In this document: in pieces, positions 1 through 64,000 of the stretch
Position numbering within the stretch: the stretch's first letter is position 1
How the letters are laid out: each line of letters starts with the position of its first letter
NCBI RefSeq assembly: GCF_902652985.1
Contig: NC_047019.1
Coordinates: 14,190,097 to 14,254,096 of the forward strand
Length of the DNA: 64,000 nucleotides
From: Pecten maximus
Lineage: Eukaryota
Reading direction: 5' to 3'
The notes under the pieces: generated by a model
Databases searched by the model: none
What the model saw: only the letters and a program-made list of their open reading frames with translations
What the model was told of the DNA's origin: nothing
Translations under genes and position numbers: made by a program

Positions 1-3000
1 ATACCACACAGGGGCTTAATACTACACAGGGGCTTGATACTACACAGGGGCTAGATACTGCACAAGGGCTTGATACCACACATGGGCTTGATACCACACA
101 GGGGCTTGACACCACACAGGGACTTGATACCACACAGGGGCTTGATACTACACAGAGGCTTGATGCTACACAGGGGTTGACACTACACAGGGTCTTGATA
201 CTACACAGGGGCTTGATACTACACATGGGCTCGATGCTACATAAGGGCTAGATACTACACAGGGGTTTTATACCACACAGGGGCTTGACACTACACAGGG
301 ACGTGACATCACACAGGGGCTGGATTCGGGCTTGATACTACACTTGGGCTAGATACTACACATGGTCTTTACACTACATAGGGACTTGATACCACACATG
401 GCTTGATATCACACAGGGGCTTGATACCACACAGGGGCTTGATATTTAACAGAGGCTAGATACTACACAGGGGTTAGATACCACACAGGTGGTTGATACT
501 ACACAGGGGCTTGATACCACACAGGGACTTGATACCACACAGGGGCTAGATACCACACAGGGGTTTGATACCACACAGGGGCTTGATACTACACAGGGGC
601 TTGATACCACACAGTCGCTTGATATCACACAGGGGCTTGATACCATACAGGGGCTTGATACTACACAGGGGCTAGATACCACACAGGGGCTTAATACTAC
701 ACAGGGGCTTGATACTACACAGGGGCTAGAAACCACACAGGGGATTGATACCACACAGGGGCTTGACACCACACAGGGACTTGATACCACACAGGGGCTA
801 GATACCACACAAGGGCTTGATACCACACATGGGCTTGATACCAAACAGGGGCTTAATACTACACAGGGGCTTGATACTACACAGGGGCTAGATACCACAC
901 AGGGGCTTGATACCACACAGGTGTTTGATACTTCAAAGGGGCTTGACACCACACAGGGACTTGATACCACACATGGGCTTGATACCAAAAAGGGGCTTAA
1001 TACTACACAGGGGCTTGATACCACACAGGGGCTTGATACTACAGAGAGGCTTGATACTACACAGGGGCTAGATACCACACAGGGGCTTGATACCACACAG
1101 GGGCTAGATACCACACAGGAGCTTGATACCACACAGGGGCTTGACACCACACAGGGACTTGATACCACAAAGGGGCTTGATACCACAAGGGCTTGATACT
1201 ACACATGGGCTTGATACTACACAGTGGCTAGATACCACACAGGGGCTTGATACCACACAGGGGCTAGACACTACACAGGGGCTTGATACCACACAGGGGC
1301 TTGACACCACACATGGACTTGATACCACACAGACGCTTGATACTACACAGATGCTAGATATCTCACAGGGGCTAGATACCACAGAGGGGCTAGATACCAC
1401 ATAGGGGCTAGATACCACACAGGGGCTTGATACCACGCATGGGCTAGATAGTATACAGGGGCTAGATACTACACAGTGGCTAGATACCACACAGGGGCTT
1501 GATACCACACAGGGGCTAGATACCACAGGGGCTTGATACTACACAGGGGCTTGATACTACACAGGGGCTTGATACCACACAGGGGCTTGATACTACACAG
1601 GGGCTATATTCCACACACGGGTTTGATACCACACAGGGGCTTGATACTACACAGGGGCTTGATACCACACAGGGGCTTGATACTACACAGGGGCTTGATA
1701 CCACACAGGGGCTTGATACTACACAGGGGCTATATTCCACACACGGGTTTGATACCACACAGGGGCTTGATACTACACAGGGGCCTGATACCACACAGGG
1801 GCTTGATACTACACAGGCGCTTAATACTACACAGGGGCTAGATACCACACAGGGGCTTAATACTACACAGGGGCTTGATACTACACAGGGGCTAGATACT
1901 GCACAAGGGCTTGATACCACACATGGGCTTGATACCACACAGGGGCTTGACACCACACAGGGACTTGATACCACACAGGGGCTTGATACTACACAGAGAC
2001 TTGATGCTACACAGGGGTTGACACTACACAGGGTCTTGATACTACACAGGGGCTTGATACTACACATGGGCTCGATGCTACATAAGGGCTAGATACTACA
2101 CAGGGGTTTTATACCACACAGGGGCTTGACACTACACAGGGACGTGACATCACACAGGGGCTGGATTCGGGCTTGATACTACACTTGGGCTAGATACTAC
2201 ACATGGTCTTTACACTACATAGGGACTTGATACCACACATGGCTTGATATCACACAGGGGCTTGATACCACACAGGGGCTTGATATTTAACAGAGGCTAG
2301 ATACTACACAGGGGTTAGATACCACACAGGTGGTTGATACTACACAGGGGCTTGATACCACACAGGGACTTGATACTACACACGGGCTTGATATCAAACA
2401 GGGGCTTGATACCACACAGGAGCTTGATACTACACAGGGGCTAAATACTACACAGGGGCTTGATACAACACAGGGGCTTGATACCACACACGGGTTTGAT
2501 ACCACACAGGGGCTTGACACCACACAGGGACTTGATACCACACAGGGGCTAGATACCACACAAGGGCTTGATACCACACATGGGCTTGATACCAAACAGG
2601 GGCTTAATACTACACATGGGCTTGATACTACACCGGGGCTAGATACCACACAGGGGCTTGATACCACACAGGTGTTTGATACTTCAAAGGGGCTTGACAC
2701 CACACAGGGACTTGATACCACACATGGGCTTGATACCAAAATGGGGTTTAATACTACACAGGGGCTTGATACCACACAGGGGCTTGATACTACACCGAGG
2801 CTTGATACTACACAGGGGCTAGATACCACACAGGGGCTAGATACCACACAGGAGCTTGATACCACACAGGGGCTTGACACCACACAGGGACTTGATACCA
2901 CTCAGGGGCTTGATACCACAAGGGCTTTATACTACACAGGGGCTATATTCCACACACGGGTTTGATACCACACAGGGGCTTGATACTACACAGGGGCTTG

Positions 3001-5225
3001 ATACCACACAGGGGCTTGATACCACACAGGGGCTTGATACTACACAGGCGCTTAATACTACACAGGGGCTAGATACCACACAGGGGCTTAATACTACACA
3101 GGGGCTTGATACTACACAGGGGCTAGATACTGCACAAGGGCTTGATACCACACATGGGCTTGATACCACACAGGGGCTTGACACCACACAGGGACTTGAT
3201 ACCACACAGGGGCTTGATACTACACAGAGGCTTGATGCTACACAGGGGTTGACACTACACAGGGTCTTGATACTACACAGGGGCTTGATACTACACATGG
3301 GCTCGATGCTACATAAGGGCTAGATACTACACAGGGGTTTTATACCACACAGGGGCTTGACACTACACAGGGACTTGACATCACACAGGGGCTGGATTCG
3401 GGCTTGATACTACACATGGGCTAGATACTACACATGGTCTTTACACTACATAGGGACTTGATACCACACATGGCTTGATATCACACAGGGGCTTGATACC
3501 ACACAGGGGCTTGATATTTAACAGAGGCTAGATACTACACAGGGGTTAGATACCACACAGGTGCTTGATACTACACAGGGGCTTGATACCACACAGGGAC
3601 TTGATACTACACACGGGCTTGATATCAAACAGGGGCTTGATACCACACAGGAGCTTGATACTACACAGGGGCTAAATACTACACAGGGGCTTGATACAAC
3701 ACAGGGGCTTGATACCACACACGGGCTTGATATCACACAGGGGCTTGATACAACACAGGGGCTTTATACTACACAGGGGCTTGATACTACCCAGGGGCAT
3801 GATACCACACAGGGGCTTGATACTACACAGGGGCTAGATACCACATGGGCTAGATTGCACATGGGCTTGATACAACTCAGGGTCTTGATACAACACAGGG
3901 GCTTGATACCACACAGGGGCTAGATACCACACAGGGGTTTGATACCACACAGGGGCTTGATACTACACAGGGGCTTGATACCACACAGTGGCTTGATATC
4001 ACACAGGGGCTTGATACCATACAGGGGCTTGATACTACACAGGGGCTAGATACCACACATGGGCTTAATACTACACAGGGGCTTGATACTACACAGGGGC
4101 TAGAAACCACACAGGGGATTGATACCACACAGGGGCTTGACACCACACAGGGACTTGATACCACACAGGGGCTAGATACCACACAAGGGCTTGATACCAC
4201 ACATGGGCTTGATACCAAACAGGGGCTTAATACTACACATGGGCTTGATACTACACCGGGGCTAGATACCACACAGGGGCTTGATACCACACAGGTGTTT
4301 GATACTTCAAAGGGGCTTGACACCACACAGGGACTTGATACCACACATGGGCTTGATACCAAAATGGGGTTTAATACTACACAGGGGCTTGATACCACAC
4401 AGGGGCTTGATACTACACCGAGGCTTGATACTACACAGGGGCTAGATACCACACAGGGGCTAGATACCACACAGGAGCTTGATACCACACAGGGGCTTGA
4501 CACCACACAGGGACTTGATACCACTCAGGGCTTGATACCACAAGGGCTTTATACTACACAGGGGCTATATTCCACACACGGGTTTGATACCACACAGGGG
4601 CTTGATACTACACAGGGGCTTGATACCACACAGGGGCTTGATACCACACAGGGGCTTGATACTACACAGGCGCTTAATACTACACAGGGGCTAGATACCA
4701 CACAGGGGCTTAATACTACACAGGGGCTTGATACTACACAGGGGCTAGATACTGCACAAGGGCTTGATACCACACATGGGCTTGATACCACACAGGGGCT
4801 TGACACCACACAGGGACTTGATACCACACAGGGGCTTGATACTACACAGAGGCTTGATGCTACACAGGGGTTGACACTACACAGGGTCTTGATACTACAC
4901 AGGGGCTTGATACTACACATGGGCTCGATGCTACATAAGGGCTAGATACTACACAGGGGTTTTATACCACACAGGGGCTTGACACTACACAGGGACGTGA
5001 CATCACACAGGGGCTGGATTCGGGCTTGATACTACACTTGGGCTAGATACTACACATGGTCTTTACACTACATAGGGACTTGATACCACACATGGCTTGA
5101 TATCACACAGGGGCTTGATACCACACAGGGGCTTGACACCACACAGGACTTGATACCACACAGGGGCTTGATACTACAGAGGCTTGATGCTACAAGTGTG
5201 TGACACTACACAGGTCTTGTATCAC
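1..5225. repeat. Tandem 20-bp satellite (consensus about caggggcttgatacYacaca), about 260 monomers, with an irregular higher-order repeat
   Basis: Direct reading shows a 20-bp period. Long blocks recur (for example 50-500, 1893-2350, 3121-3570, 4741-5100) at spacings of 1841, 1229 and 1620 bp, indicating higher-order units with unit gains and losses. ORFs are open on both strands because the monomer is stop-free in several frames. Confidence 0.95.
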
Positions 5226-5659
5226 AGTCGGCTTTCTGAAGGGTGAGCTACATATGCAGATACTAAAGGGTTATCGAGAAGGGGTGATCACTACTATGGT
5301 AGTGAATGACACAGGGCTGATGGTGAGCCAATTGAGAGAACAGGGTCAATGGTCTTACACTGGTTGAATACAATCTATGATATCACAGGGCTTATCAAAC
5401 TTATATTTACAGAGTAGATACAAGTTTGATACGACATAGGTGTTGATATACACAGGGTTATACACAAATCAGGGACATTTATAACACGGCCTTGACCAGG
5501 TTATACACACCTAATTACTACCAGATATACCGGGGTGATAAACACTGAACCACACGGCATATCACAGGTTCTAAAAGGTTTTTCAATTGAACTAGGTCAT
5601 GTGACCAAGGGCTTGATAATACAGTAAATAACTGGATCACATGGGATATATACAATCAA
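5226..5659. repeat. Degenerate satellite-derived spacer, paralogous to 6866-7265
   Basis: The blocks 'cagggtcaatggtcttacact...aatacaatctat' and 'cttgaccaggt...cacctaattac...ccagatatacc...gataaacactg(a/c)accaca' appear in the same order at 6866-7265. Confidence 0.7.
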
Positions 5660-6312
5660 GGTATACAACACAGGGGCTTGATACCACACAGGGGCTAGAT
5701 ACCACACAGGGGTTTGATACCACACAGGGGCTTGATACTACACAGGGGCTTGATACCACACAGTGGCTTGATATCACACAGGGGCTTGATACCATACAGG
5801 GGCTTGATACTACACAGGGGCTAGATACCACACATGGGCTTAATACTACACAGGGGCTTGATACTACACAGGGGCTAGAAACCACACAGGGGATTGATAC
5901 CACACAGGGGCTTGATACCACACATGGGCTTGATACCAAACAGGGGCTTAATACTACACATGGGCTTGATACTACACAGGGGCTAGATACCACACAGGGG
6001 CTTGATACCACACAGGTGTTTGATACTTCAAAGGGGCTTGACACCACACAGGGACTTGATACCACACATGGGCTTGATACCAAAATGGGGTTTAATACTA
6101 CACAGGGGCTTGATACCACACAGGGGCTTGATACTACACCGAGGCTTGATACTACACAGGGGCTAGATACCACACAGGGGCTAGATACCACACAGGAGCT
6201 TGATACCACACAGGGGCTTGACACCACACAGGGACTTGATACCACACAGGGGCTTGATACCACAAGGGCTTTATACTACACAGGGGCTTGATACCACACA
6301 TGGGTTAGACAC
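5660..6312. repeat. Continuation of the 20-bp satellite
   Basis: Same monomer as 1-5225. Confidence 0.95.
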
Positions 6313-6337
6313 ATGCGCGATGACCCAGAATGAAAAA

Positions 6338-6600
6338 AAAATATCCCCAGTTTACAATCTGTATACAGATATATGTATTTATGTATGTAAAAGAGTTTTC
6401 TGTATCTAAAATATAGATATCTATCTACACATATATGTATTAATATATATATAAGAGGTTTCTGTATTTAAAAGATAGATATCTGTATACAGATATATGT
6501 ATTTATATATATAAAAGAGTTTTCTGTATCTAAAATATAGATATCTGTATACAGATATATGTGTTTATGTATATAAAAGAGATATCTGTTTTTTTGTCAG
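6338..6600. repeat. AT-rich tandem repeat of about 60 bp, 4 copies
   Basis: The unit 'ctgtatacagatatatgtatttatgtat(a)taaaagag(t)tttctgtatctaaaatatagatat' is repeated. Confidence 0.85.
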
Positions 6601-6865
6601 AGATATTGGATGTGGATTTGATTATTTGATGATTTTATAATGCATGCTTGTCAGATTTTACCATCAGGAAATTATGCATTTTCAAATTCAAAGAAAAGAG
6701 GCCAAGAAAATAACATCTGAATAAAACAACTTTTTACAACTACTGTAATACCTTACAGCAATATATGAATGTGTGAAACCTCTTTCTATCAATCATGTCA
6801 GGATTTTTGAAGTTGTGACTCCACTTATGAAGTATTTTAAGTAGGGAATGGAGAGGGGGTGATAG

Positions 6866-7265
6866 TATATGTTAGTATGTACAATGGGAAGTGGAGGCCA
6901 ATTAAGATGACACAGGGTCAATGGTCTTACACTTTGTAATACAATCTATATATAGTATGGATAAATTCATATCTTTACTTTCAGATCAGATACATATTGT
7001 GCATTATATGATACATTATGCTGATAATTAGATATATGACCTAGTTAACACAAATGATAGAGGAAGACAATTTTATGACACGTGCCCTGACCAGGTCATA
7101 TCAGCACCTAATTACCTAGCCAGATATACCTGGAGTGGATAACACTGCACCACATCCATATTCTTTAAAAAGAATGTTTCAATGGTAACTTGATGGTCAT
7201 AGTGACAATTTGTGTCTATTAGATGACAGAAATACCTGGATCACAATATATATATATATATACAA
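6866..7265. repeat. Second copy of the degenerate spacer block (paralog of 5226-5659)
   Basis: Co-linear sequence similarity read directly. Confidence 0.7.
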
Positions 7266-7469
7266 TGTATACATGAGTGCGCTAAAAGTAACAAACTATT
7301 GTATGAATTTTTAATTGTCTCTTGACACAGTTTATCCCCTACTCTTAAAGTCTTAATGGTCCGCAGCTGCTTTGCTAGGGTCACATAGATAGAACATGGC
7401 TATAGTCTGGGGGGCAAAGCCTACATATCAATAGACCCAGTACAAGATGAAAAGGTTATTTATGATGTA

Positions 7470-8640
7470 AATACAACTAACTTTACTAAGTACCTCAAAA
7501 TGATCAGTAGGGTATTTATGGTACAAGTAACAATGTGTTCTGACAAGATGAGTAGGTTTTTTATGGTACAAGTACCAATGTTTTTCGACAAGATGAGTAG
7601 GGTATTTATGGTACAAGTACCAATGTGTTCTGACAAGATGAGTAGGGTATTTATGGTAGAAGTTTCAATGTGTTCTGACAAGATGAGTAGGGTATTTATG
7701 GTACAAGTACCAATGTGTTCTGACCAGATGAGTAAGTTATTTATGGTACAAGTACCAATGTGTTCTGACAAGATGAGTAGGGTATTTATGGTACAAGTAC
7801 CAATGTGTTCTGACAAGATGAGTAGGGTATTTATGGTACAAGTTTCAATGTGTTCTGACAAGATGAGTAAGTTATTTATGGTACAAGTACCAATGTTGTC
7901 CCACAAGATGAGTAGGGTATTTATGGTACAAGTACCAATGTGTTCTGACAAGATGAGTAGGTTATTTATGGTACAAGTTTCAATGTGTTCTGACAAGATG
8001 AGTAAGTTATTTATGGTACAAGTACCAATGTGTTCTGACAAGATGAGTAGGGTATTTATGGTACAAGTACCAATGTGTTCTGACAAGATGAGTAGGGTAT
8101 TTATGGTACAAGTTTCAATGTGTTCTGACAAGATGAGTAGGGTATTTATGGTACAAGTACCATTGTTGTCCCACAAGATGAGTAGGGTATTTATGGTACA
8201 AGTACCAATGTGTTCTGACAAGATGAGTAGGTTATTTATGGTACAAGTACCAATGTGTTCTGACAAGATTAGTAGGTTATTTATGGTACAAGTACCAATG
8301 TGTTCTGACAAGATGAGTAGGGTATTTATGGTACAAGTACCAATGTGTTCTGACAAGATGAGTAGGGTATTTATGGTACAAGTTTCAATGTGTTCTGACA
8401 AGATAAGTAGATTATTTATGGTACAAGTACCAATGTGTTCTGACAAGCTGAGTAGGGTATTTATGGTACAAGAACCAATGTGTTCTGACAAGATTAGTAG
8501 GTTATTTATGGTAGAAGTACCAATGTAGTCCAACAGGTTGAGTAGGGTATTTATGGTACAAGAACCAATGTACTCTGACAAGATGAGCAGGGTATTTATG
8601 GTACAAATACCAATGAAGTGTGATGTCTGACATGATGTGT
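7470..8640. repeat. Tandem 45-bp satellite, about 26 copies
   Basis: The unit 'gacaagatgagtagggtatttatggtacaagtaccaatgtgttct' has a 45-bp period. The 15-aa periodicity in the ORFs on both strands is an artefact of this. Confidence 0.95.
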
Positions 8641-9298
8641 AAGTTATTCATGATACCAATAACAACGTGATGATACATTACATGGAAAAGTATCTTATGG
8701 TAAACTTTAAGCTAGCACACATTTAAATTGGTTGACTGAATATAACTGAACAGGTAATTTGCAGATTATATTTCACTGTATGCATTACCATGAGGAAATG
8801 TACAAAACATACAAATAATTATGAAAGGGTATTCATGATCAGGAAAGTGTAGTAAATAACACACATGTAATTATTCAGTCTCTATTGAGATTTGTAAGAT
8901 AATCCACGGCCTGTGTCCAGGTTTAAGCCTGCTTTTATTGTTGAGATGTTTTAGAAATGTGTTTTTATTCTTAAGGATGACATGGTGACCAGTGGTAAGC
9001 AGGAAGTGACCACTATGCTGACCATGCATATGTGTTACAGTAGTACTCTTGTTGACTTCACTGAAGCGTATATAGATACAGTGAAATAGATTTCCATTGT
9101 ATGTACTGAAAAATTTCACAAAGATACAAATCAGACAAGAAAATATAAATAAACAGCATCTTTTTCATTGGTGTTACATTTCATTTGTAGATGGTTGTGC
9201 CCTAGATCTTGATCCAGACAAGAGAATTGGCGTGGAATATTGAGGAATTCGACCAGGAAATGCCCATACTCCTCAACTGATATAAAAACATTATTAAA

Positions 9299-9737
9299 AT
9301 GGATTCCGATGAAGATGATCGTATTGGTTTTGAAAACCAGGCCAGGATGGATCCATTTGATGTGATTATCAATGATCTCATTATGGAATTAGATGCTGAT
9401 GATTTGATATTCAATGAGGTTGTCAACCTGTCAAAGACTCCACTTGGGTTTTCTCATGATTTAAAATCTGGTGAAGAATATTTCAGACTTCTGGGGAATA
9501 ACTTGGGTAAGGAAGACATGCTGGATTTTCTGATTAATGTGACAGATTATCAGAACTGGCATTGTGACTTTGGTACTGAGAGGGTAGCAGACAGACTAAA
9601 GAAATACAAAGATAAGCTTGAGAAACACAAACAACAATGGAGGAGGAAGGACATTTTTGATCCCAATTTTGTTGGAAGGGACAAAGAAATCAACTCTATC
9701 ATGGAAGGAGTGCAGAATGAACACGGCACATTCACAG
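9299..9737 (+). CDS. NB-ARC/TPR STAND NTPase gene, coding exon 1 (ATG at 9299). It encodes an N-terminal domain of about 145 aa that is a possible death-fold.
   Basis: The ORF starts at the ATG. The donor is cacag|gtaagt at 9738 and leaves phase 1. The exon ends in 'FVGRDKEINSIMEGVQNEHGTFTG', which leads into the P-loop. An acceptor-like 'catttgtag' at 9190 suggests an upstream 5'UTR exon. Confidence 0.8.
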
Positions 9738-9938
9738 GTAAGTCATGAGAATCCTTTATAAAAAAGGCAACCACTGATGTGATATATGGTGGCATCAATA
9801 TTTTACTTTTAATTTGTTGCGACTGGATAGAAAAATCAATAATTTAACGTGTTGGGACTAGATAGAAAAATCAATAATAATGACTGAACTTGATGGTGTT
9901 TAAAAATACCATATTTACCCACAAATCATTCCTTCTCT

Positions 9939-10155
9939 GCGGTGGCCGAGTGGTCAAGGTGTCCCGACACTTTAACACTAGCCCTCCACCTTTGGGTTGC
10001 AAGTTCGAAACCTACGTGGGGCAGTTGCCAGGTACTGACTGTAGGCTGATGGTTTTTCTCTGGGTATTCCGGCTTTCCTCCACCTCCCAAACCTGGCACG
10101 TCCTTAAATGACCCTGGCTGTTAATAGGACAAAATAAACCAAACCAAATCCTTCT
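9939..10155 (+). mobile_element. tRNA-derived SINE copy in intron 1 of the NB-ARC gene
   Basis: The head 'gcggtggccgagtggtcaaggtg...ggttgcaagttcgaaacc' is tRNA-like (D-loop and T-loop-like boxes). The body is 'ccaggtactgactgtaggctgatgg...ctggctgttaataggac' and the tail is A/C-rich. Confidence 0.6.
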
Positions 10156-10743
10156 CTTAAAGTGGTCCACCAACAAGTCTTCCCCAAACTTAATACATTA
10201 CTAAACTTTCACAATGTAGCCAGCTGATGGTCAGGACAGGTGAGAAAGGTACTGTAAACATACATATTTTAGTGGTAACCTTATTTTAGCGCTTTTCACT
10301 CTATATTACGCAAAATCATTAATGTGCTAACTTAATAATCTATGAAATTAGCATTGATTATTTAAGTGAAATTGCAATTGGGTACCAGAGACTTGCAGAA
10401 TTTCATATCCCTGGTTTCCAAAATTCACCAACATAATGATGTTTTGTGATGCAAAAGTATTGAAATACTATAGCTTACACTGTATGCTTTCTTGCCATAA
10501 ATTTGTTAGGTTTTGGTGAAAACACATAGATCTACGTGATGTATAACTGTAAGTAAGTTTTGGAGATTGCTTTAAAATCCACTCCTCTGACAACGTCAGA
10601 TAATATGACGCAGTGTAATTGTTGTCACATTTAGATTTGTAGTTGTAAAAAAAATACGGTAGAAGAGGTTAAATCTTTTGATTCAGAATTAATAAAGATG
10701 TGTGATATCATATCAAACACTAATCGTATGTTCTGATTGGCAG

Positions 10744-10855
10744 GTGTGAGTATATTTGGCTCTGGAGGCATAGGGAAGACATCTCTGGGCAATGAAGTTT
10801 GTCGTCGACTTTGGGCCTTATCAAAAAACTGGCAAGTCATCAAAATTGATCTCAG
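10744..10855 (+). CDS. NB-ARC gene exon 2 (P-loop / Walker A)
   Basis: The acceptor is ttggcag|GT and the donor is ctcag|gtaaac. The exon encodes VSIFGSGGIGKTSLGNEVCRRLWALSKNWQVIKIDL, with the GxxxxGKT Walker A motif. Confidence 0.85.
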
Positions 10856-10887
10856 GTAAACTGCATAAGCACATTTACACTGTGCTT

Positions 10888-11000
10888 TTGGTTTGTTTAA
10901 CGTCCTATTAACAGCCAGGGTCATTTAAGGATGTGCCAGGTCTTGGATGTGGTGGAAAGATGGAGTGTCGGGACACCTTAACCACTCAGCCAACGCAGCC
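10888..11000 (-). mobile_element. Inverted, internally deleted copy of the same SINE, 33 bp downstream of exon 2
   Basis: This is the reverse complement of the 9939-10155 element (gtcctattaacagccagggtcatttaagg...gtcgggacaccttaaccactcagccaacgcagcc), with a central deletion of about 100 bp. Confidence 0.6.
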
Positions 11001-11564
11001 CCCAGTACGCTGTGCAAATAACTTCTTAGAATATAATCATAGTGTCCAAATGTGTAAAAATCTTAAAACAATGATTTCCTAAAGAGACACAGAGGCCTGA
11101 TTAAGTGATATTGGACCAATAGTATGCTGGAATGAAAGGCTACTAAGGACCTGTTACAGTATGGTTACATTGATTTTTGCCCACAATCAAATTTAATAAT
11201 TCCTGGGTGATATTTGTAGTACTATATGAGACAACCCATGAAGTATGTTTAAAAAATTCAAAAGGTCACAGGGGCCTGTTCTATGACCATTTTAGTATTA
11301 CCCTACATAGGAGTGTGACAGGGTTCCATTTTTAGTCAAAATAATGCACTTTTTTTAATGAATAAAGCTAGCCTACTCTGATATTTCAATAAAGTGGAAA
11401 TCAGCTTAGTATCTGCATAAATGACCTAAATCAACTTCATAGTTGCCCTAGAAGCAGGTGAGCGATACAGGTCTCTTTGTTGCTTTTTTTATTTGTCATC
11501 TTATATTAAAACTACATGTATTTTTATGATAACTACATATTATCATACCCCCTGAAACGAAGTG

Positions 11565-11945
11565 AGTGTATACTGGAATCAGGTTGTCCGTCCGTCTGTA
11601 GACACAACAATGTACCTGCTACTCCTCCTGAACTACTGAGGGAATTTCAACGAAACTTTATGGCAATAACCCTTATACATTGTAGATGTGCATAATCTTT
11701 ATTGTAATTTTGTGGTTACCATGGTAACCAGGTCACTATACTTCATTTTTTGGGTGAGTCCATAGTCACAACGATGTACCGGCTACTCTTCCTAAACTAC
11801 TGAGGGAATTTCAATGAAACTTTATGGCAATAACCGTTATACATTGAAGATGTGCGTAATCTGTATCATGTTGTAATTTTGTGGTTACCATGGTAACCAG
11901 GTCACTGTACTTCGTTTTTTGGGTGAGGGGGGATTTTGTCCAGTT
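11565..11945. repeat. Intronic tandem duplication of about 190 bp, 2 copies. It contains the palindrome ggttaccatggtaacc and a (gtcc)n-like motif.
   Basis: Two adjacent near-identical blocks read directly. A related fragment lies at 12040-12310. Confidence 0.75.
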
Positions 11946-12589
11946 ATCTCCTCATAAACCTGTGAACTGCTTCATGTCAAACTAAACAGGAGTGATAGGG
12001 ACCATGTGTAAATGTGCATGCATGATATTTATCTACAGAATTTTTGATTTCCATGGTTACCAGGTTTTAATGCCCATATTTTTGTGGAAAAGTTTGTCAA
12101 GACAACTTGGACAACTCCTTCATAGCTATCAACCGATTTCGTTTGAAATACATGTACACAGGAATATTAGGAAATCATAATGTGTACATTTGCATGCAGG
12201 TTTTTTCCCCCACAAATTTAGGTTGCCGTGGTAACCCGTTCACTAAAAACAAGTTTTTGTTGGAAAATCTTCACCAGAGGGGTGGTGGAGGGGCGGGGGG
12301 TATGAGTTGGCCCTCTGGACGACAGTTCTAGTTAACTTTGTCTTCGGTAAATACTTATTTTCAGGTTAATAAATCCATACATTGACCTTATCAAAAGGCT
12401 ATAACTGTATAGTGTTGAACTTTACTGATGAGCGAATATTCTAGTATAAAAAAAGCAAACAGAATGATTTTCACTTACAAAAAGAATTACTGTAAAGTGA
12501 ATGTAAGCTTCTGAAAGGTAAAAATCCATTTTGTACGAGCAGAAACAAGTAACATCACCTGTTTAAATGAATGTTTACTTGTGTTGCAG

Positions 12590-12762
12590 AGGGAAATACT
12601 CGATGGGAGATTTAATGAAGGACATTATCTTAGAGCTTCAACTGAAGGATGATGGAACAATGTCAGATGCTGATTCAGATGACCTGCAAAACAGCCTAAA
12701 AGATGCAATGGAAAGCAGGATGCAAGCTAACATTTTAAACCACCTAGGCAAAATCACACGCA
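12590..12762 (+). CDS. NB-ARC gene exon 3
   Basis: The acceptor is tgttgcag|a and the donor is cgca|gtaagtat. The phase is compatible with exon 2 (AG+A gives Arg). The exon encodes GKYSMGDLMKDIILELQ...NHLGKITR. Confidence 0.8.
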
Positions 12763-13439
12763 GTAAGTATATATTTGTGTTCATTATAAAAAGTGAGATC
12801 TTCACTTGTAATGGCTGTTAAGTACAGTCTGTGTTATGGCTAAATGTGTTACACAAAATGTCTCATCCGGTGTCATAGGTCAAGGTTGTTTCTAGTATGG
12901 GCTCTCTGACTAGATGTGGCTGTTGTCCTTCTGATATTGAATTTTCCCCCCTAAGCAACTTCTTCTCAGTATCCCAGAGACACATGGCTACAATACTGAT
13001 CCTTAAGAATATTGTGCTAAAGGGCTACCTTGCAAATATGTGAAAATTTTAATGATTTTTTTCTCAATAACAAAAAGGTCACGCGTGTCATATGTAAAAA
13101 TCCAGTTGCATAGTTGGATTCCAAAATATCCAGATGAATATAATATAGTTTACTGTGTTTTGTATTGAAGAACTGAATATCATCCATATCATCTTTGAAG
13201 TTGCATTAGTAACAGTCATGAGTGATACATGCCTATTGGACCTCTTGTTTTGTATTATTACAATGACTTTCCAAAAATCATAACTGTTATACTTTTAAAA
13301 CTTAAGTCTGGGGAAATAATACGATGATTTCTTTTCAAAGTGTAAAACAATGAATCAATCTAATTTAGATTTGCATGCAATTAATTACCATTGTAGAATA
13401 CTATCTCTAATGTTTGTTTGTTTTTCTCGATCACAACAG

Positions 13440-13546
13440 GAACGATTGTCATGCTGGATAATGTTGATGATATTATCCACAAAAATGAAAAAGGATTTAT
13501 ACCATTTGTCAAAATGCTATTGAATGCAATACAGACAAAATGCAAG
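13440..13546 (+). CDS. NB-ARC gene exon 4 (Walker B)
   Basis: The acceptor is cacaacag|g and the donor is caag|gtaaga. The exon encodes TIVMLDNVDDIIH..., with the hhhhDD Walker B motif. Confidence 0.85.
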
Positions 13547-13749
13547 GTAAGACCAATTTAATCTGACTTTATTTGAGAATGTTGTTTTGTGTCAGGTCTG
13601 GAAATAACAGACCAAAACTTACATGATGTATGTCATTAAAAATCTTGAGGCAGGTCTGAGCAAGGAGACATCAAAATGTTTTTGAAAATCTTGAGTTGCA
13701 GGTTCAGATAATGTGTATTTAATGTTTCTTGTCGATGACTTTATCCTAG

Positions 13750-13899
13750 GTCCGAGTTATCATTACAAGTCGTGTAAGCCTCCAGCGTGACAGATTTGGA
13801 GGAACCTTGACAGAACTGAGGGATCTCCTATCTGAAGTGGAAGTTCGACAGCTGCAGGTAGACGATGCTAAGGAACTGATCAGAAAGTGTACTCCAAAA
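13750..13899 (+). CDS. NB-ARC gene exon 5 (RNBS-B / sensor-1-like TSR motif)
   Basis: The acceptor is tcctag|g and the donor is aaaa|gtaaga. The exon encodes VRVIITSRVSLQRDRFGG...; in-frame, 150 nt. Confidence 0.85.
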
Positions 13900-14408
13900 G
13901 TAAGATCCGTTATCAGAAAATTAAATAATTGATGACATTATCAAGAGGGTGAGATTGATGCAAATAACATGTTTGAATGAAAATAATTTAGTCACTAAAA
14001 TAGGTAATTATCTCCCCTCAAAAATGAATCTTATTTTGTTACATTACTGTTACCTATAGTAGAGTGATGGGAAATAATTCAGAATCAATAATCAGAAACT
14101 CGAAATCGATTAATTATCGATTATAATCGCTTTTCTAAATTTGGCAAGGAGTTGTCCTTTTGCTGAAAATTTATGTTCATCTCAAATGAATTTATTACAT
14201 ATCTTAGCCTTTGTTATCAATGTTTTTATTATTGAACACAAACACAGCATTTAACGGTTGTTAATTCATTTGAATCTCCTTAATCGATGAACCTATTGGT
14301 AAAAGATAAGATCATCCACTTCTTGGTTCAGTAATATTGCAAAAATATGCGAAGCCATAGCTTTACGAACACACTTCCAGATTCCACTTTCCGATTTATT
14401 GCCTTTTT

Positions 14409-15460
14409 AGCTCACCTGGTCCGAAGGACCATGGTGAGCTTATGCCATACTGTAGCATCTGTCGTCCGTCGTCCGTCCGTCCGTCCGTCCGTCAACAATT
14501 TACTTCTTCTTCATAACCACAGATCAGAATTTGACCAAATTTGGTCAGAAGCATCCCTATGGGGTGGGGGACTCAAAATTGTACAAATGGTGGGGCTGAC
14601 CCCCCAGGAGGCTATATTGATATAAATAGCTTCTTCTCTGAAACAAACAATGGATATCACTCATATTTGCCTGGTAGCATCACTATGGGGTGGGGATTCA
14701 AAATTGTAAAGATGATGGGGCTGACCCCCAGGGGCCTGAGGGGCGGGGCAAAATGTGGTCAATTTGGCTATATTGAATAAACGACTTCTTTTCTGAAACT
14801 GAGCAATGGATATCGCTCATATTTGCCTGGTAGCTAGCATCCATAGGGAGTGGGGATTTAAAATTGTACAAATGGTGAGGCTGACTCCCAGGGGGTCTGA
14901 GGGACGGGGCAAAGATGGGTCAATTTCGCTATATTGATATGAACAACTTCTCCTCTGAAACTAAGCAATTCATATCACTCATATTTGACTGGTAGCATCC
15001 CCTTGGGTTAAGGATTCAAAATTGTACAAATTACGGGGCTGACCCCTGGAGGCTGAGGGGCGGAGCCCAAAGGGGTCAATTTGGCTAAATTGATATGAAC
15101 AACTTCTTCTCTGAATCAACTCATATTTGTCTGATAACATCCTTTTGGGTAGGGATTCAAAATTTTATAAAAGAAGGAACTGACCCAAAGGGGGCAGAGG
15201 GCGGGGTCAATTGGTTTAAACAACTTCTTTTCTGAAACTAATCAATGAATATCACTCACATATGTGTCGTAGTATCCTTATGGGGTTGGGCAAAAAGTCA
15301 ATTTCATTTCATGGATTAATGCATTTTTTAGCATAAAAATCTCACATACCCATATAAAATGCCTATAATATATTGACATAGCAATACCAGTGACAAATAT
15401 ACTTAAGCATCATTTTTGTTTCATATCATGAAAACCAGGTGAGCGATACAGGGCCTCTTG
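14409..15460 (-). mobile_element. Helentron-like non-autonomous element (HINE), copy 1, in NB-ARC intron 5
   Basis: It has a terminal hairpin 'agctcacctggtccgaaggaccatggtgagct', a (gtcc)n microsatellite at 14458-14492, and an internal tandem array of about 150 bp with 5 copies. The other terminus is 'ccaggtgagcgatacagggcctcttg'. It is flanked by T on both sides, consistent with a TT target. Confidence 0.65.
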
Positions 15461-15844
15461 TTTTAAAATTGTCATAGATGATTGTTTATTTTTATTTATC
15501 TTCTTTTTTTTTTTTTAACATTTAAACATTTCAATTTGTATTAAATGTTTAAACAGTACATTTTTCAACAGGTACGCTCAACCAAAATTCTCCTCATGGG
15601 TAGTGGTGTTCAGTCACATGACTGGGGATTATTCCAAAGTCATGTAACTTAATATTATTTTTCATCTCTTGCAGATTGGTAGATTACTTAATGCTTTAAT
15701 ATTTCGATTCTATCAGTCAAAGCTCTCATTATTTTCCAGAAAATTAAAACAAGTAGCAACACATTTGTATACTGGTTAGATTTATATCTGATATCCGATT
15801 GTGAAAAATATAATACTCTATACCTGATTATGTGTCTCCTGCAG

Positions 15845-17420
15845 GGGTTGGTATCAGAAGAGGAGTGTTATTGCCTGGTTAAACTGACTGAGAGGAACCC
15901 CCTGGCTTTACGTACAATATGTAGTATTCTGAAAAACTGCTGCAGACAGGTAAAGCCAGCTGAGGTGATTAGACATCTGAGGAGCAATGAAGGAAAACTG
16001 TCCATGGTTGGTATGGAAAAATGCCTCCAGGAGAGTTTCGATAGACTTGAAGATAGCATGAAAAATATTCTGATACAGTTGACATTGTTCAAGACCTCAC
16101 CTTTTGACATCAATGCTGCCAGTGAAGTTTTAAGGGCTGACAATACTCCAAAACCACAAATTTTGCTGACAAAGATGAATCTATTCCATTTGAAAAGCCG
16201 TCACCTTATTGAAGTCCAAGATACGACCATTCAGACAGAAGGAAACCTGAAACAGAACATCCAGCCCAGACCTGAAGAATTGGGAAACATCAACAGAAAT
16301 GTCCTGTATTCCCTACATCCCCTGGTGTTTGAGTTTCTAACCAAACAAAAAAGTCAAATGTCAGCAGTATTGATGCCTGCAAAAATAAGGTTTTTTGAAT
16401 ACATGGAAAGAATTATTGGAATAATCGGAAAGGAGCAAGAAAATTATTATTATAGCACTCAGCTGTATCTAAGAGAGTATCACGTACATATTCAGAGCTA
16501 TTTTGACATTACATTAGAGCTTCAGGGAGATATTGAGACCAGAAGAGTAAATATGACCACATCAAACCGAATTTTGGAGATAGGCCGACGAGTCCTTAAT
16601 CAGGACGGGCAGCTACGATGGCTTCAGTGGGTTACAGATAGAGCTGAACGAAATGGCCAAGTTGATCAGTGGGTCTTCTACCGTGGCTACATGATACAAT
16701 TGCTGACAGAAATGGATACAATTTCTGACATACCAAGCATCATGGATGTTACCGAAAGAAAACTTGATATGAAACTGAGGAGACCTGATACTGGTATGAA
16801 AGTAGCTTTAGGAAATTATCACCATAAAAAGGCAATGTACTTCAAAAAAATAGATAATCGACAGAAGGTCATCGAAAACTTGGAAAAGGCTAGGCAGTAT
16901 TTAGAGGATGAGGACATCAGACCAATGACAAACATGGTTATGATACTTGCCAATGTTTACAACGACCTTGGGTGTTCGTATTATCTACATGATTCAGAGA
17001 AGTGCAGAAGCTATCATGAAAAAGCGATTTCAAAATCGTTAGAAGAACACCCAGATGTGGACATGTTCAAAAACAATCTTGCTGTTTGTCAGTTAAAAGA
17101 TATATTGGACCAGACTTTAGAGCAGTCATCCCGAGATGAGAACATCGAAGAGACACTTGAACATTTCAGCAATGTAATAGCAAAAGGAAGACGGCAAGGC
17201 ACAGATAATACAGATTCACACACAGTAGCTCTGAGAAACAGATCAACATTGTATCTGCACTTAAAACGGTACGAGGAAGCATATTCTGATGCTAAAAAGA
17301 GTCTTGAAGTGCGAAAAAAGATTTTGAAGGACCCGCATGAGGACTTGACTTTGAGCTGTAGCCACGTGGCCCGTATTTTGTATAACTGGGGCGACCAGCA
17401 GATACGCAGTGGGAATATAG
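15845..17420 (+). CDS. NB-ARC gene exon 6: GLPLA-like motif, winged-helix/helical region and TPR-like repeats
   Basis: The acceptor is ctcctgcag|G. A 1.6-kb ORF encodes 'TERNPLALRTICSIL' followed by TPR-like helices (for example ALGNYHHKKAMYF..., ALRNRSTLYLHLKRYEEAYSDAKKSLEV). The donor is atag|gtttgt at 17421 (phase 1). Confidence 0.8.
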
Positions 17421-17465
17421 GTTTGTATTAATTTTCATGTACCCCTCTTTGACATAGGTTTCATA

Positions 17466-17760
17466 ACAAAATATAGTTCATTAGTCCTCCACATAGAACT
17501 AAGATGACCAATATAGTTTACTGGTGACCAGTGGTCCTCCACGCGGAGCCGAGGAGACCTATTGGTCTACTGATCATCCTCATAGAACTAGGGGGATCTA
17601 TAATTTATTGTCCTCCACATGGAACCGAGGTGACCTATAATTTATTGGTCCTCCACATGAAACCAAGGTGACCTACAATTTATTGGTCCTCCACATGAAA
17701 CCAAGGTGACCTATAATTTATTGATCCTCCACATATAATTGAGGTAGCCTATAAATTTAA
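17466..17760. repeat. 40-bp tandem repeat, about 7 copies, in NB-ARC intron 6
   Basis: The unit is 'tggtcctccacatgaaaccaaggtgacctacaatttat'. Confidence 0.85.
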
Positions 17761-17798
17761 AAGCAATGAAATGAAATGTAAATTGGTCCTTTTCACAG

Positions 17799-17977
17799 GC
17801 CTAGGGTTCCCCCACCTTAAGGAAGCTATCCATTTCTACGATGAGGCTCTAACAAAGATAAAGAATGGAGGGTTATCCATAGACCATGAAGAATATGCTG
17901 AAATAAAGAAATTCCACTTGAAAGCTGTAAACAGAGTAGACACAAAAAGAAAACAGCACTTGGAACAGGAATACCAG
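17799..17977 (+). CDS. NB-ARC gene exon 7 (TPR-like)
   Basis: The acceptor is tttcacag|gc and the donor is ccag|gttagt. The exon encodes LGFPHLKEAIHFYDEALTKIKNGG...; the phase is consistent. Confidence 0.7.
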
Positions 17978-18327
17978 GTTAGTTGGAAACAGCTGTTCAG
18001 CAAGCTACGTTGATAAGGTACAAGATTGGTAAATACCGTGTTTGGCTAATGATAAACAAAGTTACATTGTACATTAAACTGTTTCAATCCTCTAAGATTC
18101 TTTCAAGAGATACTTGTAACAAAAATTATGGAAATCCTCAAGGGTGATAAGAAAGTTCATCCTTTAACACTTAACAAATGCTTTATAGAAGACAAAGTTA
18201 TTAACCCTTAACAAATGCTACTCATAGATGCAACCCAGATTAATGTTGAGGTAATGACGGATTGATGTGTCGAGTGTAATTTTAATTTATTACAAATTAA
18301 GGTACAAGTTTTATTTTCCACCAACAA

Positions 18328-18431
18328 ATTATTTAATTGAGGTTCTCCTTATTTACTTGTGGGACTTTGGAAGAGTGCATTATTTAATTGAGGTTCTCCT
18401 TATTTACTTGTGGGACTTTGGAAGAGTGCAT
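18328..18431. repeat. 52-bp tandem duplication immediately upstream of the exon 8 acceptor
   Basis: The unit 'attatttaattgaggttctccttatttacttgtgggactttggaagagtgc' occurs twice. Confidence 0.85.
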
Positions 18432-18459
18432 TGCATTAGAAATAACTGTTGTGTTACAG

Positions 18460-18940
18460 GATCTGGTATACAGAAGATCTAGTATCTTATTTGATAGAGA
18501 GGATAGTGGACATTCCTCGGATGGTGGTAGTGACGAGCAGGGTTCCAGTACCGATGATCTGATGAGTGACATACAGACAGACAGTTCACAGGACGAACAG
18601 ATCAAAACCTCTCGGGATGAGGGAACGTTAAAGGAGATGCCAGTAGATACTCAGAAGACTTTAGATGACACCATGAACTTCCTATCTCCAATGTCCAAGG
18701 GTAAAGGCAGATATGAACATCAAGATTCTGGATATGTTATGGGAGGCAGTACCAGTTCCTTTCGTAGTTCCACATCTCGTCGTTTGTCCAGACAAGAATC
18801 TTTTGAAGTTCTTGATCGACCAAGCATGACATCAAACACTTCGGGATCTTCAGAAGATGTTTTTCCTCCACCTAGTCCACTAGATTTGTCTATGAATGAA
18901 TTAATTGCAAAAGTTTCAAGAAAGTCTTCCAGAAGCAAAG
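18460..18940 (+). CDS. NB-ARC gene exon 8 (acidic, Ser-rich disordered tail)
   Basis: The acceptor is tgttacag|G and the donor is aaag|gtatct. The exon encodes DLVYRRSSILFDREDSGHSSDGGSDEQGSSTDDL.... Confidence 0.7.
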
Positions 18941-19221
18941 GTATCTAAATGATGTTAATAGTGAAAGGTGAAAAAATCCATTATGACATTTCTTTATAAG
19001 TTTTGAAGATCAAATATTACAACAGAAAACATCACTACAAATTACAGTTTGATCAACATCTATTTATATATTAAGTATCTAACATATCGAGAAATCCTGA
19101 TGGTTCTGATGAAACATCCCTATAGTAGAAACATGTGAACAACACTCTCCAATAAATTGGACCATTGAATGAATCTCCATATTTGCTCACCGTTTTTTTT
19201 ACATATATGACCTGATTTATT

Positions 19222-19882
19222 AGCTAACCTGGTCCGAAGGACCAAGGTGAGCTTATGCCATACCGTGGCGTCTGGCGTCTGGCGTCCGTCGTCCGTCGTC
19301 CATCCGTCTGTCAACAATTGACTTATTTGACTTCTTTTTCATAACCGCTGATCGGAATTTCACCAAATTTGGTCAGAAGCATCCCTATGGGTAGGGGACT
19401 CAAAATTGTACAAATGGTGGGGCTGACCCCCCCAGGTGCCTGAGGGGTGGGGCCAAATGTGGTCAATTGAGCTATATTGATATAACGACTTCTCTGAAAC
19501 CAAGCAATGGATACAGCTCATATTTGTCTGGTAGCACCTACTTGGGGTAGGAATTCAAAATTGTACAAATGGTGGGGCTGACCCCCTGGAGGGCTGAGGG
19601 GCGGGGCCAAACAGGGTCAATTTGGCTAAATTGTTATAAACAACTTCTCCTCTGAAACTAAGCAATGGATATTGCTCATATTCGCCTGGTAGCATCCCCT
19701 CGGTGTAGAGATTCAAAATTGTACAATTGGTGAGGCTGACCCCCTGGGGAATGTTCATGTACCCATATAAAATGCTTATGATATATTGACATAGCAATAC
19801 CAGTGACAAATATACTTAAACATAGTTCTTGTTTCATATCTCATGAATCCAGGTGAGCGATACAGGCCCTCTGGGCCTCTTG
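19222..19882 (-). mobile_element. Helentron-like element copy 2, in NB-ARC intron 8, ending 36 bp before the acceptor
   Basis: It has the same hairpin (agctaacctggtccgaaggaccaaggtgagct), a (gtcc)n tract, tandem subrepeats and the 'caggtgagcgatacaggccctctgggcctcttg' terminus. Confidence 0.65.
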
Positions 19883-19918
19883 TTGTTTTTGTGAGACCTC
19901 ATGTACTTATATTAACAG

Positions 19919-20220
19919 GGAGGAGTCGTTCTCAACAGAGCGATATACCTAACAGGGAAGAGAAACTTTCCAGAGGTCACAGTGACACGACAATTCTTCA
20001 AACCACAGGGAAAGCAGACTGCACTACATCTTTTGATCAAAGGCAGGCTTCGATAGAAGGTAAAGATGAACCTATCAAAGTCCCAGAGAAAGATGAAGGT
20101 CAAGGTGACATGGAGAGTCCTTCAGTACCTGTCAAAGTGACAGGGAAACGAAAGGGTATAGAGGACACAGAAAGTCCGGTGGTACCAGCCAAGTTGACAA
20201 AGGAGGATTTGGGTCATTAA
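19919..20220 (+). CDS. NB-ARC gene terminal exon (stop TAA at 20218-20220)
   Basis: The acceptor is attaacag|gg, 36 bp after a Helentron-like insertion. The phase closes the 3519-nt CDS at exactly 1173 codons including the stop. Confidence 0.7.
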
Positions 20221-20437
20221 GATGGATAATGTCCTGATAAAACAGCCAAGGTCAAAATGGAGGAAAGCTGTCATGGTAACAATGATACAGTAAATTGGGT
20301 TGGACCAGTCATGGTCACAAAGGCATAGAGATGAACCATTCAAAATCCTGTTTGAGTGGTCAAGGTCACAAAGGAGGATAGAGGTCAAGTGACTCAAAAT
20401 ACTGATTCCTGTTAAGAGTTTCAGGGAAGGGTAAAAA

Positions 20438-20452
20438 GGGGGGGGGGGGGGG
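20438..20452. repeat. Poly-G homopolymer (15 G) about 220 bp downstream of the NB-ARC stop
   Basis: Read directly. Confidence 0.9.
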
Positions 20453-22439
20453 ATCTTTAATTAACAAGTACTTTAGCCATTTTTACAAAACATGGCCAGG
20501 GTGACAGAAAATTCTTTGATGCCAATTGTTTAAGTTTATAAGCTGTATTTGATATGTCACCTATTTCAGTCATTTTAACAGTTATATAATTGAGGATTTA
20601 GAGTTACATAAAATGTACAGAATCCATTTTGAGCTTTATAGTATTACAGAAATTTCAAATTTTGAAGTATTGAAATGTGTAAACGTGTGTAATGTTTCAT
20701 TTAAAAGACCTAGTGTAGAAATTCTGTGCTGTAGCCATAGTATCTTTATAAATGTTAAGCTTGCTGTACAGTAGTGAGTTGACAAAAGAAGACAATTCAC
20801 GATTAATTTACATTTCCTGTGATTGATTTCACAGCCAGTATTGTAAATTAGATATTTGTTTTTAAATTTTTATTGAACATTTTTATGCACCTCAAGGTAG
20901 AAAAAATCGGAGGCGAATGCCTTGATACAGAACATTCCGTATGTTGTTAGTGATATTTAGATGTTCAACTACCATGTTGATATCGCAGCACTCTGTTAAC
21001 TTTAAACATTTCATAGTTTCCACTTAAGTCACAATATGATTTAATTGTGCATTCAACAAGCATTTTAATTGTCTTAAAATGTATGTTATCGGCCAATAGC
21101 ATAAAAATGACATTGCCGTTTGTATCGTTAGTTTCGACTGGCTGCTGCAGCGTAATAATTTCTAACTGAAAATATTTCATCATTGAAAATAAATTCAATT
21201 ATAAGGATTAACTTGGATACATGTTTTATGTTATGTAGCTATAACATTTCCGTAACATAACAGTTAATTAATCCTAAAATGAATATGTGAATAAATAATG
21301 AATTCTTTATTTAGAATTACAAAACACGATAACATCCTTGTAAACAAACAAATGTTTTTTGTTAAAGTGTTGCTGGAAGAACAACCTTTGAAATATGTTA
21401 CTACTAGCAGATGTGAGTAAACGGCTGTCTTTTATTTTCTGTCACATATTTAATATGTAATGATACCTGCGGCACAATTTGCCCCAATCTGTTTACATCT
21501 ATCAAGTCTTTAAGACAATAATCCAGAATGCTTGAAAATGTGTGAGGGATCAAGAAGAATTTATTTTCCTGTATATATTTTCTTATTGCGATTTTGACTC
21601 TTTTAAAAAGAGCAAAACCGTTGTTTTACAATAAAAGCTGTTGTTTTGACTGTAAATCTTAAACTGTTCAGATTGATAAATAGTATGAGCATTCCTAAAG
21701 GAAGCCAGGATAATGTTATTCAACCTCATGATCAAAGAGATGAGGGGTTTTCTTTAGGAATCACATTCTTTGTTCATGAATAATTTTGTTTTTTTTTCTA
21801 TTGTTTTTGTTATCAAAAAAAAGAAATGGAAGAAAAATAAAACACTAGAAAATGCCTGGACATCTATAGTTACGGACACAAACGTCTCCTTTGACATCAC
21901 AATCATCAGATTCATAAAAAATGAACCATCATAAGCATTCAATAATTAAAGTTTCTTGTCAACAGAGATTCATATATTTTTAAAACATTTAATGTTAAAA
22001 TTTTACAGCACATTATTTTTATTTTTGAACTTTGGAGATTACAAGATGTATTTTTTTAATTCTCATGTTATTTTTAAACATTTTATCATGTTAATGCAAT
22101 ATAATAAAGTGCCATTGATTCTAACAGATTTTTATACAAAACTAATATAGTGTATTATGTAATGTTTTTGAATTAATTATGATTTTTAATGATGTATATT
22201 TACATATTGTTTTAAATTCATTTTGGAAATTAAATTTTCTGTCACATTCCAATCTATAATTTGCATGTCTTTGTAAATAATTATGAAGAGGTTGAAGTTT
22301 TTGTACAGAATACTTTTGGAGCATGTTTGATTTACAGACCATCACTAAATGAATTGAAATCATTTTCAATTTACGTCATAGAAACTGGTCGATCCAAAAT
22401 CATCTTTTCTTGACACAATTCCTTCCGATGCCTTTGTAG

Positions 22440-22870
22440 AAATGTAGTCTCTCTGACAGACATTAAGACATTATTAATGAGATACGCACAATGTTGTTAA
22501 TTTAATTGTTATTTATATGTACCAGTTTTGAATGCAGCTACAGATTATTTGATGAGATTTTGTGATTGTTTTTATTAATTAGACAATGCAGCTTCAGATT
22601 ATTTGATTACATGTAGATTTTGTGATTGTTTTTATTAATTAGGCGGACTTTTATTCTTAAATGTATTTGATTTGTACAAAACATTCTTTCATTATTGAAA
22701 ACCACAATATGTAGAAATGTAGACTCTTTGGGCACAGTAACACTTTATCACTAATTACATACACACAATGTTGTTAATTTAATTGTTATATACAAGTTTT
22801 GGATGCAGCTAAAGATTATTTAATGAGATTTTGTGATTGTTTTTATTAATTAGACAGTTGTACAAAGCTT
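22440..22870. repeat. About 3 copies of a 150-bp AT-rich intergenic repeat
   Basis: The block 'aatgtag(t/a)ctct...caatgttgttaatttaattgtta...gattttgtgattgtttttattaattagaca' recurs. Confidence 0.7.
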
Positions 22871-23519
22871 TCATTATGGAAGTGTGGGAAAATTTGTCTT
22901 TTTGTATTGTAATAAAGAAAATAATAGTTGTTGACTTATAAGGAGAAGGGGCGCTTAATTTAGAATGCAGATTGATTCACGTTTGAAAATATTTGACTTC
23001 TGAAAGGGCTCATAAGTTACTGTAAAAACCTGTGTAGCACATTTGTTTGTTTGTTGTTGTTTTTTTGTACTGAAATAAAAGTTAAAGTTGGGTGTGTGCA
23101 AATTATACAGGTAGAAATGCTTTCAATTTTGTTTTTACAGAAAAAAAAAAGAAAAAAAAAGAGCTTTTCTTTTTATGGTTAATTTGAATTAAGTAAACAA
23201 GATGCAATTTCCTTTAAAACTATTACAAACACATAATGATAAAATCATTTTAACCATCAAGTATTTTGTAGAATAATTTAAAGCAAAGATTTGTGATAAT
23301 CTGTCTTAGTTCCATTTCAATACATCGATAGTGCCATTTTCATACATTGATTTTGGGACCTCCTGGACATCGTTTTTCGTTAAATTTTTTCATGCGCAAA
23401 GTACACAGATAGAAGGTTTTCTGCAGCATTTTCAGCCCCATAAAGTACCTGCGCAAATCACAGGTTTTTACAGTAACAGTAAAGTGGATTGAATTAGAAG
23501 GACTCATGAGTTAGAAGGT

Positions 23520-23700
23520 AGACTGGACTCGTAATTGGAAGGAAAGTAGACTTTCTGGAGTTAGAAGGAAAGTAGACTTTCTGGTGTTAGAAGGAAAGTA
23601 GACTTTCTGGTGTTAGAAGGAAAGTAGACTTTCTGGTGTTAGAAGGAAAGTAGACTTTCTGGTGTCAGAAGGAAAGTAGACTTTCTGGTGTTAGAAGTGG
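23520..23700. repeat. 26-bp tandem repeat, 6 copies
   Basis: The unit is 'agaaggaaagtagactttctggtgtt'. Confidence 0.9.
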
Positions 23701-24094
23701 CCTCATGAGTTGTAAGACTAAACAGAATTTTGTGCTGTATTACATGTTGATAGAAAACGAGGAGATATAAGTTCCCTGGATTTGATAAATTGTACCTACA
23801 ATATGTATAAGTTAATGAAGATAAAACTTCAATATATCAATGATAAAAGGCTGTCCTTACCCCCACCATTAGGGAGGGTAAGGGTTATAACTTGTAAGCA
23901 GCAACTACACAAAGTAACACTTCTCATTGCTGTTATATTTGTTATGTACTAATATCTGATGTACAATGTCATGTAATTATAACGTTTTGTCAGTTTATGA
24001 GTATTTAATACAGTAGTATTATATATTTTTAAGTCAGATATGTGTATTGTACTGTTATTATAATGTATCTATTTTTTTTAAATGCTTATTTCAG

Positions 24095-24590
24095 CCACGT
24101 AAATGACATCCAGCGCATATATGTCATGACGTCATATTGTAACAATGTACTGTATATGACATCCAGCGATGTATGTCATGATATCATATTGTAGCTACGC
24201 AAATGACATCCAGCAAATGTCTGTTATAACGTCATATTGTAACCACCCAAATGACATCCAGCACATGTCTGTCATGACGTCATATTGTAGCCACCCAAAT
24301 GACATCCAGCACATGTTTGTCATGACATCATATTGTAGCTACGCAAATGACATCCAACACATGTCTGTTATAACGTCATATTGTAGCCATGCAAATAACA
24401 TCCAGCACATGTTTGTCATGACATCATATTGTAGCCCTGCAAATGTCATCCAACACATGTCTGTCATGACGTCATATTGTAGCCATGCAAATGACATCCA
24501 GCACTTGTCTGTCATGACATCATATTGTAGCCACGCTTATGACATCCAGCACTTGTCTGTTATGACGTCATAATTGTAGCTGTGGAGACA
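24095..24590. repeat. 60-bp minisatellite, about 8 copies; each unit carries a CRE-like palindrome tgacgtca or tgacatca
   Basis: The unit is 'atgacatccagcacatgtctgtcatgacgtcatattgtagccacSMaa'. Confidence 0.9.
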
Positions 24591-26307
24591 GCAACAGTAC
24601 ATAATGAAATGGCTGTCTAATGGATCACGCTGCTGGTAATTTTAACTATAATTGTATTTCAAATATAATTCTAGAATCTGTATGTTTAAAGATGCACAAG
24701 TTATAGCTAGCTTGCAATATGTTTGCCTGCAAAGCTCTTTCCATTAATACTAACGACAAATGCCTAACCCAGACAATCAAATACCATGTTAAAAACTAAC
24801 CCACTTTATACCCGGTATAAAAGATGTTTCAACGTAACCAAATGTGTATTTAGAGAGGTTTTAAAATGACATGCAGTGTCTTCAGAAAACAGTTCAGTGT
24901 TCCCCATTTGATAAATTCATCAGAAACATTCCATCCTTTTGACAACAATAATTAAGTGATTTACAGGGAGATTAAATACACAAGTTCTCAGAAGGAGTAA
25001 ATCAAAGCATTATAATTATGGTTAATTTTTGACAGCTCAAAATATAGCACCCTCAACCAATTATTTCTGATATTTTGATATCAATCAGTTTGGTTATTTT
25101 AACAATTTTGGGTACAGTACTTTGCATTAGACAGCAGAAGTGTTTCGATACTAGTCCATATTTGACAGTATAAGTACAAATGTACCAGTAATTCAGCATG
25201 GTAATGATATTTTGACCATTATGAGTATTTTGACGGTTCTGGGTAATTTTAAGGTATTGAGTAGTTTGAAAGTACTGGGTATTGTGACTGTACTGTATAT
25301 TTTGATATGAATTTGTAATTTGATAGTAGATGTTTTACGGTATGAATTATTTAAGAATTAATTGCAGTTTGTTTCATTCAAATTTTCATTATTTGTATAT
25401 CATTTTCATATGATTATCAAAAACGTCCACATCCCTTACCAATAAAACAAATTCATAAAAGTGCTGATTTTTTTATTCCAAATGGGTTAATTTGTGTTAT
25501 TTCTATAATGGCAGCTGCATTTTGAAGGAAGTAATCAAAGCTTGTTCTTGTTAATCTCAACTGATTAATTGGTCTTGTCCTTGTTTATTGACTACGTTTT
25601 ATTTTCAGGCGTAATGAGTGTTTTATCAATAAGAATTTTTAATATACAATTGCAGCATTTTGATAATGTTGATACATGATTTTGTTAACCTGAAAAAAAA
25701 TCAACCCACGACGAAGTTATATATGTTAATATATGACCATATAGTTGGTCGGTAAAAAATTGTTTAATTATTAAATGACTGTTTTGATTTTTGATAATGA
25801 TGAAATGAATGCAAATAACACTTGTAGATGTTATGATAGACTAATTTGTGAAGCATTTGTAAATATTACATTATATCATTTAAACATGTCACATTTAATA
25901 CTGTAATTCTTAAGGTATCTTAATAATCGTATAATCATAGTATTGCCTCTCATGTTTCAAAAGCGTGAAAGATATTTTGCATTATTTGACAGGGGGAAGT
26001 AATTCATAATAAATTTATTGTTAAAAACCCAGTCAGCCAGCATTTAAAACCAGCTTTTTTCTTTTATGGCTGGTCAGTGTTATTTTTTAGCAGAATCATA
26101 TGACACTATTGCAGCCAATCAGAAAAAGTAAAATATAAGATTTTATTATAATATTATAAGGCAAATAGTTGTATTAGTTTTAAGAGAAATGTCCTGATTA
26201 GTTGCATTTTTGTGAAAAATAAGCAGTACAAACAGAAAGCTTTTGTGTGAATTTTCTTCAGTTGAGCTTAATTAACAGATCATTGGTTCAAGTTTGAAAT
26301 GTGAACA

Positions 26308-26453
26308 GGCCCCGCTTGTATAAAAATACTTAAGTGTTGAGATTTCCTCAGGTTACTTGAGGAATTTTTATACAAGCCATATTTGAGGAAATCTCTAAGG
26401 AAATCTCAACTAAAGAAAATCTCAAGTTGAGATTTCTTTATGCAAGCGGGGCC
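26308..26453. mobile_element. 146-bp MITE-like hairpin element
   Basis: It has about 18-bp TIRs 'ggccccgcttgtataaa' and 'tttatgcaagcggggcc', and its interior forms a long palindrome. Confidence 0.55.
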
Positions 26454-26544
26454 CGAATGTTTTAACTTTAGGGAAAGAAGTGGTCTGGAAGAGTAATTTT
26501 TACGGTAAATTATCTCCCCTTAGAGAATAATTTTTCTAACATAT

Positions 26545-27059
26545 ACCTGGTGTGGTGTCCGTCTGTCCGTCTAGCGTCATTTTTTTCCAATTAAACAAAT
26601 TCTTTTTAATACCCAAAAGGCCCAGAGTACTGATATTGGGCCTATAGCATGCTGGGATGAAGGGCTACCATGTATATTAAAATGAATGACCTTGACCTAC
26701 ATTCAAGGGCACAGGGATTAAAGAGGCTAAAATCTTATGAATGACTTCTTCACAGAAACCAAGAGGCCCAGAGTACTGATATTGTAGCATGCTGGAGTGA
26801 AGGGCCAGACAGTTTGTTTAAATTAATGACCTTGACCTAAATTCATGGTCACAGGGGTCAAAATATTTTAAAATAAAATCTTTAAACAATGATTTCTCGA
26901 TGACCATGGGACGCAGATACCTGATATTCTGCCAGTGGTACAAAATTCATTTAAATCAAAATATAGTGGTTATCAGCATTTATTCAACATAAATGATCTA
27001 GAACAATTTCGAAGTTACATCAAAAGCAGGTGAGTGATAAAGGCCCATTGGGCCTCTTG
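26545..27059 (-). mobile_element. Helentron-like element, truncated at the hairpin end
   Basis: It has a (gtcc)n-like start 'ggtgtccgtctgtccgtc', 3 tandem units of about 155 bp, and the conserved terminus 'caggtgagtgataaaggcccattgggcctcttg' followed by TT. Confidence 0.5.
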
Positions 27060-27367
27060 TTTATTAGCACATTATACATGTAATCTGGTTTATGTATATC
27101 ATAAGCATGTAAAATAGATCTTCAGAATAGCTATATCGTTAGCTGCACATATAGGTATCATTAGCACATCATGATAGCTATATCATTACCACATTATTAT
27201 AGCATATAAAAGCAATAACATAGTTCAAGTTCTTTATTGACTTTGAGTCTTCTGACTCATCAGTATCATATACATACATAATATACTTATTTACATAACA
27301 TTGACAACATCAAACAAAGCAAGAAAACATAAATTCGTTCCAGAGACAATATACTCGGAGAACATAA

Positions 27368-27652
27368 CTATGCTAAGGAAACTCTTTTGACATTTGGCGT
27401 TTTGATGTTTTTGGCCAATTTTTCTAATTCTTTGGTATTTTGCCCGTTAAATAATTGTAACAATTTGAACATACTTGGTTTTTTAAAATAGTAAATTTTC
27501 AAATTTTTCTTACGAATATCAGAATAACTTGGGCATTTTAGAATAAAATGAAATTCATCCTCGACATCATTAAAATTACATACAGAACAAATTCTCAAGT
27601 GTCGCTGGATATTACAATTATAGCATATACATGTATTCTTATATGCATCCAT
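27368..27652 (-). pseudogene. Fragment of a non-LTR retrotransposon ORF2 C-terminal Cys/His motif
   Basis: A 94-aa ORF contains 'CSVCNFNDVEDEFHFILKCPSYSDIRKK', which matches the conserved C-terminal motif of non-LTR RT proteins. It is short, isolated and has no RT core. Confidence 0.45.
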
Positions 27653-28334
27653 ATGTTACTTCAGTACATTGTTATATTGTGTTATCAGTACACTATATAC
27701 CTGTTATAGTGTGTCTTCAGTACATTTCATATGTATAATTTAGCAGAATGCAGCCATGGTGAAAAAGTGCTAAATTAAACTTTCATCTGCAATACAATGT
27801 GTGCTTACAGTACATTTATCCTGCTAGTAGCATTACAAGGATGCCTTGTGTAACATGTAGGCCTACACATTATCATGAAGGCACCTGTCCATGGTAAGGT
27901 CACCATGTTTTTTTTCTCTCATGTGTACATTAAAGATATATGTCATATAATACTGAGTTGTTTTTGTTGTTGTTGTAGTTGGAAAAGTGTTGATGTAATT
28001 ATAAGTTCTAAGGAATATATTTAGGCCTACAGGTTTATTGTATAACTAAATCCTGTATACTCTATTCTGCCTCAGCTCTAGTAAAATGCAGTTTGCATGC
28101 TGGGTTCATAGCACTATTAATAGACAAGGTAATAGATGATAATGTAGTAGCTGGTGGCGACCACACTGCACGTCATAACGGAGTCCTGCCACATGCTATC
28201 CATGACTCATTACTAGTAATATGAAACTTCACCGAGTGAGCTAACACATCCCTAAATAAACTACAAAATATTTACAATCCAGTAGCATTTGTTCAAAGTG
28301 AGACGTTTTACACTGAGCTTGTGCATAATTAGGC

Positions 28335-28560
28335 AGCGTCGGTCATCTGTTAACAATTCCTTTAAATGGCTACTTCTCCTGAACGGCAGAATGAATTTTG
28401 ACCAAGTTTGATCTGAATCCTGGATACAAAAGCGTGGTGCCCATCATCTGTTAACATTTCCTTTAAATGGCTACTTCTCCTGAACGGCTGAATGAATTTC
28501 GATCAAATTTGATCTTAATCCCGGATGCAATGGCATGATGCCCAATAGGAAACCCATCTG
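28335..28560. repeat. Tandem duplication of about 115 bp, 2 copies
   Basis: The block 'catctgttaaca(a/t)ttcctttaaatggctacttctcctgaacggc(a/t)gaatgaattt' occurs twice. Confidence 0.8.
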
Positions 28561-29261
28561 AATAGATATAAAATCATTTGTTAGGATGAAGGTATTTTGC
28601 CCAAATTTGTTGAGTGATTTGCCACGGTTACTGAAATATTTTCCAGATGAGCGATGCAAGTCCTCTGAATGTTTCGTGAAATAAATGTTTTGTGTTCTTT
28701 CGTTAACTTAAAATATACCACAGTAAGATTTTTAATGCATAAAGATGCACTGTATTTAAAATTCATCCGATTCATATAGAAATTGTCCAGCTTACCGTCA
28801 AGACTCCTTTAGACAAAGCTCTTGTCGGAGTCAGTCACCAGATAAAATAGATACCGACACTAACAATTTCTCATGTCCCTGTGAAAATGAACACCGACAA
28901 AAACAATTTCTAGGTTCCCTGTGATAATGAACTCAGACATTAACTATTTCTCATGCCCCTGTAGCTATTACAGCAGCTACTTTCCGAGTACATTTCGCGA
29001 ATTCAATTCTTTTTGTTCTCTTTTGACTGATCTATTGTAGATATTAAAAAGCTTGCGCAATTCCAAACCCAACATTTTAAAGAGTCATGAAAAGTTCTAC
29101 GGTACAGCAAAAAGACTACACGCGATGGTAGTCGAGGTATACCTATAATATACATGTATCTGCAATTCACACGGGAGTTGTATGTAGGTAATTCACAGTT
29201 CAGAAAGGGAAATTAATCGAAACCGGAATAAAATATGACGCTATTTTTAAATAGAATAATA

Positions 29262-29467
29262 TGGCGTAAGAATGGAACATGCAGACAGTGGAGTTTCCTA
29301 CGTCATAATTGGACTAACCAAGGTATGACGTCACAAACACAAACACGTCACGAAGTGTCGGCGCTTAGCGATGATTTGTCACCGATAACTTTAGGACGTC
29401 GGATGCTTGATGTGGAGGCGTTGCACATTTAGCGATGTTTATCAACGTGGAACACGGAGGTAAGCTT
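29262..29467 (+). promoter_or_regulatory. CRE-rich promoter-like module, copy 1: tgacgtca at 29326-29333 and a splice donor gag|gtaagc at 29460
   Basis: It has the motifs 'tttcctacgtcata', 'tgacgtcac', 'ttaggacgtc' and ends '...gtggaacacggag|gtaagc'. It is one of three diverged copies. Confidence 0.45.
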
Positions 29468-29934
29468 ACATAATATTTTATTGACTGTAAGTGTAGACAG
29501 GGAGGATTATCAGGGAACAAGAGATTGGAAAATGAGAGAGAATTGAGAATACCTGGGAAATGAGGAAATGGGAACAGGGGCTATACTGACTACATTACTC
29601 GTTCCCCCTTTATCAGAAAAAATATGTCCAGATATTTCCCGAATTACTTAGAAACCATTATAATTTGTAGCTACGAAATAAATACATGTATTCTTCGTTG
29701 TTGTTCCGTTGCTAAGCCTACTTTGCTCTGTGGTACGTAACAAGAGGTCCAGAGGCCTACATCGCTCGCCTGGATAATTCACTAACCATGGAAAATACTT
29801 GTCAAATATTTACCTACTTTTTAAGCTGCCTCTCTAACTAAATGTGGACCAAATCCTGCCAGTTTTAAAGAATTTGCTGTATTTCCGCTATTAGAACCCA
29901 ACCCTCCGGCTCATGATTATACAAAATTATATCT

Positions 29935-30595
29935 CAATTGTCCAATAATATTCCAGACAAAATTCCATCAAAACCCATTCAGTCGTACATGACTAATAGC
30001 AGTTTAAACGTTTTACCTCGATTTCCCATATTGGGCCTTTGCTCAGCATTGCCCAATAAATACCCCAGACAAAATTTCATTAAATCCATTCGGTCGTTCA
30101 AGACAATAAGGATTTTAAACTCTATTTACCTTTTTTTTCCAATATTGAGCCCCGACCCTCTGGTCCTTGAGGTGTCACATCCTCCTTTTATACAACATTG
30201 GCACCCTTTTGCCAAATAATACTCAAGACGAAATTCCATCAAATTCCATTCAGCCGCACAGGGCTAGTAGCGGTTTAAGCGTTTTCCCTCTATTTTTCCT
30301 ATCGGGTCTTAACACTCTAAGGTGCCACACTCTCCATTTATACTGTATCGTTTTCGCCCAACAATGCCCTAAATCCACCCAGTCGTTCAAGACAAGTAAA
30401 CGATTAAGCTATATTTTCACAATTCGATCCCATTACTCAGGCCCCAACAGAGCCAAGCCCTCCGTTTATACATTGGATCTCCACTGCTCAATAATACTTC
30501 AAATATACAATATTGCGCAGTATAATGGTCCATACCAAATCATCAATATCCATTCAGTCGTTCTGGATTAGTAGCGATTCTAAGGAAATGTTGAT
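29935..30595. repeat. Tandem repeat of about 120 bp, about 5 diverged copies
   Basis: The block 'aataatactcaagacgaaattccatcaaa(t/a)(t/c)ccattcag(t/c)cg...ttt(a/c)cct...tt(g/t)ggc' recurs. Confidence 0.75.
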
Positions 30596-31109
30596 GAACG
30601 ATATACGCTGCTCCAAGGCATAAGTTCGCCGTCTTTTACCAGATGAGCTAAAAACGAATATTGACATCATTTTGAGGTTTCGTGTTTTTGGTTTTTGCGT
30701 CAGTGTTTTTCGTTATTTCGTCTCTTGCTGCGTAAAGGCGACGATTGACGGGGAAGTAAAAACGATAATCATCGATTGTTCAATAATAATACGATGATAT
30801 TATCATAATAAAACGGTACATATCAAATACGATAGGGAACCAAAAATGGTAGGTAACTTTCTGAGTCGTGTCGCCATACCATTTACATTAGCCGTGTAGA
30901 GTTATAAATCTGTGGTCGAATACCATTAGATATTGTAACTGTACGGTGTCATTCACACCTAGGGATAGTTTGTCTGTAACATATTTAACCAGTGACAAGA
31001 CGGTTGGGTACAAGTTATTATATAGCTATACATATTAAGCCAGGGAAACGAAACTATTCGGATCCAGAAAACGAAACAGGATTAAAAAGTGGCGCCATTG
31101 TATGGTGGC

Positions 31110-31290
31110 TGATTTCGGTCATGTCTCATTGGCGACAGTGCGCCATGGGAAAAAAACGACGGTGCGCCATGCGAAAAGCGAGTGCGCCATGTGAAGAGCG
31201 GAAGTGCGCCATGCGAAGAGTGATAGTGCGCTATGAGAAGAGCGACAGTGCGCCATGCGAAGAGTGACAGTGTCCATATAAAGAGCGACA
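31110..31290. repeat. 15- to 17-bp tandem repeat (agtgcgccatgcgaaga), about 10 copies, directly upstream of module copy 2
   Basis: Read directly. Confidence 0.85.
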
Positions 31291-31317
31291 ATGCGCCCTG
31301 ACGTGGGAATGAATCAT

Positions 31318-31506
31318 ATAGACAGTCGAGTTTCCTACGTCATACGGCTAGTTGAACTAACCAAGTTTTGACGTCACATACGACTCACTAGTGTCTGCAC
31401 TTAGCTAAGATTTATCACTGAGAACTTTAGGACGTCAGAAGCTATAAAAGGAGACTGCATATTTATTGAGTAATGCTTGTTAATGTGGAACACGGAGGAA
31501 AGCGTA
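31318..31506 (+). promoter_or_regulatory. CRE-rich promoter-like module, copy 2: TATA-like gctataaaagg at 31441-31451; the donor is lost
   Basis: It is homologous to 29262-29467 and 32657-32856 and contains 'tgacgtcac' and 'ttaggacgtcag'. Confidence 0.45.
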
Positions 31507-32656
31507 CATAGTATTTCACCGACAAGGCCGTAATAGTGGACGTTTAACCCATTAATTATAATAATAATCCATCGACTTTAGGTCAGATAGGAGGGTCAAG
31601 GAACAAGGGGTCGAGGTGGTAAGAACTGGGTACTAAGGAGTTGGGACCCAGTGACTATAGTGGGTGAGCTAATTCATCGACTGTGTTCATGTTTTTCGTG
31701 GCAGCGAAAAGGCGATGTTTGGCAGTGCGGAAAGACGACAACATATCCTTACAGTGTGTATGTAAGTGTTAATATGTCGTTACGAAATAACGACAATCGT
31801 CGATCAACGTAGCCATACTGGGCTTGGAACGAAGATTATTACTTTGCTCTAGATCTGCGGCACGTCATGATAAACGTAAGGTGATATTAAATGACTGGGT
31901 CGCTAAACATCGACTGCTTTGGATTATTCACGCAACTGTTTTTCTTTGCTGCGAAGACGACAATTTCCTGTGGTTCAGCAATAAAGCAACGGTATATGAC
32001 GTATTTGACTGCACATGACGTGTAAATCTCTTTTTGGGTGCCACAATAACATTATGAAGTAGTCCCGAATCGCGTTGCTATTCCATTCATAACTATGATG
32101 CTGGGTTCGGTACTACATTTCACAGCATCCATTGGTCATTAAACGTTATATTAACAATGTTAAGACCATCTCTTTAAGGGACATGCCTTCGTTTGAATAA
32201 AGTTTATGTCGCCAAAATGAAACTTAATAGGAAATGTGTATTTCCCCCCAAGTAGTAAAAATTAATAACCTTTATATTAATACGAAAGTTTTACTCTCAA
32301 GGGAAACAAAAGTGCTTAAAGTTTTAAATAATAAAAATTCTCAATTCGACTCGAAGTATTACTAATTACCTCAAAGACAGACGGTATTTGTGTACGGAAC
32401 GTCATTTTTCTGTACATTTCGGCGTTAATTTCATTACTGGTAGGCATACAAACTCGTATAATCCTTATTCGGGAATAGATTATATCAATAGAAATGTTGC
32501 ACGTTTCTGATGTCCGAACGAAGGAATGCCCCTTTAAATAACCACATCAATCACCTCGAACATCCAAACAGGAAAGCGAAAATGATAACCATTTAATTCA
32601 TGGAAAAGAATAAGAATAAAAAAGAATAGGATGTCAAATAAAATGAATCGACGGAG

Positions 32657-32856
32657 AAATAGTGTACATTCTGAGAGTCAAGTTTGTTACGTCATAAGTG
32701 AACTAGCCAAGGGTTGACGTCACAGACACATTACGTCACTAAGTGTCCGTGCTTAGCGATGCTTCACTATTAAGAACTTTAGGACGTCAGAGGCTGCAAG
32801 TGAAGAATTTACACATTTAACGATGTTTATCAACGTGGAACACGGAGGTAGGCTTA
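32657..32856 (+). promoter_or_regulatory. CRE-rich promoter-like module, copy 3, with the donor gag|gtaggc at 32848. It lies 1.1 kb upstream of the small-protein gene.
   Basis: It is homologous to copies 1 and 2 and contains 'gttgacgtcac' and 'ttaggacgtcag'. Confidence 0.45.
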
Positions 32857-33964
32857 CATAGGATAGGGGGAAGAAGACTCGATACCCGGAAATTATTTAA
32901 GGGGTCGGAAACTACATTGTTTGTATAGGGAAAACGGTTATAGAACTAGGGTGTAGCGAGAAGACTCAGAATTAATGACCCACCACTGTCCATCCCTCTT
33001 TATTGGTAAATATGTATATCCAAAGAATCCTTGAATTTTTTCAGATGAAATAGCAACGAAATTACCTTTCGGAACCGTTTGCTATTGGGGTCAAATGGAT
33101 AAGTCGATGTCACTTACTATAACTCAAGTTCTCTTGGGTTAAACAAGCACAAACTTCACATGGTGCTTTCAATCGACAATCGGCTTGCTCGGGATAGCTT
33201 CTTGATGTGAAATATGACAAAGGTAAAGGTCACTGTTACTATAGAAAAACTTTCCGCTCAATAATTTGAGTTCCCTTGAACCGATCCGTCCGTCAGGGTC
33301 ACCATCTTTAGTTCATATGATCTAAAGGTAACTGTTGCTATAAAGTGAAACTCTAAGTGCTTTCCCACCAACACGACTTGCTTCGAATTGCTTCTTGATT
33401 TAAAAGGTCACGGTCACTATGACTATACAAAAAAAATCGTTTCCGTGTATCTAGAATATTTTTACTGCCTAAAGGATGTTTTGAATCATCGTTTTGAGAT
33501 GTAGGCAACATATCATGCATTTTTTATGATTATGGTACCATGTTGTCGGTGATTTCATTTGATAACTACGGAAAGCCAGACTATGTAGAAATATCCGAAA
33601 TACTTGACCACTTAAAATTGTCCTCCTGGCTGTGACTACTGAGAGACGAAAAGATATTCGTCAGACAATGTTTTATAATATTGTCCACAACAAAGTCACT
33701 GTCGTAAAACTGACAGACTAACCCCTCCTGTCAAACACTCCAAACCAGCTTTCCTTCCAAATATGTGGCGTGGGAAGGATGTCATAATAACCAGAGACCT
33801 ATATAGTATATAGGTCTCTGTAATAACTTATTTTTTGTCTATGCAAAACTATTTTTCCATAGGCAATATTCTTATAAACAACTTTCGCAAATAGGGACTA
33901 TTTTATGCAGCGGATCCAAAGAAATCTATATTTCCAAGCGTAGTGAATCATGCTCTTGAAAAAA

Positions 33965-34081
33965 ATGGCAGCCGGTCGCGACCGTTTGTCCAGACTGCTA
34001 ATTAGGTTGGTCAACACTGATTGTGGCGACCAGGACTACCTGGATTCGTCGTTACTTCGTCTGGACAATCTGGCCATTAAG
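33965..34081 (+). CDS. Small basic protein gene, exon 1 (ATG at 33965; an alternative in-frame ATG lies at 33950)
   Basis: aaaATGg is a Kozak-like context. The exon encodes MAAGRDRLSRLLIRLVNTDCGDQDYLDSSLLRLDNLAIK. The donor is aag|gtagga (phase 0). An acceptor-like 'tatatttccaag' lies at about 33940, just upstream. Confidence 0.5.
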
Positions 34082-34731
34082 GTAGGAGGAATGAGTCATC
34101 GCTATAGCGAGTCCAGTAGACTCGTCTTAGACTGAACTTACTAGCAGGGGAAAGTAATCTTGGTAACGTTGGATCAGGCGACGTTGACGTCATTTCGTCA
34201 TCCATTTTCCCGCTGAAACTTCGATCGCGTAGGAATATTTACAAAGTTGTAAGGTTATTTTTGATTGGCTAATAGATTGATCAGAATTCTAATATTGTCT
34301 GTGCAAAAATAGAATTAAATTTTGCACAGGCAAAAATAATTTTTCATATGCAAAAATATTTAATTATGACACACTATTTTTAAGCTTCCCGCGCCAAACA
34401 AGTACGTCATTCTAAAACTCGGGTTAGAGCATGTAACTGAATGGAAGGTCACATCACAGATTCATTCAAATGTTGGCATGCATCTACTGTACATGTAGCA
34501 CCAGTATTCATTAATAAATATCAAAAAGAAAATAACTACTTTTCCCATCCAACTCCTCTCTGGCAATTCCCCTGCAAATGGTTGGCCAGTACCATAATTC
34601 GATTTCGCCGGCATCCATCTTTGGTGACCGTAGTAAATATTACGGTCACCACTGTGTACACACTGATTATTGTAAAAGTACATGAATTAGAATTATATGT
34701 GTTGCATTATAAATCTGTTTCAGATGGTAAG

Positions 34732-34810
34732 ACACTGTTGGTGAACCCCGACTGTAATGCTGTAATTCTACAGGATTACGTGAGGAGGTCGTGTGGTATC
34801 AAGTCTACAG
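34732..34810 (+). CDS. Small basic protein gene, exon 2 (the acceptor is uncertain: 34732 is phase-consistent; 34724 after tttcag is not)
   Basis: The donor is tacag|gtaggt at 34811. The exon encodes TLLVNPDCNAVILQDYVRRSCGIKST, which repeats the LVN-x-DC...DY motif of exon 1. A total CDS of 642 nt (3x214) holds only with the 34732 start. Confidence 0.45.
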
Positions 34811-34875
34811 GTAGGTCTCTATAATGGCTTTATAACGTCAAACTGAGCAACGAATTAATAGTCGGTATAAATAAA

Positions 34876-37800
34876 CAAGAGGCCCATGGGCCTTAACGGT
34901 CATCTGACAAACACTTACACTTACAGCAGGGACACACCCCTCAATCCAGCATTATTACCATAAATTATTTATCGCAGCCAGTTATGTTTTAGATCAAATT
35001 TGGTTTTTATCCATTTAGCTTGTCCAGGAAGAGCAGCATCATAAAGCAAAATTTTAGCCAAGTTCCCATTTTTGGGGCATGCCCCTCTGTCCCAATAGGT
35101 CAGACAAGACTCATTTATATCAATTAGGATTGCCTTTCCCCAATGATGTTTCATACTAAATATAGTTGTAATCAATTAAGGCATTAAGGAGGAATTGCAT
35201 TTTAAAGAAATATTTAACCTAAGCGCTCCTTTTGCCCCATCTTTTTTTCCCCAGGGGTCAAACCTGTCTCATTAAAAAATATGATTGCCGTCACCTTATG
35301 TTTCACATCAAATTAGGTTGTAATCCACCAAAAGGTTAGGGAGGATTAGGATTTAACAGCAAATATTCACCAAAGTTCCCCTTTTGGGGCCCTGCCCCTC
35401 AGGCCCCAGGGGTCACACTAGCCTCGTTTATATAAAATATGACCACCCTTCCCAAAGGATGTTTCACACCATATTTCGTATTAATCCACCCAAGGGTTAG
35501 AGAGAAGTAGGATTTATAGCAAAAATTCACCAAAGTTCCCCTTTTGGGGCCCCGCCCCTCTGGCCCTAGGGGTCAAACCAGCCTCATTTATATAAAATAT
35601 GATTGTCCTCCTCCAATGATGTTTCACACCAAATTTGGTAATAATTCACTATGGGGGTTAGGAGGAGTAGTATTTTAAAGCAAAATTTCATCAAAGTTCC
35701 CCTTTTGGGGCCCTGGGCCCATATTCATAAAAAAACTTAAGTTAAGTATTTCACTTAAGAAAATACTTAAGTAGGACATTTGTACTTAAGTACTAAAATA
35801 AACTTAAGTATTTACTTAATTCAAGGTTTTATCTTAAGTTGTATTCATAAAACTACTTAAGCTTAAGTATTACTTAAGTTTTTACTTAAAGTTAAGTAAC
35901 GTCACGAGGATGTTTAACTTCCTTTAAAAATACTTAAGTAAATACTTAACAACTCAGGTGAAAGATGTCTTCACGAAATCGACAGAAATCAAATTGTTTT
36001 TAAGAAAAAAAATCATTAACTTCAGATTTTGTTGTATTCCATCATTTAAAACAAGATGTAAAGGTTTGAATCGAAGATGGAGGAGTCAATCTCACTGTCG
36101 TTAAGGCCCATTACGAAGTCAATACTACAACGACACGGAGCAATTGTAGTTTATAAGAAACATACCCATATACCAATCAAATTCTATTTAGATAAAACTT
36201 CATTTTTGTTTCTCTTGCTGACTTTGACAAAGCAGAAATACTGCCTCAAAGTTTTATTGTATCTTTTATTCATTAATCTAAAAAAATGTATATCTATAGA
36301 GTTCTTACCTGTGTATTAAAAAACATTGTGGTTACTTGTACTTTAACTTAAAACCCGTTCATGTGCATTCCAGCCCTGTCATGTAGTACTCCCCTGCTTT
36401 GATAACGAAACGAAAGTTTTAAATAACAGTTGATTGTTGTGACAGTTCTAGCATGCTTGGGGGTGGGATTTTACAGATCGTACAATGTAACTAGGGGTTT
36501 GATATGTACATTTCAACTGATGTTTGGTTTAGTGGAAATCAACTAAAACGTACTTGTTCTCCTTGACTCTACGATGAACACGATATGTGCATTTTTGGCC
36601 TGAACGACGAGGTTAGTCTAATTTTCGTGCATTCTTCCGACTCTCTCCTGATTAATACATTTGATCTGTTCAATCTGCCGGCAACCTGAACCCACGCTTG
36701 CCTATTTGCAGATGCCGACATTCCGTCCTTAAATCGTCCACGTATGACATGTTTACTTTCACTTGTAAACATGTACTAGCCTCACCATCGCCAGACATTC
36801 GTCCTTTGTCCAGTTTGGTCATCTCATCTTTTTTGCTGTTGCCATTTCCGGATTCTGATCGTCTTGGAATGCCAGGAACGCCGGTGCCAAATTTCACGTT
36901 TTACGAAAAACATCACGCAGCTACTTAACAACAACATAGCAACTACATGAAATACTTAAATGTTTATACTTAGCTAAGTATGTACTAAGTAAATACTTAA
37001 GTCGTTTATGAATAGTACTTAAGTTCAAACTTGAGTTTTATTTAACTAAGTAAAATATTTATAGTTAAGTATAACTTAAGTCAAACTTAAGTATTTAACT
37101 TAAGATTTTTTATGAATATGGGCCCTGCCCTTCTGGCCCCAGGGGCCACACCAGCCTAATTTATATAAAATATGACCACCTTCCCCCAATGATGTTTCAC
37201 ACCATATCTTGTTGAAATCCACCAAAGGGTTAAGGAGGAGTAGGATTTTATAGCAAAATTTCATCAAAGTTCCCCTTTTGGGGCCCTGCCCCTCTGGCCC
37301 CAGGGGCCACACCAGCCTCATTTATATAAAATATGACCACCCTCCCCCAATGATGTTTCACACAATATCTGGTTGAAATCCACCAAAGGGTTAAGGACGA
37401 GTAGGATTTTATAGCAAAATTTCATCAAAGTTCCCTTTTTTTGGCCCGTCACTCTGGCCCCAGGGCTCACACCAGCCTCATTTATATAAAATATGACCAC
37501 CCTCCCCCAATGATGTTTCACACCAAATTTAGTTGTAATCCACCAAAGGGTAAAGGAGGAGTAGGATTTTATAGCAAATATCCACCAAAGTTCCCTATTT
37601 AGGGCCCGCGAGGCCCCTCTGGCCCTAGGGGTCAGACCAGCCTCGTTTATATAAAACATGATTGTCCTCCTCCAACGATGTTCCACACCAAATTTTGTAA
37701 TAATCTACTTTTGGGTTTTGGAGGAGTAGTATTTTAAAGCAAAATTTCATCAAAGTTGCCCTTTTGGGGCCCCGCATCTCTGGCCCCAGGGGTCACACTA

Positions 37801-38477
37801 GCCTCATTTATATAAAATATGACCACCCTCCCCAAATGATTTTTCACAACATATCTGGTTGAAATCTACTAAAGGGTTAAGGAGGAGTAGGATTTTATAG
37901 CAAAATTTCATAAAAGTTCCCCTTTTGGGGCCCCACCCCTCAGGCCCCAGGGGTCACACTAGCCTCATTTATATAAAATATGACCACCCTCCCCAAATGA
38001 TTTTTCACAACATATCTGGTTGAAATCTACTAAAGGGTTAAGGAGGAGTAGGATTTTATAGCAAAATTTCATAAAAGTTCCCCTTTTGGGGCCCCGCCCC
38101 TCAGGCCCCAGGGGTCACACCAACTTCATTTATATAAAATATGACCGCCCTCCCCCAATGATGTTTCACACCAAATTTAGTTGTAATCCACCCAAGGGTA
38201 AAGGAGGAGTAGGATTTTATAGCAATATTCACCTAAGTTCCCTTTTCGGCGCCCCGCCCTTCTGGCCCCAGGGGTCAGACCAGCCTCATTTATATAAAAT
38301 ATGATTGCCCTCCCCCAATGATGCTTCAAACCAAATTTGGAAGTAATCCACCCAAGCGTTAATGAGGAGTAGCGTTTTGAAAGAAAAAGTTTACGGACGG
38401 CGCACGGCGGACGGCGGACGACGACGGACGAAGCACGATGACTATAGGTCATCCTGACCCTTTGGGTCAGATGACCT
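34876..38477 (+). mobile_element. Helentron-like element carrying a satellite array of about 160 bp (about 20 monomers) and a nested 1.4-kb TIR transposon. It sits in intron 2 of the small-protein gene.
   Basis: The 5' terminus is 'caagaggcccatgggcc'. The 3' end has (ggac)n at 38398-38431 and the hairpin 'aggtcatcctgaccctttgggtcagatgacct' ending at 38477. A 160-bp unit 'ccccttttggggccccgcccctctggccccaggggtcacac...' occupies 34990-38400. The element is inserted between A|A (T|T on the other strand). Confidence 0.65.
35715..37125. mobile_element. Nested non-autonomous DNA transposon with perfect 20-bp TIRs (gggcccatattcataaaaaa / ttttttatgaatatgggccc)
   Basis: It interrupts one 160-bp satellite monomer, and the flanks reconstitute the monomer with a 3- to 5-bp duplication (ctg/ccctg). 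The interior is rich in the 'acttaagt' palindrome. It has no recognisable transposase ORF. Confidence 0.65.
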
Positions 38478-39125
38478 AATAAATACTAATATTCTTTGAT
38501 CTCTGTCCTTTCCAGCAGTTACTTACATCTGGTAGCTCTAATATATCACCTGATGATAATATATCTTAACAAAAATTCATAATTGTAACATTTTATCTAC
38601 TAATAAATTGAATTAAAACCCGACATAACTCAAATCTGTAAGTACACTCCCTGCACTATATTTTTTTGCTTGGTGTGATGATGTTTAAGCTTGAGTGTTA
38701 ATTTGAACAAATGTGTGCATCGAGTTATTATATGTACTGTATGTTAAAAAGAAATGGTGTGTAAATGTGTGTAACTTACCAGGTAAATGAGTATGTATTT
38801 GTGGGTCATGTTCCAATTTTCGTCGATTTTGATCAACATGTATTCACCGGATTCACAGGAAAAGGCTTGTATAGGCTTGCATGTTGTCTAATCATTTTGT
38901 ACAATTTGTGAAATAGAATTTATTGAAATGAAACGATTAAAGCAAGTATTTTAATTTCGATAGTCCATCGCTGGTATGCAGTATAGAACAAGTATATACC
39001 ATTGTGTACATATCTCATGTTTTACTTTGAAATCTACAGCACTATTGATTAATCTCACAAATATAAATTTCAATATTAATGAAAAAACATTATCTAATAT
39101 GAACTGTTAACGTGTGTTGGTACAG

Positions 39126-39245
39126 TGACAATCGACTTTAGTGATGAAAATGCTGTTCTGACGGAGCTGTTCAGTAAACCCCCACAGGAGAACATGTTTG
39201 ATTTCTTCATGCCACGCAGCACATTTGTACTGGTACAGATTGACC
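39126..39245 (+). CDS. Small basic protein gene, exon 3
   Basis: The acceptor is gttggtacag|tg and the donor is gacc|gtaagt. The exon encodes VTIDFSDENAVLTELFSKPPQENMFDFFMPRSTFVLVQID. Confidence 0.65.
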
Positions 39246-39904
39246 GTAAGTCTCATTAAAAAAACACCATGTATTAGAAAGTATGTATGTGATTTTTTTA
39301 GTTAAGTGAAAAATGATTTTTGTTTGTTTGGGAGTTATTATGGTATGTAATTCAAAAGAGGCAACAACAATTTTTAACCCTCTTGTTGTTAATAAATGCC
39401 TCAGAAAATAAAATATTTTACATTATACAGTTTTGGGTTATCTCCCCTACATAGTAGTTTTGAGTGTGACCCAATCGAGTCAAGAAATACACAAATTAAC
39501 TTTTAAATTTTCCGTTAAAGCATTTTTAGATTTAAAGATTAAAAGAAAAATCTATCTTATTTACTATGAAAAAAAACAACAAAAAAACAAAACAAAACAA
39601 CAATTTTTTTAGAGATTTACAGTAATATATTTAAATAGATCACTTGAGAATTTCTGAATAACACTGTTCCTTGTCATATAAAATTGAGTTAATTTGTTTT
39701 CAAAGTGATTTAAAGATTAGAAAACATATCTTAGTTCCTATGAAAAAATAAGTTAAGGAATTAACTTATGCTTATGAATATTGAAGGCCCAGTACATTTT
39801 AATGCTCCTTAGAACAACTGAGAGATTTACACTAATCAACAGCTTGAGAACCCTGTTCATTGGTGATCTATATGTCAACTTATTTTCAATGTGTATTACT
39901 ACAG

Positions 39905-39979
39905 GAGGAGCAGATGGCAGCATCTTAAAAGTGACTCCCCTACTTACAGACTGGGAGAAGAAGTACCCTTTCCTGGAGA
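39905..39979 (+). CDS. Small basic protein gene, exon 4
   Basis: The acceptor is tattactacag|ga and the donor is ggaga|gtaagt. The exon encodes RGADGSILKVTPLLTDWEKKYPFLE. Confidence 0.65.
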
Positions 39980-40648
39980 GTAAGTTTGATGTAACACATT
40001 TCAATCAAGAAATAAGATTTGTAGGTCACAGGTGTGAGGACATACAAGTTAATGCCATTGGTGTACCCTTAAAGGTCTTCCAAATACTCAGTTTAGCTAG
40101 TAGCTTGATTGGAAACCAACCATCAATTTGCTTTAACAAATGACCTTGAATCAAGGCCTAGAGGCCAATATGATATTCAGATTTTAGCGTTCTAGCAGAA
40201 AGATGATCAAATTTATAAAAATGACCTTATGATCTTGATCAGCATTTCATGGTTTTAAACAAGGTGAACCTGTAGTTTTTCTGAATAGATGACCACACTT
40301 TAATTTGATCTGTTGCATGCAAGAGTGAATGTTGATTTGGCATTGCCCCAACCAGAGACCTATACATGCACTTAATTTCATATGCAAAATCAAAGTGAAA
40401 TAGTATGATGTTTGTTTATTGGATTTATCTCCCCCTGAACAACCAGGGTCATTTTGCATTGAGATCGCCTTAAATTGTAGTAGTTGGTGACTTCCTCACT
40501 GAACAACATATGGGATGCCTGTCGCATGCCATCAAAAGCAATAAGGGTAAAGCGTCTTGCCCTAGGACACAATAACAACAGTACAGACTGCAATTGCATG
40601 GATCATATTGCTGTGATAATTATTATTGGATACATGTGAAATGTTTAA

Positions 40649-41624
40649 CAAGAGGCCCAGAGGGCCTGTATTGCTCACCTGGATTTCATGAGATATGAAA
40701 CAAGAATGATGATTAATTATAAGTATATTTGTCACTGGTATTGCTATGTCAATATATCATAGGCATTTTATATGGGTACGTGAGGATTTTATGTCAAAAA
40801 ATGCATTAATCCATGAAATAAAATTAACTTTTGGCACAACCCCATAGGGATGCTACCACACAAATGTGAGTGATATCCATTGCTTAGTTTCAGAAAAGAA
40901 GTTGTTTAAACCAATTGACCCCTTTTGAACCCGCCCTCTGCACCCCTGGGGGAGTGGGGGTCAGTTCCTTCCTTTATAAAATTTTGAATCCCTACCCAAA
41001 AGGATGCTACCAGGCAAATATGAGCGATATCCTTTGCTTAGTTTCAGAAAAGAAGTTGTTCATATCAATTCAGCCAAATTGACCCCTCTTGGCCCCGCCC
41101 CTCAGGCCCCCGGGGGGGTCAGCCTCACCATTTGTACAATTTTGAATGCCCACCCAATAGTGATGCTACCAGGCAAATATGAGCGATAGCCATTGCTTGG
41201 TTTCAGAGAAGAAGTCGTTTATATCAATATAGCCAGATAGACCACATTTGGCCCCGCCCCTCAGGCCCCTGGGGGGTCAGCCCCATCATTTGTACAATTT
41301 TGAATCCCCAACCCATAGCGATGCTACCAGGCAAATATGAGTGATAGCCATTACTTGGTTTCAGAGAAGAAGTCGTTTATATCAATAGCGCAAAAATGAC
41401 CCCTTTTGGCCCCGCCCCAGAGGCCCCCAGGGGGTCAGCCCCATCATTTGTACAATTTTGAGTCCCCTACCCATAGGGATGCTTCTGACCAAATTTGGTC
41501 AAATTCTGATGTGTGGTTATGAAGACGTCAATTGTTGACGGACAGACGGACGACAGACGACGGACGGACGACAGACGCAACAGTATGGCATAAGCTCACC
41601 TTGGTTCTTCGGACCAGGTGAGCT
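40649..41624 (+). mobile_element. Helentron-like element copy 3, in intron 4 of the small-protein gene, ending 26 bp before the acceptor
   Basis: The 5' end is 'caagaggcccagagggcctgtattgctcacctgg'. It has 4 to 5 tandem units of about 150 bp, a (gacg/ggac)n tract, and the 3' hairpin 'agctcaccttggttcttcggaccaggtgagct'. The flanks are A|A. Confidence 0.7.
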
Positions 41625-41650
41625 AACAAAGGATGTCTAATGTTTTACAG

Positions 41651-41764
41651 GGAAGCTGAGACAAAGAGACAAAAAAGCCAAACAAAATCTTGCAGCAGAG
41701 AAAGATGTCAAAGAAAAGGGGCGTCCGGGTAGTAAAATGTCTGTTAAGAGTGATTCTCCAACCT
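41651..41764 (+). CDS. Small basic protein gene, exon 5 (Lys/Arg-rich)
   Basis: The acceptor is ttttacag|gg, 26 bp after a Helentron-like insertion. The donor is acct|gtaagt. The exon encodes RKLRQRDKKAKQNLAAEKDVKEKGRPGSKMSVKSDSPT. Confidence 0.65.
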
Positions 41765-41799
41765 GTAAGTATACACCAGCACTTCCTTACATGTCTCTG

Positions 41800-42170
41800 T
41801 AGCGTAGCGACACGACAGGCTGCAATATTTTTGGTATTACTCAGGATATATGTATAATTTACCTGTGTAGGTAGGTTTTAATGCATTAAAGATATATGTA
41901 TATTTTACCTGTGTAGGTAGTTTTTTATGCATTAAAGATATACATGTATGTCTATTTTACCTTTATGCATTAAGGATATACATGTACATGTATGTATATA
42001 AATTACCTATGTAGGTAGGTTTCCATGTATTCAGAATATGTATATTTTACCTGTGTATGTAGGTTTTCATGTATTCAGAATATGTATTTTTTACCTGTGA
42101 AGGTAGGTGTTTAGGTCACCTTAGGATATATATACCTGGTATATATATTTTACCTGTGTAGGTGTCTTAG
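41800..42170. repeat. Tandem repeat of about 60 bp, 6 copies, in the last intron of the small-protein gene
   Basis: The unit is 'atgcattaaagatatatgtatattttacctgtgtaggtaggtttt'. Confidence 0.85.
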
Positions 42171-42250
42171 CTTTCTTTGCATTGTTATCCAAGCAATATC
42201 ATTTAAAAAAAATATCTACACATCTAAGTATTTTATCTTTTCCTCAACAG

Positions 42251-42387
42251 CAACTCCAAGCAAAGTTAATGTCAAGAACGGGAAGAATTCAGCTAAGGGA
42301 GATAACCGCACATTGAGTATAGCACCGGATGAAACTGCCCCTCCCAAAAAAACCAGCAGCAAGGGCAGGAAAAAGCATGCACATTGA
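42251..42387 (+). CDS. Small basic protein gene, terminal exon (stop TGA at 42385-42387)
   Basis: The acceptor is cctcaacag|ca. The exon encodes STPSKVNVKNGKNSAKGDNRTLSIAPDETAPPKKTSSKGRKKHAH*. Confidence 0.65.
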
Positions 42388-42452
42388 GGGATTCAACAAT
42401 GAAGAACATTGTCTTTAATGTGATCAAACAGAAGATTTAATTTACTTTATAA

Positions 42453-42458
42453 AATAAA
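42453..42458 (+). terminator. AATAAA polyadenylation signal for the small-protein gene
   Basis: The hexamer lies about 66 bp downstream of the stop codon. Confidence 0.5.
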
Positions 42459-43499
42459 GTCACAAATATTGAAGTTTCATTTACGGGTTTACTCTTTATT
42501 TATACCTAAGCAGATTTGCTTCATTTCACAGATTTCATGGCGAAGGTTCCACCCCTTCTGGTAGTTACTTAAGGTGTAAGCTATACCTTGTATGTTGTAC
42601 AAACCAACTGATTTGAAGGTAAAACACCTTTTGGTTGTTATGGCGTATATACTTGTACTGTATATAGAGAAAAAACTGCATGTTTGAAATAATTCCCATT
42701 TCTTTATTCACCTCTTACATATGTATGTACAAGTTGTGCTGCACATGTATGACTCCCATATATCAATATTTACTTCGAAGCTGAGTTCAGGTGACGTGAG
42801 GGGATGGACTTTATCTTTCAATCCAAGTCCTGCACTTCTGGTGATAGATGTTGACAGGGAGTTAACAAGCACCCTGAAACAGGAGTAGTCTGGTGACCTG
42901 CTCAAGGATTCCCTCGGTCTGCAGATAAACCTCTTCAGTCTAATGCTGCAACTCCAGTGACTTCAACATATTTCACTTACATGTCTTTCATTTTTAGCTT
43001 TCTCACAGGATCACATTTGTTCAATCAAACCTTTCATTAGGTCTAGTTTCACAAAAAGTTTTCTTACTATTAAAAATCTAGCACATGTTTTGCAGTTTGT
43101 CAGGTGTACATGAAAAAGAATGAAATATCTCCTTGGTATTATAGGACATATGGACAACCTAAAGACCAAAGGACAACTTATGGATGGCGTTGCTCCCCAT
43201 ATTCCTCTATAAATCAGATATTATGTATGAATGATTGATAAGATATACAACATTAAGTTATAGGTATAATTAAACAATAATAGATTATTTTTAGCTCTAT
43301 TCCATAACTCAATAAAATTAAGATCCACGCTCTCTCTAATAAATACTTCATATAAAAATATATGGCAGTATTTCTCCATTCCTCACAATCCAAAAGAATA
43401 TTAACTTCATTGATTCCTCTTAATCCATCGTTAAATCTTAGCTGGAGAATACATTCACTGATTCCTCCAAATCCATTGGTAAATCTGAGCTGGAGAATA

Positions 43500-43651
43500 C
43501 TAACTCTTTGATGTTTTCTTCTTCTTCTTTTGCTTTTTCTGTGGGCTATTTGAGGCCTTTTTCAGGGCATTGATGTCAGATTTGTCCTCAGGTGAGGGAC
43601 ATCCAAGAAAATACCTCCTCATTTCAACAGACACATCTTCTGCTGACAGAC
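43500..43651 (-). CDS. Large helical-protein gene, terminal exon (Lys-rich tail; stop TAG at 43500-43502)
   Basis: It has a strong acceptor ttgttgtctttctgtag|GT. The phase continues from the 44105 donor. The exon encodes GLSAEDVSVEMRRYFLGCPSPEDKSDINALKKASNSPQKKQKKKKKTSKS*. Confidence 0.55.
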
Positions 43652-44104
43652 CTACAGAAAGACAACAACACAAAATAATCTTAACTTCATTATAACATTA
43701 CTCGTACAATATCCATTTATACATTCTTAAATTCTGCATATTAGTTTTGGTGTAGACTTGAAACTAAGAAGTATTTGTGTTTTGAATACTTGCATCATGT
43801 TTTGTCTTATTTAAAAGCAAAATGAAAACACATATTCTACTTAGAGTGGAAATGACCTTGGGCAATAACCCTCAGACACCTTCATCACAATTCCCTGTGT
43901 TGTGGCACAATAAGATGTTATCAAAGATGATAACACAAATTCCATTGTCATCAGACAGACATTGGGCAAAACACATGGTCTTGGTGGTAGGGTTATACTA
44001 TCATGGATAATATATAGATTTTTGGATGGATACTGAAATACATTGCCATTAGCTTAATGAGAATTGTTCATGGAATATCATATTTTGTAATCATTTTACT
44101 GTAC

Positions 44105-44928
44105 CTGATGTGTTCAAATTGCAGAAGAACTCCCTCCAAACTGGCGACATCTCTCCTTCCTCATGACTGGCTATGTAACGCATCAGTTCATTCATCTTCA
44201 CCAACACCTCATTTAAACATGGTCTTACAGACTCTTTTGTACAAGAATCACAGTCTACATAAAGCTTGTCACTACTAGTGTTATACAGTACATTATAGAT
44301 CTGAAGGAGACACCTCACAAACTCCTTCTTTTCTGTGTCCCTGAAATGCTTGGCCAGAGATCCTGCACTAAAATGCTGGTGTATCCAAGACACAATGCCA
44401 ACCAATGTCTCGTTGCTCACATATGGAAGACTAGTTACTAAGAAGGAAATTGCTGCCATGGCAACAGTACATACGACTTGAACACCATCATTACCTGTGT
44501 CACATGACACAAGTAGACTTGGTTTCCAATGCAACAGCAAACCAACACTTAAAGGACAAATTTTTGTATTGGTGTCATTTTCTTCTGATCCTTTGTCTGT
44601 CTTTTCTGTCATGTCTTCATTTTCTTTTTGGATAATGGCCTTTCCATCCTTTGTCAGTTTCACCTCTTGTCTAGATGCCCCCTTGCTTCCTGATTGTTTT
44701 CCCTTTACATTCAAGAGTTTTAAGGCCCCAGTACAAGTTGTTTCTACGTTTTTGTCCTTGACGATTCTCGCCGAGTTGACTAGGATACCACAGACATCCT
44801 GTGTGGTTAGAGGTGTAACAGTCACCTGTCCCTTGTCCTTGAGAAGCACTACAGATTCCTTCAGGTGATTTAGCACAGACACCAGTGTCTCCAAACATTT
44901 CTCGTATACCGTGTGGATTGTTTCTTCC
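44105..44928 (-). CDS. Large gene exon. If the donor catcag|gtacag at 44104 is skipped, read-through ends at an in-frame TGA (44091-44093).
   Basis: The acceptor is ttttattttcccag|G. An 824-nt ORF encodes EETIHTVYEKCLETLVSVLNHLKES...CNLNTS. Confidence 0.7.
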
Positions 44929-45318
44929 CTGGGAAAATAAAACAGTTTTTATCAGCAAAGTCTGTTGGTAATATCAATATGAAAAAACATCTGTAACAAA
45001 TAGAAACATTTTTTGTAACATTATCTTTGATAATTTATATGCTTTTTACATAAGTGATATCCATCACATTTATGACAAAATAGTATACTTCCAATAAACT
45101 GATGCCAGTTTCACAAATATTCCTGACTTAAGGAAATTCCTGAATTAAAATTATATTTTTTTTTTCATAGGAAAACATTATAAGTTCAGAATTCAAGAAA
45201 AGCTCCTCAACTAAGATTTTCCCTTTAATCCCACAATGCAAAACTAGGGCCTGGTATTTTATGCAGTGAAACCCCACTAACTCCCGTTCTATAGATAACC
45301 CGGCTTCCCAAAACTTAC

Positions 45319-45510
45319 CCACAACACCTGACAAGCGACAGAAGACAAGTCAGCACCTCCCTGGATATGGCCAGTGGCAAGCATTTCGTTTCCTGCCCTT
45401 CTTCGTCTATTTCAGAGTTGTTTCCCCTGATGGATCGGTGTCGTACCATTGAAAACCACAGATTGTGGAGTATATCAGACAGTATTTCAAGCTTGCCAGC
45501 ACCAATGTTT
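45319..45510 (-). CDS. Large gene exon
   Basis: The acceptor is taatttcag|a and the donor is gtgg|gtaagt. The exon encodes NIGAGKLEILSDILHNLWFSMVRHRSIRGNNSEIDEEGQETKCLPLAISREVLTCLLSLVRCC. Confidence 0.7.
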
Positions 45511-45715
45511 CTGAAATTATATAACAAATATTCTTAAAATTATATGAGAGTTTTGAATACTTAGTATTTATAGTACAGTTGAACCATTTTTTGTTTTTAC
45601 ATTTTGATATCAGGAAATATTTTCATTTATATTCTTAACATCTTAATTCTTTAGTTTAGATTTAGAATTATTAACATTTTTCCAAAAGATTAAGTATAAT
45701 ACCTGGTTATGACAC

Positions 45716-45888
45716 CTGTTAACCAACTCAATATCCCATGTTGCTTCACTAGGTAAAAAGTCACTGTTCTTTGTCCAGAGGCTGACTTCAATATGTCCAA
45801 TACCTGCAGCTGTAACACCATAAATTGGGCAAAATGTTCTATAAATAGTCCTTACATACCAAGAGTTAAAATCATTGGGTTTATATGT
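45716..45888 (-). CDS. Large gene exon (boundaries tentative)
   Basis: The ORF is open in frame (TYKPNDFNSWYVRTIYRTFCPIYGVTAAGIGHIEVSLWTKNSDFLPSEATWDIELVN). A weak acceptor gttaag|ACA and the donor aacag|gtgtca were chosen because they keep phase with the neighbours. The stronger donor cag|gtatta at 45703 breaks phase. Confidence 0.35.
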
Positions 45889-46197
45889 CTTAACACTTTC
45901 CCTTTCTTTTTGCAAATATCAAAAATTAAAGTGTGTATTTCAAAATCTTTTAAGAATTGCTTTTTTTCAAATTTTGCGTTCGGTATACATATTAAAAGTT
46001 TCATTTTTCTTCCACATGTTTTTCTGTTATATCAAAATTCAGTTTTGATGAAATGGGATTTAAGTGACATATATCTGATGATTTGTAATAAAGCTAAATC
46101 AAATATATTTCAATTAGAAAATTTTAATCTTGAATCTTACATATTTCAGTTAATATAGTTAAGTATGAAATGTAAGTTTACAACCGTGTACACTGAC

Positions 46198-46341
46198 CTG
46201 AGAAGAGTTGTCACTAATACCAGAATCGTGGAAGCTGAGTAAGAGTTTGAAGACATAACGAGCCTCAAACAACTTGTAGTCCAGTGTCTCTCTCAAACCA
46301 TCTTTACATAAATCTAAAATCCATGATCTTTCCACCTTAAA
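46198..46341 (-). CDS. Large gene exon
   Basis: The acceptor is ctgttacag|T and the donor is tctcag|gtcagt. The exon is 144 nt and phase 0, and encodes FKVERSWILDLCKDGLRETLDYKLFEARYVFKLLLSFHDSGISDNSSQ. Confidence 0.7.
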
Positions 46342-46632
46342 CTGTAACAGAAACACCAGTCATGTGAACTTTAAAACAGTTCTGACAAACACTGATAATT
46401 TTTAAGTTTGTTTTACTAATACGACAAAAAGATCATATTGTATTGCATAATTATGAAGGTATATGTAAGTTATGAAATATGCAAATACATGTAATCTGTC
46501 CTGCTATGTACTTATTCATTTTTTCTGAAAGTATATCCTTGCACATTCTCCCTCAGAAATTTTTCTGGCCAAATACTTATTCACATGCATTATTCATGAG
46601 TCATTGAAAATATTCTGAGCTGGCTACAATAC

Positions 46633-46739
46633 CTCGAAGGCTGAACTGTTGAACAGTTTGTAGAACTCTGGCACTTTGGTGATGTCCATCGCAGGTTTCA
46701 ATAACAGGAAGTAGTTCATCACTTTGTACATGTGGTCAT
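46633..46739 (-). CDS. Large gene exon
   Basis: The acceptor is tctctgtacag|AT and the donor is ttcgag|gtattg. The exon encodes (D)DHMYKVMNYFLLLKPAMDITKVPEFYKLFNSSAFE. Confidence 0.65.
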
Positions 46740-47401
46740 CTGTACAGAGACAAAACCACAAACATTGTATAAACTCTCTATAAACTCTCAGAAGAAAGTG
46801 CCATTTATGGCATAATAATAAAGCCTATCAAGTTTGAAACAGATCACTTGAAAACTGAGAGAGAAGATCTGATAACAAGATTAATTTGCTGCAAGATTGG
46901 GCAGTACTATCTCTCTCAGAACATTTTGAATCTATCTGCAACTTGCCAAAAGTACAATTTGATGTTATGGTTACAATCTTAAGTTTTTTTAAAGAGATCA
47001 GCAGAAAACTGAGATAGGAGACCTTATAAGAAGAGTTTACAACAGATGGATGCACAATCTTACTTTTAGACCAGCATATAAAAACTTAGAACTTGACTGT
47101 GACTTGACAAGTATGAAATGACTTGTATAGCTGTTTTTACCTATGTACTATTAATATTTAATATAGATGACATTCAACTTGAAGACTCAGATCACCTCGT
47201 AGGCCTCAATTCTGACCTCAAACATTCAGATATCCCTTGCTGACTGATTACAAAAACTTTATTTACATATACTATAAAATCCATTCACTGATATTCAGAT
47301 GATGACTCAAAACAAAACACAGAGAAAATGTACCCAAATATCTAAAACGGTTTCCAGGAAAAGATGACAATTGCACTTTTAGTCTTTGAACTTTGACTTA
47401 C

Positions 47402-47674
47402 CATGCAGGAACATGAGCGACACCATCCTGGCAAGAAACACTGTGATGGTACAGGCAAGTTTGGTATTTGGGCGTGTCACACTGTCTCTCAGCAGGCTGA
47501 CCAGATACAACATCTGTTGTTGTTCTGGGAAACGTGCTCCCTCAAGATGGTGGAGATACTGGGCTAAAACATGGTAGGCAACACCCCTCACGCCAGCGTC
47601 ATGGCAACTCAGGGCGGCAATGGTGTATCCTAGACATAATGTCTCCGCAAACTTTCGGCAGTTTACATAAGAAT
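47402..47674 (-). CDS. Large gene exon
   Basis: The acceptor is tttgccacag|AT and the donor is gcatg|gtaagt. The exon encodes SYVNCRKFAETLCLGYTIAALSCHDAGVRGVAYHVLAQYLHHLEGARFPEQQQMLYLVSLLRDSVTRPNTKLACTITVFLARMVSLMFLH. Confidence 0.7.
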
Positions 47675-48141
47675 CTGTGGCAAATAAAAATTGTTAAACA
47701 ACTGTTTTTACATAGTTTCATTCTCAACACTTCAATGGGTACATTCATTTTTACACACTGCATCCCTACAATAAGTCACAACAAAATTGAAGGCAAGCAA
47801 CTACATGTAGTTAGATTCATTTGTATCGAGGAACTGTTGCATTTCTTCTGAGGATTTCCGAGGAGTCACAACCAAGTTCCAAATCAAATTACTGGTATGA
47901 TGATTTTTTTGTTGGTATAAACTAGTCTTTCTGTTTTGGTTTTATCCACAAGATGACGGTGACTGAACATTCACGGTTTTGTCATGACATATTCCAGGGG
48001 TGCGGAGTGAAAGTGAACAAAACTATTGGAGTATCGAGGATGCATGATCTAGTTTGAACTTAAGATTTTATAGATCAATTCAAATGTACCATAACAGTTA
48101 AGATGTATTATTATTGAATAAACTTCAGAATTTGTCCTCAC

Positions 48142-48238
48142 CTGGAGACAATAAACTGCTAAACAATGGCAGGATAAAGCAGGGGTCATAGAGGTCATCA
48201 TCAACTCCGAAGACTGACAAGTCCTGTAGCAAGCCCGG
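48142..48238 (-). CDS. Large gene exon
   Basis: The acceptor is ttctacttttctgttaaccag|C and the donor is tctccag|gtgagg. The exon encodes PGLLQDLSVFGVDDDLYDPCFILPLFSSLLSP. Confidence 0.6.
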
Positions 48239-48560
48239 CTGGTTAACAGAAAAGTAGAACAATAGCACTAGTAAGTATATAGCAGACAGAAGAGAGATGG
48301 CTACAAAACTACACAGTTTCATTGTCACTTCAATAGTTTTTTTGTGATTTGAAATATCTCTGAAAATGACACAAATTTGCAGATGTTTACCTGGAAATTA
48401 TAATTGTTAATTCAATATTATTTCCATGACGACCATAATAATGTTAAGATTTTCCAATGTTCTTATGACATATCTATGAATCATCAAGCCATCTTTGCCA
48501 AATCAGAGTGTTAAAGACAGATTACCTTACAGTATTTCAGGATTAGTCTATGATACCAAC

Positions 48561-48723
48561 CTGGAGTTTCCGTAGCAGTGGAAACTTGACGATTGACCTT
48601 TGTAGCCGGTCACGGTCTATATACTCCAACACTTGGTCTGTGGATGGCTGTTTCCATAGAGACGCCCCCATGGACTTCCTAATGGTGTGCTGCTCTGTGG
48701 CCTTTGACCCCCATAGGTATGGC
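48561..48723 (-). CDS. Large gene exon
   Basis: The acceptor is gtttcattgcccag|G and the donor is ctccag|gttggt. The exon encodes PYLWGSKATEQHTIRKSMGASLWKQPSTDQVLEYIDRDRLQRSIVKFPLLRKLQ. Confidence 0.65.
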
Positions 48724-49206
48724 CTGGGCAATGAAACAATTGTTTGTAGTGACAGAATTCCAAACCAGTGACATCAAGAATAGATTTTACATTTCATAAG
48801 TAATATTCTTTATGGGGACCTCACACCAGATGAAATTTTCATATTGTAAAAGTGAAACTGATAAGTTAAGGATGCATTCATTGAATTGTAAAATTAACAT
48901 GTAACTGGATAAGACATCCCTATATATAGATATGTACTTACCTGTACTCCTTCTTATTAACAGGTATCTGGACTAGACATCCCTATATATAGATATGTAC
49001 TTACCTGTACTCCTTCATGGAGACCTCATTGTTCTCATACAGGTGAAGAAGTCTCAGCAGTTTTTGGTCTGAAATTGAACACCAGAATGCAAAAGGTAAT
49101 GCAATCAGTAATATTGAGTAATTAATTGTCTTTTAATTAAAAAGAGAAATATGATAACCAGTATCAATGTATCATGACCTAGTTTACTGGTAGAAAACAA
49201 GCTACA

Positions 49207-52175
49207 ACCCTGTACATACCTGTTTGTGACAGGGTGGTACTGTAGGGCCCTGTACATACCTGTTTGTGACAGAGTAGCACTGTAGGGCCCTGTACATACC
49301 TGTTTGTGACAGAGTGGCACTATAGGGCCCTGTACATACCTGTTTGTGACAGGGTGGCACTGTAGGGCCCTGTACATACCTGTTTGTGACAGAGTGGCAC
49401 TGTAGGGCCCTGTACATACCTGTTTGTGACAGAGTGGCACTGTAGGGCTCTGTACATACCTGTTTGTGACAGAGTGGCACTATAGGGCCCTGTACATACC
49501 TGTTTGTGACAGGGTGGCACTGTAGGGCCCTGTACATACCTGTTTGTGACAGAGTGGCACTATAGGGCCCTGTACATACCTGTTTGTGACAGAGTGGCAC
49601 TATAGGGCCCTGTACATACCTGTTTGTGACAGAGTAGCACTGTAGGGCCCTGTACATACCTGTTTGTGACAGAGTGGCACTATAGGGCCCTGTACATACC
49701 TGTTTGTGACAGGGTGGCACTGTAGGGCCCTGTACATACCTGTTTGTGAAAGAGTGGCACTGTAGGGCCCTGTACATACCTGTTTGTGACAGAGTGGCAC
49801 TGTAGGGCCCTGTACATACCTGTTTGTGACAGAGTGGCACTATAGGGCCCTGTACATACCTGTTTGTGACAGGGTGGCACTGTAGGGCCCTGTACATACC
49901 TGTTTGTGACAGAGTGGCACTATAGGGCCCTGTACATACCTGTTTGTGACAGAGTGGCACTGTAGGGCCCTGTACATACCTGTTTGTGACAGGGTGGCAC
50001 TGTAGGGCCCTGTACATACCTGTTTGTGACAGAGTAGTACTGTAGGGCCCTGTACATACCTGTTTGTGACAGGGTGGCACTGTTGGGCCCTGTACATACC
50101 TGTTTGTGATAGAGTGGCACTGTAGGGCCCTGTACATACCTGTTTGTGACAGAGCAGTACTGTAGAGCCCTGTACATACCTGTTTGTAACAGGGTGGCAC
50201 TGTTGGGCCCTGTACATACCTGTTTGTGACAGGGTGGCACTGTAGGGCCCTGTACATACCTGTTTGTGACAGAGTAGTACTGTAGGGCCCTGTACATACC
50301 TGTTTGTGACAGGGTGGCACTGTAGGGCCCTGTACATACCCGTTTGTGACAGGGTGGCACTGTAGGGCCCTGTACATACCTGTTTGTGACAGAGTGGCAC
50401 TGTAGGTCCCTGTACATACCTGTTTGTGACAGAGTGGCACTGTAGGGCCCTGTACATACCTGTTTGTGACAGAGTGGCACTGTAGGGCCCTGTACATACC
50501 TGTTTGTGACAGAGTGGCACTATAGGGCCCTGTACATACCTGTTTGTGACAGGGTGGCACTGTTGGGCCCTGTACATACCTGTTTGTGACAGAGTGGCAC
50601 TGTAGGGCCCTGTACATACCTGTTTGTGACAGAGTAGTACTGTAGGGCCCTGTACATACCTGTTTGTGACAGGGTGGCACTGTAGGGCCATGTACATACC
50701 CGTTTGTGACAGGGTGGCACTGTAGGGCCCTGTACATACCTGTTTGTGACAGAGTGGTACTGTAGGGCCCTGTACATACCTGTTTGTGACAGGGTGGCAC
50801 TGTAGGGCCCTGTACATACCTGTTTGTGACAGGGTGGCACTGTAGGGCCCTGTACATACTTGTGTGTGACAGGGTGGCACTGTAAGGCCCTGTACATACC
50901 TGTTTGTGACAGGGTGGCACTGTAGGTCCCTGTACATACCTGTTTGTGACAGAGTGGTACTGTAGGGCCCTGTACATACCTGTGTGTGACAGGGTGGCAC
51001 TGTAGGTCCCTGTACATACCTGTTTGTGACAGAGTGGTACTGTAGGGCCCTGTACATACCTGTTTGTGACAGGGTGGTACTGTAGGGCCCTGTACATACT
51101 TGTGTGTGACAGGGTGGCACTGTAAGGCCCTGTACATACCTGTTTGTGACAGGGTGGCACTGTAGGTCCATGTACATACTTGTGTGTGACAGGGTGGTAC
51201 TGTAGGTCCCTGTACATACCTGTTTGTGACAGGGTGGCACTGTTGGTCCCTGTACATACCTGTTTGTGACAGGGTGGCACTGTAAGGCCCTGTACATACC
51301 TGTTTGTGACAGGGTGGCACTGTAGGTCCCTGTACATACCTGTTTGTGACAGGGTGGTACTGTAGGGCCCTGTACATACCTGTTTGTGACAGAGTGACAC
51401 TATAGGTCCCTGTACATACCTGTGTGTGACAGGGTGGCACTGTAGGTCCCTGTACATACCTGTTTGTGACAGAGTGGCACTGTAGGGCCCTGTACATACC
51501 TGTGTGTGACAGGGTGGCACTGTAGGTCCCTGTACATACCTGTTTGTGACAGGGTGGTACTGTAGGGCCCTGTACATACATGTTTGTGACAGAGTGGCAC
51601 TATAGGGCCCTGTACATACCTGTGTGTGACAGGGTGGCACTGTAGGTCCCTGTACATACCTGTTTGTGACAGAGTGGCACTGTAGGGCCCTGTACATACC
51701 TGTTTGTGACAGAGTGGCACTGTAGGGCCCTGTACATACCTGTTTGTGACAGAGTGGTACTGTAGGTCCCTGTACATACCTGTTTGTGACAGAGTGGCAC
51801 TGTAGGGCCCTGTACATACCTGTTTGTGACAGGGTGGCACTGTAGGCTCCTGTACATACCTGTTTGTGACAGAGTGGCACTGTTGGGCCCTGTACATACC
51901 TGTTTGTGACAGAGTGGCACTATTGGGCCCTGTACATACCTGTTTGTGACAGAGTGGCACTATAGGGCCCTGTACATACCTGTTTGTGACAGGGTGGCAC
52001 TGTAGGCTCCTGTACATACCTGTTTGTGACAGAGTGGCACTGTTGGGCCCTGTACATACCTGTTTGTGACAGAGTGGCACTTTTGGGCCCTGTACATACC
52101 TGTTTGTGACAGAGTGGCACTGTAGGGCCCTGTACATACCTGTTTGTGACAGGGTGGCACTGTAGGCTCCAAGGT
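49207..52175. repeat. 40-bp satellite A, about 74 monomers, inside an intron of the large gene. Each minus-strand monomer contains a donor-like aacag|gtatgt and an acceptor-like tgtacag.
   Basis: The plus-strand unit is 'ccctgtacatacctgtttgtgacagRgtggcactgtaggg'. The minus strand is open in all 3 frames, giving the 892-aa ORF artefact. Confidence 0.95.
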
Positions 52176-52248
52176 ATATGCCTATATGACTGGAGGTAGA
52201 GCAGTCTGGACGAAGCTCCACAAGTGTCATCAGGAGATCCACCAAACA
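52140..52248 (-). CDS. Large gene exon (tentative). Its last roughly 35 nt and its GTATGT donor are the first monomer of the 40-bp satellite.
   Basis: The acceptor is attattatagag|TG and the donor is aacag|gtatgt at 52139. The 109-nt exon is phase-compatible with both the upstream (52775) and downstream (48723) exons. It encodes VFGGSPDDTCGASSRLLYLQSYRHIPWSLQCHPVTN. Confidence 0.4.
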
Positions 52249-52774
52249 CTCTATAATAATATATCAACTTATATAGTCATCATCTTGTTTGTTTGAAGTA
52301 TACACATTAAACAATAGAAAACTTACATCATCTCATCAGGACACATCTTCTTTAACAGATAAAATTACAACTGAAAGTCATTTTTAACTAATACCGCTAT
52401 TATTTGTGATCATGGTAGCTACATGTACATGACATCTATATTTTTTTGAAAATAGCACCATTGTATTTGCTATCCCTCAAAACCATTATATAAAGATTGA
52501 CAGCTTAATCTGACAATATCTCAATATTAGTCAACCAGTATTCCATTATGTTTCTATAGTTACGGTTATTGAAATACTTGATGCTTTTCTCTCTAGTATA
52601 ACACTTAACAAACAATAACTTGCTCTGTGCCACAAATGTGACAATTTTTTTTAAATATTTTGTTTGTTTGTTTATCTATAATTTATCTACCATGATATAA
52701 TCTAGTTTATCAAAAAGTTGATGCTTTCATGAAATACACAACACCAAATAAAGCCATATTTCTTATTAACTCAC

Positions 52775-53015
52775 CTTTGACCTCAGATCCTGCCTCGTCA
52801 AGTATGATCGACAAAAACATTGAGTGACTGAGTACCATGTCAAAGATAGTGTTGGGAGTCAGATCAAGTGTCTCTCCACTTGAGTACACCATCTTCACCA
52901 GCGTGTTGAGGATCTTATGAGTACTGGCATTGGAGTACTGGGATCGTAAACATGCTTTCACAAAGGACGAGAAATCTTTATGTACCTCAGATGGCTTCAA
53001 TTGTTGGATGACATC
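52775..53015 (-). CDS. Large gene exon
   Basis: The acceptor is tttgtatacag|G and the donor is caaag|gtgagt. The exon encodes DVIQQLKPSEVHKDFSSFVKACLRSQYSNASTHKILNTLVKMVYSSGETLDLTPNTIFDMVLSHSMFLSIILDEAGSEVK. Confidence 0.7.
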
Positions 53016-53830
53016 CTGTATACAAACATGGATAATATCATTAATTACTAACATCTTATAATTATATACAAACATGGATAATATCATTAATTACTAATAT
53101 CTTATAATTATATACAAACATGGATAATATCATTAATTACCAACATCTTATAATTATGTACAAACAAGGATAATATCATTAATTACTAACATCTTATAAT
53201 TATGTACAAACATGGATAATATCATTAATTACTAACATCTTATAATTATGTACAAACATGGATAATATCATTAATTACTAACATCTTATAATTATGTACA
53301 AACATGGATAATATCATTAATTACTAATATCTTATAATTATGTACAAACATGGATAATATCATTAATTACTAACATCTTATAATTATGTACAAACATGGA
53401 TAATATCATTAATTACTGTCCTGTATACAAACATGGATAATATCATTAATTACTAACATCTTATAATTATGTACAAACATGGATAATATCATTAATTACT
53501 GTCCTGTATACAAACATGGATAATATCATTAATTACTAATATCTTATAATTATATACAAACATGGATAATATCATTAATTACTAATATCATATAATTATG
53601 TACAAACATGGATAATATCATTAATTACTAATATCTTATAATTATGTACAAACATGGATAATATCATTAATTACTAATATCTTATAATTATATACAAACA
53701 TGGATAATATCATTAATTACTAACATCTTATAATTATGTACAAACATGGATAATATCATTAATTACTAATATCTTATAATTATGTACAAACATGGATAAT
53801 ATCATTAATTACTAATATCATATAATTATG
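53016..53830. repeat. 47-bp minisatellite, about 17 copies, starting exactly at the 3' splice site of exon 52775-53015. Units include acceptor-like 'tgtatacag' variants.
   Basis: The unit is 'acaaacatggataatatcattaattactaacatcttataattatRta'. Copies at about 53400 and 53500 carry 'cctgtatacaaacatgg', whose minus strand reads ccatgtttgtatacag|g. Confidence 0.9.
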
Positions 53831-54394
53831 AATGGCCATTTTGTCATGATACCTGGGCCCTGAAGAGTAGTTCAATGTTTCTTTATTTGGACTCTTGACA
53901 ACCGACAGAAACCTTCAATTGTGAAATACACTCAAAAATAGAAATGTTGTAAAGTGCTGTTTTCAATGAGGTAATGAATTTTTCCAAGAACAAGCTCTGG
54001 TATAAGCCCACACATGTCCATCGCTTTTTAAGCAAAAACTTCTAACATCAACTATTTTATTGTCCTTCAGCATTTGGTCAAATGTTATGTGTTGAAAACA
54101 GATAACATATTTACATTTGTGCCACATTTCCCTATTGAAACAATGCCAAGAGGCAGTTGCTACCATACATCTATAACACCCAGTGGGTCATGTGACATTT
54201 AAAAAAGGCAGTAATTCATTTGTTGGTTCAGTTTTCAAAACTGATAAAAATGGTTAGGCGATTTAAGTATTGAACAGTTGTTTTAATGTTGTTATATGGT
54301 AGTAAGATGTATGTTGGACATGTACAAATGTCATGGGAACCAGTTGTTCATCATTAAACATTTACATGATGATTTCTTGCTTTGTATGTTGCCA

Positions 54395-54470
54395 GGCCAA
54401 ACAAGATTATATTGAACTCACCTGACTGGCCAGGCCAAACAAGATTATATTGAACTCACCTGACTGGTTT
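54395..54470. repeat. 38-bp tandem duplication spanning the donor site of exon 54460-54716
   Basis: 'ggccaaacaagattatattgaactcacctgactgg' occurs twice. The second copy places a duplicate 'cag|gtgagt' donor 38 nt into the intron. Confidence 0.85.
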
Positions 54471-54716
54471 TAGACAGAAGACTTTGAAGGTATTCCACTA
54501 AATCCCCATCTAATTTCTCCTTTTTCTGAAGAGTGTACATCAAGCATCTCCGACACACAGAGTAAACCTGGGCCTCAGTAATGACAGGCTCAGTGCTGAC
54601 CCCTGGTGTAGATGAGGAAAGGTAACGAAGCACTTGGATGTGATCCCTTTTCACAGTTTTTTTGGCCTTAATACTACTAGTAATGCTCCGATAAATGTCT
54701 TTCTGTTTGTCAATGT
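54460..54716 (-). CDS. Large gene exon
   Basis: The acceptor is ctttttttccag|AC and the donor is agtcag|gtgagt. The exon encodes IDKQKDIYRSITSSIKAKKTVKRDHIQVLRYLSSSTPGVSTEPVITEAQVYSVCRRCLMYTLQKKEKLDGDLVEYLQSLLSKTSQ. Confidence 0.7.
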
Positions 54717-55315
54717 CTGGAAAAAAAGAATGAATAAAATGAATTTCTCCTAACTAAACAAATAATGAACAAAATGAAAAAGAAAAATTTATGATGTATT
54801 ATTTATATACCATATACAATGTATTTGTAGTTTCAAGGTTATGTTTTTCATGTGTCACTGTCTTAATTGTATCTGTTTGTCTCTCTCTATTTCTTAATTA
54901 AATAATTTTGAAGAATATTTTCATTCAAAGGTTAAGATTAAGAGAAGTTAGGAACATCTGACTCCACTACATCTATTGGGCATCCCTTGGGAAATGCTTT
55001 GCCTAGTACATGTATACGCATCCTTGGGCAAATACACACAGATGAATGTTAATGCTATCTAAAACGTTGGCTAATGGCAAGAGTGACACTGCTAGATACC
55101 GTGATGACTGTATTAGTGTCCATTCTTCAAATAAACAAGTTCAAAACACTCATTTCCTTAAATTAATATTCATTTCTTGTGTTTCAATATAGATTTTATC
55201 TCTATCCAAAAATGATTTTACTAGCTAAATGTTCTTGTAGGTAGATTTTGGCACTTCAGTAAATGAACATGAGAAAAAAAATTCTTTAAAGATATTTTAC
55301 TCGTTGCTGACTTAC

Positions 55316-55459
55316 CTATAACTTTGAGCTTACACAGCAGGGTAGCCAGTTCACATAGATCTCCTATAAAATCAGAGTGCTGTTCAGATGTTCCCATCAA
55401 AGTTCCCACACAGTCCGCATAATCCCTGTAGATTTTGTGAACAGCCTCTGTGGCTTCCG
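55316..55459 (-). CDS. Large gene exon
   Basis: The acceptor is cattgtttccag|CG and the donor is gttatag|gtaagt. The exon encodes EATEAVHKIYRDYADCVGTLMGTSEQHSDFIGDLCELATLLCKLKVI. Confidence 0.7.
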
Positions 55460-56513
55460 CTGGAAACAATGAGATAAACCAACAATTACCTTTATAAGTT
55501 CTTGGTATCAGGCCAACAGATACATGTACATGTACCATAACATACACGAGACATGCTCTAGTACAGATTATTTATATGGTGTGTATCAATTTCATGTTAT
55601 CAAAACCTTACTGATGTAATGGAGTTTTCTGAGAAGAATGAATATTTCCGAAATCTATAAGAAATCAGAAAATATATACACTGTGCATATATAATCAAAT
55701 AAGAGACGAATAATAGAAGTGACATTTCATGTAATTACTCGATCAGCAGTCCTCAGTTGGCTTTTCAGTAGTTCCTATGCAACAGATACGATGTAATGCT
55801 TACAGCTACAGCATCTTGGAGGGGCAGACAATAGTAGTCTTTATAGACAGGTGACTGAGGTTCATATACAAACCTGTCTACAAAGGCTTCTCATTGGAGG
55901 AACAGACAAAAGTGGTCTTTATAGACAGGTGACTGAGGTTCATATACAAACCTGTCTACAAAGGCTTCTCATTGGAGGAGCAGACAATAGTGGTCTTTAT
56001 AGACAGGTGATTGAGGTTCATATATAGTCAAACCTGTATATAAAGGCTGCTCAGTGGATCAGAAAATAATTGCTTTTATGGAAAGGTGGCCTTTATGTAA
56101 AGGATCATATACAATGAATTTTGTTACATTGGGACCCGAAACATGCGACCTTTAAAGATTGGCCCTAAATGACTCAAACTGTTGATGGGCTGTAAAACAA
56201 TACAATACCTTACAGTCCTTTATTGTTTATGGACAGATTTTTCCAATATACAGGTGAATTGGGTTTATTATAAACAGGTCACCTTTATGGGCAGGTTTTT
56301 GCAATATATGTGATCTTTATCAACAGGTATTTGTTATATATAGGTGGTCTCAACCACAGATTTAAAAAAAACCAGTTGGTCTTTATAGACAAGTTTTTTG
56401 TTATACAGGTGGTCTTTATAGACAGGTTTTTTTTGTAATACAAGTGGTCTTTATAGACAGGTTTTTTGTAATACAGGTGGTCTCTAGGGCAGGTTCTATA
56501 TGGTTTTGCCTAC

Positions 56514-57486
56514 CTTTCCTGTCCGTTACACACTGCAGGTAGGTGTTCAGTAACGGGATGTTCACAAACTTCCGGTCACTGTCGATATTTGTTGCCATAA
56601 TCCATTCCTCAAGATTTGACCTGGCCACGGAGTTATGTTTGACCACAGTCATTGCTATCTTATGCTTTACTATGGAGGAGCTATTCAGGAGATGCCACAT
56701 GGTTTCCTTGGTAACCGCAACAGAGAAATGAGGAAATGTTTGCAGAAGATTTTGACAATTATTGTCAATAACATTTGAGTCGATACTGCACATCATCTCT
56801 AACAACACCTCAAAATCCTTAATATGTAGAAACACGAAGCTGTGGTGATGAACAGACAGGTTACTATGGATCTCTTCTAAAAGGTTCATCAGAAAACTCC
56901 CCAAGGGAGATAACTCTGATGAGGAATTGACAAGTAAAGTCTTCGGTAGGTATAGGACAGTGTGAAGGAGTGAAAACTGTGCCTCTATGTCTAAGAAATT
57001 TGTAAACAACCCTAAGTTGTTCTGGATCAGTCCGACCAATTTTTGGTAGGTTGGACTTGGTTCATTTCTGTTTTTGATGGAGTCCATGAATTTTTTTATT
57101 TTATCCACATATCTTTTCAGAACCAGTGACAACTGACTGAGGTCCTGCTTTTCAATGGATAAGAAGATCTGGCTCATTTGCGATGTGACAAGAAATTGAA
57201 GACAGCTGACTGTCGGTGGTGGGTATGCAGGATCCTCCAGTTTATCAGTTGGGTCATACAGGAACCATCTGAGCAACACAGGATGTGTTAAAACCATTTG
57301 GAGCATTTCAAACAGAGGCTCTGACCTTGCGTTCTGACCAAGGTCAGAGAGCAGATCAAAGTTACTATCATTTAACTTATCATTACATTCTTCTGAAACA
57401 GTGGCTTGTCTTGTCATACATAATTGTATCAATGCATGAAGTGTTTCTAAAAGGACTTCCATAGCAACACTGGATTTTGATCCTGT
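56514..57486 (-). CDS. Large gene exon (973 nt), alpha-helical (ARM/HEAT-like)
   Basis: The acceptor is tttgtatttttcag|A and the donor is aggaaag|gtaggc. A 324-codon ORF encodes TGSKSSVAMEVLLETLHALIQLC...LQCVTDRK. Confidence 0.75.
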
Positions 57487-57645
57487 CTGAAAAATACAAA
57501 CAATGATATTCAACACCAAACTATCAATTGTTAAAATCCAGTTATGCTACACTAAATATTCAGAAATTCAGGAGATAATGACTATGATAAGTGTCATTTA
57601 TTTGTGTTCAGGATTTTCGAAGTAGTCATAAATTAACCCACATAC

Positions 57646-57855
57646 CTGGCCACATGTTTTCTCCAGAGTAACGAAATACAGCAGCAGTTGCTTGGCAACA
57701 AGAAGCATGTCCTCCACATCCAAATCACCAAGACTCTTTGTTAGTTCCTTGACCTTCACCTCTTCTGCCTTAGCACACATCTTGATGAAGGCACGCATCA
57801 GTGGTCTACTGGATAGTATCTGTATCCCTTCCTTGGGCATTTTCATCCTCTTAAA
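57646..57855 (-). CDS. Large gene exon. It contains an in-frame 'aggATGaaaATGccc' that could alternatively be the start codon.
   Basis: The donor is ggccag|gtatgt. A weak acceptor gtgttaaag|TTT keeps phase 0 with the upstream exon. The exon encodes FKRMKMPKEGIQILSSRPLMRAFIKMCAKAEEVKVKELTKSLGDLDVEDMLLVAKQLLLYFVTLEKTCGQ. Confidence 0.5.
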
Positions 57856-58232
57856 CTTTAACACAATATATACCACTTTTACAATATTTTTACATAAATT
57901 TAATTTGTTTTTTGATTTTTTCCATCATCAACCCCTTACAATCTCTTACAACTTTTGCAGCATTGATATATCTATAATAAATATAAAGATATAAATTTTA
58001 CTTATTTTACAATTGCAAAACCATTTTCTACCAACTTAAATATATTATTGATTCTAAACTGAAGCTTCAAGGGGTCTTAGAGTGGGCGGAAACCGGAGGA
58101 CCCACAGCAAACCCATGAGGTCAGACAGGTCCCTATCATAATGCTCACATATGATTTTTCTATCAGAATTAAAAATCATTTTCAACATGTTTCATATAGC
58201 TAAACCTACTAAATATTCTAATCAAAATGTTT

Positions 58233-58330
58233 CCATCATTTCGTTCTGTAATCATTAGATACCTTTTCTGATGGTAACCATGACAATACGTTCTGTAATC
58301 ATTAGATACCTTTTCTGATGGTAACCATGA
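58233..58330. repeat. 47-bp tandem duplication spanning the donor site of exon 58310-58461
   Basis: 'gttctgtaatcattagataccttttctgatggtaaccatgacaataY' occurs twice. This duplicates the last 33 nt of the exon plus the gtatct donor about 47 nt into the intron. Confidence 0.85.
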
Positions 58331-58461
58331 CAATATGTACTTGATGACCCCACTCTCTAGCTGATCTCCATGGCAAGCGTTCAGCATACACACCAGAGGG
58401 AGAGGCTGTATTTGGGAGTGGAAAAGGTCAAGGACAATTCCAGACATGTAGTTTTTCACAC
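58310..58461 (-). CDS. Large gene exon
   Basis: The acceptor is ctactcaacag|GT and the donor is gaaaag|gtatct. The exon encodes VKNYMSGIVLDLFHSQIQPLPLVCMLNACHGDQLESGVIKYILSWLPSEK. Confidence 0.6.
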
Positions 58462-59130
58462 CTGTTGAGTAGATAAGTATATATGTATAGGGTCACAATA
58501 AGTATCTAATTTTATGTATAGTGTCACAATAAGTATATGTATAGGATTCCACATAATAACAGGTAATAGGTCAAACATTGAAATTAAATTGGATTATCGT
58601 AAATGCACACCTATGAGAACAAAGGAAAATTCTGCATGTATTATGAATGATAAGCCAGTATTTGCGATTGAAATTATAAAAGAGAATGAGCTTAACTGAT
58701 CTAAGCATTACATGTATACAAAATCTATTCCCCCCCTGCCCTGCTAAGAATAGTAACAGAAACCTTGACCTCAAAACCCTGTAACTAGAACATATTATGG
58801 TGCTTTATCATTGTGTAAAGATTGATTAAAATCCCTCAAGGAATGATGCCGTAAGAGCACTGACAAATTTAGGTATTACATACATAATACGTACCAGACA
58901 GAGATAAACCTACATACATAATATGTACCAGACAGACAGAGAGAAAACCTACATACATAATACGTACCAGACAGAGATAAACCTACATACATAATATGTA
59001 CCAGACAGACAGAGAGAAAACCTATCGCCCGCCCTTCCCCCCTGTTTCACTGTTAGAGAGCTATGAAGTGTCCAGTTAAACTGACAACAGAGGCAATAAC
59101 CAGTATTGGGAGTTTAAGACCTTTACTTAC

Positions 59131-59198
59131 TCGGAGGCATATTTTCTGTCTTGGTCAGATGTTCCAAAGCAATCACCACCATTGGGCTGTAGGGAAAC
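59131..59198 (-). CDS. Large gene candidate upstream exon (tentative). The gene may continue 5' beyond the satellite or the window end.
   Basis: The acceptor is ctctcattgtag|G and the donor is ccga|gtaagt. The exon encodes (F)PYSPMVVIALEHLTKTENMPP, and its phase matches exon 58310-58461. Confidence 0.3.
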
Positions 59199-59280
59199 CT
59201 ACAATGAGAGTGAACATGATTAAACACTGGGCTATATCTGTATCTAAATCATTGTTCTAGTTAAACTAAAACACATTTAT

Positions 59281-62200
59281 AGTGACTGTATCAACACAAT
59301 TGTCATGTAAGTACTATGACTGTATCCATACATCCACACAATTGTCATGTAAGTACTATGACTGTATCCATACATCCACACAATTGTCATGTAAGTACTA
59401 TGACTGTATCCATACATCCACACAATTGTCATGTTAGTACTATGACTGAATCCATACATCCACACAATTGTCATGTAAGTACTATGACTGTATCCATACA
59501 TCCACACAATTGTCATGTAAGTACTATGACTGTATCCATACATCCACACAATTGTCATGTTAGTACTATGACTGTATCCATACATCCACACAATTGTCAT
59601 GTTAGTACTATGACTGTATCCATACATCCACACAATTGTCATGTTAGTACTATGACTGAATCCATACATCCACACAATTGTCATGTAAGTACTATGACTG
59701 TATCCATACATCCACACAATTGTCATGTAAGTACTATGACTGTATCCATACATCCACACAATTGTCATGTAAGTACTACGACTGTATCCATACATCCACA
59801 CAATTGCCATGTAAGTACTATGACTGTATCCATACATCCACACAATTGTCATGTTAGTACTATGACTGTATCCATACATCCACACAATTGTCATGTTAGT
59901 ACTATGACTGAATCCATACATCCACACAATTGTCATGTAAGTACTACGACTGTATCCATACATCCACACAATTGTCATGTTAGTACTATGACTGTATCCA
60001 TACATCCACACAATTGTCTTGTACGTACTATGACTGTATCCATACATCCACACAATTGTCATGTAAGTACTACGACTGTATCCATACATCCACACAATTG
60101 TCATGTAAGTACTATGACTGTATCCATACATCCACACAATTGTCATGTTAGTACTATGACTGAATCCATACATCCACACAATTGTCATGTAAGTACTACG
60201 ACTGAATCCATACATCCATACAATTGTCATGTAAGTACTATGACTGTATCCATACATCCACACAATTGCCATGTAAGTACTATGACTGTATCCATACATC
60301 CACACAATTGTCATGTAAGTACTATGACTGTATCCATACATCCACACAATTGTCATGTAAGTACTATGACTGTATCCATACATCCACACAATTGTCATGT
60401 AAGTACTATGACTGAATCCATACATCCATACAATTGTCATGTAAGTACTACGACTGAATCCATACATCCACACAATTGTCATGTAAGTACTATGACTGTA
60501 TCCATACATCCACACAATTGTCATGTTAGTACTATGACTGAATCCATACATCCACACAATTGTCATGTAAGTACTACGACTGAATCCATACATCCATACA
60601 ATTGTCATGTAAGTACTATGACTGTATCCATACATCCACACAATTGCCATGTAAGTACTATGACTGTATCCATACATCCACACAATTGTCATGTACGTAC
60701 TATGACTGTATCCATACATCCACACAATTGTCATGTAAGTACTATGATTGTATCCATACATCCACACAATTGTCATGTAAGTACTATGACTGTATCCATA
60801 CATCCACACAATTGTCATGTAAGTACTATGACTGTATCCATACATCCACACAATTGTCATGTTAGTACTATGACTGTATCCATACATCCACACAATTGCC
60901 ATGTAAGTACTATGACTGTATCCATACATCCACACAATTGTCATGTAAGTACTATGACTGAATCCATACATCCACACAATTGTCATGTAAGTACTATGAT
61001 TGTATCCATACATCCACACAATTGTCATGTAAGTACTACGACTGTATCCATACATCCACACAATTGTCATGTAAGTACTACGACTGTATCCATACATCCA
61101 CACAATTGTCATGTTAGTACTATGACTGAATCCATACATCCACACAATTGTCATGTAAGTACTATGACTGAATCCATACATCCACACAATTGTCATGTTA
61201 GTACTACAACTGTATCCATACATCCACACAATTGTCATGTTAGTACTATGACTGTATCCATACATCCACACAATTGTCATGTTAGTACTATGACTGAATC
61301 CATACATCCACACAATTGTCATGTAAGTACTACAACTGTATCCATACATCCACACAATTGTCATGTAAGTACTATGACTGAATCCATACATCCACACAAT
61401 TGTCATGTTAGTACTATGACTGAATCCATACATCCACACAATTGTCATGTTAGTACTATGACTGAATCCATACATCCACACAATTGTCATGTTAGTACTA
61501 TGACTGAATCCATACATCCACACAATTGTCATGTAAGTACTATGACTGAATCCATACATCCACACAATTGTCATGTTAGTACTATGACTGAATCCATACA
61601 TCCACACAATTGTCATGTTAGTACTATGACTGAATCCATACATCCACACAATTGTCATGTAAGTACTATGACTGAATCCATACATCCACACAATTGTCAT
61701 GTTAGTACTACAACTGTATCCATACATCCACACAATTGTCATGTACGTACTATGACTGAATCCATACATCCACACAATTGTCATGTTAGTACTATGACTG
61801 TATCCATACATCCACACAATTGTCATGTAAGTACTATGACTGAATCCATACATCCACACAATTGTCATGTTAGTACTACGACTGAATCCATACATCCACA
61901 CAATTGTCATGTAAGTACTATGACTGTATCAATACATCCACACAATTGTCATGTTAGTACTATGACTGAATCCATACATCCACACAATTGTCATGTTAGT
62001 ACTATGACTGAATCCATACATCCACACAATTGCCATGTAAGTACTATGACTGAATCCATACATCCACACAATTGTCATGTTAGTACTATGACTGAATCCA
62101 TACATCCACACAATTGTCATGTAAGTACTATGACTGAATCCATACATCCACACAATTGTCATGTAAGTACTATGACTGAATCCATACATCCACACAATTG

Positions 62201-64000
62201 TCTTGTAAGTACTATGACTGAATCCATACATCCACACAATTGCCATGTAAGTACTATGACTGAATCCATACATCCACACAATTGTCATGTAAGTACTATG
62301 ACTGTATCCATACATCCACACAATTGTCATGTAAGTACTATGACTGAATCCATACATCCACACAATTGTCATGTTAGTACTACAACTGTATCCATACATC
62401 CACACAATTGTCATGTTAGTACTATGACTGTATCCATACATCCACACAATTGTCATGTTAGTACTATGACTGAATCCATACATCCACACAATTGTCATGT
62501 TAGTACTATGACTGAATCCATACATCCACACAATTGCCATGTAAGTACTATGACTGTATCCATACATCCATACAATTGTCATGTAAGTACTATGACTGTA
62601 TCCATACATCCACACAATTGTCATGTAAGTACTATGACTGTATCCATACATCCACACAATTGTCATGTAAGTACTATGATTGTATCCATACATCCACACA
62701 ATTGTCATGTAAGTACTATGATTGTATCCATACATCCATACAATTGTCATGTTAGTACTATGATTGTAACCATACATCCATACAATTGTCATGTTAGTAC
62801 TATGACTGAATCCATACATCCATACAATTGTCATGTAAGTACTATGACTGTATCCATACATCCACACAATTGTCATGTAAGTACTATGACTGTATCCATA
62901 CATCCACACAATTGTCATGTAAGTACTATGATTGTATCCATACATCCACACAATTGTCATGTAAGTACTACGACTGTATCCATACATCCACACAATTGCC
63001 ATGTAAGTACTATGACTGAATCCATACATCCACACAATTGTCATGTTAGTACTATGACTGAATCCATACATCCACACAATTGTCATGTTAGTACTATGAC
63101 TGAATCCATACATCCACACAATTGCCATGTAAGTACTATGACTGTATCCATACATCCACACAATTGCCATGTACGTACTATGACTGTATCCATACATCCA
63201 CACAATTGTCATGTTAGTACTATGACTGAATCCATACATCCACACAATTGTCATGTTAGTACTATGACTGAATCCATACATCCACACAATTGCCATGTAA
63301 GTACTATGACTGTATCCATACATCCACACAATTGCCATGTAAGTACTATGACTGTATCCATACATCCACACAATTGTCATGTAAGTACTATGACTGTATC
63401 CATACATCCATACAATTGTCATGTAAGTACTATGACTGTATCCATACATCCACACAATTGTCATGTTAGTACTATGACTGTATCCATACATCCACACAAT
63501 TGTCTTGTAAGTACTATGACTGAATCCATACATCCACACAATTGCCATGTAAGTACTATGACTGTATCTATACATCCATACAATTGTCATGTAAGTACTA
63601 TGACTGTATCCATACATCCATACAATTGCCATGTAAGTACTATGACTGTATCTATACATCCATACAATTGTCATGTAAGTACTATGACTGTATCCATACA
63701 TCCATACAATTGTCATGTAAGTACTATGACTGTATCCATACATCCACACAATTGTCATGTAAGTACTATGACTGTATCCATACATCCATACAATTGCCAT
63801 GTAAGTACTATGACTGTATCTATACATCCATACAATTGTCATGTAAGTACTATGACTGTATCCATACATCCACACAATTGTCATGTAAGTACTATGACTG
63901 TATCCATACATCCATACAATTGCCATGTAAGTACTATGACTGTATCCATACATCCACACAATTGTCATGTAAGTACTATGACTGTATCCATACATCCATA
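59281..64000. repeat. 40-bp satellite B, about 118 monomers, running to the window edge
   Basis: The unit is 'atccatacatccacacaattgtcatgtaagtactatgactgt'. It resembles satellite A in the acatacc/acatcca...ttgtgaca/ttgtca blocks. The 877- and 688-aa ORFs are artefacts. Confidence 0.95.

Follow-up and report, generated by a model that had tools for sequence, protein, structure and literature searches.

A scallop NB-ARC and TPR protein with a putative divergent death effector domain: a candidate intracellular death or immunity switch in Pecten maximus

The window analysed here—a stretch of 64,000 nucleotides of Pecten maximus DNA—holds an intact and, by its sequence, correctly spliced gene, LOC117327245, whose nine exons run from 9299 to 20220 on the + strand. 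Rebuilding the model independently from the window gave a closed spliced coding sequence of 3519 nt for 1172 amino acids, as the original prediction had it. There is no internal stop before the terminal TAA (20218-20220), all eight introns have GT..AG borders, and the start ATG has an A at -3, a G at +4, and an in-frame stop 8 codons upstream. The spliced protein matches the RefSeq entry "uncharacterized protein LOC117327245 [Pecten maximus]" with 100% identity over 100% of its length; therefore, the earlier hand-spliced model and the RefSeq model are the same. The introns are rich in transposable elements, and inverted SINE-like copies lie on either side of the 112-nt exon 2.

An annotation artefact or decaying gene, in which the nine exons give no functional mRNA and the RefSeq identity stems from the same ab initio logic, would draw on these element-filled introns and on the inverted copies around exon 2; we consider it highly improbable. 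Against it, the 3.5-kb frame is unbroken over nine exons in AT-rich DNA, the splice sites are all canonical, and orthologs of similar length occur in two other scallops, Ylistrum and Mizuhopecten (57% identity). Protein alignments with scallop and mussel relatives lend the junctions indirect support, being gap-free through the positions inspected; residues that serve catalysis and nucleotide sensing are conserved, and the AlphaFold model is confident over aa 17-930 (pTM 0.70; 552 residues at pLDDT of at least 90). From the N-terminus, the protein consists of a putative divergent death effector domain (DED, aa 17-116), an NB-ARC module, a helical arm, a TPR solenoid reaching ~aa 927, and a disordered, Ser-rich acidic tail of ~245 aa. 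Exon 6 lies in a 533-aa open frame, with pLDDT mostly above 90 and TPR_12 at aa 789-844.

Table 1. Exons and main features of LOC117327245 (positions are those of the window).
Feature	Position	Strand	Residues (aa)	Content
Exon 1	9299..9737	+	1-146	Start codon, putative divergent death effector domain, hhGRExE-type motif FVGRDKE (aa 124-130); GT donor; tblastn 99% identity
Death effector domain (putative)	9347..9646	+	17-116	Helices 19-33, 35-49, 58-68, 71-84, 96-117; insertion NWHCDFGTERVAD between last two helices
Exon 2	10744..10855	+	147-183	Strand beta-1 and Walker A / P-loop GSGGIGKTS (10758-10784); AlphaFold strand 147-152, then helix 158-173
Exon 3	12590..12762	+	184-241	Nucleotide-binding domain helices and disordered acidic loop aa 205-221 (AlphaFold pLDDT <50)
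Exon 4	13440..13546	+	242-277	Walker B IVMLDNVDD (13445-13471), DN variant
Exon 5	13750..13899	+	278-327	RNBS-B / sensor-1 motif RVIITSR (13753-13773)
Exon 6	15845..17420	+	328-852	Helical domain 1 with NPLALRTI (15896-15919), winged helix with MHD-like SLHPLV (16310-16327), helical arm, most of TPR solenoid (from ~16784)
Exon 7	17799..17977	+	853-912	Last TPR-like helices (AlphaFold helices 852-874, 883-899, 901-927)
Exon 8	18460..18940	+	913-1072	Solenoid end (to ~18504), then disordered Ser-rich acidic tail including conserved patch RRLSRQESFEVLDRPSMTSNTSGSSEDVF (18778-18864)
Exon 9	19919..20220	+	1073-1172	Rest of disordered tail; TAA stop 20218-20220

The nucleotide-binding module is the part that had been recognised before, through four NB-ARC motifs in canonical order, and all four are found in that order: GSGGIGKTS, IVMLDNVDD, RVIITSR, and NPLALRTI start at aa 152, 244, 279, and 345, with SLHPLV following at aa 483. 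The complete series reads hhGRExE, Walker A, Walker B, RNBS-B, GxP, and an MHD-like LHP. The first of these, NFVGRDKE (aa 123-130), lies just N-terminal to the P-loop, and FxGR appears in the consensus of 51 relatives. A Pfam search of the translation bears out the predicted domain, with PF00931 (NB-ARC) matching aa 131-374 at 37.5 bits (gathering cut-off 23.5); the same model matches 32 of the 51 relatives (best 4.5e-18). D248 and N249 of Walker B, and R279, I281, T283, and R285 of RNBS-B, are invariant in an alignment of six orthologs, while P346 and the winged-helix His of the MHD-like motif, H485, are conserved in at least 90% of the 51 family members. Two departures from the usual motifs stand out: the Gly of GxP is replaced by Asn (at the "GLPLA" position), and the second acidic residue of Walker B is Asn—an hhhhDN form shared by 73 of 90 relatives. 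As Walker B reads DN and not DD, the hydrolysis chemistry may differ.

Searched against PDB sequences, the family profile finds NRC4 (2e-21), PH0952 (3e-19), AfsR (3e-16), and Apaf-1 (1e-15); Foldseek finds PH0952 (1.7e-14) and Apaf-1 (3.7e-10), then CED-4 and ZAR1. In the profile search and in the two structure searches alike, the ATPase groups with NRC2/4, MLA13, Sr35, ZAR1, Apaf-1, CED-4, AfsR, MalT, and PH0952, and no NACHT protein was found among the best 50-60 matches; NB-ARC proteins of solved structure are closer to it than NACHT proteins are. A metazoan NLR of the NACHT-LRR kind was considered and rejected, with the Pfam NACHT score under its cut-off and LRR not matched. Rejected too was an Apaf-1 orthologue (CARD-NB-ARC-WD40): no N-terminal CARD was found, WD40 has no Pfam match, and the C-terminal half is all-helical TPR. 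Having neither CARD nor WD40 repeats, the protein is not an Apaf-1 orthologue; the apoptosome scaffolds Apaf-1, CED-4, and Dark are among the closest known systems.

The criteria for STAND NTPases, a definition attributed to Leipe et al. (2004), comprise an hhGRExE motif, P-loop, helical, and winged-helix domains, a repeat sensor, and a nucleotide-dependent oligomerisation switch. The scallop protein has the corresponding layout of P-loop domain, helical domain, winged helix, and repeat sensor, as seen in the AlphaFold model and in structural matches to MalT, PH0952, Apaf-1, and NRC2; by analogy with such proteins it would be expected to oligomerise in a nucleotide-dependent manner.

The C-terminal half before the tail is, by profile and AlphaFold, an all-helical TPR solenoid of the kinesin-light-chain type. 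The earlier mention of TPR-like repeats holds at the level of the family, whose profile matches consensus TPR proteins at 2e-50 and the kinesin light chain KLC1 at 9e-21, and in which TPR_12 (PF13424) matches 44 of 51 members (best 3e-34). For the protein itself the claim is weaker than was implied: TPR_12 falls just short of its cut-off of 30.1 bits (24.7 bits with the whole protein, 29.8 with the C-terminal half), and a Pfam search gives no match to PF13181. Between scallop and mussel, identity drops from 33-35% in the DED and P-loop domain to 18-20% in the arm and TPR, as would be expected if a conserved signalling core were coupled to a sensor that evolves faster.

The N-terminal region had been passed over in the original prediction. 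We read aa 17-116 as a divergent DED, on the strength of family profiles and predicted structure. A Pfam search of aa 1-128 gives no match even at E<=10, DED (PF01335) included; however, a profile of 46 family sequences matches the DEDs of caspase-8 (9e-9), PEA-15 (4e-7), cFLIP (5e-7), and FADD (3e-4), and 12 of the 46 members match PF01335 individually (best 2.4e-17). A profile limited to close relatives is marginal, with PEA-15 the best match at E=0.04. When the close clade is aligned by hhalign to members with an RxDL-type motif, the probability is 97.4% (E 1.6e-11). The domain has the form of a death-fold helical bundle whose nearest structural matches are DEDs, and relatives with a canonical DED carry it in the same place of the same architecture; in one amphioxus relative (P0034), DED, NB-ARC, and TPR_12 all exceed their Pfam thresholds together.

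The scallop domain shares fold and profile-level sequence similarity with the DEDs of FADD, caspase-8, cFLIP, and PEA-15, but differs from them on its surface. The RxDL (charge-triad) motif is absent before the last helix of the scallop domain, where NWHCDFGTERVAD stands instead; this clade-specific insertion of 8 residues has invariant His88 and Gly92, whereas the alignment shows R-E/N/T-D-L at this point in three distant members of the family. The helix-2 "FL" patch aligns with N43-L44 and so lacks the Phe. With RxDL and the helix-2 Phe missing, binding to canonical DED proteins is uncertain, and homotypic pairing with FADD- or caspase-8-type DEDs, judged by these residues, is not assured. 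The partners of the domain differ as well: the scallop DED is fused to an ATPase, whereas in proteins of the FADD and caspase-8 type the fusion is with a death domain or caspase.

The lost RxDL and FL surface motifs also lend themselves to another explanation, a scaffold outside death and immunity. It would be a TPR adaptor ATPase resembling NPHP3 or kinesin light chain, with a degenerate DED-like bundle now put to another use, e.g., in cytoskeletal, ciliary, or trafficking assemblies. The kinesin-light-chain type of the TPRs points the same way, as do NPHP3_N matches (weak in the scallop protein at E=0.0036, and present in 13 of 51 relatives) and a hemichordate relative that its source names "nephrocystin-3-like". 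We find this unlikely, since NPHP3_N stays under its cut-off (17.9 vs 24.8 bits) while NB-ARC exceeds its own, and since the canonical-DED relatives share both position and architecture; nephrocystin-3 itself was rejected on the same score. To our knowledge, every characterised fusion of a DED, CARD, or PYD with a STAND ATPase is a death or inflammation signalling device. Nothing else speaks as strongly as the DED for a role of LOC117327245 in death or immunity; with this domain at its front end, intracellular sensing coupled to cell-death or immunity signalling is the most likely function, and the earlier reading as an innate-immunity or apoptosis sensor gains support.

Relatives were found in bivalves, a brachiopod (Lingula), a nemertean, hemichordates, echinoderms, and amphioxus, with those of Mytilus at 27-30% identity. 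The family comprises 190 cluster representatives at E<=1e-3 with a few paralogs per species, so the supposed lineage expansion is true only to a modest degree. Within a species the several paralogs are diverged (~28% identity). A tandem paralog family, for which a nearby search had been suggested earlier, has no other member in the 64-kb window; outside it, LOC117327243 and LOC117327244 are paralogs on the same chromosome with consecutive gene IDs. Bivalve members are currently annotated just as "uncharacterized" or "AAA+ ATPase domain-containing", and no description of the bivalve/brachiopod/nemertean branch was found in the literature searched. In bivalves its effector domain has escaped recognition, having diverged too far for Pfam.

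Zmasek et al. (2007) reported the architecture class in Nematostella, sea urchin, and amphioxus, for "Apaf-1-like" proteins in which DED, DD, or TIR replace CARD and TPR replaces WD40 (PMC2246300). The scallop protein belongs to this class of death-fold, NB-ARC, and TPR/WD40 proteins, and amphioxus and echinoderm proteins are among its relatives; it differs in the DED of its branch (bivalve, brachiopod, and nemertean), which is too divergent for Pfam and has the His88 and Gly92 insertion in place of RxDL. Since the class was thus known in cnidarians and invertebrate deuterostomes, no new principle is involved. Other systems share the module but not the pathway: plant CC-NLRs (NRC2/4, ZAR1, Sr35) and fungal or bacterial NB-ARC-TPR NLR-like proteins belong to different kingdoms and have other N-terminal effectors (CC, HeLo, etc.), with LRR sensors in the plant NLRs. 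Among prokaryotic STAND ATPases, PH0952 (PDB 6mfv) and MalT have an arm followed by a sensor of TPR/SUPR type; they regulate transcription or signalling, with DNA-binding or other effectors and no death-fold.

A bolder proposal is that the family is the missing apoptosome-type platform of lophotrochozoans reported to have lost Apaf-1 (molluscs, brachiopods), a TPR-gated NB-ARC ring that would nucleate DED filaments directly and activate caspase-8-like initiator caspases. Molluscs, annelids, and brachiopods are reported to possess FADD and DED caspases but no APAF-1 (PMC11463336); the family occurs in bivalves and Lingula, and no animal structures match the death-fold-plus-NOD part better than those of Apaf-1 and CED-4. 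Such a "DED apoptosome" would be unlike any animal cell-death machine characterised so far. However, members are also found in echinoderms, hemichordates, and amphioxus, lineages reported to have Apaf-1-type genes (PMC2246300; PMC11747288), so it is no simple substitution. Diverged paralogs and a fast-evolving sensor region are more typical of a family of receptors than of one housekeeping scaffold, the nucleotide-binding module is at least as close to plant NLRs as to Apaf-1, and cytochrome-c-type sensing is not expected as the WD40 domain is absent. We therefore regard the proposal as distinctly unlikely.

The reading that we favour, with some confidence and as a single joint claim, is that the product is a cytosolic STAND ATPase working as an Apaf-1/NLR-style molecular switch, in which TPR-gated, nucleotide-dependent oligomerisation would cluster the DEDs and recruit DED partners. 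If the protein behaves as Apaf-1, plant NLRs, MalT, and PH0952 do, the arm and TPR would keep the module closed and ADP-bound at rest; a ligand on the TPR sensor would then allow ADP/ATP exchange and assembly of a ring-like oligomer. The clustered DEDs may form homotypic assemblies with other DED proteins, FADD and/or caspase-8-like initiator caspases, and these assemblies could lead to apoptosis or immune signalling. FADD and DED caspases are present in molluscs (PMC11463336).

Apoptosomes and NLR-type immune receptors are both built around proteins that combine a death-fold domain, NB-ARC, and repeats. Recognising the DED gives a concrete and testable link to the FADD and DED-caspase pathway kept in molluscs, which matters because canonical Apaf-1 is reported missing from them (PMC11463336). 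For aquaculture immunology, the locus adds a small and conserved scallop cluster of three genes whose products are candidate intracellular sensors.

The tail is, as first described, acidic and Ser-rich with CK2-like sites: aa 913-1172 contain 16.9% Ser and 18% Asp+Glu (pI 5.0), with 14 S/T-x-x-D/E sites (5.4 per 100 aa vs 2.1 in the rest of the protein). Besides these there are 9 R-x-x-S/T sites of the basophilic-kinase type, and AlphaFold pLDDT is ~30 for aa 931-1172. One patch, RRLSRQESFEVLDRPSMTSNTSGSSEDVF (RRLSRQES...SSEDVF), shows conservation across scallop species and partial conservation in Mytilus, and the tail is a plausible site of phospho-regulation.

LOC117327245 is an intact gene whose product combines a divergent death effector domain (DED), an NB-ARC ATPase, an arm, a TPR region, and a disordered tail, with its nucleotide-sensing residues conserved. 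We rebuilt nine exons from the raw window sequence; every intron begins with GT and ends with AG, the spliced frame of 3519 nt encodes 1172 aa with no internal stops, and an in-frame stop lies 8 codons 5' of the ATG. The translation matches the NCBI entry "uncharacterized protein LOC117327245 [Pecten maximus]" at 100% identity over 100% of its length, so the model spliced by hand in the original prediction is the RefSeq model. The nine-exon closed reading frame was reproduced independently, and the gene itself already has a RefSeq entry. Alignment with scallop and Mytilus relatives is gap-free across the junction positions inspected, and an artefactual gene model is very improbable.

Coordinates of LOC117327245 and of repeats, mobile elements, and open reading frames in the window
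Feature	Position	Strand	Remark
Exon 1	9299-9737	+	rebuilt from raw window
Exon 2	10744-10855	+	rebuilt; P-loop, 112 nt
Exon 3	12590-12762	+	rebuilt
Exon 4	13440-13546	+	rebuilt
Exon 5	13750-13899	+	rebuilt
Exon 6	15845-17420	+	rebuilt
Exon 7	17799-17977	+	rebuilt
Exon 8	18460-18940	+	rebuilt
Exon 9	19919-20220	+	rebuilt
Stop codon TAA	20218-20220	+	
Minisatellite arrays	1-6304, 7502-8615, 24093-24580, 49208-52166, 53021-53830, 59290-63998		very large
Non-autonomous element	14404-15470, 19217-19880		introns 5 and 8; same orientation
Related 158-161-bp arrays	35298-35715, 37120-38372, 40956-41483		one apparently reversed
SINE-like copies	~9940-10140, ~10890-11010		introns 1 and 2; opposite orientation
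SINE-like arms	10068-10130, 10902-10964		89% complementary
ORF, 267 aa	44091-44894	-	non-repetitive
ORF, 367 aa	56416-57519	-	non-repetitive

In an exhaustive HMMER search with aa 1-558 against 1.84 billion cluster representatives, 190 proteins reached E<=1e-3, of which 51 reached E<=1e-10 and 15 reached E<=1e-30. Two other scallops have orthologs at 57% identity, Ylistrum balloti (97% coverage) and Mizuhopecten yessoensis, and three Mytilus species carry relatives at 27-30% identity. By their source names, the relatives come from bivalves (Pinctada, Saccostrea, Ostrea, Solemya, Sinanodonta, Potamilus, Mactra, Mercenaria, Mya, Dreissena, Mytilus, and scallops), the brachiopod Lingula, the nemertean Lineus, hemichordates, amphioxus, and echinoderms, among them Apostichopus with a "DED domain-containing protein"; all the members listed are uncharacterised. 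Scallop-to-mussel identity is 33-35% in the DED and P-loop domain and only 18-20% in the arm and TPR. One zebra mussel relative, Dreissena polymorpha LOC127852782 (P0128/P0161), carries its DED-like domain far from the start, at aa 513-641, after some 500 residues of unassigned sequence, and towards the C-terminus it has a second stretch that is P-loop/NACHT-like; its gene model may be a fusion or a wrong merge.

The four NB-ARC motifs originally quoted all occur, in the stated order—GSGGIGKTS at aa 152, IVMLDNVDD at 244, RVIITSR at 279, and NPLALRTI at 345—and to these we add FVGRDKE at aa 124, of hhGRExE type, and SLHPLV at 483, which is MHD-like. The Pfam check proposed for this domain gave NB-ARC at 37.5 bits, above the gathering score of 23.5; ATPase_2, nSTAND1, and AAA_22 likewise exceed their thresholds. 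NACHT (15.2 against 26.7) and NPHP3_N (17.9 against 24.8) fall below theirs, and we rejected both a NACHT/NLR and an NPHP3 identity. Conservation is at least 90% at both Pro346 (GxP) and His485 (MHD-type) in the 51-sequence family alignment. Walker B reads hhhhDN, not hhhhDD, in this protein and in 73 of the 90 relatives where it can be located; D251-D252, an acidic pair two residues past the DN, might be the source of the catalytic carboxylate.

Residues ~17-116, which the exhaustive search found conserved in about 50 relatives, are identified by sequence profiles and a structure model as a divergent DED, missed in the original prediction. The domain was picked up only through a family profile; the N-terminal 128 aa alone gave no Pfam match in a single-sequence search. 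A 46-sequence profile matched PDB DEDs of caspase-8 (9e-9), PEA-15 (4e-7), cFLIP (5e-7), and FADD (3e-4), and, searched one by one, 12 of its 46 members hit Pfam DED (best 2.4e-17). To control for profile drift, we limited a profile to the 17 closest sequences; it still ranked PEA-15 first, at a marginal E=0.04. With hhalign, a 19-sequence profile of close relatives matched the members that have an RxDL-type motif or are without the clade insertion at 97.4% probability (E=1.6e-11), a score that comes in part from the shared linker, and AlphaFold models aa 1-125 as a helical bundle (pLDDT 76). The canonical DED surface is altered: three distant members in the alignment have R-x-D-L, where the bivalve clade carries an 8-residue insertion—NWHCDFGTERVAD in the scallop—in which His88 and Gly92 do not vary among close relatives, and Asn43 aligns where the helix-2 FL patch has its Phe. 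Because RxDL and FL are lost, the canonical partners of this DED are less certain. It is unlikely that the helical bundle has been repurposed in a TPR scaffold with no role in death signalling.

The TPR repeats claimed from the sequence hold up at the level of the family, where TPR_12 is matched by 44 of the 51 relatives (best 3e-34) and the family profile matches consensus TPR proteins (2e-50) and kinesin light chain (9e-21); for the protein alone TPR_12 is just sub-threshold, at 24.7 bits for the whole and 29.8 for the C-terminal half against a cut-off of 30.1. A phmmer search of the whole protein against the PDB gave weak kinesin-light-chain TPR matches only, and the structure model has an unbroken helical-hairpin solenoid from ~aa 500 to 927. 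Beyond it, aa 931-1172 are predicted to be disordered, since pLDDT is ~30. Measurement agreed with the description of the tail as acidic and Ser-rich with CK2-like sites: aa 913-1172 contain 16.9% Ser and 18% Asp+Glu (pI 5.0), and S/T-x-x-D/E occurs there 14 times (5.4 sites per 100 aa; the rest of the protein has 2.1) and R-x-x-S/T 9 times. The tail alone had no Pfam match in a single-sequence search; a patch, RRLSRQESFEVLDRPSMTSNTSGSSEDVF, is kept among scallops and partly in Mytilus.

This class of architecture is already described. In Apaf-1 homologs of Nematostella, sea urchin, and amphioxus, CARD is reportedly replaced by DED, death domain, or TIR, and WD40 by TPR (2007; PMC2246300); placozoans are reported to have comparable repertoires (PMC6321704), and a role in DNA sensing has been proposed for "Apaf-1-like receptors" (PMC11747288). 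The amphioxus family member (P0034) has DED, NB-ARC, and TPR_12 all above Pfam thresholds. We found no literature description, within incomplete coverage, of the bivalve/brachiopod/nemertean branch with its cryptic DED. By analogy, the scallop protein would work like these known proteins, and taken as a whole the evidence moderately favours a DED–NB-ARC–TPR STAND switch that seeds DED assemblies. In this mechanism, modelled on what is established for Apaf-1, plant NLRs, MalT, and PH0952, the arm and TPR would keep the protein closed and ADP-bound; a ligand at the TPR would trigger nucleotide exchange and oligomerisation, bringing DEDs close enough to seed homotypic assemblies, with apoptosis or inflammatory signalling as candidate outputs. 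Molluscs reportedly have FADD and DED caspases and lack Apaf-1 (PMC11463336), so partners plausibly exist. A housekeeping substitute for Apaf-1 is quite unlikely; unlike Apaf-1, the protein has neither CARD nor WD40, and its ATPase resembles that of Apaf-1 no more closely than those of plant NLRs, on which grounds we also rejected Apaf-1 orthology.

Two P. maximus paralogs, LOC117327243 (P0193) and LOC117327244 (P0195), are ~28% identical to the LOC117327245 protein; they surfaced in a single-sequence search with a Mizuhopecten paralog as query. A profile search of a 5.8-billion-protein database with the 51-sequence alignment gave no further scallop paralogs among the 8000 candidates listed, which generic TPR proteins dominate. 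All three genes share a 51.4-Mb chromosome record and have consecutive gene IDs, their Mizuhopecten counterparts lie on one scaffold, and two of three in Ylistrum are on one contig—a probable three-gene cluster. The suggested tandem family nearby is therefore probably right, but is not visible within 64 kb because the window encodes neither paralog: tblastn with all three proteins returned only the exons of LOC117327245, and tandem paralogs within the window were rejected. Between scallop genera, identity is 72-73% in the P0009/P0193 paralog lineage but 57% in LOC117327245, which therefore evolves faster.

Minisatellites in the window include an 18-bp unit at its start (~355 copies), a 45-bp unit (25 copies) whose array ends ~680 bp upstream of the ATG, a 40-bp unit (74 copies), and a 42-bp unit (112 copies) that continues past the window end; these arrays account for the GC and skew anomalies and give rise to spurious long ORFs on either strand. 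The two minus-strand ORFs have no Pfam match and resemble exons of another gene, next to LOC117327245 on its downstream side. Both copies of the non-autonomous element have a palindromic terminus (TAGCTCACCTGGTCCGAAGGACCATGGTGAGC), a (CGTC)n tract, ~158 bp internal tandem repeats, and a common 3' end. Scanning the window with ARAGORN for tRNAs and with Rfam gave no hits, including at the SINE-like copies, which by eye look tRNA-derived. The arms of these copies lie either side of exon 2; inverted pairs of this sort can favour exon skipping or circular RNAs, and loss of exon 2 by skipping would shift the reading frame.

Follow-up and report, generated by a model that had tools for sequence, protein, structure and literature searches.

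Non-autonomous Helentrons as probable intron passengers next to two 3' splice sites of Pecten maximus

Two repeat copies in a 64,000-nt stretch of Pecten maximus DNA (hereafter: the window) end close upstream of the acceptors of two neighboring genes. These copies are probably old insertions of a HINE (Helentron-associated interspersed element) that are tolerated as intron passengers next to two genuine 3' splice sites. The first of these sites (AG at 19917-19918) opens the terminal exon of an NB-ARC/TPR gene, the second (AG at 41649-41650) exon 5 of a CXorf65 homologue.

Anatomy of the HINE copies

The DNA of the window is minisatellite-rich, with a GC content of ~35-40%. When the window was searched by self-BLAST with positions 19151-19960 as query, the copy at the NB-ARC acceptor was matched on the plus strand at ~14404-15458 (78% identity) and on the minus strand at ~41630-40647 (83%). 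Together, the three diverged copies represent one HINE family (A), with pairwise identities of 78-83%. Alignment of the ends and flanks showed that the sequence common to all three runs from TTAGCT to CTTGTT, or more fully TTAGCT(C/A)ACCTGG...GGGCCTCTTGTT, and the family termini read TTAGCTCACCTGG...GGGCCTCTTGTT. Copy 1 (14407-15462, plus strand) is inserted in sense orientation in intron 5 of the NB-ARC gene, 382 nt from the acceptor, and its 3' palindrome is partly deleted. Copy 2 (19220-19884, plus strand; 19222-19882 if the terminal Ts are dropped) is likewise sense and located within intron 8 of the same gene. Copy 3 (40647-41626, minus strand) is antisense to the CXorf65 gene and lies at the downstream end of intron 4, with its 5' hairpin end (41624 without the Ts) toward the acceptor of exon 5.

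The typical modules can be followed along the plus strand of copy 2. The 5' subTIR GCTAACCTGG (19223-19232) and the IR CAAGGTGAGC (19243-19252) are followed by a (CGTC)n-type microsatellite (~19266-19312) and a 158-bp repeat array (19400-19747). The right flank contains the 3' subTIR CCAGGTGAGC (19849-19858) and the palindrome AGGCCC-TCT-GGGCCT (19864-19878), after which the terminal TT is reached. In all three family A copies, the 5' subTIR GCTCACCTGG is accompanied by the complementary IR CCAAGGTGAGC, and the two form a hairpin (DNA folds of -9.9 and -10.5 kcal/mol; z of -4.1 and -5.5). The 3' subTIR is found near each 3' end on the element strand, and each 5' end bears the reverse complement; the motif has 13 matches in the window, versus 2.06 expected. 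The 3' palindrome has a 6-bp stem, and in copies 2 and 3 it is separated from the terminus by 6 nt. Tandem Repeats Finder (TRF) also reported microsatellites in the two other copies, namely (CGTC)n in copy 1 (14463-14493) and a GAC-rich unit of 18 nt in copy 3 (41541-41577). The central arrays have a period of 156-158 bp and 2.2-3.3 repeat units in each copy (the two others at 14610-15115 and 40956-41483).

The original prediction placed a third copy at 34876. The position was right, but the sequence there belongs to a related family (B), of which a minus-strand copy has its 3' end at this point. This 3.6-kb copy (34874-38479) is antisense within intron 2 of the CXorf65 gene. Its 34874 end carries the 3' palindrome AAGGCCCATGGGCCTCTTGTT (AAGGCCC-AT-GGGCCT) and the subTIR GGTCATCTGAC, and the same element contains 160-bp arrays (35298-35715 and 37120-38372) and a microsatellite (~38395-38432), all on the minus strand. 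Further HINE 3' ends are located at 27027-27061 (plus strand) and 29738-29775 (minus strand), and a HINE fragment at ~13225-13250. Altogether, at least seven HINE 3' ends were counted in the window and the terminal motif GGGCCTCTTGT occurs 8 times, versus 0.67 expected, so HINEs are dense here. An autonomous Helentron ORF (Rep/helicase plus AP-endonuclease) was not found within the 64-kb window.

The copies of both families are bordered by TT on both sides and their flanks are unduplicated. Judged by this anatomy, the repeats are non-autonomous Helentrons (HINE) of the bivalve pearl/Cg_HINE type, in line with the predicted element class (Helentron-type, non-autonomous). The scallop copies are new, unnamed members of a well-described class of bivalve elements.

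The closest parallel in structure is Cg_HINE, an element from the Pacific oyster (Vojvoda Zeljko et al. 2020, PMC7492417; Repbase Helitron-N*_CGi). It contains a GTCY microsatellite and a right flank of ~60 bp, and is found at T-rich/TT sites and in introns, with no target-site duplication. Its module order is identical to that of the Pecten copies: 5' subTIR and IR, microsatellite, variable spacer, ~160-bp repeat array, and a right flank with 3' subTIR and palindrome. In addition, both hosts have copies in either orientation and in gene introns, and related families that share their flanks and differ in their diverged repeats, as do A and B. However, one host is an oyster and the other a scallop, and the likeness described here is one of structure. 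The position of Cg_HINE relative to splice signals was not considered in the oyster paper (PMC7492417). By the descriptions quoted there, the pearl elements (Gaffney et al. 2003) and MgE from the HSP70 introns of Mytilus (Kourtidis et al. 2006) are comparable as well: these are MITE-like bivalve elements with up to 6 repeats of ~160 bp that were later re-classified as non-autonomous Helentrons, and MgE was found inside introns, as are the Pecten copies. The DINE-1/HINE elements known from Drosophila and further invertebrates (Thomas et al. 2014, PMC4067079) share the ~13-bp subTIRs, the nearby IR, the microsatellite, the 3' stem-loop and the preference for TT, and the T-strings at their boundaries belong to the element. 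In contrast, DINE-1 is another sequence family, and central repeats as long as 158 bp characterise bivalve HINEs more than core DINE-1.

Two genuine acceptors and their distance to the elements

The NB-ARC/TPR gene consists of nine plus-strand exons: exons 1-5 at 9299-9737, 10744-10855, 12590-12762, 13440-13546 and 13750-13899, exons 6-8 at 15845-17420, 17799-17977 and 18460-18940, and the terminal exon 9 at 19919-20220 (G-RSRSQQ...EDLGH, stop TAA). All introns are GT-AG, and the 3519-nt frame encodes 1172 aa. Intron 8 (18941-19918, phase 1) has the donor AAG|gtatct and the acceptor ttaacag|G; it measures 978 nt, or ~313-315 nt without the HINE. The translation of the nine exons, built by hand, is identical letter for letter to RefSeq XP_033740036.1 (LOC117327245, P. 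maximus). A Pfam NB-ARC domain was detected across the first six exons (E 2.1e-9, over the curated cut-off), together with TPR repeats.

An exhaustive HMMER search recovered orthologues with 64-66% identity. The syntenic ones, from Ylistrum balloti (XP_060065437.1) and Mizuhopecten yessoensis (XP_021359449.1), align end to end, and the exon 8/9 junction is included: ...SRSK-G-RSRSQQ... in Pecten corresponds to ...KVE-G-RSHSQQ... and ...TSKR-RSRIHQ... in these orthologues. Mizuhopecten and Ylistrum retain exon 9, of which Argopecten shares the C-terminal part. The Ylistrum acceptor ttgacag|GAAGAAGC matches attaacag|GGAGGAGT of Pecten in both phase and codon position, and the terminal-exon acceptor of Mizuhopecten reads ctgttaacag|GAAGAAGC.

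The idea of an unannotated gene or pseudogene was dropped in view of the HMMER orthologues and the exact RefSeq protein. Frames of 130-140 codons do occur in non-coding parts of the window, and exon 9 was also considered as such a chance ORF; its conservation in orthologues and the RefSeq identity speak against this. When the 533-aa ORF of exon 6 was used in a word-index protein search, no match was obtained, and a search with an alignment of the C-terminal exons was negative too. Exact-product look-ups for further contigs or transcripts (ORF 19843-20220, the exon-6 ORF, P0001, P0008 and P0160) were equally without a match.

The CXorf65 homologue is encoded on the plus strand as well. Its coding start is the ATG at 32823, followed by exon 2 (34724-34810, donor CAG|gtaggt at 34810|34811), exons 3 and 4 (39126-39245 and 39905-39979), exon 5 (41651-41764) and exon 6 (42251-42387). 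All of its introns are phase 1, including intron 4 (39980-41650), which is 1671 nt long (~691-693 nt without the HINE) and ends in the AG that opens exon 5. Between exon 2 and the stop codon, the assembled protein agrees at every residue (100% identity) with the P. maximus 'uncharacterized protein CXorf65 homolog' (XP_033740039.1/XP_033740040.1), and it matches the full profile of Pfam PF15874 (E 1.8e-16). The exon 4/5 junction PFLE|RKLRQRD is kept in the five other bivalve homologues that were aligned, among which are Argopecten, Ylistrum and Mytilus. As to the isoforms X1 and X2, a difference at the HINE-adjacent acceptor was ruled out because both encode the same protein. With models that match RefSeq proteins and junctions that are conserved in other scallop genera, both acceptors are genuine, as had been proposed.

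The predicted distances were also reproduced. The T-less end of copy 2 (19882) is 36 nt from the G of its AG and that of copy 3 (41624) is 26 nt from the G of its own; counted from the outermost T of copy 2 and the outermost base of copy 3, the values become 34 and 24 nt. Element B is 66 nt away from the last base of exon 2 (63-66 nt, depending on the definition of the end). The remaining copies, copy 1 and B, are separated from the acceptors by 380-650 nt.

The chance of such proximity was calculated by a placement test on the four full intronic insertions, with pre-insertion introns of 890, 315, 711 and 693 nt. Two or more of the four would come to lie at most 35 nt from the acceptor with a probability of 0.021 for uniform placement and 0.026 when placement is restricted to TT (sense copies) or AA (antisense copies). 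A proximity beyond chance is only suggested by these values, since the case was a post hoc choice and the window contains at least seven HINE 3' ends.

A genome-wide bias might be envisaged, whereby HINE integration prefers the T-rich tracts upstream of 3' splice sites and placements are enriched there. The preference for TT or T-rich targets is published (PMC7492417; PMC4067079), and two of four insertions lie at most 35 nt from an acceptor (P ~0.02-0.03). Copy 2 also behaves as the original prediction had it, with the T-rich tract serving as a TT target: it is sense, its flanks are GATTTAT[T] and [T]GTTTTTGTG, and the last 35 nt of its intron hold 19% of the TT sites, versus 11% by length. 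For copy 3, however, this part of the prediction does not apply. Both copy 3 and B are antisense to the gene, and their TT target therefore corresponds to AA on the gene strand (GTTTA|ACAAAGG for copy 3), not to the polypyrimidine tract. Furthermore, the restriction to TT/AA sites left the joint probability unraised (0.026 versus 0.021), the sample comprises four post hoc insertions, and copy 1, B and the HINE ends of Mizuhopecten are hundreds of nucleotides away from acceptors. A bias of this kind is consequently rather unlikely.

Branch-point motifs and splicing

All 13 acceptors of both genes were scanned for the branch-point-like motif yUnAy. The candidates are typically located 18-30 nt from the exon (CTAAT at 21, 29 and 30 nt, CTGAT at 18 nt and CTTAT at 23 nt). 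For the NB-ARC acceptor the best-placed motif is CTCAT (19898-19902, plus strand), whose A19901 is 18 nt before the exon. This motif is found downstream of copy 2 and outside the element, so a motif that may be usable has been spared. Upstream of exon 5 of the CXorf65 gene, two motifs are present on the plus strand. CTAAC (41623-41627; A41626, 25 nt before the exon) straddles the junction of copy 3 and its flank: CTAA is the reverse complement of the 5' terminus TTAG of copy 3, and the final C is a base of the flank. CTAAT (41637-41641; A41640, 11 nt before the exon) is part of the flank and unusually close to the exon. The prediction that an element this close must supply or spare the branch point holds by its own logic, and in the motif scan a yUnAy motif survives outside the element at both acceptors. 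By their motifs, all of these adenosines are candidate branch points.

If copy 3 integrated at A|A, the pre-insertion sequence may have been TTAAC, in which case the element would have cut and rebuilt a branch motif. The first two bases of CTAAC (C and U) are predicted to be paired in the 14-bp terminal hairpin of copy 3 in the pre-mRNA, which counts against the use of this motif.

For the origin of this arrangement, we infer that the HINE copies were mobilised in trans by a Helentron Rep/helicase-endonuclease and inserted at TT dinucleotides without target-site duplication. In the Pecten lineage they would have entered short introns (~300-700 nt) of the neighboring NB-ARC/TPR and CXorf65-homologue genes, where two copies would have settled just ahead of a 3' splice site, at distances of 34 and 24 nt. 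The NB-ARC acceptor would have retained a branch-point-like yUnAy and the AG downstream of copy 2. At the CXorf65 acceptor one yUnAy would have been left downstream of copy 3 and a second one regenerated at the junction of element and flank. Both acceptors would thereby stay in use, as in the RefSeq models, and the copies are proposed to persist because the signals of each splice site are still in place. Going by the RefSeq models and the conservation across species, splicing at both acceptors is probably unaffected, although partial intron retention or minor cryptic isoforms would be compatible with the same evidence.

An active role of the insertions in splicing has to be weighed against this passenger role. 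The stable hairpin and the CAG|GTGAGC at 30-65 nt upstream of an acceptor could impair or tune the use of the 3' splice site, by intron retention, cryptic exons or U1 decoy effects. Every copy indeed carries a near-consensus 5' splice-site heptamer in its subTIR/IR, either CAG|GTGAGC or AAG|GTGAGC (element-borne GTs on the gene strand at 19247-19248, 19853-19854 and 41618-41619), and predicted RNA hairpins abut the branch-point region. With such heptamers and stable hairpins near the acceptors, a modest effect on splicing is possible. The polypyrimidine content from -23 to -4 is mediocre too, with Y = 0.60 for NB-ARC exon 9 and 0.45 for CXorf65 exon 5, but the other acceptors of both genes are equally modest (0.45-0.75). 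Moreover, RefSeq lists a single protein per gene that is made via these acceptors, the two CXorf65 isoforms encoding the same protein. Modulation of splicing by the insertions is accordingly very unlikely.

Even more speculative, and highly improbable on the motifs at hand, is the notion that HINE ends are pre-adapted to the neighborhood of splice sites by mimicking splicing signals. Read in either direction, the subTIR/IR comes close to a perfect 5' splice site. The antisense 5' terminus reads ...CAG|GTGAGCTAA, and any pyrimidine that follows it completes CTAAY, a consensus branch-point motif, at the junction downstream. Both antisense copies show this motif, as CTAAC (41623-41627) for copy 3 and as CTAAT (38476-38480) for B. 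If the notion were true, antisense insertion at A|A within a TTAAC branch site would regenerate the branch point, which could explain the tolerance of copy 3 at 24 nt from its acceptor. HINEs could then seed branch points, cryptic exons and even intron boundaries genome-wide in bivalves.

Antisense Alu elements near primate 3' splice sites offer an analogy, as they are also abundant, non-autonomous intronic elements with splice-signal-like ends that are either tolerated or exonised. Alu, however, is a retroposon whose antisense poly-T supplies a polypyrimidine tract, whereas the HINE ends resemble a 5' splice site (subTIR) and a branch-point motif (antisense 5' terminus).

Lineage, age and significance of the insertions

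The gene order NB-ARC, CXorf65, Npa1 is kept in Argopecten irradians, Ylistrum balloti and Mizuhopecten yessoensis. The orthologues of CXorf65 intron 4 in Mizuhopecten, Argopecten and Ylistrum showed no similarity to HINE family A or B, and neither did the terminal NB-ARC intron of Mizuhopecten and Ylistrum (that of Argopecten falls outside the compared locus). In the Argopecten and Ylistrum loci that were compared, such similarity was found nowhere. The lengths of CXorf65 intron 4 are 384 nt (Mizuhopecten), 833 nt (Argopecten) and 3375 nt (Ylistrum), next to the 1671 nt of Pecten, and the terminal NB-ARC intron is 538 nt long in Mizuhopecten versus 978 nt in Pecten. The Mizuhopecten locus does contain HINE termini elsewhere, which are 91-97% identical to those of Pecten. 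The family is therefore common to scallops, yet the insertions themselves are, from the orthologous introns checked, specific to the Pecten lineage.

A base-exact empty site was not recovered by global and local alignments with the Argopecten, Ylistrum and Mizuhopecten introns (~44% identity, near random), because the introns are too diverged between the genera. The pre-insertion junctions are predicted to approximate CCTGATTTATTGTTTTTGTGAGACC and GAAATGTTTAACAAAGGATGTC, give or take one or two Ts/As.

The relative age of the copies can be estimated from their private substitutions in ~289 ungapped flank columns outside the arrays, which amount to 3.8% for copy 1, 6.6% for copy 2 and 1.7% for copy 3. 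With its 6.6%, copy 2 looks old. The value of copy 3 is close to the heterozygosity of the species, 1.71% (PMC7191990), and owing to this youth copy 3 is possibly polymorphic. Along these lines, one or both insertions could segregate in P. maximus as presence/absence polymorphisms, in the form of hemizygous structural variants, instead of being fixed, and their lack in the orthologous introns of the other genera would agree with this. In addition, ~10.7% of the P. maximus genome is estimated to be hemizygous, a figure of Calcino et al. 2021 as quoted in bioRxiv 10.64898/2026.02.10.705023. Nevertheless, polymorphism is unlikely: copy 2 combines its private substitutions with a mutated subTIR and copy 1 has lost its palindrome, so both look old and immobile, and the copies are only 78-83% identical to one another.

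In the king scallop genome paper, repeats outside the preconfigured RepeatMasker libraries make up 16.7% of the genome, and Helitrons are never mentioned (PMC7191990). For annotation, king scallop repeats can now be labelled as HINE/Helentron non-autonomous elements, and both adjoining gene models are confirmed. The arrangement would gain greater weight only if HINE ends were enriched at 3' splice sites genome-wide in an orientation-specific manner, or if transcripts were to use the element-borne signals. As it stands, it indicates that an acceptor can keep working with ~0.7-1 kb of DNA that contains hairpins and satellite repeats at a distance of 24-34 nt, if a branch-point-like motif remains.

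Splice-like signals in the HINE ends

The subterminal inverted repeat (subTIR) of HINE, the non-autonomous Helentron, and the nearby complementary inverted repeat (IR) contain a near-consensus 5' splice site, CCAG|GTGAGC (or CAAG|GTGAGC). In the window, such donor-like sites are located at 19243-19252, 19849-19858, 41614-41623 and 15435-15444, and at 14410-14419 on the reverse strand. Since the 5' subTIR and the IR form a 5' hairpin, the donor-like sequence lies on the gene strand whichever way a copy points, and every intronic copy therefore carries one to three such sites. A second signal is observed in both antisense HINEs, where the reverse-complemented 5' terminus (...CTAA) and the adjoining flank base together make up a branch-point-like motif at the downstream junction (CTAAC/CTAAT, 41623-41627 and 38476-38480).

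Other copies and repeats in the window

Additional HINE 3' ends or fragments are found at 27027-27061 (+) and 29738-29775 (-), both intergenic, and at 13225-13250 (+), where intron 3 of the NB-ARC gene is hit at a distance of about 190 nt from the acceptor of exon 4. The 3.6-kb HINE-B, a copy of the related family B, holds about 1.4 kb of unrelated sequence (35720-37100) between its two 160-bp arrays, and CTTAAGT motifs are abundant in this spacer. The two-array layout may reflect a nested insertion or two elements that were joined.

Five large minisatellite arrays occupy about one quarter of the window in total: 1-6304 (18 bp x 355), 7502-8615 (45 bp x 25), 49208-52166 (40 bp x 74), 53021-53830 (46 bp x 18) and 59290-63998 (42 bp x 112). 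Long spurious ORFs arise from these arrays.

The NB-ARC gene and its orthologues

The NB-ARC protein of Mizuhopecten extends beyond the point where the aligned Pecten protein ends, and because of this the Pecten stop codon may represent a recent truncation. Directly downstream of this stop, in frame, a degenerate C-terminal motif repeat can be observed (20221-20400; KVTKEDRGQ versus KLTKEDLGH). In the Ylistrum balloti orthologue, about 3 kb of short tandem repeat fill the terminal intron (positions 1-3060 of the orthologous locus), and this repeat translates as SRHLSILTSQCCFI... in all frames.

For Mizuhopecten, GenBank lists a 1240-aa model, OWF47468.1, that merges the NB-ARC gene with the CXorf65 homologue into a 60-kb gene (10001-70159 of the orthologous locus) and has both Pfam domains. 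As the two genes are separate in RefSeq and in other species, this fusion is probably an annotation chimera.

A word-indexed protein search with a 533-aa query returned no matches, although the RefSeq protein from which the query derives is present, as an exact match, in the same collection, together with orthologues that share 64-66% identity; an empty result of this kind is weak evidence of absence.

HINE in other scallops

HINE termini are also present in the orthologous locus of Mizuhopecten yessoensis (34609-34645, 36352-36403, 24803-24835, 26279-26314, 46543-46578 and 70892-70930 of that locus). They share 91-97% identity with the Pecten copies, the interiors about 70-77%. The HINE family is thus common to different scallop genera, and its ends are strongly conserved.

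Follow-up and report, generated by a model that had tools for sequence, protein, structure and literature searches.

Probable tandem duplication of the promoter and first coding exon of a CXorf65 homolog in the scallop Pecten maximus

In silico analysis of a 64-kb region of the Pecten maximus genome (hereafter the window, i.e. the whole stretch of DNA that was analysed) detected three copies of a ca. 215-225 bp module that most likely are tandem paralogues of the promoter and first coding exon of a CXorf65 homolog, with copies 1 and 3 serving as alternative first exons. The location of these copies relative to the other exons is given in Table 1. The modules belong to the 5' end of an annotated 185-aa protein, "CXorf65 homolog [Pecten maximus]" (P0001), which is encoded by six coding exons, is 100% identical to exons in the window, begins with MFINVEHGDGK and matches the Pfam family PF15874 (64.4 bits vs a cutoff of 27, E 1.2e-17). 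A RefSeq annotation of this gene already exists.

A tblastn search with P0001 located MFINVEHG at positions 29435 and 32823 and a variant of this peptide, MLVNVEHG, at 31473. When exon 1 of either copy 1 or copy 3 is joined to exons 2-6, the translation equals P0001 exactly and a canonical AG/GT is found at each junction, the acceptor of exon 2 being tttcag/AT (34723/34724) and its donor CAG/gtaggt. Copies 1 and 3 thus combine a start codon and open frame with a donor phase that fits exon 2; copy 2 does not, having GAG/ga at the junction and giving, when joined to the common exons, a translation that differs from P0001. These data agree with the original prediction in that the modules are promoter-proximal units ending in a genuine 5' splice site and represent paralogous first exons for a common gene body, to which copies 1 and 3 can be joined in frame. 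They depart from it in the nature of these exons, which had been taken for noncoding leaders: each module contains a start codon, with 8 codons plus 1 nt of coding sequence (MFINVEHG and the G of codon 9). Since this peptide is the N-terminus of the annotated protein, the modules comprise a promoter and a first coding exon.

Table 1. Coordinates of the modules, exons and neighbouring features in the window
Feature	Position	Strand	Evidence and remarks
Module copy 1	29262-29473	+	promoter-like block 29262-29434; exon 1 CDS 29435-29459 (ATG TTT ATC AAC GTG GAA CAC GGA G); donor GAG/gtaagc at 29460; nhmmer profile match 29263-29481 (E 7e-66)
Module copy 2, decayed	31299-31511	+	alignments A1 and A2; ATG at 31473 (ATG CTT GTT AAT GTG GAA CAC GGA G, i.e. 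MLVNVEHG); donor destroyed, GAG/gaaagc at 31498; nhmmer profile match 31300-31518 (E 8e-53)
Module copy 3, nearest the gene body	32650-32861	+	promoter-like block; exon 1 CDS 32823-32847; donor GAG/gtaggc at 32848; nhmmer profile match 32650-32866 (E 1e-64)
Exon 2, common	34724-34810	+	tblastn, 100% over residues 9-37; conserved in Argopecten (L001) and Ylistrum (L002)
Exon 3	39126-39245	+	tblastn, 100% identity; joined CDS equals P0001
Exon 4	39905-39979	+	tblastn, joined CDS
Exon 5	41651-41764	+	tblastn, joined CDS
Exon 6, coding part	42251-42387	+	tblastn, joined CDS; stop TGA 42385-42387
56-codon ORF, originally predicted as the first coding exon	33965-34132	+	unconserved; inside intron 1, outside gene
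22-bp minisatellite	31132-31297	+	GTGCGCCATGCGAAGAGCGACA, ca. 7.6 copies; adjoins the 5' edge of copy 2; repeat families D4 and D11
CpG-non-depleted domain	29000-35000	.	CpG observed/expected 0.87-1.25; encloses the three modules, the spacers and exon 2

The presence of three copies on the plus strand, at positions close to those first proposed, was recovered alike by a repeat finder (families D3, D5, D7, D12 and D16), alignment, blastn and nhmmer, and a search of the 64-kb window with the nhmmer profile revealed no fourth copy on either strand. Mean column identity across the three copies is 80% (alignment A1), the copies share 72-78% identity in blastn comparisons (E 5e-27 to 2e-45) and four sub-motifs of the module each occur exactly 3 times, compared with 0-0.2 expected from shuffles. 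Copies 1 and 3 differ by ca. 20% overall, while copy 2 is the most diverged with a distance of 0.30-0.32 to the two others. The spacers of 1.3-2 kb had been described as weakly similar to one another, as would be left by a tandem unit of ca. 2 kb. Such similarity does exist in the first ca. 100-200 nt 3' of the modules (z 5.4 for copy 1 vs 2 and 2.9 for copy 1 vs 3) but is absent from 400 nt downstream onwards and upstream of the modules, so that a ca. 2-kb repeat unit is no longer demonstrable.

The promoter-like part of each unit consists of ca. 175 bp of conserved upstream sequence with a palindromic CRE and two or three other boxes having an ACGTC core. The perfect CRE, TGACGTCA, was correctly predicted and occurs in all three copies (29326-29333, 31369-31376 and 32715-32722); in copy 1, it is accompanied by TACGTCA (29299-29305), CACGTCAC (29344-29351) and GGACGTC (29393-29399). 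The other motifs quoted with it are also found: TTTCCTACGTCA is present in copies 1 and 2 and reads TTTGTTACGTCA in copy 3, and TTAGGACGTCAG is present in copies 2 and 3, with ...GTCGG in copy 1. All modules terminate with GTGGAACACGGAG, followed by GTAAGC in copy 1, GAAAGC in copy 2 and GTAGGC in copy 3. The loss of the donor in copy 2 by a GT to GA change, which had been noticed early, is visible in the sequence and, together with two amino-acid changes, identifies this copy as a decaying relic. Copy 2 retains its CRE and has lost the third ACGTCAC box by deletion. The TATA-like GCTATAAAAGG reported for it does occur (ca. 31441-31451) but is proper to this dead copy and is conserved neither in the other copies nor in the orthologues; indeed, no TATA box is conserved across the three copies and two orthologues.

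Orthologous loci of two other scallop genera, Argopecten irradians (L001) and Ylistrum balloti (L002), have a single module located directly before the exon 1 ATG and including it (E 2e-52 and 4e-49, respectively). No second module was detected in the gene or in the intergenic region upstream of the ATG, over ca. 9.8 kb in Argopecten and ca. 6.2 kb in Ylistrum. In this region only the module and exon 2 still align between genera, and synteny is seen for the gene next downstream, which is of URB1/Npa1 type and on the minus strand. The 25-nt CDS, which is identical in copies 1 and 3, is also that of Argopecten, and neither the TTACGTCA box nor the GACGTCA box varies among the five sequences (three copies and two orthologues). 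A CRE, TGACGTCA in Argopecten as in Pecten and CGACGTCA in Ylistrum, occurs with several ACGTCA half-sites within ca. 110-140 bp of the start codon across the three genera and the three paralogues; motif identity and conservation point to a candidate CRE-driven promoter. The Pecten copies are 66-80% identical to one another and only 49-68% identical to the orthologues, and they cluster together with 74% bootstrap. The triplication would thus most simply be specific to the Pecten lineage; with this bootstrap value and two outgroup genera, it may instead be older and have been followed by losses.

Over the CDS and donor, copies 1 and 3 are identical at 37 of 38 positions, vs 77% identity for the promoter part and 69% for the spacer, while copy 2 matches the others at 31-32 of these 38 positions. 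The near-identity of copies 1 and 3 over this tract could reflect a short gene-conversion tract instead of purifying selection on both. The CpG-non-depleted domain that encloses the modules (Table 1) stands out from the remainder of the window, in which CpG observed/expected values are 0.0-0.7, bar one 1-kb bin at 0.93 (36-37 kb). Equivalent domains of ca. 3-4 kb, centred on the single module, are found at the Argopecten and Ylistrum loci, and all three Pecten copies may lie within one germline-hypomethylated promoter domain.

A scenario consistent with these data is that two duplications of the unit took place in the Pecten lineage, through either unequal crossing-over or segmental tandem duplication, after which the neutral flanks would have become unrecognisable by divergence or given way to repeats and the functional block been kept. 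Copies 1 and 3 would then provide alternative promoters and first exons coding for the same peptide, and the choice between them could alter only the place, time or strength of transcription, with the protein unchanged. In a transcript starting at copy 1, copies 2 and 3 would fall within a 5.3-kb intron 1 and be spliced out with it, because as first exons they have no 3' splice site. The same 185-aa sequence has been deposited under two consecutive RefSeq accessions (XP_033740039.1 and XP_033740040.1) as isoforms X1 and X2, as would be expected from two CDS structures that differ only in the choice between exon 1 copies of identical coding sequence, an indirect hint that two first exons are used.

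Other explanations for the modules were weighed against this evidence. In the original prediction they were noncoding leaders spliced to ca. 33940, before a coding exon starting at ATG 33965. The consensus-like donors of copies 1 and 3, a short pyrimidine-containing stretch before the AG at 33939-33940 and the 56-codon ORF from 33965, whose first part ends in AAG/gtagga, could all be read that way, but this model is now extremely unlikely. The annotated start codon and N-terminus sit in the module exon, and the true common acceptor is that of exon 2. The supposed first coding exon occurs neither in P0001-P0003 nor in any other homologue recovered; a query that included it brought up no match to this part among 5.8 billion proteins, Pfam gave none either, and in Argopecten and Ylistrum it gives a chance-level match at most. 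Furthermore, inserting 33941-34081 between exons 1 and 2 introduces premature stops, and the ORF ends in phase 0 when exon 2 requires phase 1. The ATG and the AG exist in the sequence but are not features of the gene, and the ORF has a marginal resemblance to exon 2 (LVNTDC..QDY). The gene model implied at the outset is accordingly corrected, with the start codon inside the repeat and ATG 33965 unused. It had also been suggested that the modules are terminal repeats of an uncharacterised element. A mobile or dispersed repeat (solo LTR, SINE, MITE or element end) that by chance landed three times upstream of the gene would account for the sharp similarity boundaries, the unalignable flanks and the repeat-rich surroundings, but it is scarcely credible given that a single copy is fused with this gene's own start codon at the orthologous position in two other genera, which indicates a conserved promoter and exon 1 instead. 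All three copies in the 64 kb are oriented with the gene, weak collinear similarity runs 100-200 nt into the intron, and in the window and the orthologous loci (61 kb) no module lies anywhere but at the 5' end of this gene. No Rfam or tRNA-like content was found in the modules, and no inverted-repeat pair brackets any of them. Equally improbable is the proposal that they are small-RNA or lncRNA genes, such as a spliced-leader-like RNA, or a family of promoters for noncoding transcripts. Tandem short conserved blocks ending in a 5' splice site are indeed suggestive of RNA genes, but no Rfam family reached threshold anywhere in the window, conservation stops ca. 12 nt past the GT, no Sm-site-like element is common to the copies and the exon supplies, in frame, the first codons of a conserved protein. 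For a lncRNA promoter family in particular, it is hard to see why the module would sit once, at the promoter of this very gene, in two further scallop genera.

A further explanation keeps the same structure but has a single working promoter and first exon, the other intact copy being silent or a CRE-containing enhancer or shadow element. The working copy would most likely be copy 3, which is proximal, or failing that the distal copy 1, in which the ancestral upstream context is kept; the intact ATG, ORF and donor of the other would result from gene conversion or from too little time to decay. We regard this as rather unlikely, if conceivable. Copy 2 proves that copies can die, and the 49-nt near-identical exon tract shared by copies 1 and 3 amid far more diverged flanks does look conversion-like. 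On the other hand, the divergence between copies 1 and 3 would have hit an unconstrained 38-nt tract several times (at 23% divergence, the probability of at most one difference in 38 nt is ca. 6e-4), the two RefSeq accessions carry different isoform names for an identical protein, and all copies are inside the CpG-non-depleted domain. Alternative use of copies 1 and 3 is the preferred reading.

[quoted passage not shown] 2007, PMC1904467). In both genes, an upstream region and a tiny coding exon 1 (9 codons in hydra, 8 codons plus 1 nt in Pecten) are duplicated in tandem, a common exon 2 is the splice partner, some of the copies probably do not function, the duplication is confined to a lineage and ascribed to unequal crossing-over, and the protein is essentially unchanged so that only regulation or expression level can differ. 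As in hydra, the Pecten copies are homologous, in tandem and on the same strand, exon 1 is splice-compatible (copies 1 and 3) and relatives have a single ancestral copy. Pecten has three copies instead of nine, which are much more diverged (20-32%), and no transposon is consistently attached to each of them; the host is an old, conserved gene (PF15874, its orthologues taking their name from human CXorf65), whereas hydra is a de novo gene. Use of the copies was shown by 5' RACE in hydra and is predicted from sequence in Pecten.

In the clustered protocadherins and UGT1A, first exons come with promoters of their own and with a 5' but no 3' splice site; they are cis-spliced to shared downstream exons, and any first exons lying in between leave as intron. 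The architectural logic of the Pecten locus matches this, yet the variable exons of protocadherins and UGT1A are large and encode distinct protein domains, whereas Pecten copies 1 and 3 encode the same 8-residue peptide, number only three with the relic and have no known promoter-choice mechanism. Tandem exon duplication can also lead to mutually exclusive exons, which are internal, carry a splice site at either end and code for homologous peptides that differ (PMC9013439, PMC9741552). These share with Pecten the local tandem duplication of an exon with a splice site and, as predicted for Pecten, the use of one copy at a time; in Pecten, it is a first exon with its promoter that is duplicated, and the peptides are identical. 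Finally, palindromic TGACGTCA and ACGTCA half-sites near the start codon recall CREB/ATF/CREM-type proximal promoters, a likeness of motif, the Pecten candidate having no conserved TATA box.

The structure is of a known kind (cf. hydra) and an ordinary lineage-specific structural variant. It would nonetheless offer a clean invertebrate case of promoter and first-exon duplication, with one relic and two intact copies comparable side by side, and the combined comparison of paralogues and orthologues footprints a ca. 175-bp CRE-containing candidate promoter in the uncharacterised, widely conserved CXorf65/PF15874 family, a possible guide for reporter constructs in bivalves. That the 5' end of this gene is a hot spot at which tandem amplification recurs in scallops, with the triplication in Pecten and, independently, an exon-2 array in Argopecten irradians (see below), perhaps yielding selected regulatory devices and not neutral accidents, seems decidedly improbable; if true, it might mean extra CRE promoters in Pecten and, in Argopecten, decoy 3' splice sites throttling productive splicing.

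Two observations concern repeats in the vicinity. The Argopecten irradians locus contains a ca. 7.5-kb array of ca. 140 copies of a 53-bp unit (L001:11658-19124), which corresponds to the exon-2 acceptor and the first 36 nt of exon 2. In Pecten, the region around the modules is repeat-rich, and the minisatellite beside copy 2 marks local tandem-repeat instability.

Three collinear blocks on the plus strand were seen both on reading 29000-34600 and with a repeat finder run on 27-36 kb, and alignment, blastn, nhmmer and motif counts all bear out the three diverged copies of the original prediction. The mean column identity is 80% in the three-way alignment, and the copies are pairwise 72-78% identical over 202-234 columns (blastn, E 5e-27 to 2e-45); four sub-motifs have exactly three occurrences apiece in the 64 kb of the window, versus 0-0.2 in shuffles. 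All motifs quoted in that prediction were found, including a perfect TGACGTCA in each copy, as were the GT that follows GGAG in both copy 1 and copy 3 and, in copy 2, a GA together with a TATA-like GCTATAAAAGG. No further copy was detected on either strand of the 64-kb window by motif searches allowing 3 mismatches or by nhmmer (--max) with a profile built from the three Pecten copies and the two orthologues (see below). The mutual similarity described for the spacers is confined to a short tail just downstream of the modules (first ~200 nt; z of 5.4 for copy 1 vs 2 and 2.9 for copy 1 vs 3, relative to shuffles), and nothing above shuffles was found at 400 nt or more downstream, or upstream of the modules, so that a duplicated unit of ~2 kb is no longer demonstrable (blastn with word size 7; local alignments).

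Candidate exons were assembled downstream of the array, and a protein database search with the peptide starting at ATG 33965 at the front of the query gave as best match the "uncharacterized protein CXorf65 homolog [Pecten maximus]" (P0001, 185 aa, 100% identical), along with the orthologues P0002 (Argopecten irradians) and P0003 (Ylistrum balloti). A second search using full-length P0001 returned the same three proteins and no further scallop loci. P0001 belongs to Pfam PF15874 (E 1.2e-17), and the three N-termini all read MFINVE[H/Y]GDGK. The 3' end of the module, ATG TTT ATC AAC GTG GAA CAC GGA G/gt, encodes MFINVEHG plus the first base of an Asp codon, and tblastn located MFINVEHG at two positions (29435 and 32823) and MLVNVEHG at one (31473). 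Because exons 2-6, when joined to the exon 1 of either copy 1 or copy 3, form a 558-nt CDS that translates exactly to P0001 with a canonical AG/GT at every junction, each module is predicted to be the promoter-proximal region plus first coding exon of the CXorf65 homolog gene; the acceptor of the module donors would be the one preceding exon 2 (see table).

Coordinates of the modules, exons, neighbouring genes and repeats in the window
Feature	Position	Strand	Remarks
Module copy 1	29263-29481	+	nhmmer E 7e-66
Module copy 2	31300-31518	+	nhmmer E 8e-53
Module copy 3	32650-32866	+	nhmmer E 1e-64
Exon 1, copy 1 version	29435-29459	+	joined CDS = P0001
Exon 1, copy 3 version	32823-32847	+	joined CDS = P0001
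Exon 2	34724-34810	+	acceptor tttcag/AT at 34723/34724
Exon 3	39126-39245	+	joined CDS = P0001
Exon 4	39905-39979	+	joined CDS = P0001
Exon 5	41651-41764	+	joined CDS = P0001
Exon 6	42251-42387	+	joined CDS = P0001
Upstream neighbour gene with TPR repeats	9299-20220	+	ORF 15830-17431, TPR_12 E 1e-6, below gathering score
Downstream neighbour, large Npa1/URB1-type gene	44091-58459	-	syntenic with L001 and L002
94-aa ORF with Cys-rich ...EDEFHFILKCPSY... motif	27368-27652	-	
Satellite, 18-bp unit, ~355 copies	1-6304		50% GC, strong AT skew
Satellite, 45-bp unit, 25 copies	7502-8615		
Satellite, 40-bp unit, 74 copies	49208-52166		
Satellite, 46-bp unit, 18 copies	53021-53830		
Satellite, 42-bp unit, 112 copies	59290-63998		runs past window end
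~156-161-bp repeat (GGGGCCCCGCCCCTCTGGCCCCAGGGGTCA...), short arrays	14610-15115, 19400-19747, 35298-35715, 37120-38372, 40956-41483		both orientations

From the array of promoters with leader exons originally proposed, the first exons with their promoters thus appear to stand, and what falls are the noncoding leaders, the acceptor near 33940 and the ATG at 33965. The start codon and MFINVEHG sit inside the modules (tblastn, joined CDS), splicing in the proposed exon (33941-34081) yields stop codons, and the ATG at 33965 lies outside the protein match, with neither a homologue nor a Pfam match for its ORF. A decayed copy of exon 2 as the source of this ORF (LVNTDC..QDY vs LVNPDCNAVILQDY) is an unproven candidate that was set aside: the match has a BLASTP E of 0.012 in a single comparison and shuffle tests gave p ~0.004 for the protein and ~0.035 for the nucleotides, with an E of 0.14 in a 7.7-kb search, on par with obvious chance matches, and it was not singled out by nucleotide local alignment. 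A fourth perfect CRE (TGACGTCA, within GACGTTGACGTCATTTCGTCATCC) occurs in intron 1 outside the modules (34185-34192), ~100 nt past this spurious ORF, and is not picked up by the module profile. A longer isoform using the in-frame acceptor aaaag/TA at 34678/34679 (MFINVEHGVHELELYVLHYKSVSDGK...), which would insert 15 residues (VHELELYVLHYKSVS; 34679-34723) between exons 1 and 2, was also rejected, the resulting 200-aa protein being absent from the protein collection. Two consecutive RefSeq accessions, XP_033740039.1 and XP_033740040.1, named isoform X1 and X2, carry the same 185-aa sequence, which we read as two CDS structures probably differing just in the choice of exon 1; a scan of metagenome contigs for spliced transcripts gave 0 matches to the exon 1 sequence.

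Copies 1 and 3 both retain the ATG, the frame and all 25 coding nt, which are also identical in Argopecten, and both have good donors (GAG/GTAAGC and GAG/GTAGGC, respectively). Their CDS and donor tract is identical at 37 of 38 positions, versus 77% in the promoter part and 69% in the spacer before the ATG, and at 23% divergence the calculated probability of one difference or fewer in 38 positions is ~6e-4. Copy 2, similar in age or older, displays 6-7 differences in the same tract, including the lost GT (GAG/ga for GAG/gt) and the changes F2L and I3V, and its third ACGTCAC box is gone; it is a relic to which factors may still bind. The TATA box was discarded as a promoter element, being unconserved and found in this dead copy alone, ~22-32 nt upstream of the ATG. 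The CpG observed/expected ratio is 0.87-1.25 across 29-35 kb, the sole extended block of this kind in the window, compared with 0.0-0.7 in the remainder except for one 1-kb bin (36-37 kb, 0.93), and in the Argopecten and Ylistrum loci a CpG-non-depleted domain of 3-4 kb is centred on the single module. Since CpG depletion follows germline methylation in invertebrates, we infer from these ratios that all three copies lie within one hypomethylated promoter domain.

The orthologous loci of Argopecten (L001, gene 10001-23620) and Ylistrum (L002, gene 10001-17365) both have the exon 1 ATG at 10001 and one module upstream (blastn; nhmmer E 2e-52 and 4e-49, respectively), and no second module was found in their intergenic region or introns. 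The module and exon 2 are the only parts of the 5' region still alignable between genera. A minus-strand Npa1/URB1-type gene is the downstream neighbour in all three species, matched in the window by ORF 44091-44894(-) with 62-66% identity (E 1e-105), and confirmed synteny is limited to this gene, as tblastx and tblastn gave no matches upstream. The Ylistrum upstream neighbour is an NB-ARC/TPR protein, and no sequence match between it and the window was found.

In the five-way alignment, the invariant blocks correspond to TTACGTCA, CCAA...GACGTCA, most of the third ACGTCAC box, as well as the coding/donor block, and are best regarded as the phylogenetic footprint of a promoter. In the sequence compared (the window and the two orthologous loci), this footprint rules out a dispersed repeat as the origin of the modules; a reading as ncRNA or SL-RNA was likewise rejected, Rfam (gathering scan) and ARAGORN each giving 0 hits over the whole window. 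Identity within the module is 66-80% among the Pecten copies and 49-68% between them and the orthologues, and the Pecten copies are grouped in 74% of bootstraps in a neighbour-joining tree with the two outgroup genera. Given the single copy in each of these genera, the simplest history would be two duplications in the Pecten lineage, presumably so old that the neutral flanks can no longer be aligned.

The neighbourhood of the gene 5' end is evidently prone to tandem expansion, as illustrated by a 22-bp minisatellite in Pecten and a 53-bp array in Argopecten. The former (GTGCGCCATGCGAAGAGCGACA, ~7.6 copies, 31132-31297) adjoins the 5' edge of copy 2, its last unit overlapping the module start. 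The latter occupies ~7.5 kb of intron 1 (L001:11658-19124) with ~140 copies (97% matches) and continues directly into the real exon 2. Because its unit consists of 17 nt from the end of intron 1 (TCAATAATCTGTTGTAG) and 36 nt from the start of exon 2, the array would represent ~140 identical decoy 3' splice sites; exon 1 spliced to any acceptor except the last would give DGKNLLVNPDCNVNNLL, then a stop. That such recurrent 5'-end amplifications across scallop genera are selected regulatory devices seems improbable.

Copies 1 and 3 would act as alternative promoter/first-exon units, each providing the shared exon 2 with a donor and an identical set of eight codons. With a start at copy 1, intron 1 would extend over 5264 nt (29460-34723) and copies 2 and 3, having no 3' splice sites, would be removed with it; with a start at copy 3, it would measure 1876 nt. 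As the protein is the same in both cases, any consequence would be regulatory, affecting dosage or the specificity for tissue or stimulus, by way of the sequence that has diverged around the conserved CRE boxes. The main rival explanation is that a single copy fires, the other being held similar by gene conversion.

The gene is already annotated and a duplicated first exon with its promoter is a known kind of structure. The closest described case to the proposed alternative first-exon array of Pecten is Drosophila hydra, which carries nine copies of exon 1 in tandem, all with similar upstream sequence and a CDS of nine codons, that arose by unequal crossing-over; four or more of them serve as start sites, and one has probably lost its function (PMC1904467). 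In its splicing logic the array resembles the variable-first-exon clusters of protocadherin and UGT1A, but it generates no protein diversity. The origin of alternative exons by tandem exon duplication is well covered in reviews (PMC9013439, PMC9741552).

Finally, the window is eukaryotic, satellite-rich DNA in which the five large arrays contain long spurious ORFs in several frames and the big satellites are nearly devoid of CpG. The 94-aa ORF has no Pfam match and resembles the C-terminal end of an ORF2 from a non-LTR retrotransposon. Several arrays of the ~156-161-bp repeat, which we take to resemble the ~160-bp bivalve satellite or MITE-associated repeats, sit within introns of the CXorf65 homologue.

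Follow-up and report, generated by a model that had tools for sequence, protein, structure and literature searches.

A HINE with a ~160-bp tandem array and a nested DNA transposon in an intron of a scallop CXorf65-like gene

One intron within the 64-kb window of Pecten maximus DNA analysed here (64,000 nucleotides, whose positions are used throughout) contains tandem repeats of about 160 bp, raising the question of whether a satellite has expanded inside a transposon at this locus or whether the repeats arrived with the element that carries them. The intron, 34811-39125, is bounded by two plus-strand exons of a CXorf65/C22orf15-like gene with Pfam Il2rg matches: one directly 5' (34724-34810) and one directly 3' (39126-39245). 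Joined, they score 50.3 bits against Pfam PF15874 (cut-off 27). The first-pass annotation had called this intron 2 of a small-protein gene; the intron is real, and since the 5' exon starts in phase 1, at least one further exon must lie upstream, which makes the number 2 plausible, not proven. Word-indexed protein searches returned no match for the joined exons, nor for a neighbouring 533-aa ORF at 1e-10 (a threshold that is probably too strict), and exact look-ups of this ORF and of XP_021359449 returned no record.

The whole composite insertion occupies 34875-38478 on the minus strand, ends that agree to within 1-2 nt with those first annotated. It is 3,604 bp long and consists of a HINE, a nested element, and a duplicated CTG; the HINE proper, with the nested element removed, is 2,192 bp. 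The order of its modules fits the published HINE scheme, and its canonical 5' to 3' orientation is that of the minus strand, antisense to the host gene. Nothing suggests that the insertion has any cellular function. Taken as a whole, the locus is very probably explained by an antisense HINE in a pectinid CXorf65-like intron, stepwise growth of its array, and a later NuwaI-type insertion.

The terminal modules identify the element. Its 5' end (38447-38478, minus strand) comprises a terminal TA, the 11-nt 5' subTIR GGTCATCTGAC at 38466-38476 (-), beginning 3 nt from the canonical 5' end, and a complementary inverted repeat (IR). This segment forms a hairpin which, folded as DNA, has an energy of -13.3 kcal/mol (z = -5.7), unequalled by any of 200 shuffles. 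The 3' subTIR, at 34898-34908 in the minus-strand element, repeats the 5' subTIR perfectly in inverted orientation. Across the 64-kb window the exact 11-mer is found only at 34898-34908 (+) and 38466-38476 (-); if one mismatch is tolerated, the chance expectation is 0.82 matches. A degenerate microsatellite (38394-38438, minus strand), also assigned to repeat family D11, has the form (GTCY)n in canonical orientation, which corresponds to (ACGG/ACGA)n on the plus strand; Cg_HINE (PMC7492417) and DTC84 are reported to contain the same class of motif. The 3' terminus (34875-34893, minus strand) contains the palindrome AGGCCCATGGGCCT at 34880-34893, followed by CTTGT(T). Its fold is by itself weak and not significant (-4.2 kcal/mol, z = -1.3). 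The terminus AAGAGGCCC-N3-GGGCCT nevertheless closes three further HINE copies of the window, where none is expected by chance, and is found too at the end of a Mizuhopecten HINE. The two end sequences are TAGGTCATCTGACCCAAAGGGTCAGGATGACC (5') and GTCAGATGACCGTTAAGGCCCATGGGCCTCTTGT (3'). In canonical orientation the flanks are T-rich, with TATTTAT preceding the element and T(T)ATTTAT following it; the 7-nt ATAAATA on either side is readable as a duplication, though HINEs make none.

The features found thus include the subTIR pair, the 5' IR, the microsatellite, a tandem array in a single orientation, and the 3' palindrome. An initial description of the element as Helentron-like proves apt, as all the structural modules that characterise bivalve HINEs (non-autonomous Helentrons) are present in the published order. 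The HINE contains no long ORF. A search of 34000-39500 found neither tRNA genes nor Rfam families, so a SINE or tRNA origin is unsupported. The element is a HINE of the DINE-1/pearl/Cg_HINE type, its boundaries, typical array length, and family membership resting on one copy.

The central array is divided by the nested element. Its left part (34909-35715, minus strand) holds the very degenerate M00 (34900-35059), monomers M01 to M04 (starting at 35060, 35221, 35373, and 35533), and the left 22 bp of a split monomer, M05 (35694-35715). The right part (37128-38392, minus strand) begins with the remaining 139 bp of M05 and continues with M06 to M12, which start at 37267, 37428, 37588, 37753, 37914, 38075, and 38235. 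TRF detects a period of 160 at 35298-35715 and of 161 at 37120-38372 (7.8 copies, 86% matches), and BLAST with one monomer finds copies spanning 35046 to 38378, bearing out the 160-bp array at the place first annotated. The earlier estimate of about 20 monomers does not hold: counted in register, there are 13 head-to-tail monomers, 12 recognisable and one very degenerate, and the 2,192 bp outside the nested element have room for at most ~13.7 units. Mutual identity among the 13 ranges from 44 to 97%, with the edge monomers reaching only 44-75% against the rest. The array is still three to six times as long as in the Mizuhopecten relative and in the window's remaining HINE copies, all of which carry ~2-5 monomers. 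A G+C-rich box of ~25 nt within the monomer, CCCCTGGGGCCWGAGGGGCGGGGCC in canonical orientation, is common, in the same orientation, to two HINE repeat families of this genome that have otherwise diverged and to the Mizuhopecten relative.

Classical satellite DNA was considered as a description of the array and rejected, given only 13 monomers of 44-97% identity, bounded by HINE ends and lying inside a gene intron. Two published primers, the only sequence of the BIV160/Cg170 bivalve satellite family compared with the monomer consensus, gave best scores of 9-10, not above shuffled controls. A 22-mer of the monomer and the 19-mer terminal inverted repeat (TIR) of the nested element had no match in viral collections; scans with both returned one metagenome contig (L001), a chance match lacking the repeat, and three bacterial matches among prokaryote genomes against ~4 expected by chance. 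Sequence strings sought in the texts of papers produced irrelevant primer matches only.

Comparison with other scallops bears on the origin of both element and repeats. Synteny with Mizuhopecten yessoensis and Ylistrum balloti is clear. The upstream exon has orthologues in M. yessoensis (L005, 63436-63541, 78%) and Y. balloti (L006, 37631-37717, 85%), as does the downstream exon (L005, 63897-64038; L006, 38034-38171). The intron between them is 376 bp in M. yessoensis and ~320 bp in Y. balloti, and the repeat array is absent in both. The HINE-free P. maximus intron cannot be aligned base by base with these two introns, which are too diverged to provide an empty site at the nucleotide level. 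As the element is missing from the orthologous introns of two other scallop genera, the insertion is lineage-specific. We propose that the HINE entered the then short intron at a T-rich site after the split from the Mizuhopecten and Ylistrum lineages, and that this insertion and the later nested element would have enlarged the intron from ~0.3-0.7 kb to 4.3 kb.

The repeats themselves appear to be older than the insertion. Homologous monomers occur in a three-monomer HINE of M. yessoensis, with 66-74% identity (E about 1e-14) and in the same orientation; when these were matched type by type to the monomer types A, B, and C, no correspondence emerged. Judged from such sequence comparisons, the repeat family predates the insertion and is common to other scallops. 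Further, a central tandem array of 140-180 bp units is constitutive in bivalve HINEs (PMC7492417), indicating that the repeats came with the element and did not originate at the locus.

The interruption of the array is due to a second element. A 1,411-bp stretch (35715-37125) with perfect 20-bp inverted ends GGGCCCATATTCATAAAAAA, extending to 42 nt at 88%, had been recognised at first; the inverted ends stand, but the best bounds are 35716-37124, giving a non-autonomous DNA transposon of 1,409 bp, without assigned strand, with perfect 19-bp TIRs GGCCCATATTCATAAAAAA at 35716-35734 and 37106-37124. A CTG at 35713-35715 and another at 37125-37127 form the inferred target-site duplication, this being the sole placement that leaves symmetric ends and a restored monomer. 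Joining 35694-35715 to 37128-37266 yields a 161-bp monomer 96% identical to its neighbour. The proposal that the element splits one monomer with a duplication of 3 to 5 bp is accordingly borne out, with CTG (3 bp) at the symmetric boundary. Ten of the 13 occurrences of the octamer ACTTAAGT in the window fall in the two subterminal regions of the nested element. No second copy of the element is present in the 64-kb window.

Inside the nested element lies a decayed Myb/SANT-like coding remnant (36540-36860, minus strand) containing frameshifts and stops. With two frames stitched it scores 35.3 bits against Pfam PF13873 (Myb_DNA-bind_5, cut-off 21.7), and the uninterrupted ORF 36569-36772 alone scores 22.2 bits. 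The remnant had no match in a word-indexed protein search or a PDB sequence search. The 1,409 bp contain no long or transposase-sized ORF, so this copy is non-autonomous. Elements of the NuwaI group (PHIS, PIF/Harbinger-ISL2EU-Spy) are known for CWG duplications and a second ORF encoding a Myb/SANT protein (Han et al. 2015, PMC4482050). The nested element, of which a single copy was seen, fits a non-autonomous NuwaI-type PIF/Harbinger (PHIS) transposon, which may have been cut-and-pasted into a CTG within the G+C-rich box of the monomer, doubling that CTG. Because it splits M05, the nested insertion is younger than that monomer. The relative order of events envisaged in the first-pass annotation is therefore supported, while the dating also claimed there is not.

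The monomers retain a record of how the array may have been built. Blocks M04-M07 and M08-M11 are 90% identical. The pair M05/M06 is separated from the pair M09/M10 by nine fixed differences, against only 5-6 nt between the two monomers of a pair. The array is likely to have grown stepwise, via unequal exchange or replication slippage. In the first step three or four monomers would have been duplicated together as a block, the resulting blocks now being ~10% diverged; in the second, one monomer type would have doubled within each block, to give the pairs now 5-6 nt apart. This growth may have taken place at the present locus rather than in the source copy. The notion of satellite expansion inside a transposon hence survives in part: internal stepwise duplications are evident, but the array, a standard HINE module, is not the invention of this copy.

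An unlikely, though by no means negligible, alternative is that the 13-monomer array and its block structure already existed in the source copy, with no expansion at the locus. Arrays of up to 29 monomers exist in oyster HINEs whose ends are intact, DTC84 has ordered monomer variants at fixed positions, and a single copy cannot separate duplications that preceded insertion from those that followed it. Set against this, long arrays are rare, with only 15.6% of oyster arrays having at least five monomers, and are thought to lower mobility; the low monomer numbers of the other HINE copies seen point the same way. In addition, the most recent duplications, at 96-97% identity, arose long after the block was duplicated, which argues that growth lasted a long time. 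Growth at the locus by duplication within an imported array is the reading we favour.

The other alternatives concern the identity of the two elements. It is extremely improbable that the HINE is instead a satellite array standing on its own, or the product of recombination between two different elements, whose HINE-like ends derive from unrelated neighbouring fragments. The array does run directly to the 3' subTIR, lacking the ~150-bp unique spacer of the other HINE family in the window, as such a reading would allow. However, the 11-nt inverted pair at the two ends is perfect and otherwise unique, the monomers are oriented relative to the ends as in the Mizuhopecten HINE and the other family of the window, and the entire unit is absent from the orthologous intron in two other genera. 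For the nested element, the presence of GGGCCCTG on both sides (35708-35715 and 37120-37127) could instead denote an 8-bp duplication, as made by superfamilies such as hAT, around an element at 35716-37119. This boundary, though, puts the ends 5 nt out of register (GGCCCATATTCAT... against ATATTCAT...), and the 8-bp repeat follows automatically when CTG is duplicated beside a TIR ending in GGCCC in a GGGGCCCTG target. A Myb/SANT second ORF is moreover a feature of PHIS elements and of no hAT. With asymmetric ends and a Myb/SANT remnant, the hAT-like reading was judged the less likely, and we regard it as very unlikely in absolute terms; a NuwaI-type element with a CTG duplication is retained.

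A further idea is that the G+C-rich box is a functional signal that promotes changes in array length and attracts insertions, whether through a part in the replication or recombination of Helentrons or through a G-tract that forms a structure. Were this highly doubtful suggestion true, the locus would be the seed of a new satellite caught in the act, with an emerging higher-order repeat. The locus leaves the understanding of satellite origin and of Helentron biology unchanged. A HINE with internal ~160-bp repeats is an architecture already well described in bivalves, and the locus exemplifies three known things: Helentron-carried tandem repeats, stepwise array growth, and the nesting of transposons. 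It also illustrates how an intron of a few hundred base pairs can come to exceed 4 kb. A search of the searchable literature found no dedicated description of scallop HINEs. For repeat annotation, such arrays should be masked as parts of HINEs, not called satellites.

Each part of the locus resembles a known system. NuwaI elements have TIRs of 12-61 bp that usually start with GGG and have been reported from Crassostrea gigas, e.g. NuwaI-1_CGig (PMC4482050). The nested element differs in its GGC start (GGCCC) and in the absence of a transposase ORF; it agrees in its CTG (CWG) duplication, a 19-bp TIR within the known range, a decayed Myb/SANT remnant, and a bivalve host. The HINE shares with DINE-1 and DINE-TR1 of Drosophila (Thomas et al. 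2014, PMC4067079) the organisation of a non-autonomous Helentron, with subTIRs, an IR, a microsatellite, central repeats able to expand, and a 3' stem-loop, whereas the phylum is different, the sequences are unrelated, and the conserved DINE-1 core block is missing from the scallop HINE. Closer at hand, the tandem-repeat-containing, MITE-like elements pearl (Crassostrea virginica), DTC84 (Donax trunculus), and MgE (Mytilus) are built on core repeats of ~160 bp. Their arrays are bordered on one side by an (ACGG/ACGA)n microsatellite, their flanks contain short inverted repeats, and their monomer variants follow a set order. The likeness is one of description rather than sequence; unlike the scallop HINE, these elements have at most 5-6 core repeats.

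The nearest counterpart is Cg_HINE of Crassostrea gigas (Vojvoda Zeljko et al. 2020, PMC7492417; Repbase Helitron-N*_CGi). The host here is a pectinid and the sequences are different; the likeness is one of architecture, the Cg_HINE consensus being published as figures. Both have a 5' subTIR and IR, a (GTCY)n-type microsatellite, a 140-180 bp array in fixed orientation, and a 3' subTIR and palindrome; both appear to have T-rich targets, both occur in introns, and in both, diverged monomers of different families keep short conserved boxes. Oyster arrays contain 3.6 monomers on average and 29.3 at the longest (PMC7492417), placing the 13 monomers of the scallop array in the upper tail of that distribution and inside the published range.

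The composite insertion (34875-38478, minus strand) accounts for 3,604 of the 4,315 bp of an intron (34811-39125) flanked by an upstream exon at 34724-34810 and a downstream exon at 39126-39245. Once joined, these exons score 50.3 bits against Pfam PF15874 (CXorf65 family, named Il2rg; cut-off 27). The best matches of the neighbouring 533-aa ORF in a full HMMER search are 66% (Mizuhopecten yessoensis) and 64% (Ylistrum balloti) identical, which places the window in a pectinid scallop belonging to a different genus. The syntenic regions of both species (L005 and L006, respectively) are collinear with the window. Neither a HINE nor a 160-bp repeat is present in the orthologous introns, which measure 376 bp (M. 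yessoensis, L005 63534-63909) and about 320 bp (Y. balloti), so the insertion is specific to the window's lineage. Divergence between the introns precludes recovery of an empty site at base level. In GenBank, the M. yessoensis NB-ARC/TPR and CXorf65-like (PF15874) genes are joined in one 1,240-aa model (OWF47468.1, L005 10001-70159), probably through an erroneous merge, whereas in Y. balloti they are annotated as two genes (L006 10001-30649 and 36877-40649). Large exons of an NB-ARC/TPR (NLR-like) gene lie at 15830-17431 and 9299-9748 of the window; the proteins closest to it come from scallops and pearl oyster and bear no annotation beyond uncharacterised or NB-ARC domain-containing.

Non-autonomous Helentron (HINE) anatomy has been published for Drosophila DINE-1 and mite HINEs (PMC4067079), and eleven Cg_HINE families in the Pacific oyster possess it (PMC7492417). 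The end structure of the outer element agrees with this scheme, bearing out the Helentron-like identity proposed in the first-pass annotation. Because the microsatellite is on the 5' side in published HINEs, the outer element is placed on the minus strand. Its canonical 5' to 3' order is a terminal TA, the subTIR GGTCATCTGAC, an IR, a degenerate (GTCY)n microsatellite (38394-38438), the array, the inverted subTIR (34898-34908), the 3' palindrome AGGCCCATGGGCCT, and a terminal CTTGT(T). The hairpin of subTIR and complementary IR has an energy of -13.3 kcal/mol (z = -5.7), and within the 64 kb the 11-mer subTIR has exact matches at the two element ends only. The 7-nt sequence ATAAATA flanks the HINE directly outside both ends (34866-34872 and 38478-38484), and may reflect an A/T-rich target of low complexity instead of a duplication.

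The tandem repeat reported inside the element was recovered by Tandem Repeats Finder as two arrays of period 160/161 (35298-35715 and 37120-38372), and a single monomer used as a BLAST query against the window found head-to-tail copies across 35046-38378 with a gap at 35714-37119. With the register anchored on the motif AAGTTCCC, monomers start at 35060, 35221, 35373, 35533, 35694, 37267, 37428, 37588, 37753, 37914, 38075, and 38235; together with a very degenerate thirteenth unit, M00 (34900-35059), the in-register count is 13 rather than the roughly 20 first claimed. Without its nested part the HINE measures only 2,192 bp. Within the sequences covered, the unit also occurs outside the locus, against the refuting case, raised in the first-pass annotation, of its absence elsewhere: a M. 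yessoensis HINE (L005 about 34000-34650) carries an (ACGG)n microsatellite, a 3' terminus CAAGAGGCCCAGAGGGCCT of the same type as that of the composite HINE, and three monomers of about 158 bp, homologous to those of the window array over their full length and in the same orientation (66-74% identity, E about 1e-14). By this homology, the 160-bp repeats are an inherited module of a scallop HINE lineage, not one created in the window copy.

The 3' terminus of the composite HINE, AAGAGGCCC-N3-GGGCCT, also ends three other HINEs in the window (19864-19881, 27041-27058, and 40650-40667). Three window HINEs, at 14409-15461 (plus strand, with a truncated 3' palindrome at 15446-15456), 19223-19885 (plus), and 40647-41626 (minus), have about 2-5 monomers of a 156-158-bp repeat and the subTIR CTCACCTGG, both different from those of the composite HINE. 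A further copy (about 26550-27065, plus strand) ends at 27065 and contains units related to 145-bp repeats of which the Mizuhopecten locus has many. A 145-bp tandem repeat adjoining (GACA)n/(TGTC)n microsatellites, a HINE-like arrangement, is present at 3311-3755 and 4043-4082 of the eukaryotic-looking metagenome contig Ga0049107_10011813, found through a chance 22-mer match. The two window HINE repeat families have in common a 25-nt box, identical at 23 of 25 positions (alignment score 40, against 15 ± 2 in shuffles) and identically oriented relative to the element ends; over the remaining unit the similarity is weak, at a score reached by none of 500 shuffles. For oyster, HINE repeats that have otherwise diverged were previously reported to share conserved boxes (PMC7492417). 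The G+C-rich box of about 25 nt has one site per monomer across 35378-38270 and further sites at 14726-14749, 15040-15075, 19430-19454, 41083-41115, and 41250-41274. On the canonical strand it is a predicted G-quadruplex-type motif with loops up to 12 nt; the 160-bp array holds 7 of the window's 11 such minus-strand motifs, none of which meets the strict definition (loops of 7 nt or less). The window also contains minisatellites of 18 bp x 355 (1-6304), 45 bp x 25 (7502-8615), 40 bp x 74 (49208-52166), 46 bp x 18 (53021-53830), and 42 bp x 112 (59290-63998). Several of these very long arrays lie in or near introns of a large minus-strand gene that aligns, through exons at 43.5-46.7 kb, with the M. 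yessoensis Npa1/NopRA1 (URB1-like) gene, and the Mizuhopecten locus is likewise full of 27-50-bp arrays.

The stretch interrupting monomer M05 has perfect 20-nt inverted ends (35715-35734 and 37106-37125), as first described, extendable to 42 nt at 88%. Joining its flanks (35694-35715 and 37128-37266) rebuilds a 161-bp monomer 96% identical to the next one. A single boundary placement satisfies both symmetric ends and a restored monomer: a 1,409-bp element (35716-37124) with 19-bp TIRs, GGCCCATATTCATAAAAAA, flanked by a duplicated CTG (35713-35715 and 37125-37127), so that the anticipated 3- to 5-bp duplication is one of 3 bp. CTG occupies this position only in M03, M05, and M06; since other monomers carry CCG or other variants there, the target was probably created by a CpG-to-TpG change. 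The nested element has no long ORF. Its minus strand carries a frameshifted Myb/SANT-like protein remnant, whose stitched score against Pfam PF13873 is 35.3 bits; the uninterrupted ORF 36569-36772 by itself reaches 22.2 bits (cut-off 21.7). Ten of the 13 window copies of the octamer ACTTAAGT cluster in its two subterminal regions, as expected of putative repeated binding sites.

The array comprises three monomer types arranged B-A-A-C, B-A-A-C, B'. Block M04-M07 is 90% identical to block M08-M11, and adjacent A monomers are closer still (M05/M06 96%, M09/M10 97%), with nine fixed differences between the two pairs; decay is greatest in the edge monomers M00-M02 (44-75% identity). Most simply, a block was duplicated and, much later, each block underwent duplication of a single monomer or local homogenisation. 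The pattern shows repeated turnover at the array level. Long HINE arrays are rare and all relatives seen here have short arrays, from which we infer that this turnover took place at the present locus. The first 22 nt of M06 equal those of M05, CTG variant included, so the M05/M06 duplication most likely predates the nested insertion. Events would then have run from the split of the window's lineage from those of Mizuhopecten and Ylistrum, through HINE insertion and M05/M06 duplication, to nested insertion. The block duplication precedes the monomer duplication and is not ordered relative to HINE insertion. The sequence of events, called datable in the first-pass annotation, is a relative one, and absolute dating is not possible from the window.

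The original observation is real except for the monomer count, and its interpretation is right in outline but presents normal bivalve HINE architecture as a special event. The nested element can be compared with the NuwaI group of the PIF/Harbinger-related PHIS superfamily, which Han et al. 2015 define by target duplications of 5'-CWG-3', TIRs 12-61 bp long, and a Myb/SANT domain encoded in a second ORF, with a family listed for Crassostrea gigas (PMC4482050). The single copy available fits a non-autonomous, internally deleted NuwaI-type element, although NuwaI TIRs usually start GGG whereas this one starts GGC. The locus is of low general interest, adding to known kinds a HINE subfamily and a NuwaI-type element, both from a scallop.

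Follow-up and report, generated by a model that had tools for sequence, protein, structure and literature searches.

The minus strand of the 64-kb window (the whole stretch of DNA analysed) carries exons of URB1/NPA1, a ribosome-assembly gene, of the king scallop Pecten maximus; this gene encodes protein XP_033740037.1 and was identified by an exhaustive representative protein search (entry P0002). The peptide read from this region, ECLVDLL...GAYSATLSQT/DQKLLRLLHLYENNEVSMKEYR/PYLWGSK, matches residues 1443-1630 of XP_033740037.1 at 100% identity. Pfam assigns Npa1 and NopRA1 domains to the full-length protein and no domain to the 188-aa exon peptide alone, the URB1 domains being located elsewhere in the protein. 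The exon map was obtained by exact k-mer placement of XP_033740037.1 on the window, combined with in-frame translation (Table 1; slashes in nucleotide motifs mark splice boundaries). The exon upstream of the array-bearing junction encodes residues 1438-1517 together with the first base of codon 1518 and ends in the donor AAG/GTGAGT, while the junction exon itself encodes (E)CLVDLLMTLVELRPDCSTSSHIGIYLGAYSATLSQT at 100% identity to the annotated protein. The next exon is only 64 nt long, and its counterpart in one homologue (P0001) is fused to the preceding exon.

Table 1. Features of the URB1 junction region and of related donor-spanning duplications in Pecten maximus (window coordinates)
Feature	Position	Strand	Details
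URB1 exon preceding the array exon	52775..53015	minus	exact k-mer map, in-frame translation
Junction exon, 111 nt	52140..52250	minus	acceptor tattatag/AG; phase 1 end
Array intron, 3,071 nt, phase 1	49069..52139	minus	2,932 nt array and 139 nt unique 3' tail
Unique intron tail and real acceptor	49069..49207	minus	..ttcaatttcag/AC; last 23 nt 70% pyrimidine
64-nt exon	49005..49068	minus	encodes (D)QKLLRLLHLYENNEVSMKEY(R); donor CAG/GTAAGT
Following exon	48561..48723	minus	encodes PYLWGSKATEQH...LLRKLQ; k-mer map, translation
40-bp minisatellite	49208..52170	minus	74 monomers 52170-49211, indel-free, and terminal GGG
Monomer 1	52131..52170	minus	last 31 exon nt and first 9 intron nt (gtatgtaca)
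Exon-proximal higher-order repeat, 160 bp (4 monomers)	51691..52170	minus	lag-4 minimum, monomers 1-13
63-bp x 2 tandem duplication	48893..49016	minus	64-nt exon's donor; 11 exon and 52 intron nt
38-bp x 2 perfect duplication	54391..54467	minus	donor with last exon base 54460; 8 exon and 30 intron nt
47-bp x 2 perfect duplication	58242..58335	minus	donor with last exon base 58310; 26 exon and 21 intron nt

This map revises an earlier, sequence-only reading of the same DNA, in which the junction exon was placed at 52140-52248 and joined directly to the exon at 48723. The 3' end at 52140 stands, but the start does not: the real start is at 52250, and placing it two bases downstream caused the exon to be read in the wrong frame. 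The 64-nt exon was missed altogether. The earlier model (52248-52140 to 48723) is open and in phase but encodes VFGGSPDDTCGASS..., which is without homologues, and the assertion that it was the only model phase-compatible with the exons at 52775 and 48723 was built on that wrong frame and on the skipped exon. Since the junction exon splices to the 64-nt exon, the array-bearing intron extends from 52139 to 49069.

Nearly all of this intron consists of a 40-bp tandem repeat. TRF detected a single array at 49208-52166 (period 40; 74.0 copies; 93% matches; 0% indels), and the monomer register resolved it into 74 head-to-tail units, each exactly 40 nt, followed by a terminal "ggg" and then by unique sequence. 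Both analyses agree with the earlier proposal that the first monomer of a 40-bp repeat supplies the exon 3' end and the GTATGT donor. The exonic 31 nt of monomer 1 are GGAGCCTACAGTGCCACCCTGTCACAAACAG, and the authentic donor, CAG/GTATGT, lies inside this monomer with its GT at 52139-52138. Two counts given previously require correction: the monomers that follow number 73 rather than about 74 (74 being the total with monomer 1), and the part shared with the exon is 31 nt, rather than 35. A scan with the consensus 40-mer at up to three mismatches returned 70 matches, versus 0 expected from shuffled sequence, and none outside the array elsewhere within the 64-kb window.

The hexamer GTATGT is retained in all 74 monomers, bearing out the suggestion that the intron contains dozens of phased decoy donors, and intron positions +1 to +9 are invariant across 73 copies. 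The more extended motifs, said to recur in every monomer, do not quite do so, with CAG/GTATGT present in 68 and the acceptor-like TGTACAG in 72 of the 74. Similarly, the description of the repeat as open in all frames is true of the consensus but not of the actual array, which contains 4, 7, and 1 stop codons across the three sense frames; the exon frame remains open for 768 nt. The 74 monomers, a copy number taken from one assembly, differ pairwise by 6.3% on average. The exon-bearing monomer 1 recurs unchanged as monomers 5 and 9, which share even its private variants A3, G4, and C18, and such local higher-order duplications suggest that turnover of the array is ongoing.

The 31 exonic nt encode G-A-Y-S-A-T-L-S-Q-T, a motif kept in about 150 metazoan URB1 homologues as part of the conserved pattern L-G-A-Y-x-A-T/S-L-S-x-x-D-Q..L..L..YE around the junction. 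A nucleotide alignment of this junction from eight molluscs revealed the same bases in the scallops Mizuhopecten, Argopecten, and Ylistrum and in the ark clam Tegillarca. When the full 40-mer consensus was scanned against the URB1 loci of these four relatives at up to eight mismatches, only the orthologous junction was recovered, once in each, and no extra copies were found beyond it. The repeat thus derives from the gene's own junction, for which the relatives retain a single-copy progenitor. Furthermore, position 18 of the satellite consensus is T (ACT, Thr), as in the exons of Mizuhopecten, Ylistrum, Tegillarca, and Mytilus, while the Pecten exon now has ACC.

The intron is also shared among molluscs: its position and phase are identical in the unionid Potamilus, the mussel Mytilus, Tegillarca, the abalone Haliotis, and three other scallops, its sequence in all of these being unrelated and unique. 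Its start, GTATGTACA, is common to Pecten and Tegillarca, and GTATGTAC is common to Pecten and Ylistrum. One animal locus (L001) has no intron here and encodes GAYQASLHQTDQK contiguously. Taken together, these sequence comparisons show that descent ran from exon to array and that the intron is ancient. The start of the Potamilus intron (gtaagtacaggacctaca) resembles the Pecten monomer boundary, probably by chance. No array is present at this junction in Mizuhopecten, Mytilus, Tegillarca, or Potamilus. A single duplication of the last 14 exon nt and the intron start (29 bp x 2) in Argopecten is an independent, early-stage analogue of the Pecten array, and in Haliotis a 79-bp x 12 array occupies the same URB1 junction.

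We interpret the repeat in intron 52139-49069 as a junction-spanning ("mirage"-type) minisatellite, with a probability of roughly 85%. It is a tandem head-to-tail array with a unit of minisatellite size (about 10-100 bp), its first monomer contains a genuine exon-intron boundary, and the splice site of that boundary is reiterated within the intron. The array would have arisen in a phase-1 intron that was already present and began ...CTGTCACAAACAG/GTATGTACA. The tandem duplication would have taken place in the Pecten lineage and involved 40 bp, namely the last 31 exon and first 9 intron nucleotides. GG opens the 40-bp unit and also directly follows the array; this bounding microhomology points to slippage during replication or to a microhomology-mediated process. 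Amplification to 74 copies could have proceeded by unequal exchange or slippage, with recent 160-bp (four-monomer) duplications re-copying the exon-bearing monomer. The exon copy would be held by protein-coding selection while the 73 intronic copies drift (e.g., GGAGCC to GGGCCC), these copies presumably still being young or homogenised enough to retain GTATGT throughout and the full CAG/GTATGT in 68. Since the array grew from a duplicated exon-intron junction, the real donor is followed by 73 look-alikes, and since the intron predates the duplication, the array enlarged the intron rather than creating it.

Donor 1 is required both by the RefSeq annotation of the product and by conservation of the reading frame, which suggests that correct mRNA is produced only from this most upstream site and that its use is probably exclusive. 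The pseudo-donors match eight of nine consensus positions, which is at least the median of the 17 authentic donors of the gene. Donors 1, 5, and 9 are identical from -31 to +9; therefore, sequence cannot discriminate among them and position alone can. Selection of the correct site may depend either on its being the first donor encountered downstream of the exon or on exon definition from the upstream acceptor. Folding of the exon with the first four monomers revealed no significant RNA structure (z = -1.6), and thus gave no indication that the decoys are structurally masked. Every third monomer is in frame (40 aa per three monomers), so that two of every three decoys would cause a frameshift. 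Because the products of donors 4, 7, 10, 13, 16, and 19 stay in frame and free of stops, with 40 to 240 aa inserted, minor isoforms from downstream donors may occur, as with human IFI6 and CBS.

The earlier reading had left open whether a satellite monomer was exonised or the junction seeded the array, and the comparative data uphold the latter. For a pre-existing satellite beside the gene to have donated its first monomer as exon end and donor, relatives free of the repeat should lack the segment; this had been put forward as a check, yet all mollusc loci examined carry it, nearly identical in scallops and ark clam without a 40-bp array. The 31 nt moreover encode residues conserved throughout metazoan URB1 proteins, and GAYQASLHQTDQK is contiguous in the animal with no intron at the site. 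Apart from the bare anatomy, in which the exon end coincides with monomer 1, nothing favours exonisation, and we regard it as refuted. Creation of the intron itself by a Rogers-type event, in which tandem duplication of an AGGT-containing exon segment yields a new intron, is likewise contradicted by the data. The Pecten locus does resemble that model in the tandem reiteration of AG/GT splice signals, 95% of the intron consists of repeat derived from the exon junction, and the intron is absent from L001. However, the Pecten intron is older than the duplication: outgroups have it at the same codon position and phase with unrelated sequence, and Pecten itself keeps the 139-nt unique tail together with the ancestral start. 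Mis-assembly of a shorter repeat is also a very unlikely source of the array or of its length and higher-order organisation. Assemblies are prone to error in tandem arrays, and a comparable donor-spanning array in Mizuhopecten ends in an assembly gap; nevertheless, the Pecten variants are structured, with local higher-order repeats (lag 4, lag 9) rather than random noise, four scallop genomes, each assembled independently, have similar arrays, as does an abalone, and such an error would change how many copies are counted but not whether an array exists.

A functional multi-donor array, maintained by selection to provide regulated alternative 5' splice sites or a U1 snRNP platform aiding splicing of, or transcription through, the repeat, is a less remote alternative, although still an unlikely one. 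In its favour are the stop-free in-frame products, the use of pseudo-sites in human IFI6 and CBS, the invariance of +1 to +9, the roughly threefold over-representation of donor-spanning arrays in scallop URB1 (see below), and the recurrence of arrays at this junction in Argopecten and Haliotis. A special constraint on the pseudo-donors was likewise suggested by anchor-based slicing, a biased procedure, but was unsupported by an unbiased wrap-around alignment, in which the donor 9-mer was not consistently the least variable segment in seven independent arrays (ranks 8/40, 47/60, 19/38, 1/43, 14/78, 19/37, and 52/79). The array-free junctions of Mizuhopecten, Mytilus, Tegillarca, and Potamilus, the frameshifts that most decoys would cause, and the fact that an insertion would interrupt a motif conserved across Metazoa also argue against such a role.

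The architecture belongs to an already described class, represented by human F7 IVS7, IFI6, and CBS and by the "mirage" minisatellites of amphioxus. The 37-bp VNTR of F7 IVS7 begins with a monomer that lies across the exon-intron boundary (Borensztajn et al. 2006; PMC1557585), and mutagenesis in mammalian cells showed that splicing takes place only at the upstream donor, which is selected by 5'-to-3' oriented scanning (PMC1557585). The same paper also names IFI6, CBS, LMNB2, and PDGF (PMC1557585). Pecten resembles F7 in having monomer 1 across the boundary, an authentic donor followed by sequence-identical pseudo-donors, a need for the upstream-most donor, and a unit of similar length (40 vs. 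37 bp). F7 has 5-9 copies, 4 exon nt per unit, and the weak donor UGG/gugggu (PMC1557585), in contrast to 74 copies, 31 exon nt per unit, and the strong donor CAG/GTATGT in Pecten. Silence of the pseudo-sites was established by mutagenesis in F7 and is inferred in Pecten.

IFI6 (6-16), for which the original paper is reportedly that of Turri, Cuin and Porter (NAR 1995), has a 12-nt repeat unit, so that every site is in frame. As in Pecten, minisatellites in IFI6 and CBS supply serial splice donors immediately after an exon; however, with the 40-nt Pecten unit the frame is restored only at every third copy, and decoys are used in IFI6 while no such use is known in Pecten. At IFI6 exon 2/intron 2, 25 pseudo-sites come after the authentic site; both IFI6 and CBS (IVS13) make use of the first two, constitutively in the case of IFI6 (PMC1557585). 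In amphioxus, mirages occur in Adh3, TnC, the globins BflGb6/9, and PGBD5, with units of 10 to about 160 bp that undergo concerted evolution within a cluster, and normal splicing is undisturbed (PMC3087553, PMC3902484). These are likewise invertebrate tandem duplications of exon-intron boundaries, several of which may occur per gene, but about 2-6 copies are reported, at both 5' and 3' boundaries (PMC3087553, PMC3902484), whereas those of scallop URB1 involve donors almost exclusively (18 vs. 1) and reach 55-82 copies. No mollusc example was found in the searchable literature, where nothing relevant turned up on junction minisatellites in scallops or other bivalves, or on a known 40-bp Pecten satellite.

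On its own, the array is a large and clean example of a rare, previously described repeat type, in which an essential gene copes with 73 strong decoy donors immediately downstream of the authentic one. Such tolerance would imply position-based (first-come) donor choice in a mollusc, in line with the human F7 mutagenesis.

Pecten URB1 contains three further donor-spanning duplications besides the 40-bp array (Table 1). Pecten also has a 42-bp x 112 array, and the Argopecten counterpart of that array is anchored on the upstream donor. Of the 56 arrays in the URB1 loci of four scallops, 18 span a donor, compared to about 6 expected under a collapsed-intron null with uniform seeding, and a single array spans an acceptor; repeats of this type look common in scallops on the basis of these sequences. 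If the pattern holds genome-wide, the novelty would lie in the several donor-spanning duplications per gene, the 18:1 donor-to-acceptor asymmetry, the excess of about threefold, and the recurrence at one junction across three genera. The pattern would also show how introns can lengthen by kilobases, starting from their own 5' junctions, and serve as a warning to gene predictors and splice-aware aligners regarding reiterated exon ends in bivalve genomes. A speculative extension, which we consider improbable though not negligibly so, is that donor-anchored minisatellites in scallops are non-neutral, reflecting mutation targeted to 5' splice sites, an exon copy acting as a protected master that re-seeds the array, or strings of U1-binding sites that aid expression. 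Any of these would explain the donor excess, the high copy numbers, and the independent arrays in Pecten, Argopecten, and abalone, and scallops would then provide hundreds of identical donors in series, a natural system in which to examine how 5' splice sites are chosen. A hot spot at this particular junction is not statistically secure, as, from the per-donor frequencies, the overlap between Pecten and Argopecten is expected by chance (about 0.9 expected); for the Haliotis array, the coincidence at the same junction has a p value of about 0.06.

The gene that hosts the array, a 40-bp minisatellite on the minus strand of the window, is URB1/NPA1. A four-exon conceptual peptide from the minus strand matches residues 1443-1630 of XP_033740037.1 (2,261 aa; "nucleolar pre-ribosomal-associated protein 1-like", Pecten maximus) at 100% identity, and the gene is identified by the Pfam domains Npa1 and NopRA1 found in this protein. 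By exact k-mer mapping, residues 836-2261 were assigned to 18 exons extending from 59200 to 43503, four of which are listed in the table. An exon at 52140-52248, joined directly to 48723, had been proposed in the sequence-only reading. The exon is real, but its true start lies 2 nt upstream, at 52250, and its frame is different; moreover, the join had overlooked an intervening 64-nt exon. The earlier claim of phase compatibility arose because the 52248-52140 to 48723 join is indeed open and in phase, but the peptide encoded (VFGGSPDDTCGASS...) is without counterpart in any homologue.

Features of URB1, donor-spanning repeats and a dispersed repeat family (window coordinates unless a locus is named)
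Feature	Position	Strand	Details
URB1 exon	53015-52775	minus	k-mer map; joined exons translate in frame
URB1 exon carrying the junction	52250-52140	minus	k-mer map; joined exons translate in frame
URB1 exon, 64 nt	49068-49005	minus	k-mer map; joined exons translate in frame
URB1 exon	48723-48561	minus	k-mer map; joined exons translate in frame
Array intron	52139-49069	minus	3,071 nt = 2,932 array + 139 unique tail
47 bp x 2	58242-58335	minus	100% identical; spans donor 58310
38 bp x 2	54391-54467	minus	100% identical; spans donor 54460
63 bp x 2	48893-49016	minus	93%; spans donor 49005
60 bp x 82, Argopecten (L005)	5104-10268		donor-spanning; very homogeneous, ~1-4% mismatch
38 bp x 55, Argopecten (L005)	15925-18007		donor-spanning; very homogeneous, ~1-4% mismatch
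78 bp x 25, Argopecten (L005)	38700-40665		donor-spanning; very homogeneous, ~1-4% mismatch
~158-161 bp family	14610-15115, 19400-19747, 35298-35715, 37120-38372, 40956-41483	both	

Tandem Repeats Finder (TRF) reported one array at 49208-52166 (period 40, 74.0 copies, 93% matches, zero indels), and cutting in register divided 52170-49211 on the minus strand into 74 monomers, each exactly 40 nt long; beyond the distal end come GGG and unique sequence. The consensus 40-mer, GGGCCCTACAGTGCCACTCTGTCACAAACAG/GTATGTACA (slash, donor position), has 70 matches at ≤3 mismatches versus 0 expected from shuffles, and none elsewhere in the 64-kb window at the same threshold. Monomer 1 (52170-52131) reads GGAGCCTACAGTGCCACCCTGTCACAAACAG/gtatgtaca, comprising 31 exon nt and the first 9 intron nt, which confirms the previous description of a 40-bp satellite whose first monomer supplies the exon end and its GTATGT donor. 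Among the copies, GTATGT is retained in 74/74, CAG/GTATGT in 68/74, and TGTACAG in 72/74. The array is not open in all frames, as had been supposed: the three sense frames contain 4, 7, and 1 stops.

Two origins had been considered, namely, exonization of a satellite monomer or seeding of the array by the junction (the end of exon 52250-52140 and the start of its intron). The 31 exonic nt of monomer 1 encode G-A-Y-S-A-T-L-S-Q-T, and the pattern L-G-A-Y-x-A-T/S-L-S-x-x-D-Q..L..L..YE across the junction is kept in ~150 URB1 homologues from molluscs, annelids, arthropods, echinoderms, hemichordates, and vertebrates. The intron occupies the identical codon position and phase in 7/7 compared mollusc loci, from the scallops Mizuhopecten yessoensis, Argopecten irradians, and Ylistrum balloti, as well as an ark clam (Tegillarca), a mussel (Mytilus), a unionid (Potamilus), and an abalone (Haliotis). 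Exon-end nucleotides are near-identical in the three other scallops and the ark clam, while the intron start GTATGTAC is common to Pecten, Ylistrum, and Tegillarca; Pecten and Tegillarca further agree in the ninth base, A. At ≤8 mismatches, the sole match of the full consensus in Mizuhopecten, Argopecten, Ylistrum, and Tegillarca is the orthologous junction, once per locus. At position 18, the consensus carries T (ACT, Thr), as do the exons of Mizuhopecten, Ylistrum, Tegillarca, and Mytilus; in the Pecten exon of today, the codon is ACC. Given the shared intron, the shared exon end, the lone 40-mer match, and the T at position 18, sequence comparison settles the order of events: exon and intron are ancestral, and the array arose when a 40-bp piece of the junction was duplicated. 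Seeding by the junction is thus upheld, and exonization is refuted by the ancestral exon and intron in the compared molluscs. Creation of the intron by the duplication is likewise excluded, since other molluscs have it at equal position and phase. In an animal URB1 fragment from metagenome contigs (L001/L002; GCA_013332895.1, ERZ23486757), the two exons are fused with no intron at QT/DQ, showing that the coding sequence at the junction is independent of the repeat; this means that either that lineage lost the intron or the mollusc line acquired it later.

The repeat unit opens with GG, and GG also directly follows the array; the mechanism that we infer, tandem duplication of the slippage type, would be expected to leave such microhomology. 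Monomers 5 and 9 reproduce monomer 1, which bears the exon sequence, base for base, down to its private variants A3, G4, and C18. Monomers 1-13 have a 4-monomer (160-bp) periodicity (9-monomer in the distal part). Recent re-duplication has thus affected the exon-proximal end along with the 31 nt of the exon itself. Argopecten has a perfect 29-bp x 2 duplication of independent origin on the orthologous junction (14 exon + 15 intron nt), which illustrates such an array at an early stage. The orthologous junction of Haliotis asinina (GAYGATLSHT/DQK) carries a 79 bp x 12 array (61 exon + 18 intron nt; 35729-36672 of locus L009), and a degenerate remnant of its unit lies deeper in the intron (~36781-36810). 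The orthologous Ylistrum intron holds a different array of ~25/50-bp units (atgtgtcactactttattac / atgtgtcaatacttacgac; L006, ~21300-22700), beginning ~40 nt downstream of the donor.

From -31 to +9, no base separates donor 1, the authentic donor in monomer 1, from donors 5 and 9, and 67 other donors share its sequence over positions -3 to +6. Its CAG/GTATGT matches 8/9 consensus positions versus a median of 7 for the gene's 17 authentic in-window donors. The right donor therefore cannot be told from the decoys (the donor copies in monomers 2-74) by sequence, but only by position. Decoy use would add 40 nt per monomer and shift the frame for 2/3 of decoys; donors 4, 7, ... 19 would insert 40 to 240 aa into a conserved motif, in frame and without a stop. 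Folding revealed no significant decoy-masking RNA structure (z = -1.6). The pyrimidine tract of the acceptor-like TGTACAG is 52%, versus 70% for the real acceptor. In the human F7 IVS7 minisatellite, 50 constructs established that the donor lying furthest upstream is chosen on a first-come basis (PMC1557585). The most upstream donor of Pecten URB1 would be picked in the same way, and first-come choice is the best-supported mechanism, although for Pecten it is presumed.

Three further Pecten duplications (see table) each span a different URB1 donor and thus add one decoy donor each. The 14-mer around the splice site recurred exactly, further downstream, for 4/17 donors and 0/17 acceptors in Pecten, 3/32 and 0/31 in Mizuhopecten, 6/32 and 0/31 in Argopecten, 1/32 and 1/30 in Ylistrum, and 0/31 and 0/31 in Potamilus; for the four scallops pooled, donors reached 14/113 versus 1/109 acceptors (Fisher p = 7e-4). 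Selection predicts this asymmetry, because an extra donor is harmless if the first wins, while an extra acceptor adds sequence to the mRNA. TRF arrays spanning donors make up 18/56 intron-or-donor arrays in the four scallop URB1 genes, versus ~5.8 expected under uniform seeding in array-collapsed introns (binomial p ~7e-6), with counts of 0/24 in Mytilus, 1/13 in Tegillarca, and 2/12 in Haliotis, where one of the two is the 79 bp x 12 array on the orthologous junction. Conservation of the pseudo-donors themselves was unsupported once alignment bias was removed. These enrichment statistics are a lead rather than a result, as they come from one gene and few species with a test chosen after seeing the data; whether such arrays are enriched across scallop genomes in general is the most interesting question raised.

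At the KTSQ/D junction (residue 1437 of XP_033740037.1), Pecten (38 bp x 2) and Mizuhopecten have each independently duplicated a segment that spans the donor; in Mizuhopecten, two to three copies of 33 bp give way gradually to a 19-bp x 22 array (L004, 27896-28387). Another Mizuhopecten donor array (~23453-23610) runs into an assembly gap. In Pecten, a 46-bp x 18 array (53021-53830, minus) adjoins an acceptor without crossing it, ending 5 nt upstream of the AG of the exon starting at 53015, so that the pyrimidine tract and branch region (..ccatgtttgtata/cag/GATGTC) come from its last monomer. The intron preceding exon 59200-59129 is filled by a 42-bp x 112 array (59290-63998) that continues past the window end; this array may also be donor-anchored, with its donor beyond the window, because the orthologous Argopecten intron holds the donor-spanning 38-bp x 55 array.

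A first monomer that spans an exon-intron boundary is documented for minisatellites in human F7, IFI6 (6-16), CBS, LMNB2, and PDGF (PMC1557585), and amphioxus "mirages" occur in Adh3, TnC, globin, and PGBD5 genes with splicing undisturbed (PMC3087553, PMC3902484). The Pecten array has the structural features of this class, so the architecture has precedents in other animals, to which Pecten adds a case; the array differs in its size (74 copies), the exon amount per unit (31 nt), and the host phylum. No report of junction-spanning minisatellites in molluscs was found in the searchable literature.

Elsewhere in the window, a ~158-161 bp family (GGGGTCAGCCCC...TTGTACAATTTTGAATCCCC...) forms short arrays in both orientations and brings to mind the ~160-bp repeats associated with bivalve MITEs. 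A 48-bp x 2 duplication (43406-43500) starts at the URB1 stop codon or immediately behind it (CDS end 43503), and 18-bp x 355 (1-6304) and 45-bp x 25 (7502-8615) arrays lie downstream of the gene. Long plus-strand ORFs at 9299-9748, 15830-17431, and 18388-18948 suggest a putative second gene.

Follow-up and report, generated by a model that had tools for sequence, protein, structure and literature searches.

The stretch of DNA analysed here (the window) comprises 64,000 nucleotides of the Pecten maximus genome. It is AT-rich eukaryotic DNA in which minus-strand open reading frames match the Pfam family NopRA1. A HMMER search with the joined open reading frame pieces retrieved a protein of 2261 amino acids that is 100% identical across the exons. 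This protein is XP_033740037.1, the P. maximus nucleolar pre-ribosomal-associated protein 1-like (URB1), and its gene lies on the minus strand. The exon map was obtained by placing XP_033740037.1 on the window by exact matches with GT-AG at all junctions. The spliced mapping is unambiguous and gives 18 exons in the window, of which the following surround the intron considered here:

52775-53015, minus strand: URB1 coding exon adjoining the array, amino acids 1438-1518 of XP_033740037.1, starts with GATGTC (exact spliced mapping)
54460-54716, minus strand: upstream URB1 exon, amino acids about 1352-1437, its donor opens the array-bearing intron (spliced mapping)
52140-52250 and 49005-49068, minus strand: the next downstream exons (spliced mapping)

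The array-bearing intron extends over 53016-54459 (1444 nt). The acceptor of exon 52775-53015 reads catgtttgtatacag|GATGTC and is in phase 0. This exon had been proposed in a preliminary description made from the letters of the window, and the spliced RefSeq protein reproduces it exactly; its boundary is drawn from this model protein and from conservation between species. An intron occupies the same position in the URB1 loci of Mizuhopecten yessoensis, Argopecten irradians and Ylistrum balloti. In these three scallops the upstream exon ends with ...AAAACCA(G/C)TCAG|gt and the next exon starts with (D/Q)VI(Q/E)Q(L/V)KPSE, which is DVIQQLKPSE in Pecten. There is no insertion at the array junction in the RefSeq model protein or the three scallop orthologues, which supports use of the exon-adjacent acceptor in mRNA only indirectly. 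Going by this cross-scallop comparison, both the position of the acceptor and its cag|GATGT junction are ancestral.

Structure of the array and its boundary with the exon

Tandem Repeats Finder (TRF), run on the whole window, detected a tandem array at 53021-53830 (period 46, 18.0 copies, 91% matches, score 1340). Together with a count of the core motif and dissection of the units, this gives the following features:

53016-53830, minus strand: intronic minisatellite of 16 units of 46 nt and two of 37 nt (TRF, core-motif count, unit dissection)
53382-53418, minus strand: short unit 1, 37 nt, ends on a junction-type copy and is part of an 83-nt higher-order unit (unit dissection)
53465-53501, minus strand: short unit 2, 37 nt, belongs to the second copy of the 83-nt higher-order unit (unit dissection)

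The preliminary description had placed a minisatellite at 53016-53830 with a period of 47 bp; TRF and unit dissection bear out the coordinates and correct the period to 46. The array is 815 nt long and has the minus-strand consensus ATAAGATGTTAGTAATTAATGATATTATCCATGTTTGTACATAATT. Its 46-nt units are AT-rich and about 94% identical to each other (mean pairwise identity 93.8% with the units anchored on the core). The 27-nt core ACAAACATGGATAATATCATTAATTAC occurs 18 times in the 64-kb window, always within the array, and was not found in 100 shuffles. No further copy of the core lies outside the array in the 64 kb when up to 3 mismatches are allowed.

Tandem arrays are prone to assembly collapse and expansion, and an amphioxus globin repeat of a related sort was reported to be mis-assembled in the draft genome (PMC3087553), so a misassembled copy number or unit order has to be considered. 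It is hardly credible here. The array is only 815 nt long, its unit variants follow a non-trivial pattern that includes the two short units, which collapse or expansion would not yield, and similar arrays are present in four independent scallop assemblies and one abalone assembly.

The array runs from 53830 down to 53016 and is contiguous with the exon starting at 53015. Self-comparison at an offset of 46 shows homology that ends at 53017-53019, i.e. 1-3 nt before the exon. At the corresponding place the standard 46-nt unit lacks the acceptor CAG and reads ...tgtacataattataag... (...ataattataag...). At offsets of 405 and 488 the homology reaches 53014, 2 nt into the exon; past these two common nucleotides there is no repeat homology deeper in the exon, where 10 of 24 positions match, which is the chance level. 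On its exon side the array ends 0-3 nt from the 3' splice site. That the first unit includes the acceptor context, as first described, holds in so far as a junction-type unit is found at 53014, but the CAG is not a part of the standard unit, given where the offset-46 homology ends.

Units of the junction type number three among the 18, with starts at 53014, 53419 and 53502. On the plus strand they begin with TCCTGTATAC (gtatacag|GA when read on the minus strand), and the CAG with two exon nucleotides is found in these three units only. They are set apart by the 8-nt segment TACAGGAC, which is not derivable from the standard unit and has 7 of 8 positions in common with the real junction TACAGGAT. 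Their starts are spaced by 405 nt (83 + 7 x 46) and 83 nt (46 + 37), and just before each of the two internal ones stands a 37-nt unit ending in ...ACTG. Exon nucleotides have been captured in 2 of the 17 extra units and to an extent of 2 nt only, compared with 20 exon nt in an array of Ylistrum and 26 in one of Haliotis. The two exon nucleotides would be common to the internal copies by chance roughly once in 10-16 cases and are a weak sign of boundary-crossing duplication when taken alone; the common CAG is the firmer part of the case for a duplication that crossed the boundary. A 5-nt stretch, GATGT, common to the exon start and the standard unit was dropped as evidence, its alignment needs a 6-nt indel and is not significant alone.

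The orthologous introns are 1184 nt long in Mizuhopecten, 331 nt in Argopecten and 927 nt in Ylistrum. Comparison with them, suggested in the preliminary description, gave no match to the array unit in the three URB1 loci. The introns could not be aligned over their whole length among the orthologues, and signal is confined to about the last 21 nt. The comparison with the orthologous acceptors was made for positions -24 to -4 in P. maximus, all of which are part of the repeat unit. Identical positions number 14 of 21 for Mizuhopecten (P=0.002), 12 of 21 for Ylistrum (P=0.04) and 10 of 21 for Argopecten (P=0.2), against 7.5 +- 2.0 of 21 for non-orthologous acceptor pairs. Since the exon-side half of the unit matches the Mizuhopecten intron end, the array grew from native intron sequence of the acceptor region. 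On this comparison the exon-side half of the unit is the ancestral end of this intron, and the array was not brought from elsewhere. The homology, with an array limit within 0-3 nt of the acceptor, supports the earlier suggestion that the array was seeded at the 3' splice site.

Element-derived satellites are numerous in bivalve genomes, and several families with units of about 160 nt occur in the window itself. The 46-nt unit could in principle come from such a dispersed family, having inserted beside the exon and supplied a new acceptor. We think this very unlikely, as the core has no other copy in the 64 kb even with up to 3 mismatches, the unit is absent from the three orthologous loci, the acceptor and its junction are ancestral, and the half of the unit nearer the acceptor shows homology to the end of the Mizuhopecten intron.

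An ordinary intronic minisatellite might also have come to end beside the acceptor by chance, with no causal tie to the splice site. Tandem arrays with a period of at least 10 cover 35% of the window and 39% of the URB1 intron nucleotides in it, the period-46 homology stops 1-3 nt short of the exon, and in the survey described below random placement predicts about 4 acceptor-reaching arrays among 58, with 2 observed. Acceptor-reaching arrays are thus no commoner than under random placement, and therefore abutment alone would not show a link to the splice site. The sequence TACAGGA of the internal units, however, is not derivable from the standard unit and equals the junction, including the CAG and 2 exon nucleotides. 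The match between the exon-proximal half of the unit and the Mizuhopecten intron end also argues that the unit is the acceptor region itself. For this array, in this intron, the probability of an end at most 3 nt from the acceptor is about 4 in 630. A coincidental abutment is accordingly improbable in our judgement.

Acceptor copies and the growth of the array

The following elements of the array-bearing intron bear on its splicing:

53016-53059, minus strand: exon-proximal unit, the working 3' splice site, with CAG at 53016-53018, a weak pyrimidine tract and a branch-point-like TTAAT (exon map, PWM, branch-point scan)
53419-53445, minus strand: decoy acceptor 1, AG at 53421-53422, 405 nt upstream, identical to the real acceptor from -25 to +2 (cag|GA)
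53502-53528, minus strand: decoy acceptor 2, AG at 53504-53505, 488 nt upstream and out of frame, identical to the real acceptor from -25 to +2
54391-54467, minus strand: 38-nt x2 donor duplication of the array-bearing intron, 100% identity (TRF), 8 exon and 30 intron nt

In the exon-proximal unit the A of TTAAT lies at 53041 (-26) and is the putative branch point. The branch-point scan found TTAAT to be the only candidate of the yUnAy type, and it is present in every unit.

Acceptors were scored with a PWM covering -25 to +3, built from the 113 acceptors of four scallop URB1 genes with the tested site left out (112). Real acceptors have a leave-one-out median of 8.3 bits, while 5698 intronic decoy AGs have a mean of -1.1 bits and a 99th percentile of 8.8 bits. 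The real site at 53015 scores 8.7 bits and the two internal copies 8.6 bits. The 'attataag' AGs of the standard units score 0.7-2.5 bits and the 'ttag' and 'caggacag' AGs below 0 bits. A full acceptor is thus present in 3 of the 18 units, and the remaining AGs of the array do not exceed 2.5 bits. The 'tgtatacag' variant noticed near 53400 and 53500 in the preliminary description does recur, at the AGs of the two decoys. Its reading as a cryptic acceptor stands at the level of sequence, given the identity from -25 to +2 and the nearly equal scores, and we limit the claim to that level. The two decoys are strong and are transcribed before the real site, and they could well be used at some rate; their silence is an assumption. 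A reading-frame check showed that stop codons follow after three codons if either decoy is used.

The donor of the same intron lies at 54460|54459. Within 54391-54467 the sequence CAGTCAG|GTGAGT occurs twice, and both copies score 11.1 bits. This duplication was absent from the preliminary description.

Amphioxus genes contain repeats known as 'mirages', described as head-to-tail minisatellites in introns that are contiguous with an exon, at 5' and 3' boundaries (PMC3087553). Cases given in that report are Adh3 and the globin genes BflGb6 and BflGb9, and it describes normal splicing as retained and unit turnover as being like that of other minisatellites (PMC3087553). The BflGb6 repeat takes in an intron's 3' end and the beginning of exon 2 (PMC3087553). 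The scallop array resembles these repeats in being intronic, head-to-tail and contiguous with an exon, with a splice signal repeated in units. Unlike in a mirage, only 2 exon nt are included, in 2 of 17 extra units, and the dominant unit is purely intronic with its AG lost. The host also differs, being a mollusc and not a cephalochordate, and normal splicing and allelic length variation are mirage features, the present case being described from one P. maximus sequence. The array fits the mirage kind only loosely. In the literature searched we found no report of boundary arrays in molluscs, and mirages were described there mainly from amphioxus; the locus is a known kind of array in a phylum with no earlier report found.

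The minisatellite in this URB1 intron of P. maximus is probably young and specific to its lineage, a boundary array like the amphioxus mirages, and most likely arose as a neutral by-product. It would have started with a tandem duplication, by replication slippage or unequal exchange, of about the last 46 nt of the intron. If the array was copied from the intron end, the unit next to the exon is for that reason still the working 3' splice site. The dominant 46-nt unit would have come to lack the CAG, leaving AGs that are poor acceptors. At least one later duplication of an 83-nt block crossing the boundary by 2 nt would have produced the two perfect acceptor copies; the block with the acceptor and two exon nucleotides may have been duplicated twice or triplicated at once. 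Growth on the exon side by another seven 46-nt units would afterwards have moved the decoys to their present positions, 405 and 488 nt upstream.

The array would have no function of its own, lengthening the intron by about 0.8 kb and supplying decoy acceptors. Splicing is expected at the copy adjoining the exon through exon definition, since this copy is close to the enhancers of the exon and to the exon's donor, 241 nt downstream. A transcript made with a decoy would have an immediate stop codon. Most other units, we propose, are harmless because they lack the AG. From these sequences we infer the order of the duplications, the branch point, the silence of the decoys and the neutrality of the array. 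The very active tandem duplication of scallop introns most likely produced it as a by-product that is neutral or carries a slight cost.

The acceptor copies might instead form a regulatory decoy array, capturing some splicing into transcripts with a premature stop that undergo nonsense-mediated decay, so that the length of the array tunes URB1 output; or the array might be an intronic splicing enhancer or silencer. On the PWM the decoys reach the score of the real site (8.6 against 8.7 bits), every unit contains the branch-point-like TTAAT, decoy use would lead to immediate stops and the same intron also has a duplicated donor, all of which would suit such a role. A conserved device is contradicted by the absence of the array from URB1 of the three other scallops. 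The CAG has been lost in 15 of the 18 units and is absent in the eight nearest to the exon, which resembles decoy avoidance and not decoy use. The RNA of the array has no unusual structure, and a single protein of this gene is found in the protein collection. We consider a regulatory function unlikely.

Folding of a 300-nt stretch of the array, compared with shuffles, gave an MFE z-score of -0.32, with no unusual RNA structure in that stretch, and on this ground the idea that the decoys are hidden by RNA structure was rejected. No Rfam families were found in 43000-64000, the part of the window that holds URB1.

Junction-anchored arrays in URB1 genes

Three further tandem duplications in the window include a donor of URB1:

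49208-52166, minus strand: satellite A, 40 nt x74, its first unit made of the last 27 nt of exon 52140-52250 and CAG|GTATGT
58242-58335: donor-spanning duplication, 47 nt x2, 26 exon nt included
48893-49016: donor-spanning duplication, 63 nt x2, 12 exon nt included

With the 38-nt duplication counted, the window has tandem duplications across 4 of its 17 URB1 donors. The repeated donors equal the real one, with two copies each outside satellite A, and in satellite A 71 copies are identical to the real donor CAG|GTATGT. The composition of its first unit confirms that satellite A is anchored on an exon-intron junction, as the preliminary description had it. The same description had put satellite A in the intron consecutive to the array-bearing one, and this is not so, as the intron 52251-52774 (524 nt), which separates exons 52775-53015 and 52140-52250, and the latter exon intervene.

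The F7 gene of humans has, in intron 7, a VNTR of 37-bp elements, the first of which spans the boundary between exon 7 and IVS7 (PMC1557585). The pseudo-donors of this VNTR are functional but silent, the most upstream of the identical sites being chosen by 5'-to-3' scanning (PMC1557585). Satellite A and the 38-nt donor duplication are exact counterparts of the F7 VNTR, likewise anchored on a junction and containing identical pseudo-splice sites. A donor-spanning first element is found in satellite A and in the duplications at 54391-54467, 58242-58335 and 48893-49016, but not in the 53016-53830 array. Unlike the F7 case that array lies at an acceptor, and its decoys are transcribed before the real site, so a different selection rule must apply.

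To place these arrays in context the URB1 gene was surveyed in seven species, comprising four scallops, an abalone, a mussel and a fish. The four scallop genes contain 58 arrays, of which 57 were assigned to introns. Of the 58, 18 begin within an exon, at a depth of 6-51 nt, and extend across its donor, with 4.0 expected by random placement, and none of 10,000 permutations reached 18. Only 2 of 58 reach an acceptor, against 4.2 expected by random placement: these are the Pecten array at 53016-53830 and a 35 nt x7 array of Ylistrum. An array end lies within 50 nt of an acceptor for 3 of the 57 intron-assigned arrays.

Each donor array is built from the exon end and intron start of its own species. 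Five orthologous donors have arrays of different unit length in two species each, and since the unit lengths differ at orthologous donors these arrays arose independently. The donor of a 111-nt exon (...GAYSATLSQT / ...GAYGATLSHT) has arrays of 40 nt x74 in Pecten, 29 nt x2 in Argopecten and 79 nt x12 in Haliotis asinina, and may be a hotspot:

52140-52166 of the Pecten window: array at the 111-nt exon donor
30050-30108 of the Argopecten URB1 locus: array at the 111-nt exon donor
36029-36972 of the Haliotis URB1 locus: array at the 111-nt exon donor (61 exon nt)

Clear acceptor-spanning arrays are seen at two other loci. At 16631-16880 of the Ylistrum URB1 locus lies the 35 nt x7 array, which is 99% identical and has units of ...ttaatag| with 20 exon nt. 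At 20633-20891 of the Haliotis URB1 locus there is an array of 63 nt x4 with units of ...gtgtcag| and about 26 exon nt. The annotated protein uses the last copy in both.

In Mytilus galloprovincialis URB1 we found 24 arrays, none of them at junctions, and 5% of the intron nucleotides are in arrays. URB1 of the fish Megalops atlanticus has one array, which is not at a junction. The junction-anchored pattern is not universal, even among bivalves. When 20-mer probes were scored for being repeated nearby, the proportion was 13% at donors, 0.9% at acceptors and 37-39% at interior intron positions. The donor figure is low because arrays cover so much of the introns, and the excess at donors therefore concerns the start positions of arrays and not their coverage.

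It is conceivable, though on balance doubtful, that in molluscs, clearly in scallops and an abalone, boundary-spanning minisatellites are produced in a systematic way, 5' splice sites being strongly preferred. Selection would act against decoys upstream of acceptors and so protect the latter, and the array described here would be an uncommon escape whose units have for the most part lost the AG. Systematic generation at donors, if true, would suggest either that splice sites or transcription are tied to a mutational hotspot or that rows of U1-binding sites are selected for. The excess of donor-spanning arrays with the scarcity of acceptor-reaching ones is a more interesting lead than the single locus. 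Boundary-duplicating minisatellites are frequent in scallop and abalone URB1, and the asymmetry between donors and acceptors, if genome-wide, would bear on intron growth, on the tolerance of tandem splice sites and on models of intron gain by tandem duplication.

In one such model, due to Rogers, introns are gained or slide by tandem duplication across AG|GT proto-splice sites, with cases in Drosophila (PMC2891723) and in the potato RdRp (PMC4974935). The scallop array likewise involves a tandem duplication that includes a splice signal and leaves the extra copy intronic. It differs in that no new intron or moved boundary has resulted and the intron position is ancestral.

The single locus has a modest value as a natural test case for 3' splice-site choice, with three identical acceptor modules and two identical donors in one intron. 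It is also a warning for gene annotation, where a predictor may choose the wrong copy.

Among the repeat classes of a scallop genome, tandem repeats form the largest (PMC10225492). The 46-nt unit is like those of ordinary scallop intronic VNTRs in being AT-rich, about 94% identical and lineage-specific, whereas its array differs from them in ending on an acceptor and containing acceptor copies.

The window contains other large tandem arrays. An array of 42 nt x112 occupies 59290-63998, in the intron upstream of exon 59131-59200; it begins about 90 nt from the acceptor and runs off the end of the window, its far end possibly lying at the upstream donor. The array is open for 877 codons on the minus strand, for the sole reason that this frame of the unit is free of stops. 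Translation of the 42-nt unit was compared with residues 790-840 of URB1 alone and is not found in them. An 18-nt x355 array at 1-6304 reaches the start of the window, and a 45-nt x25 array lies at 7502-8615.

Satellites of about 160 nt are known from bivalves. G+C-rich units of about 156-161 nt form short tandem arrays in both orientations at 14610-15115, 19400-19747, 35298-35715, 37120-38372 and 40956-41483 of the window. These arrays have motifs such as GGGGCTGACCCC and GGGCCCCGCCCC in common and look like a dispersed, element-derived repeat family.
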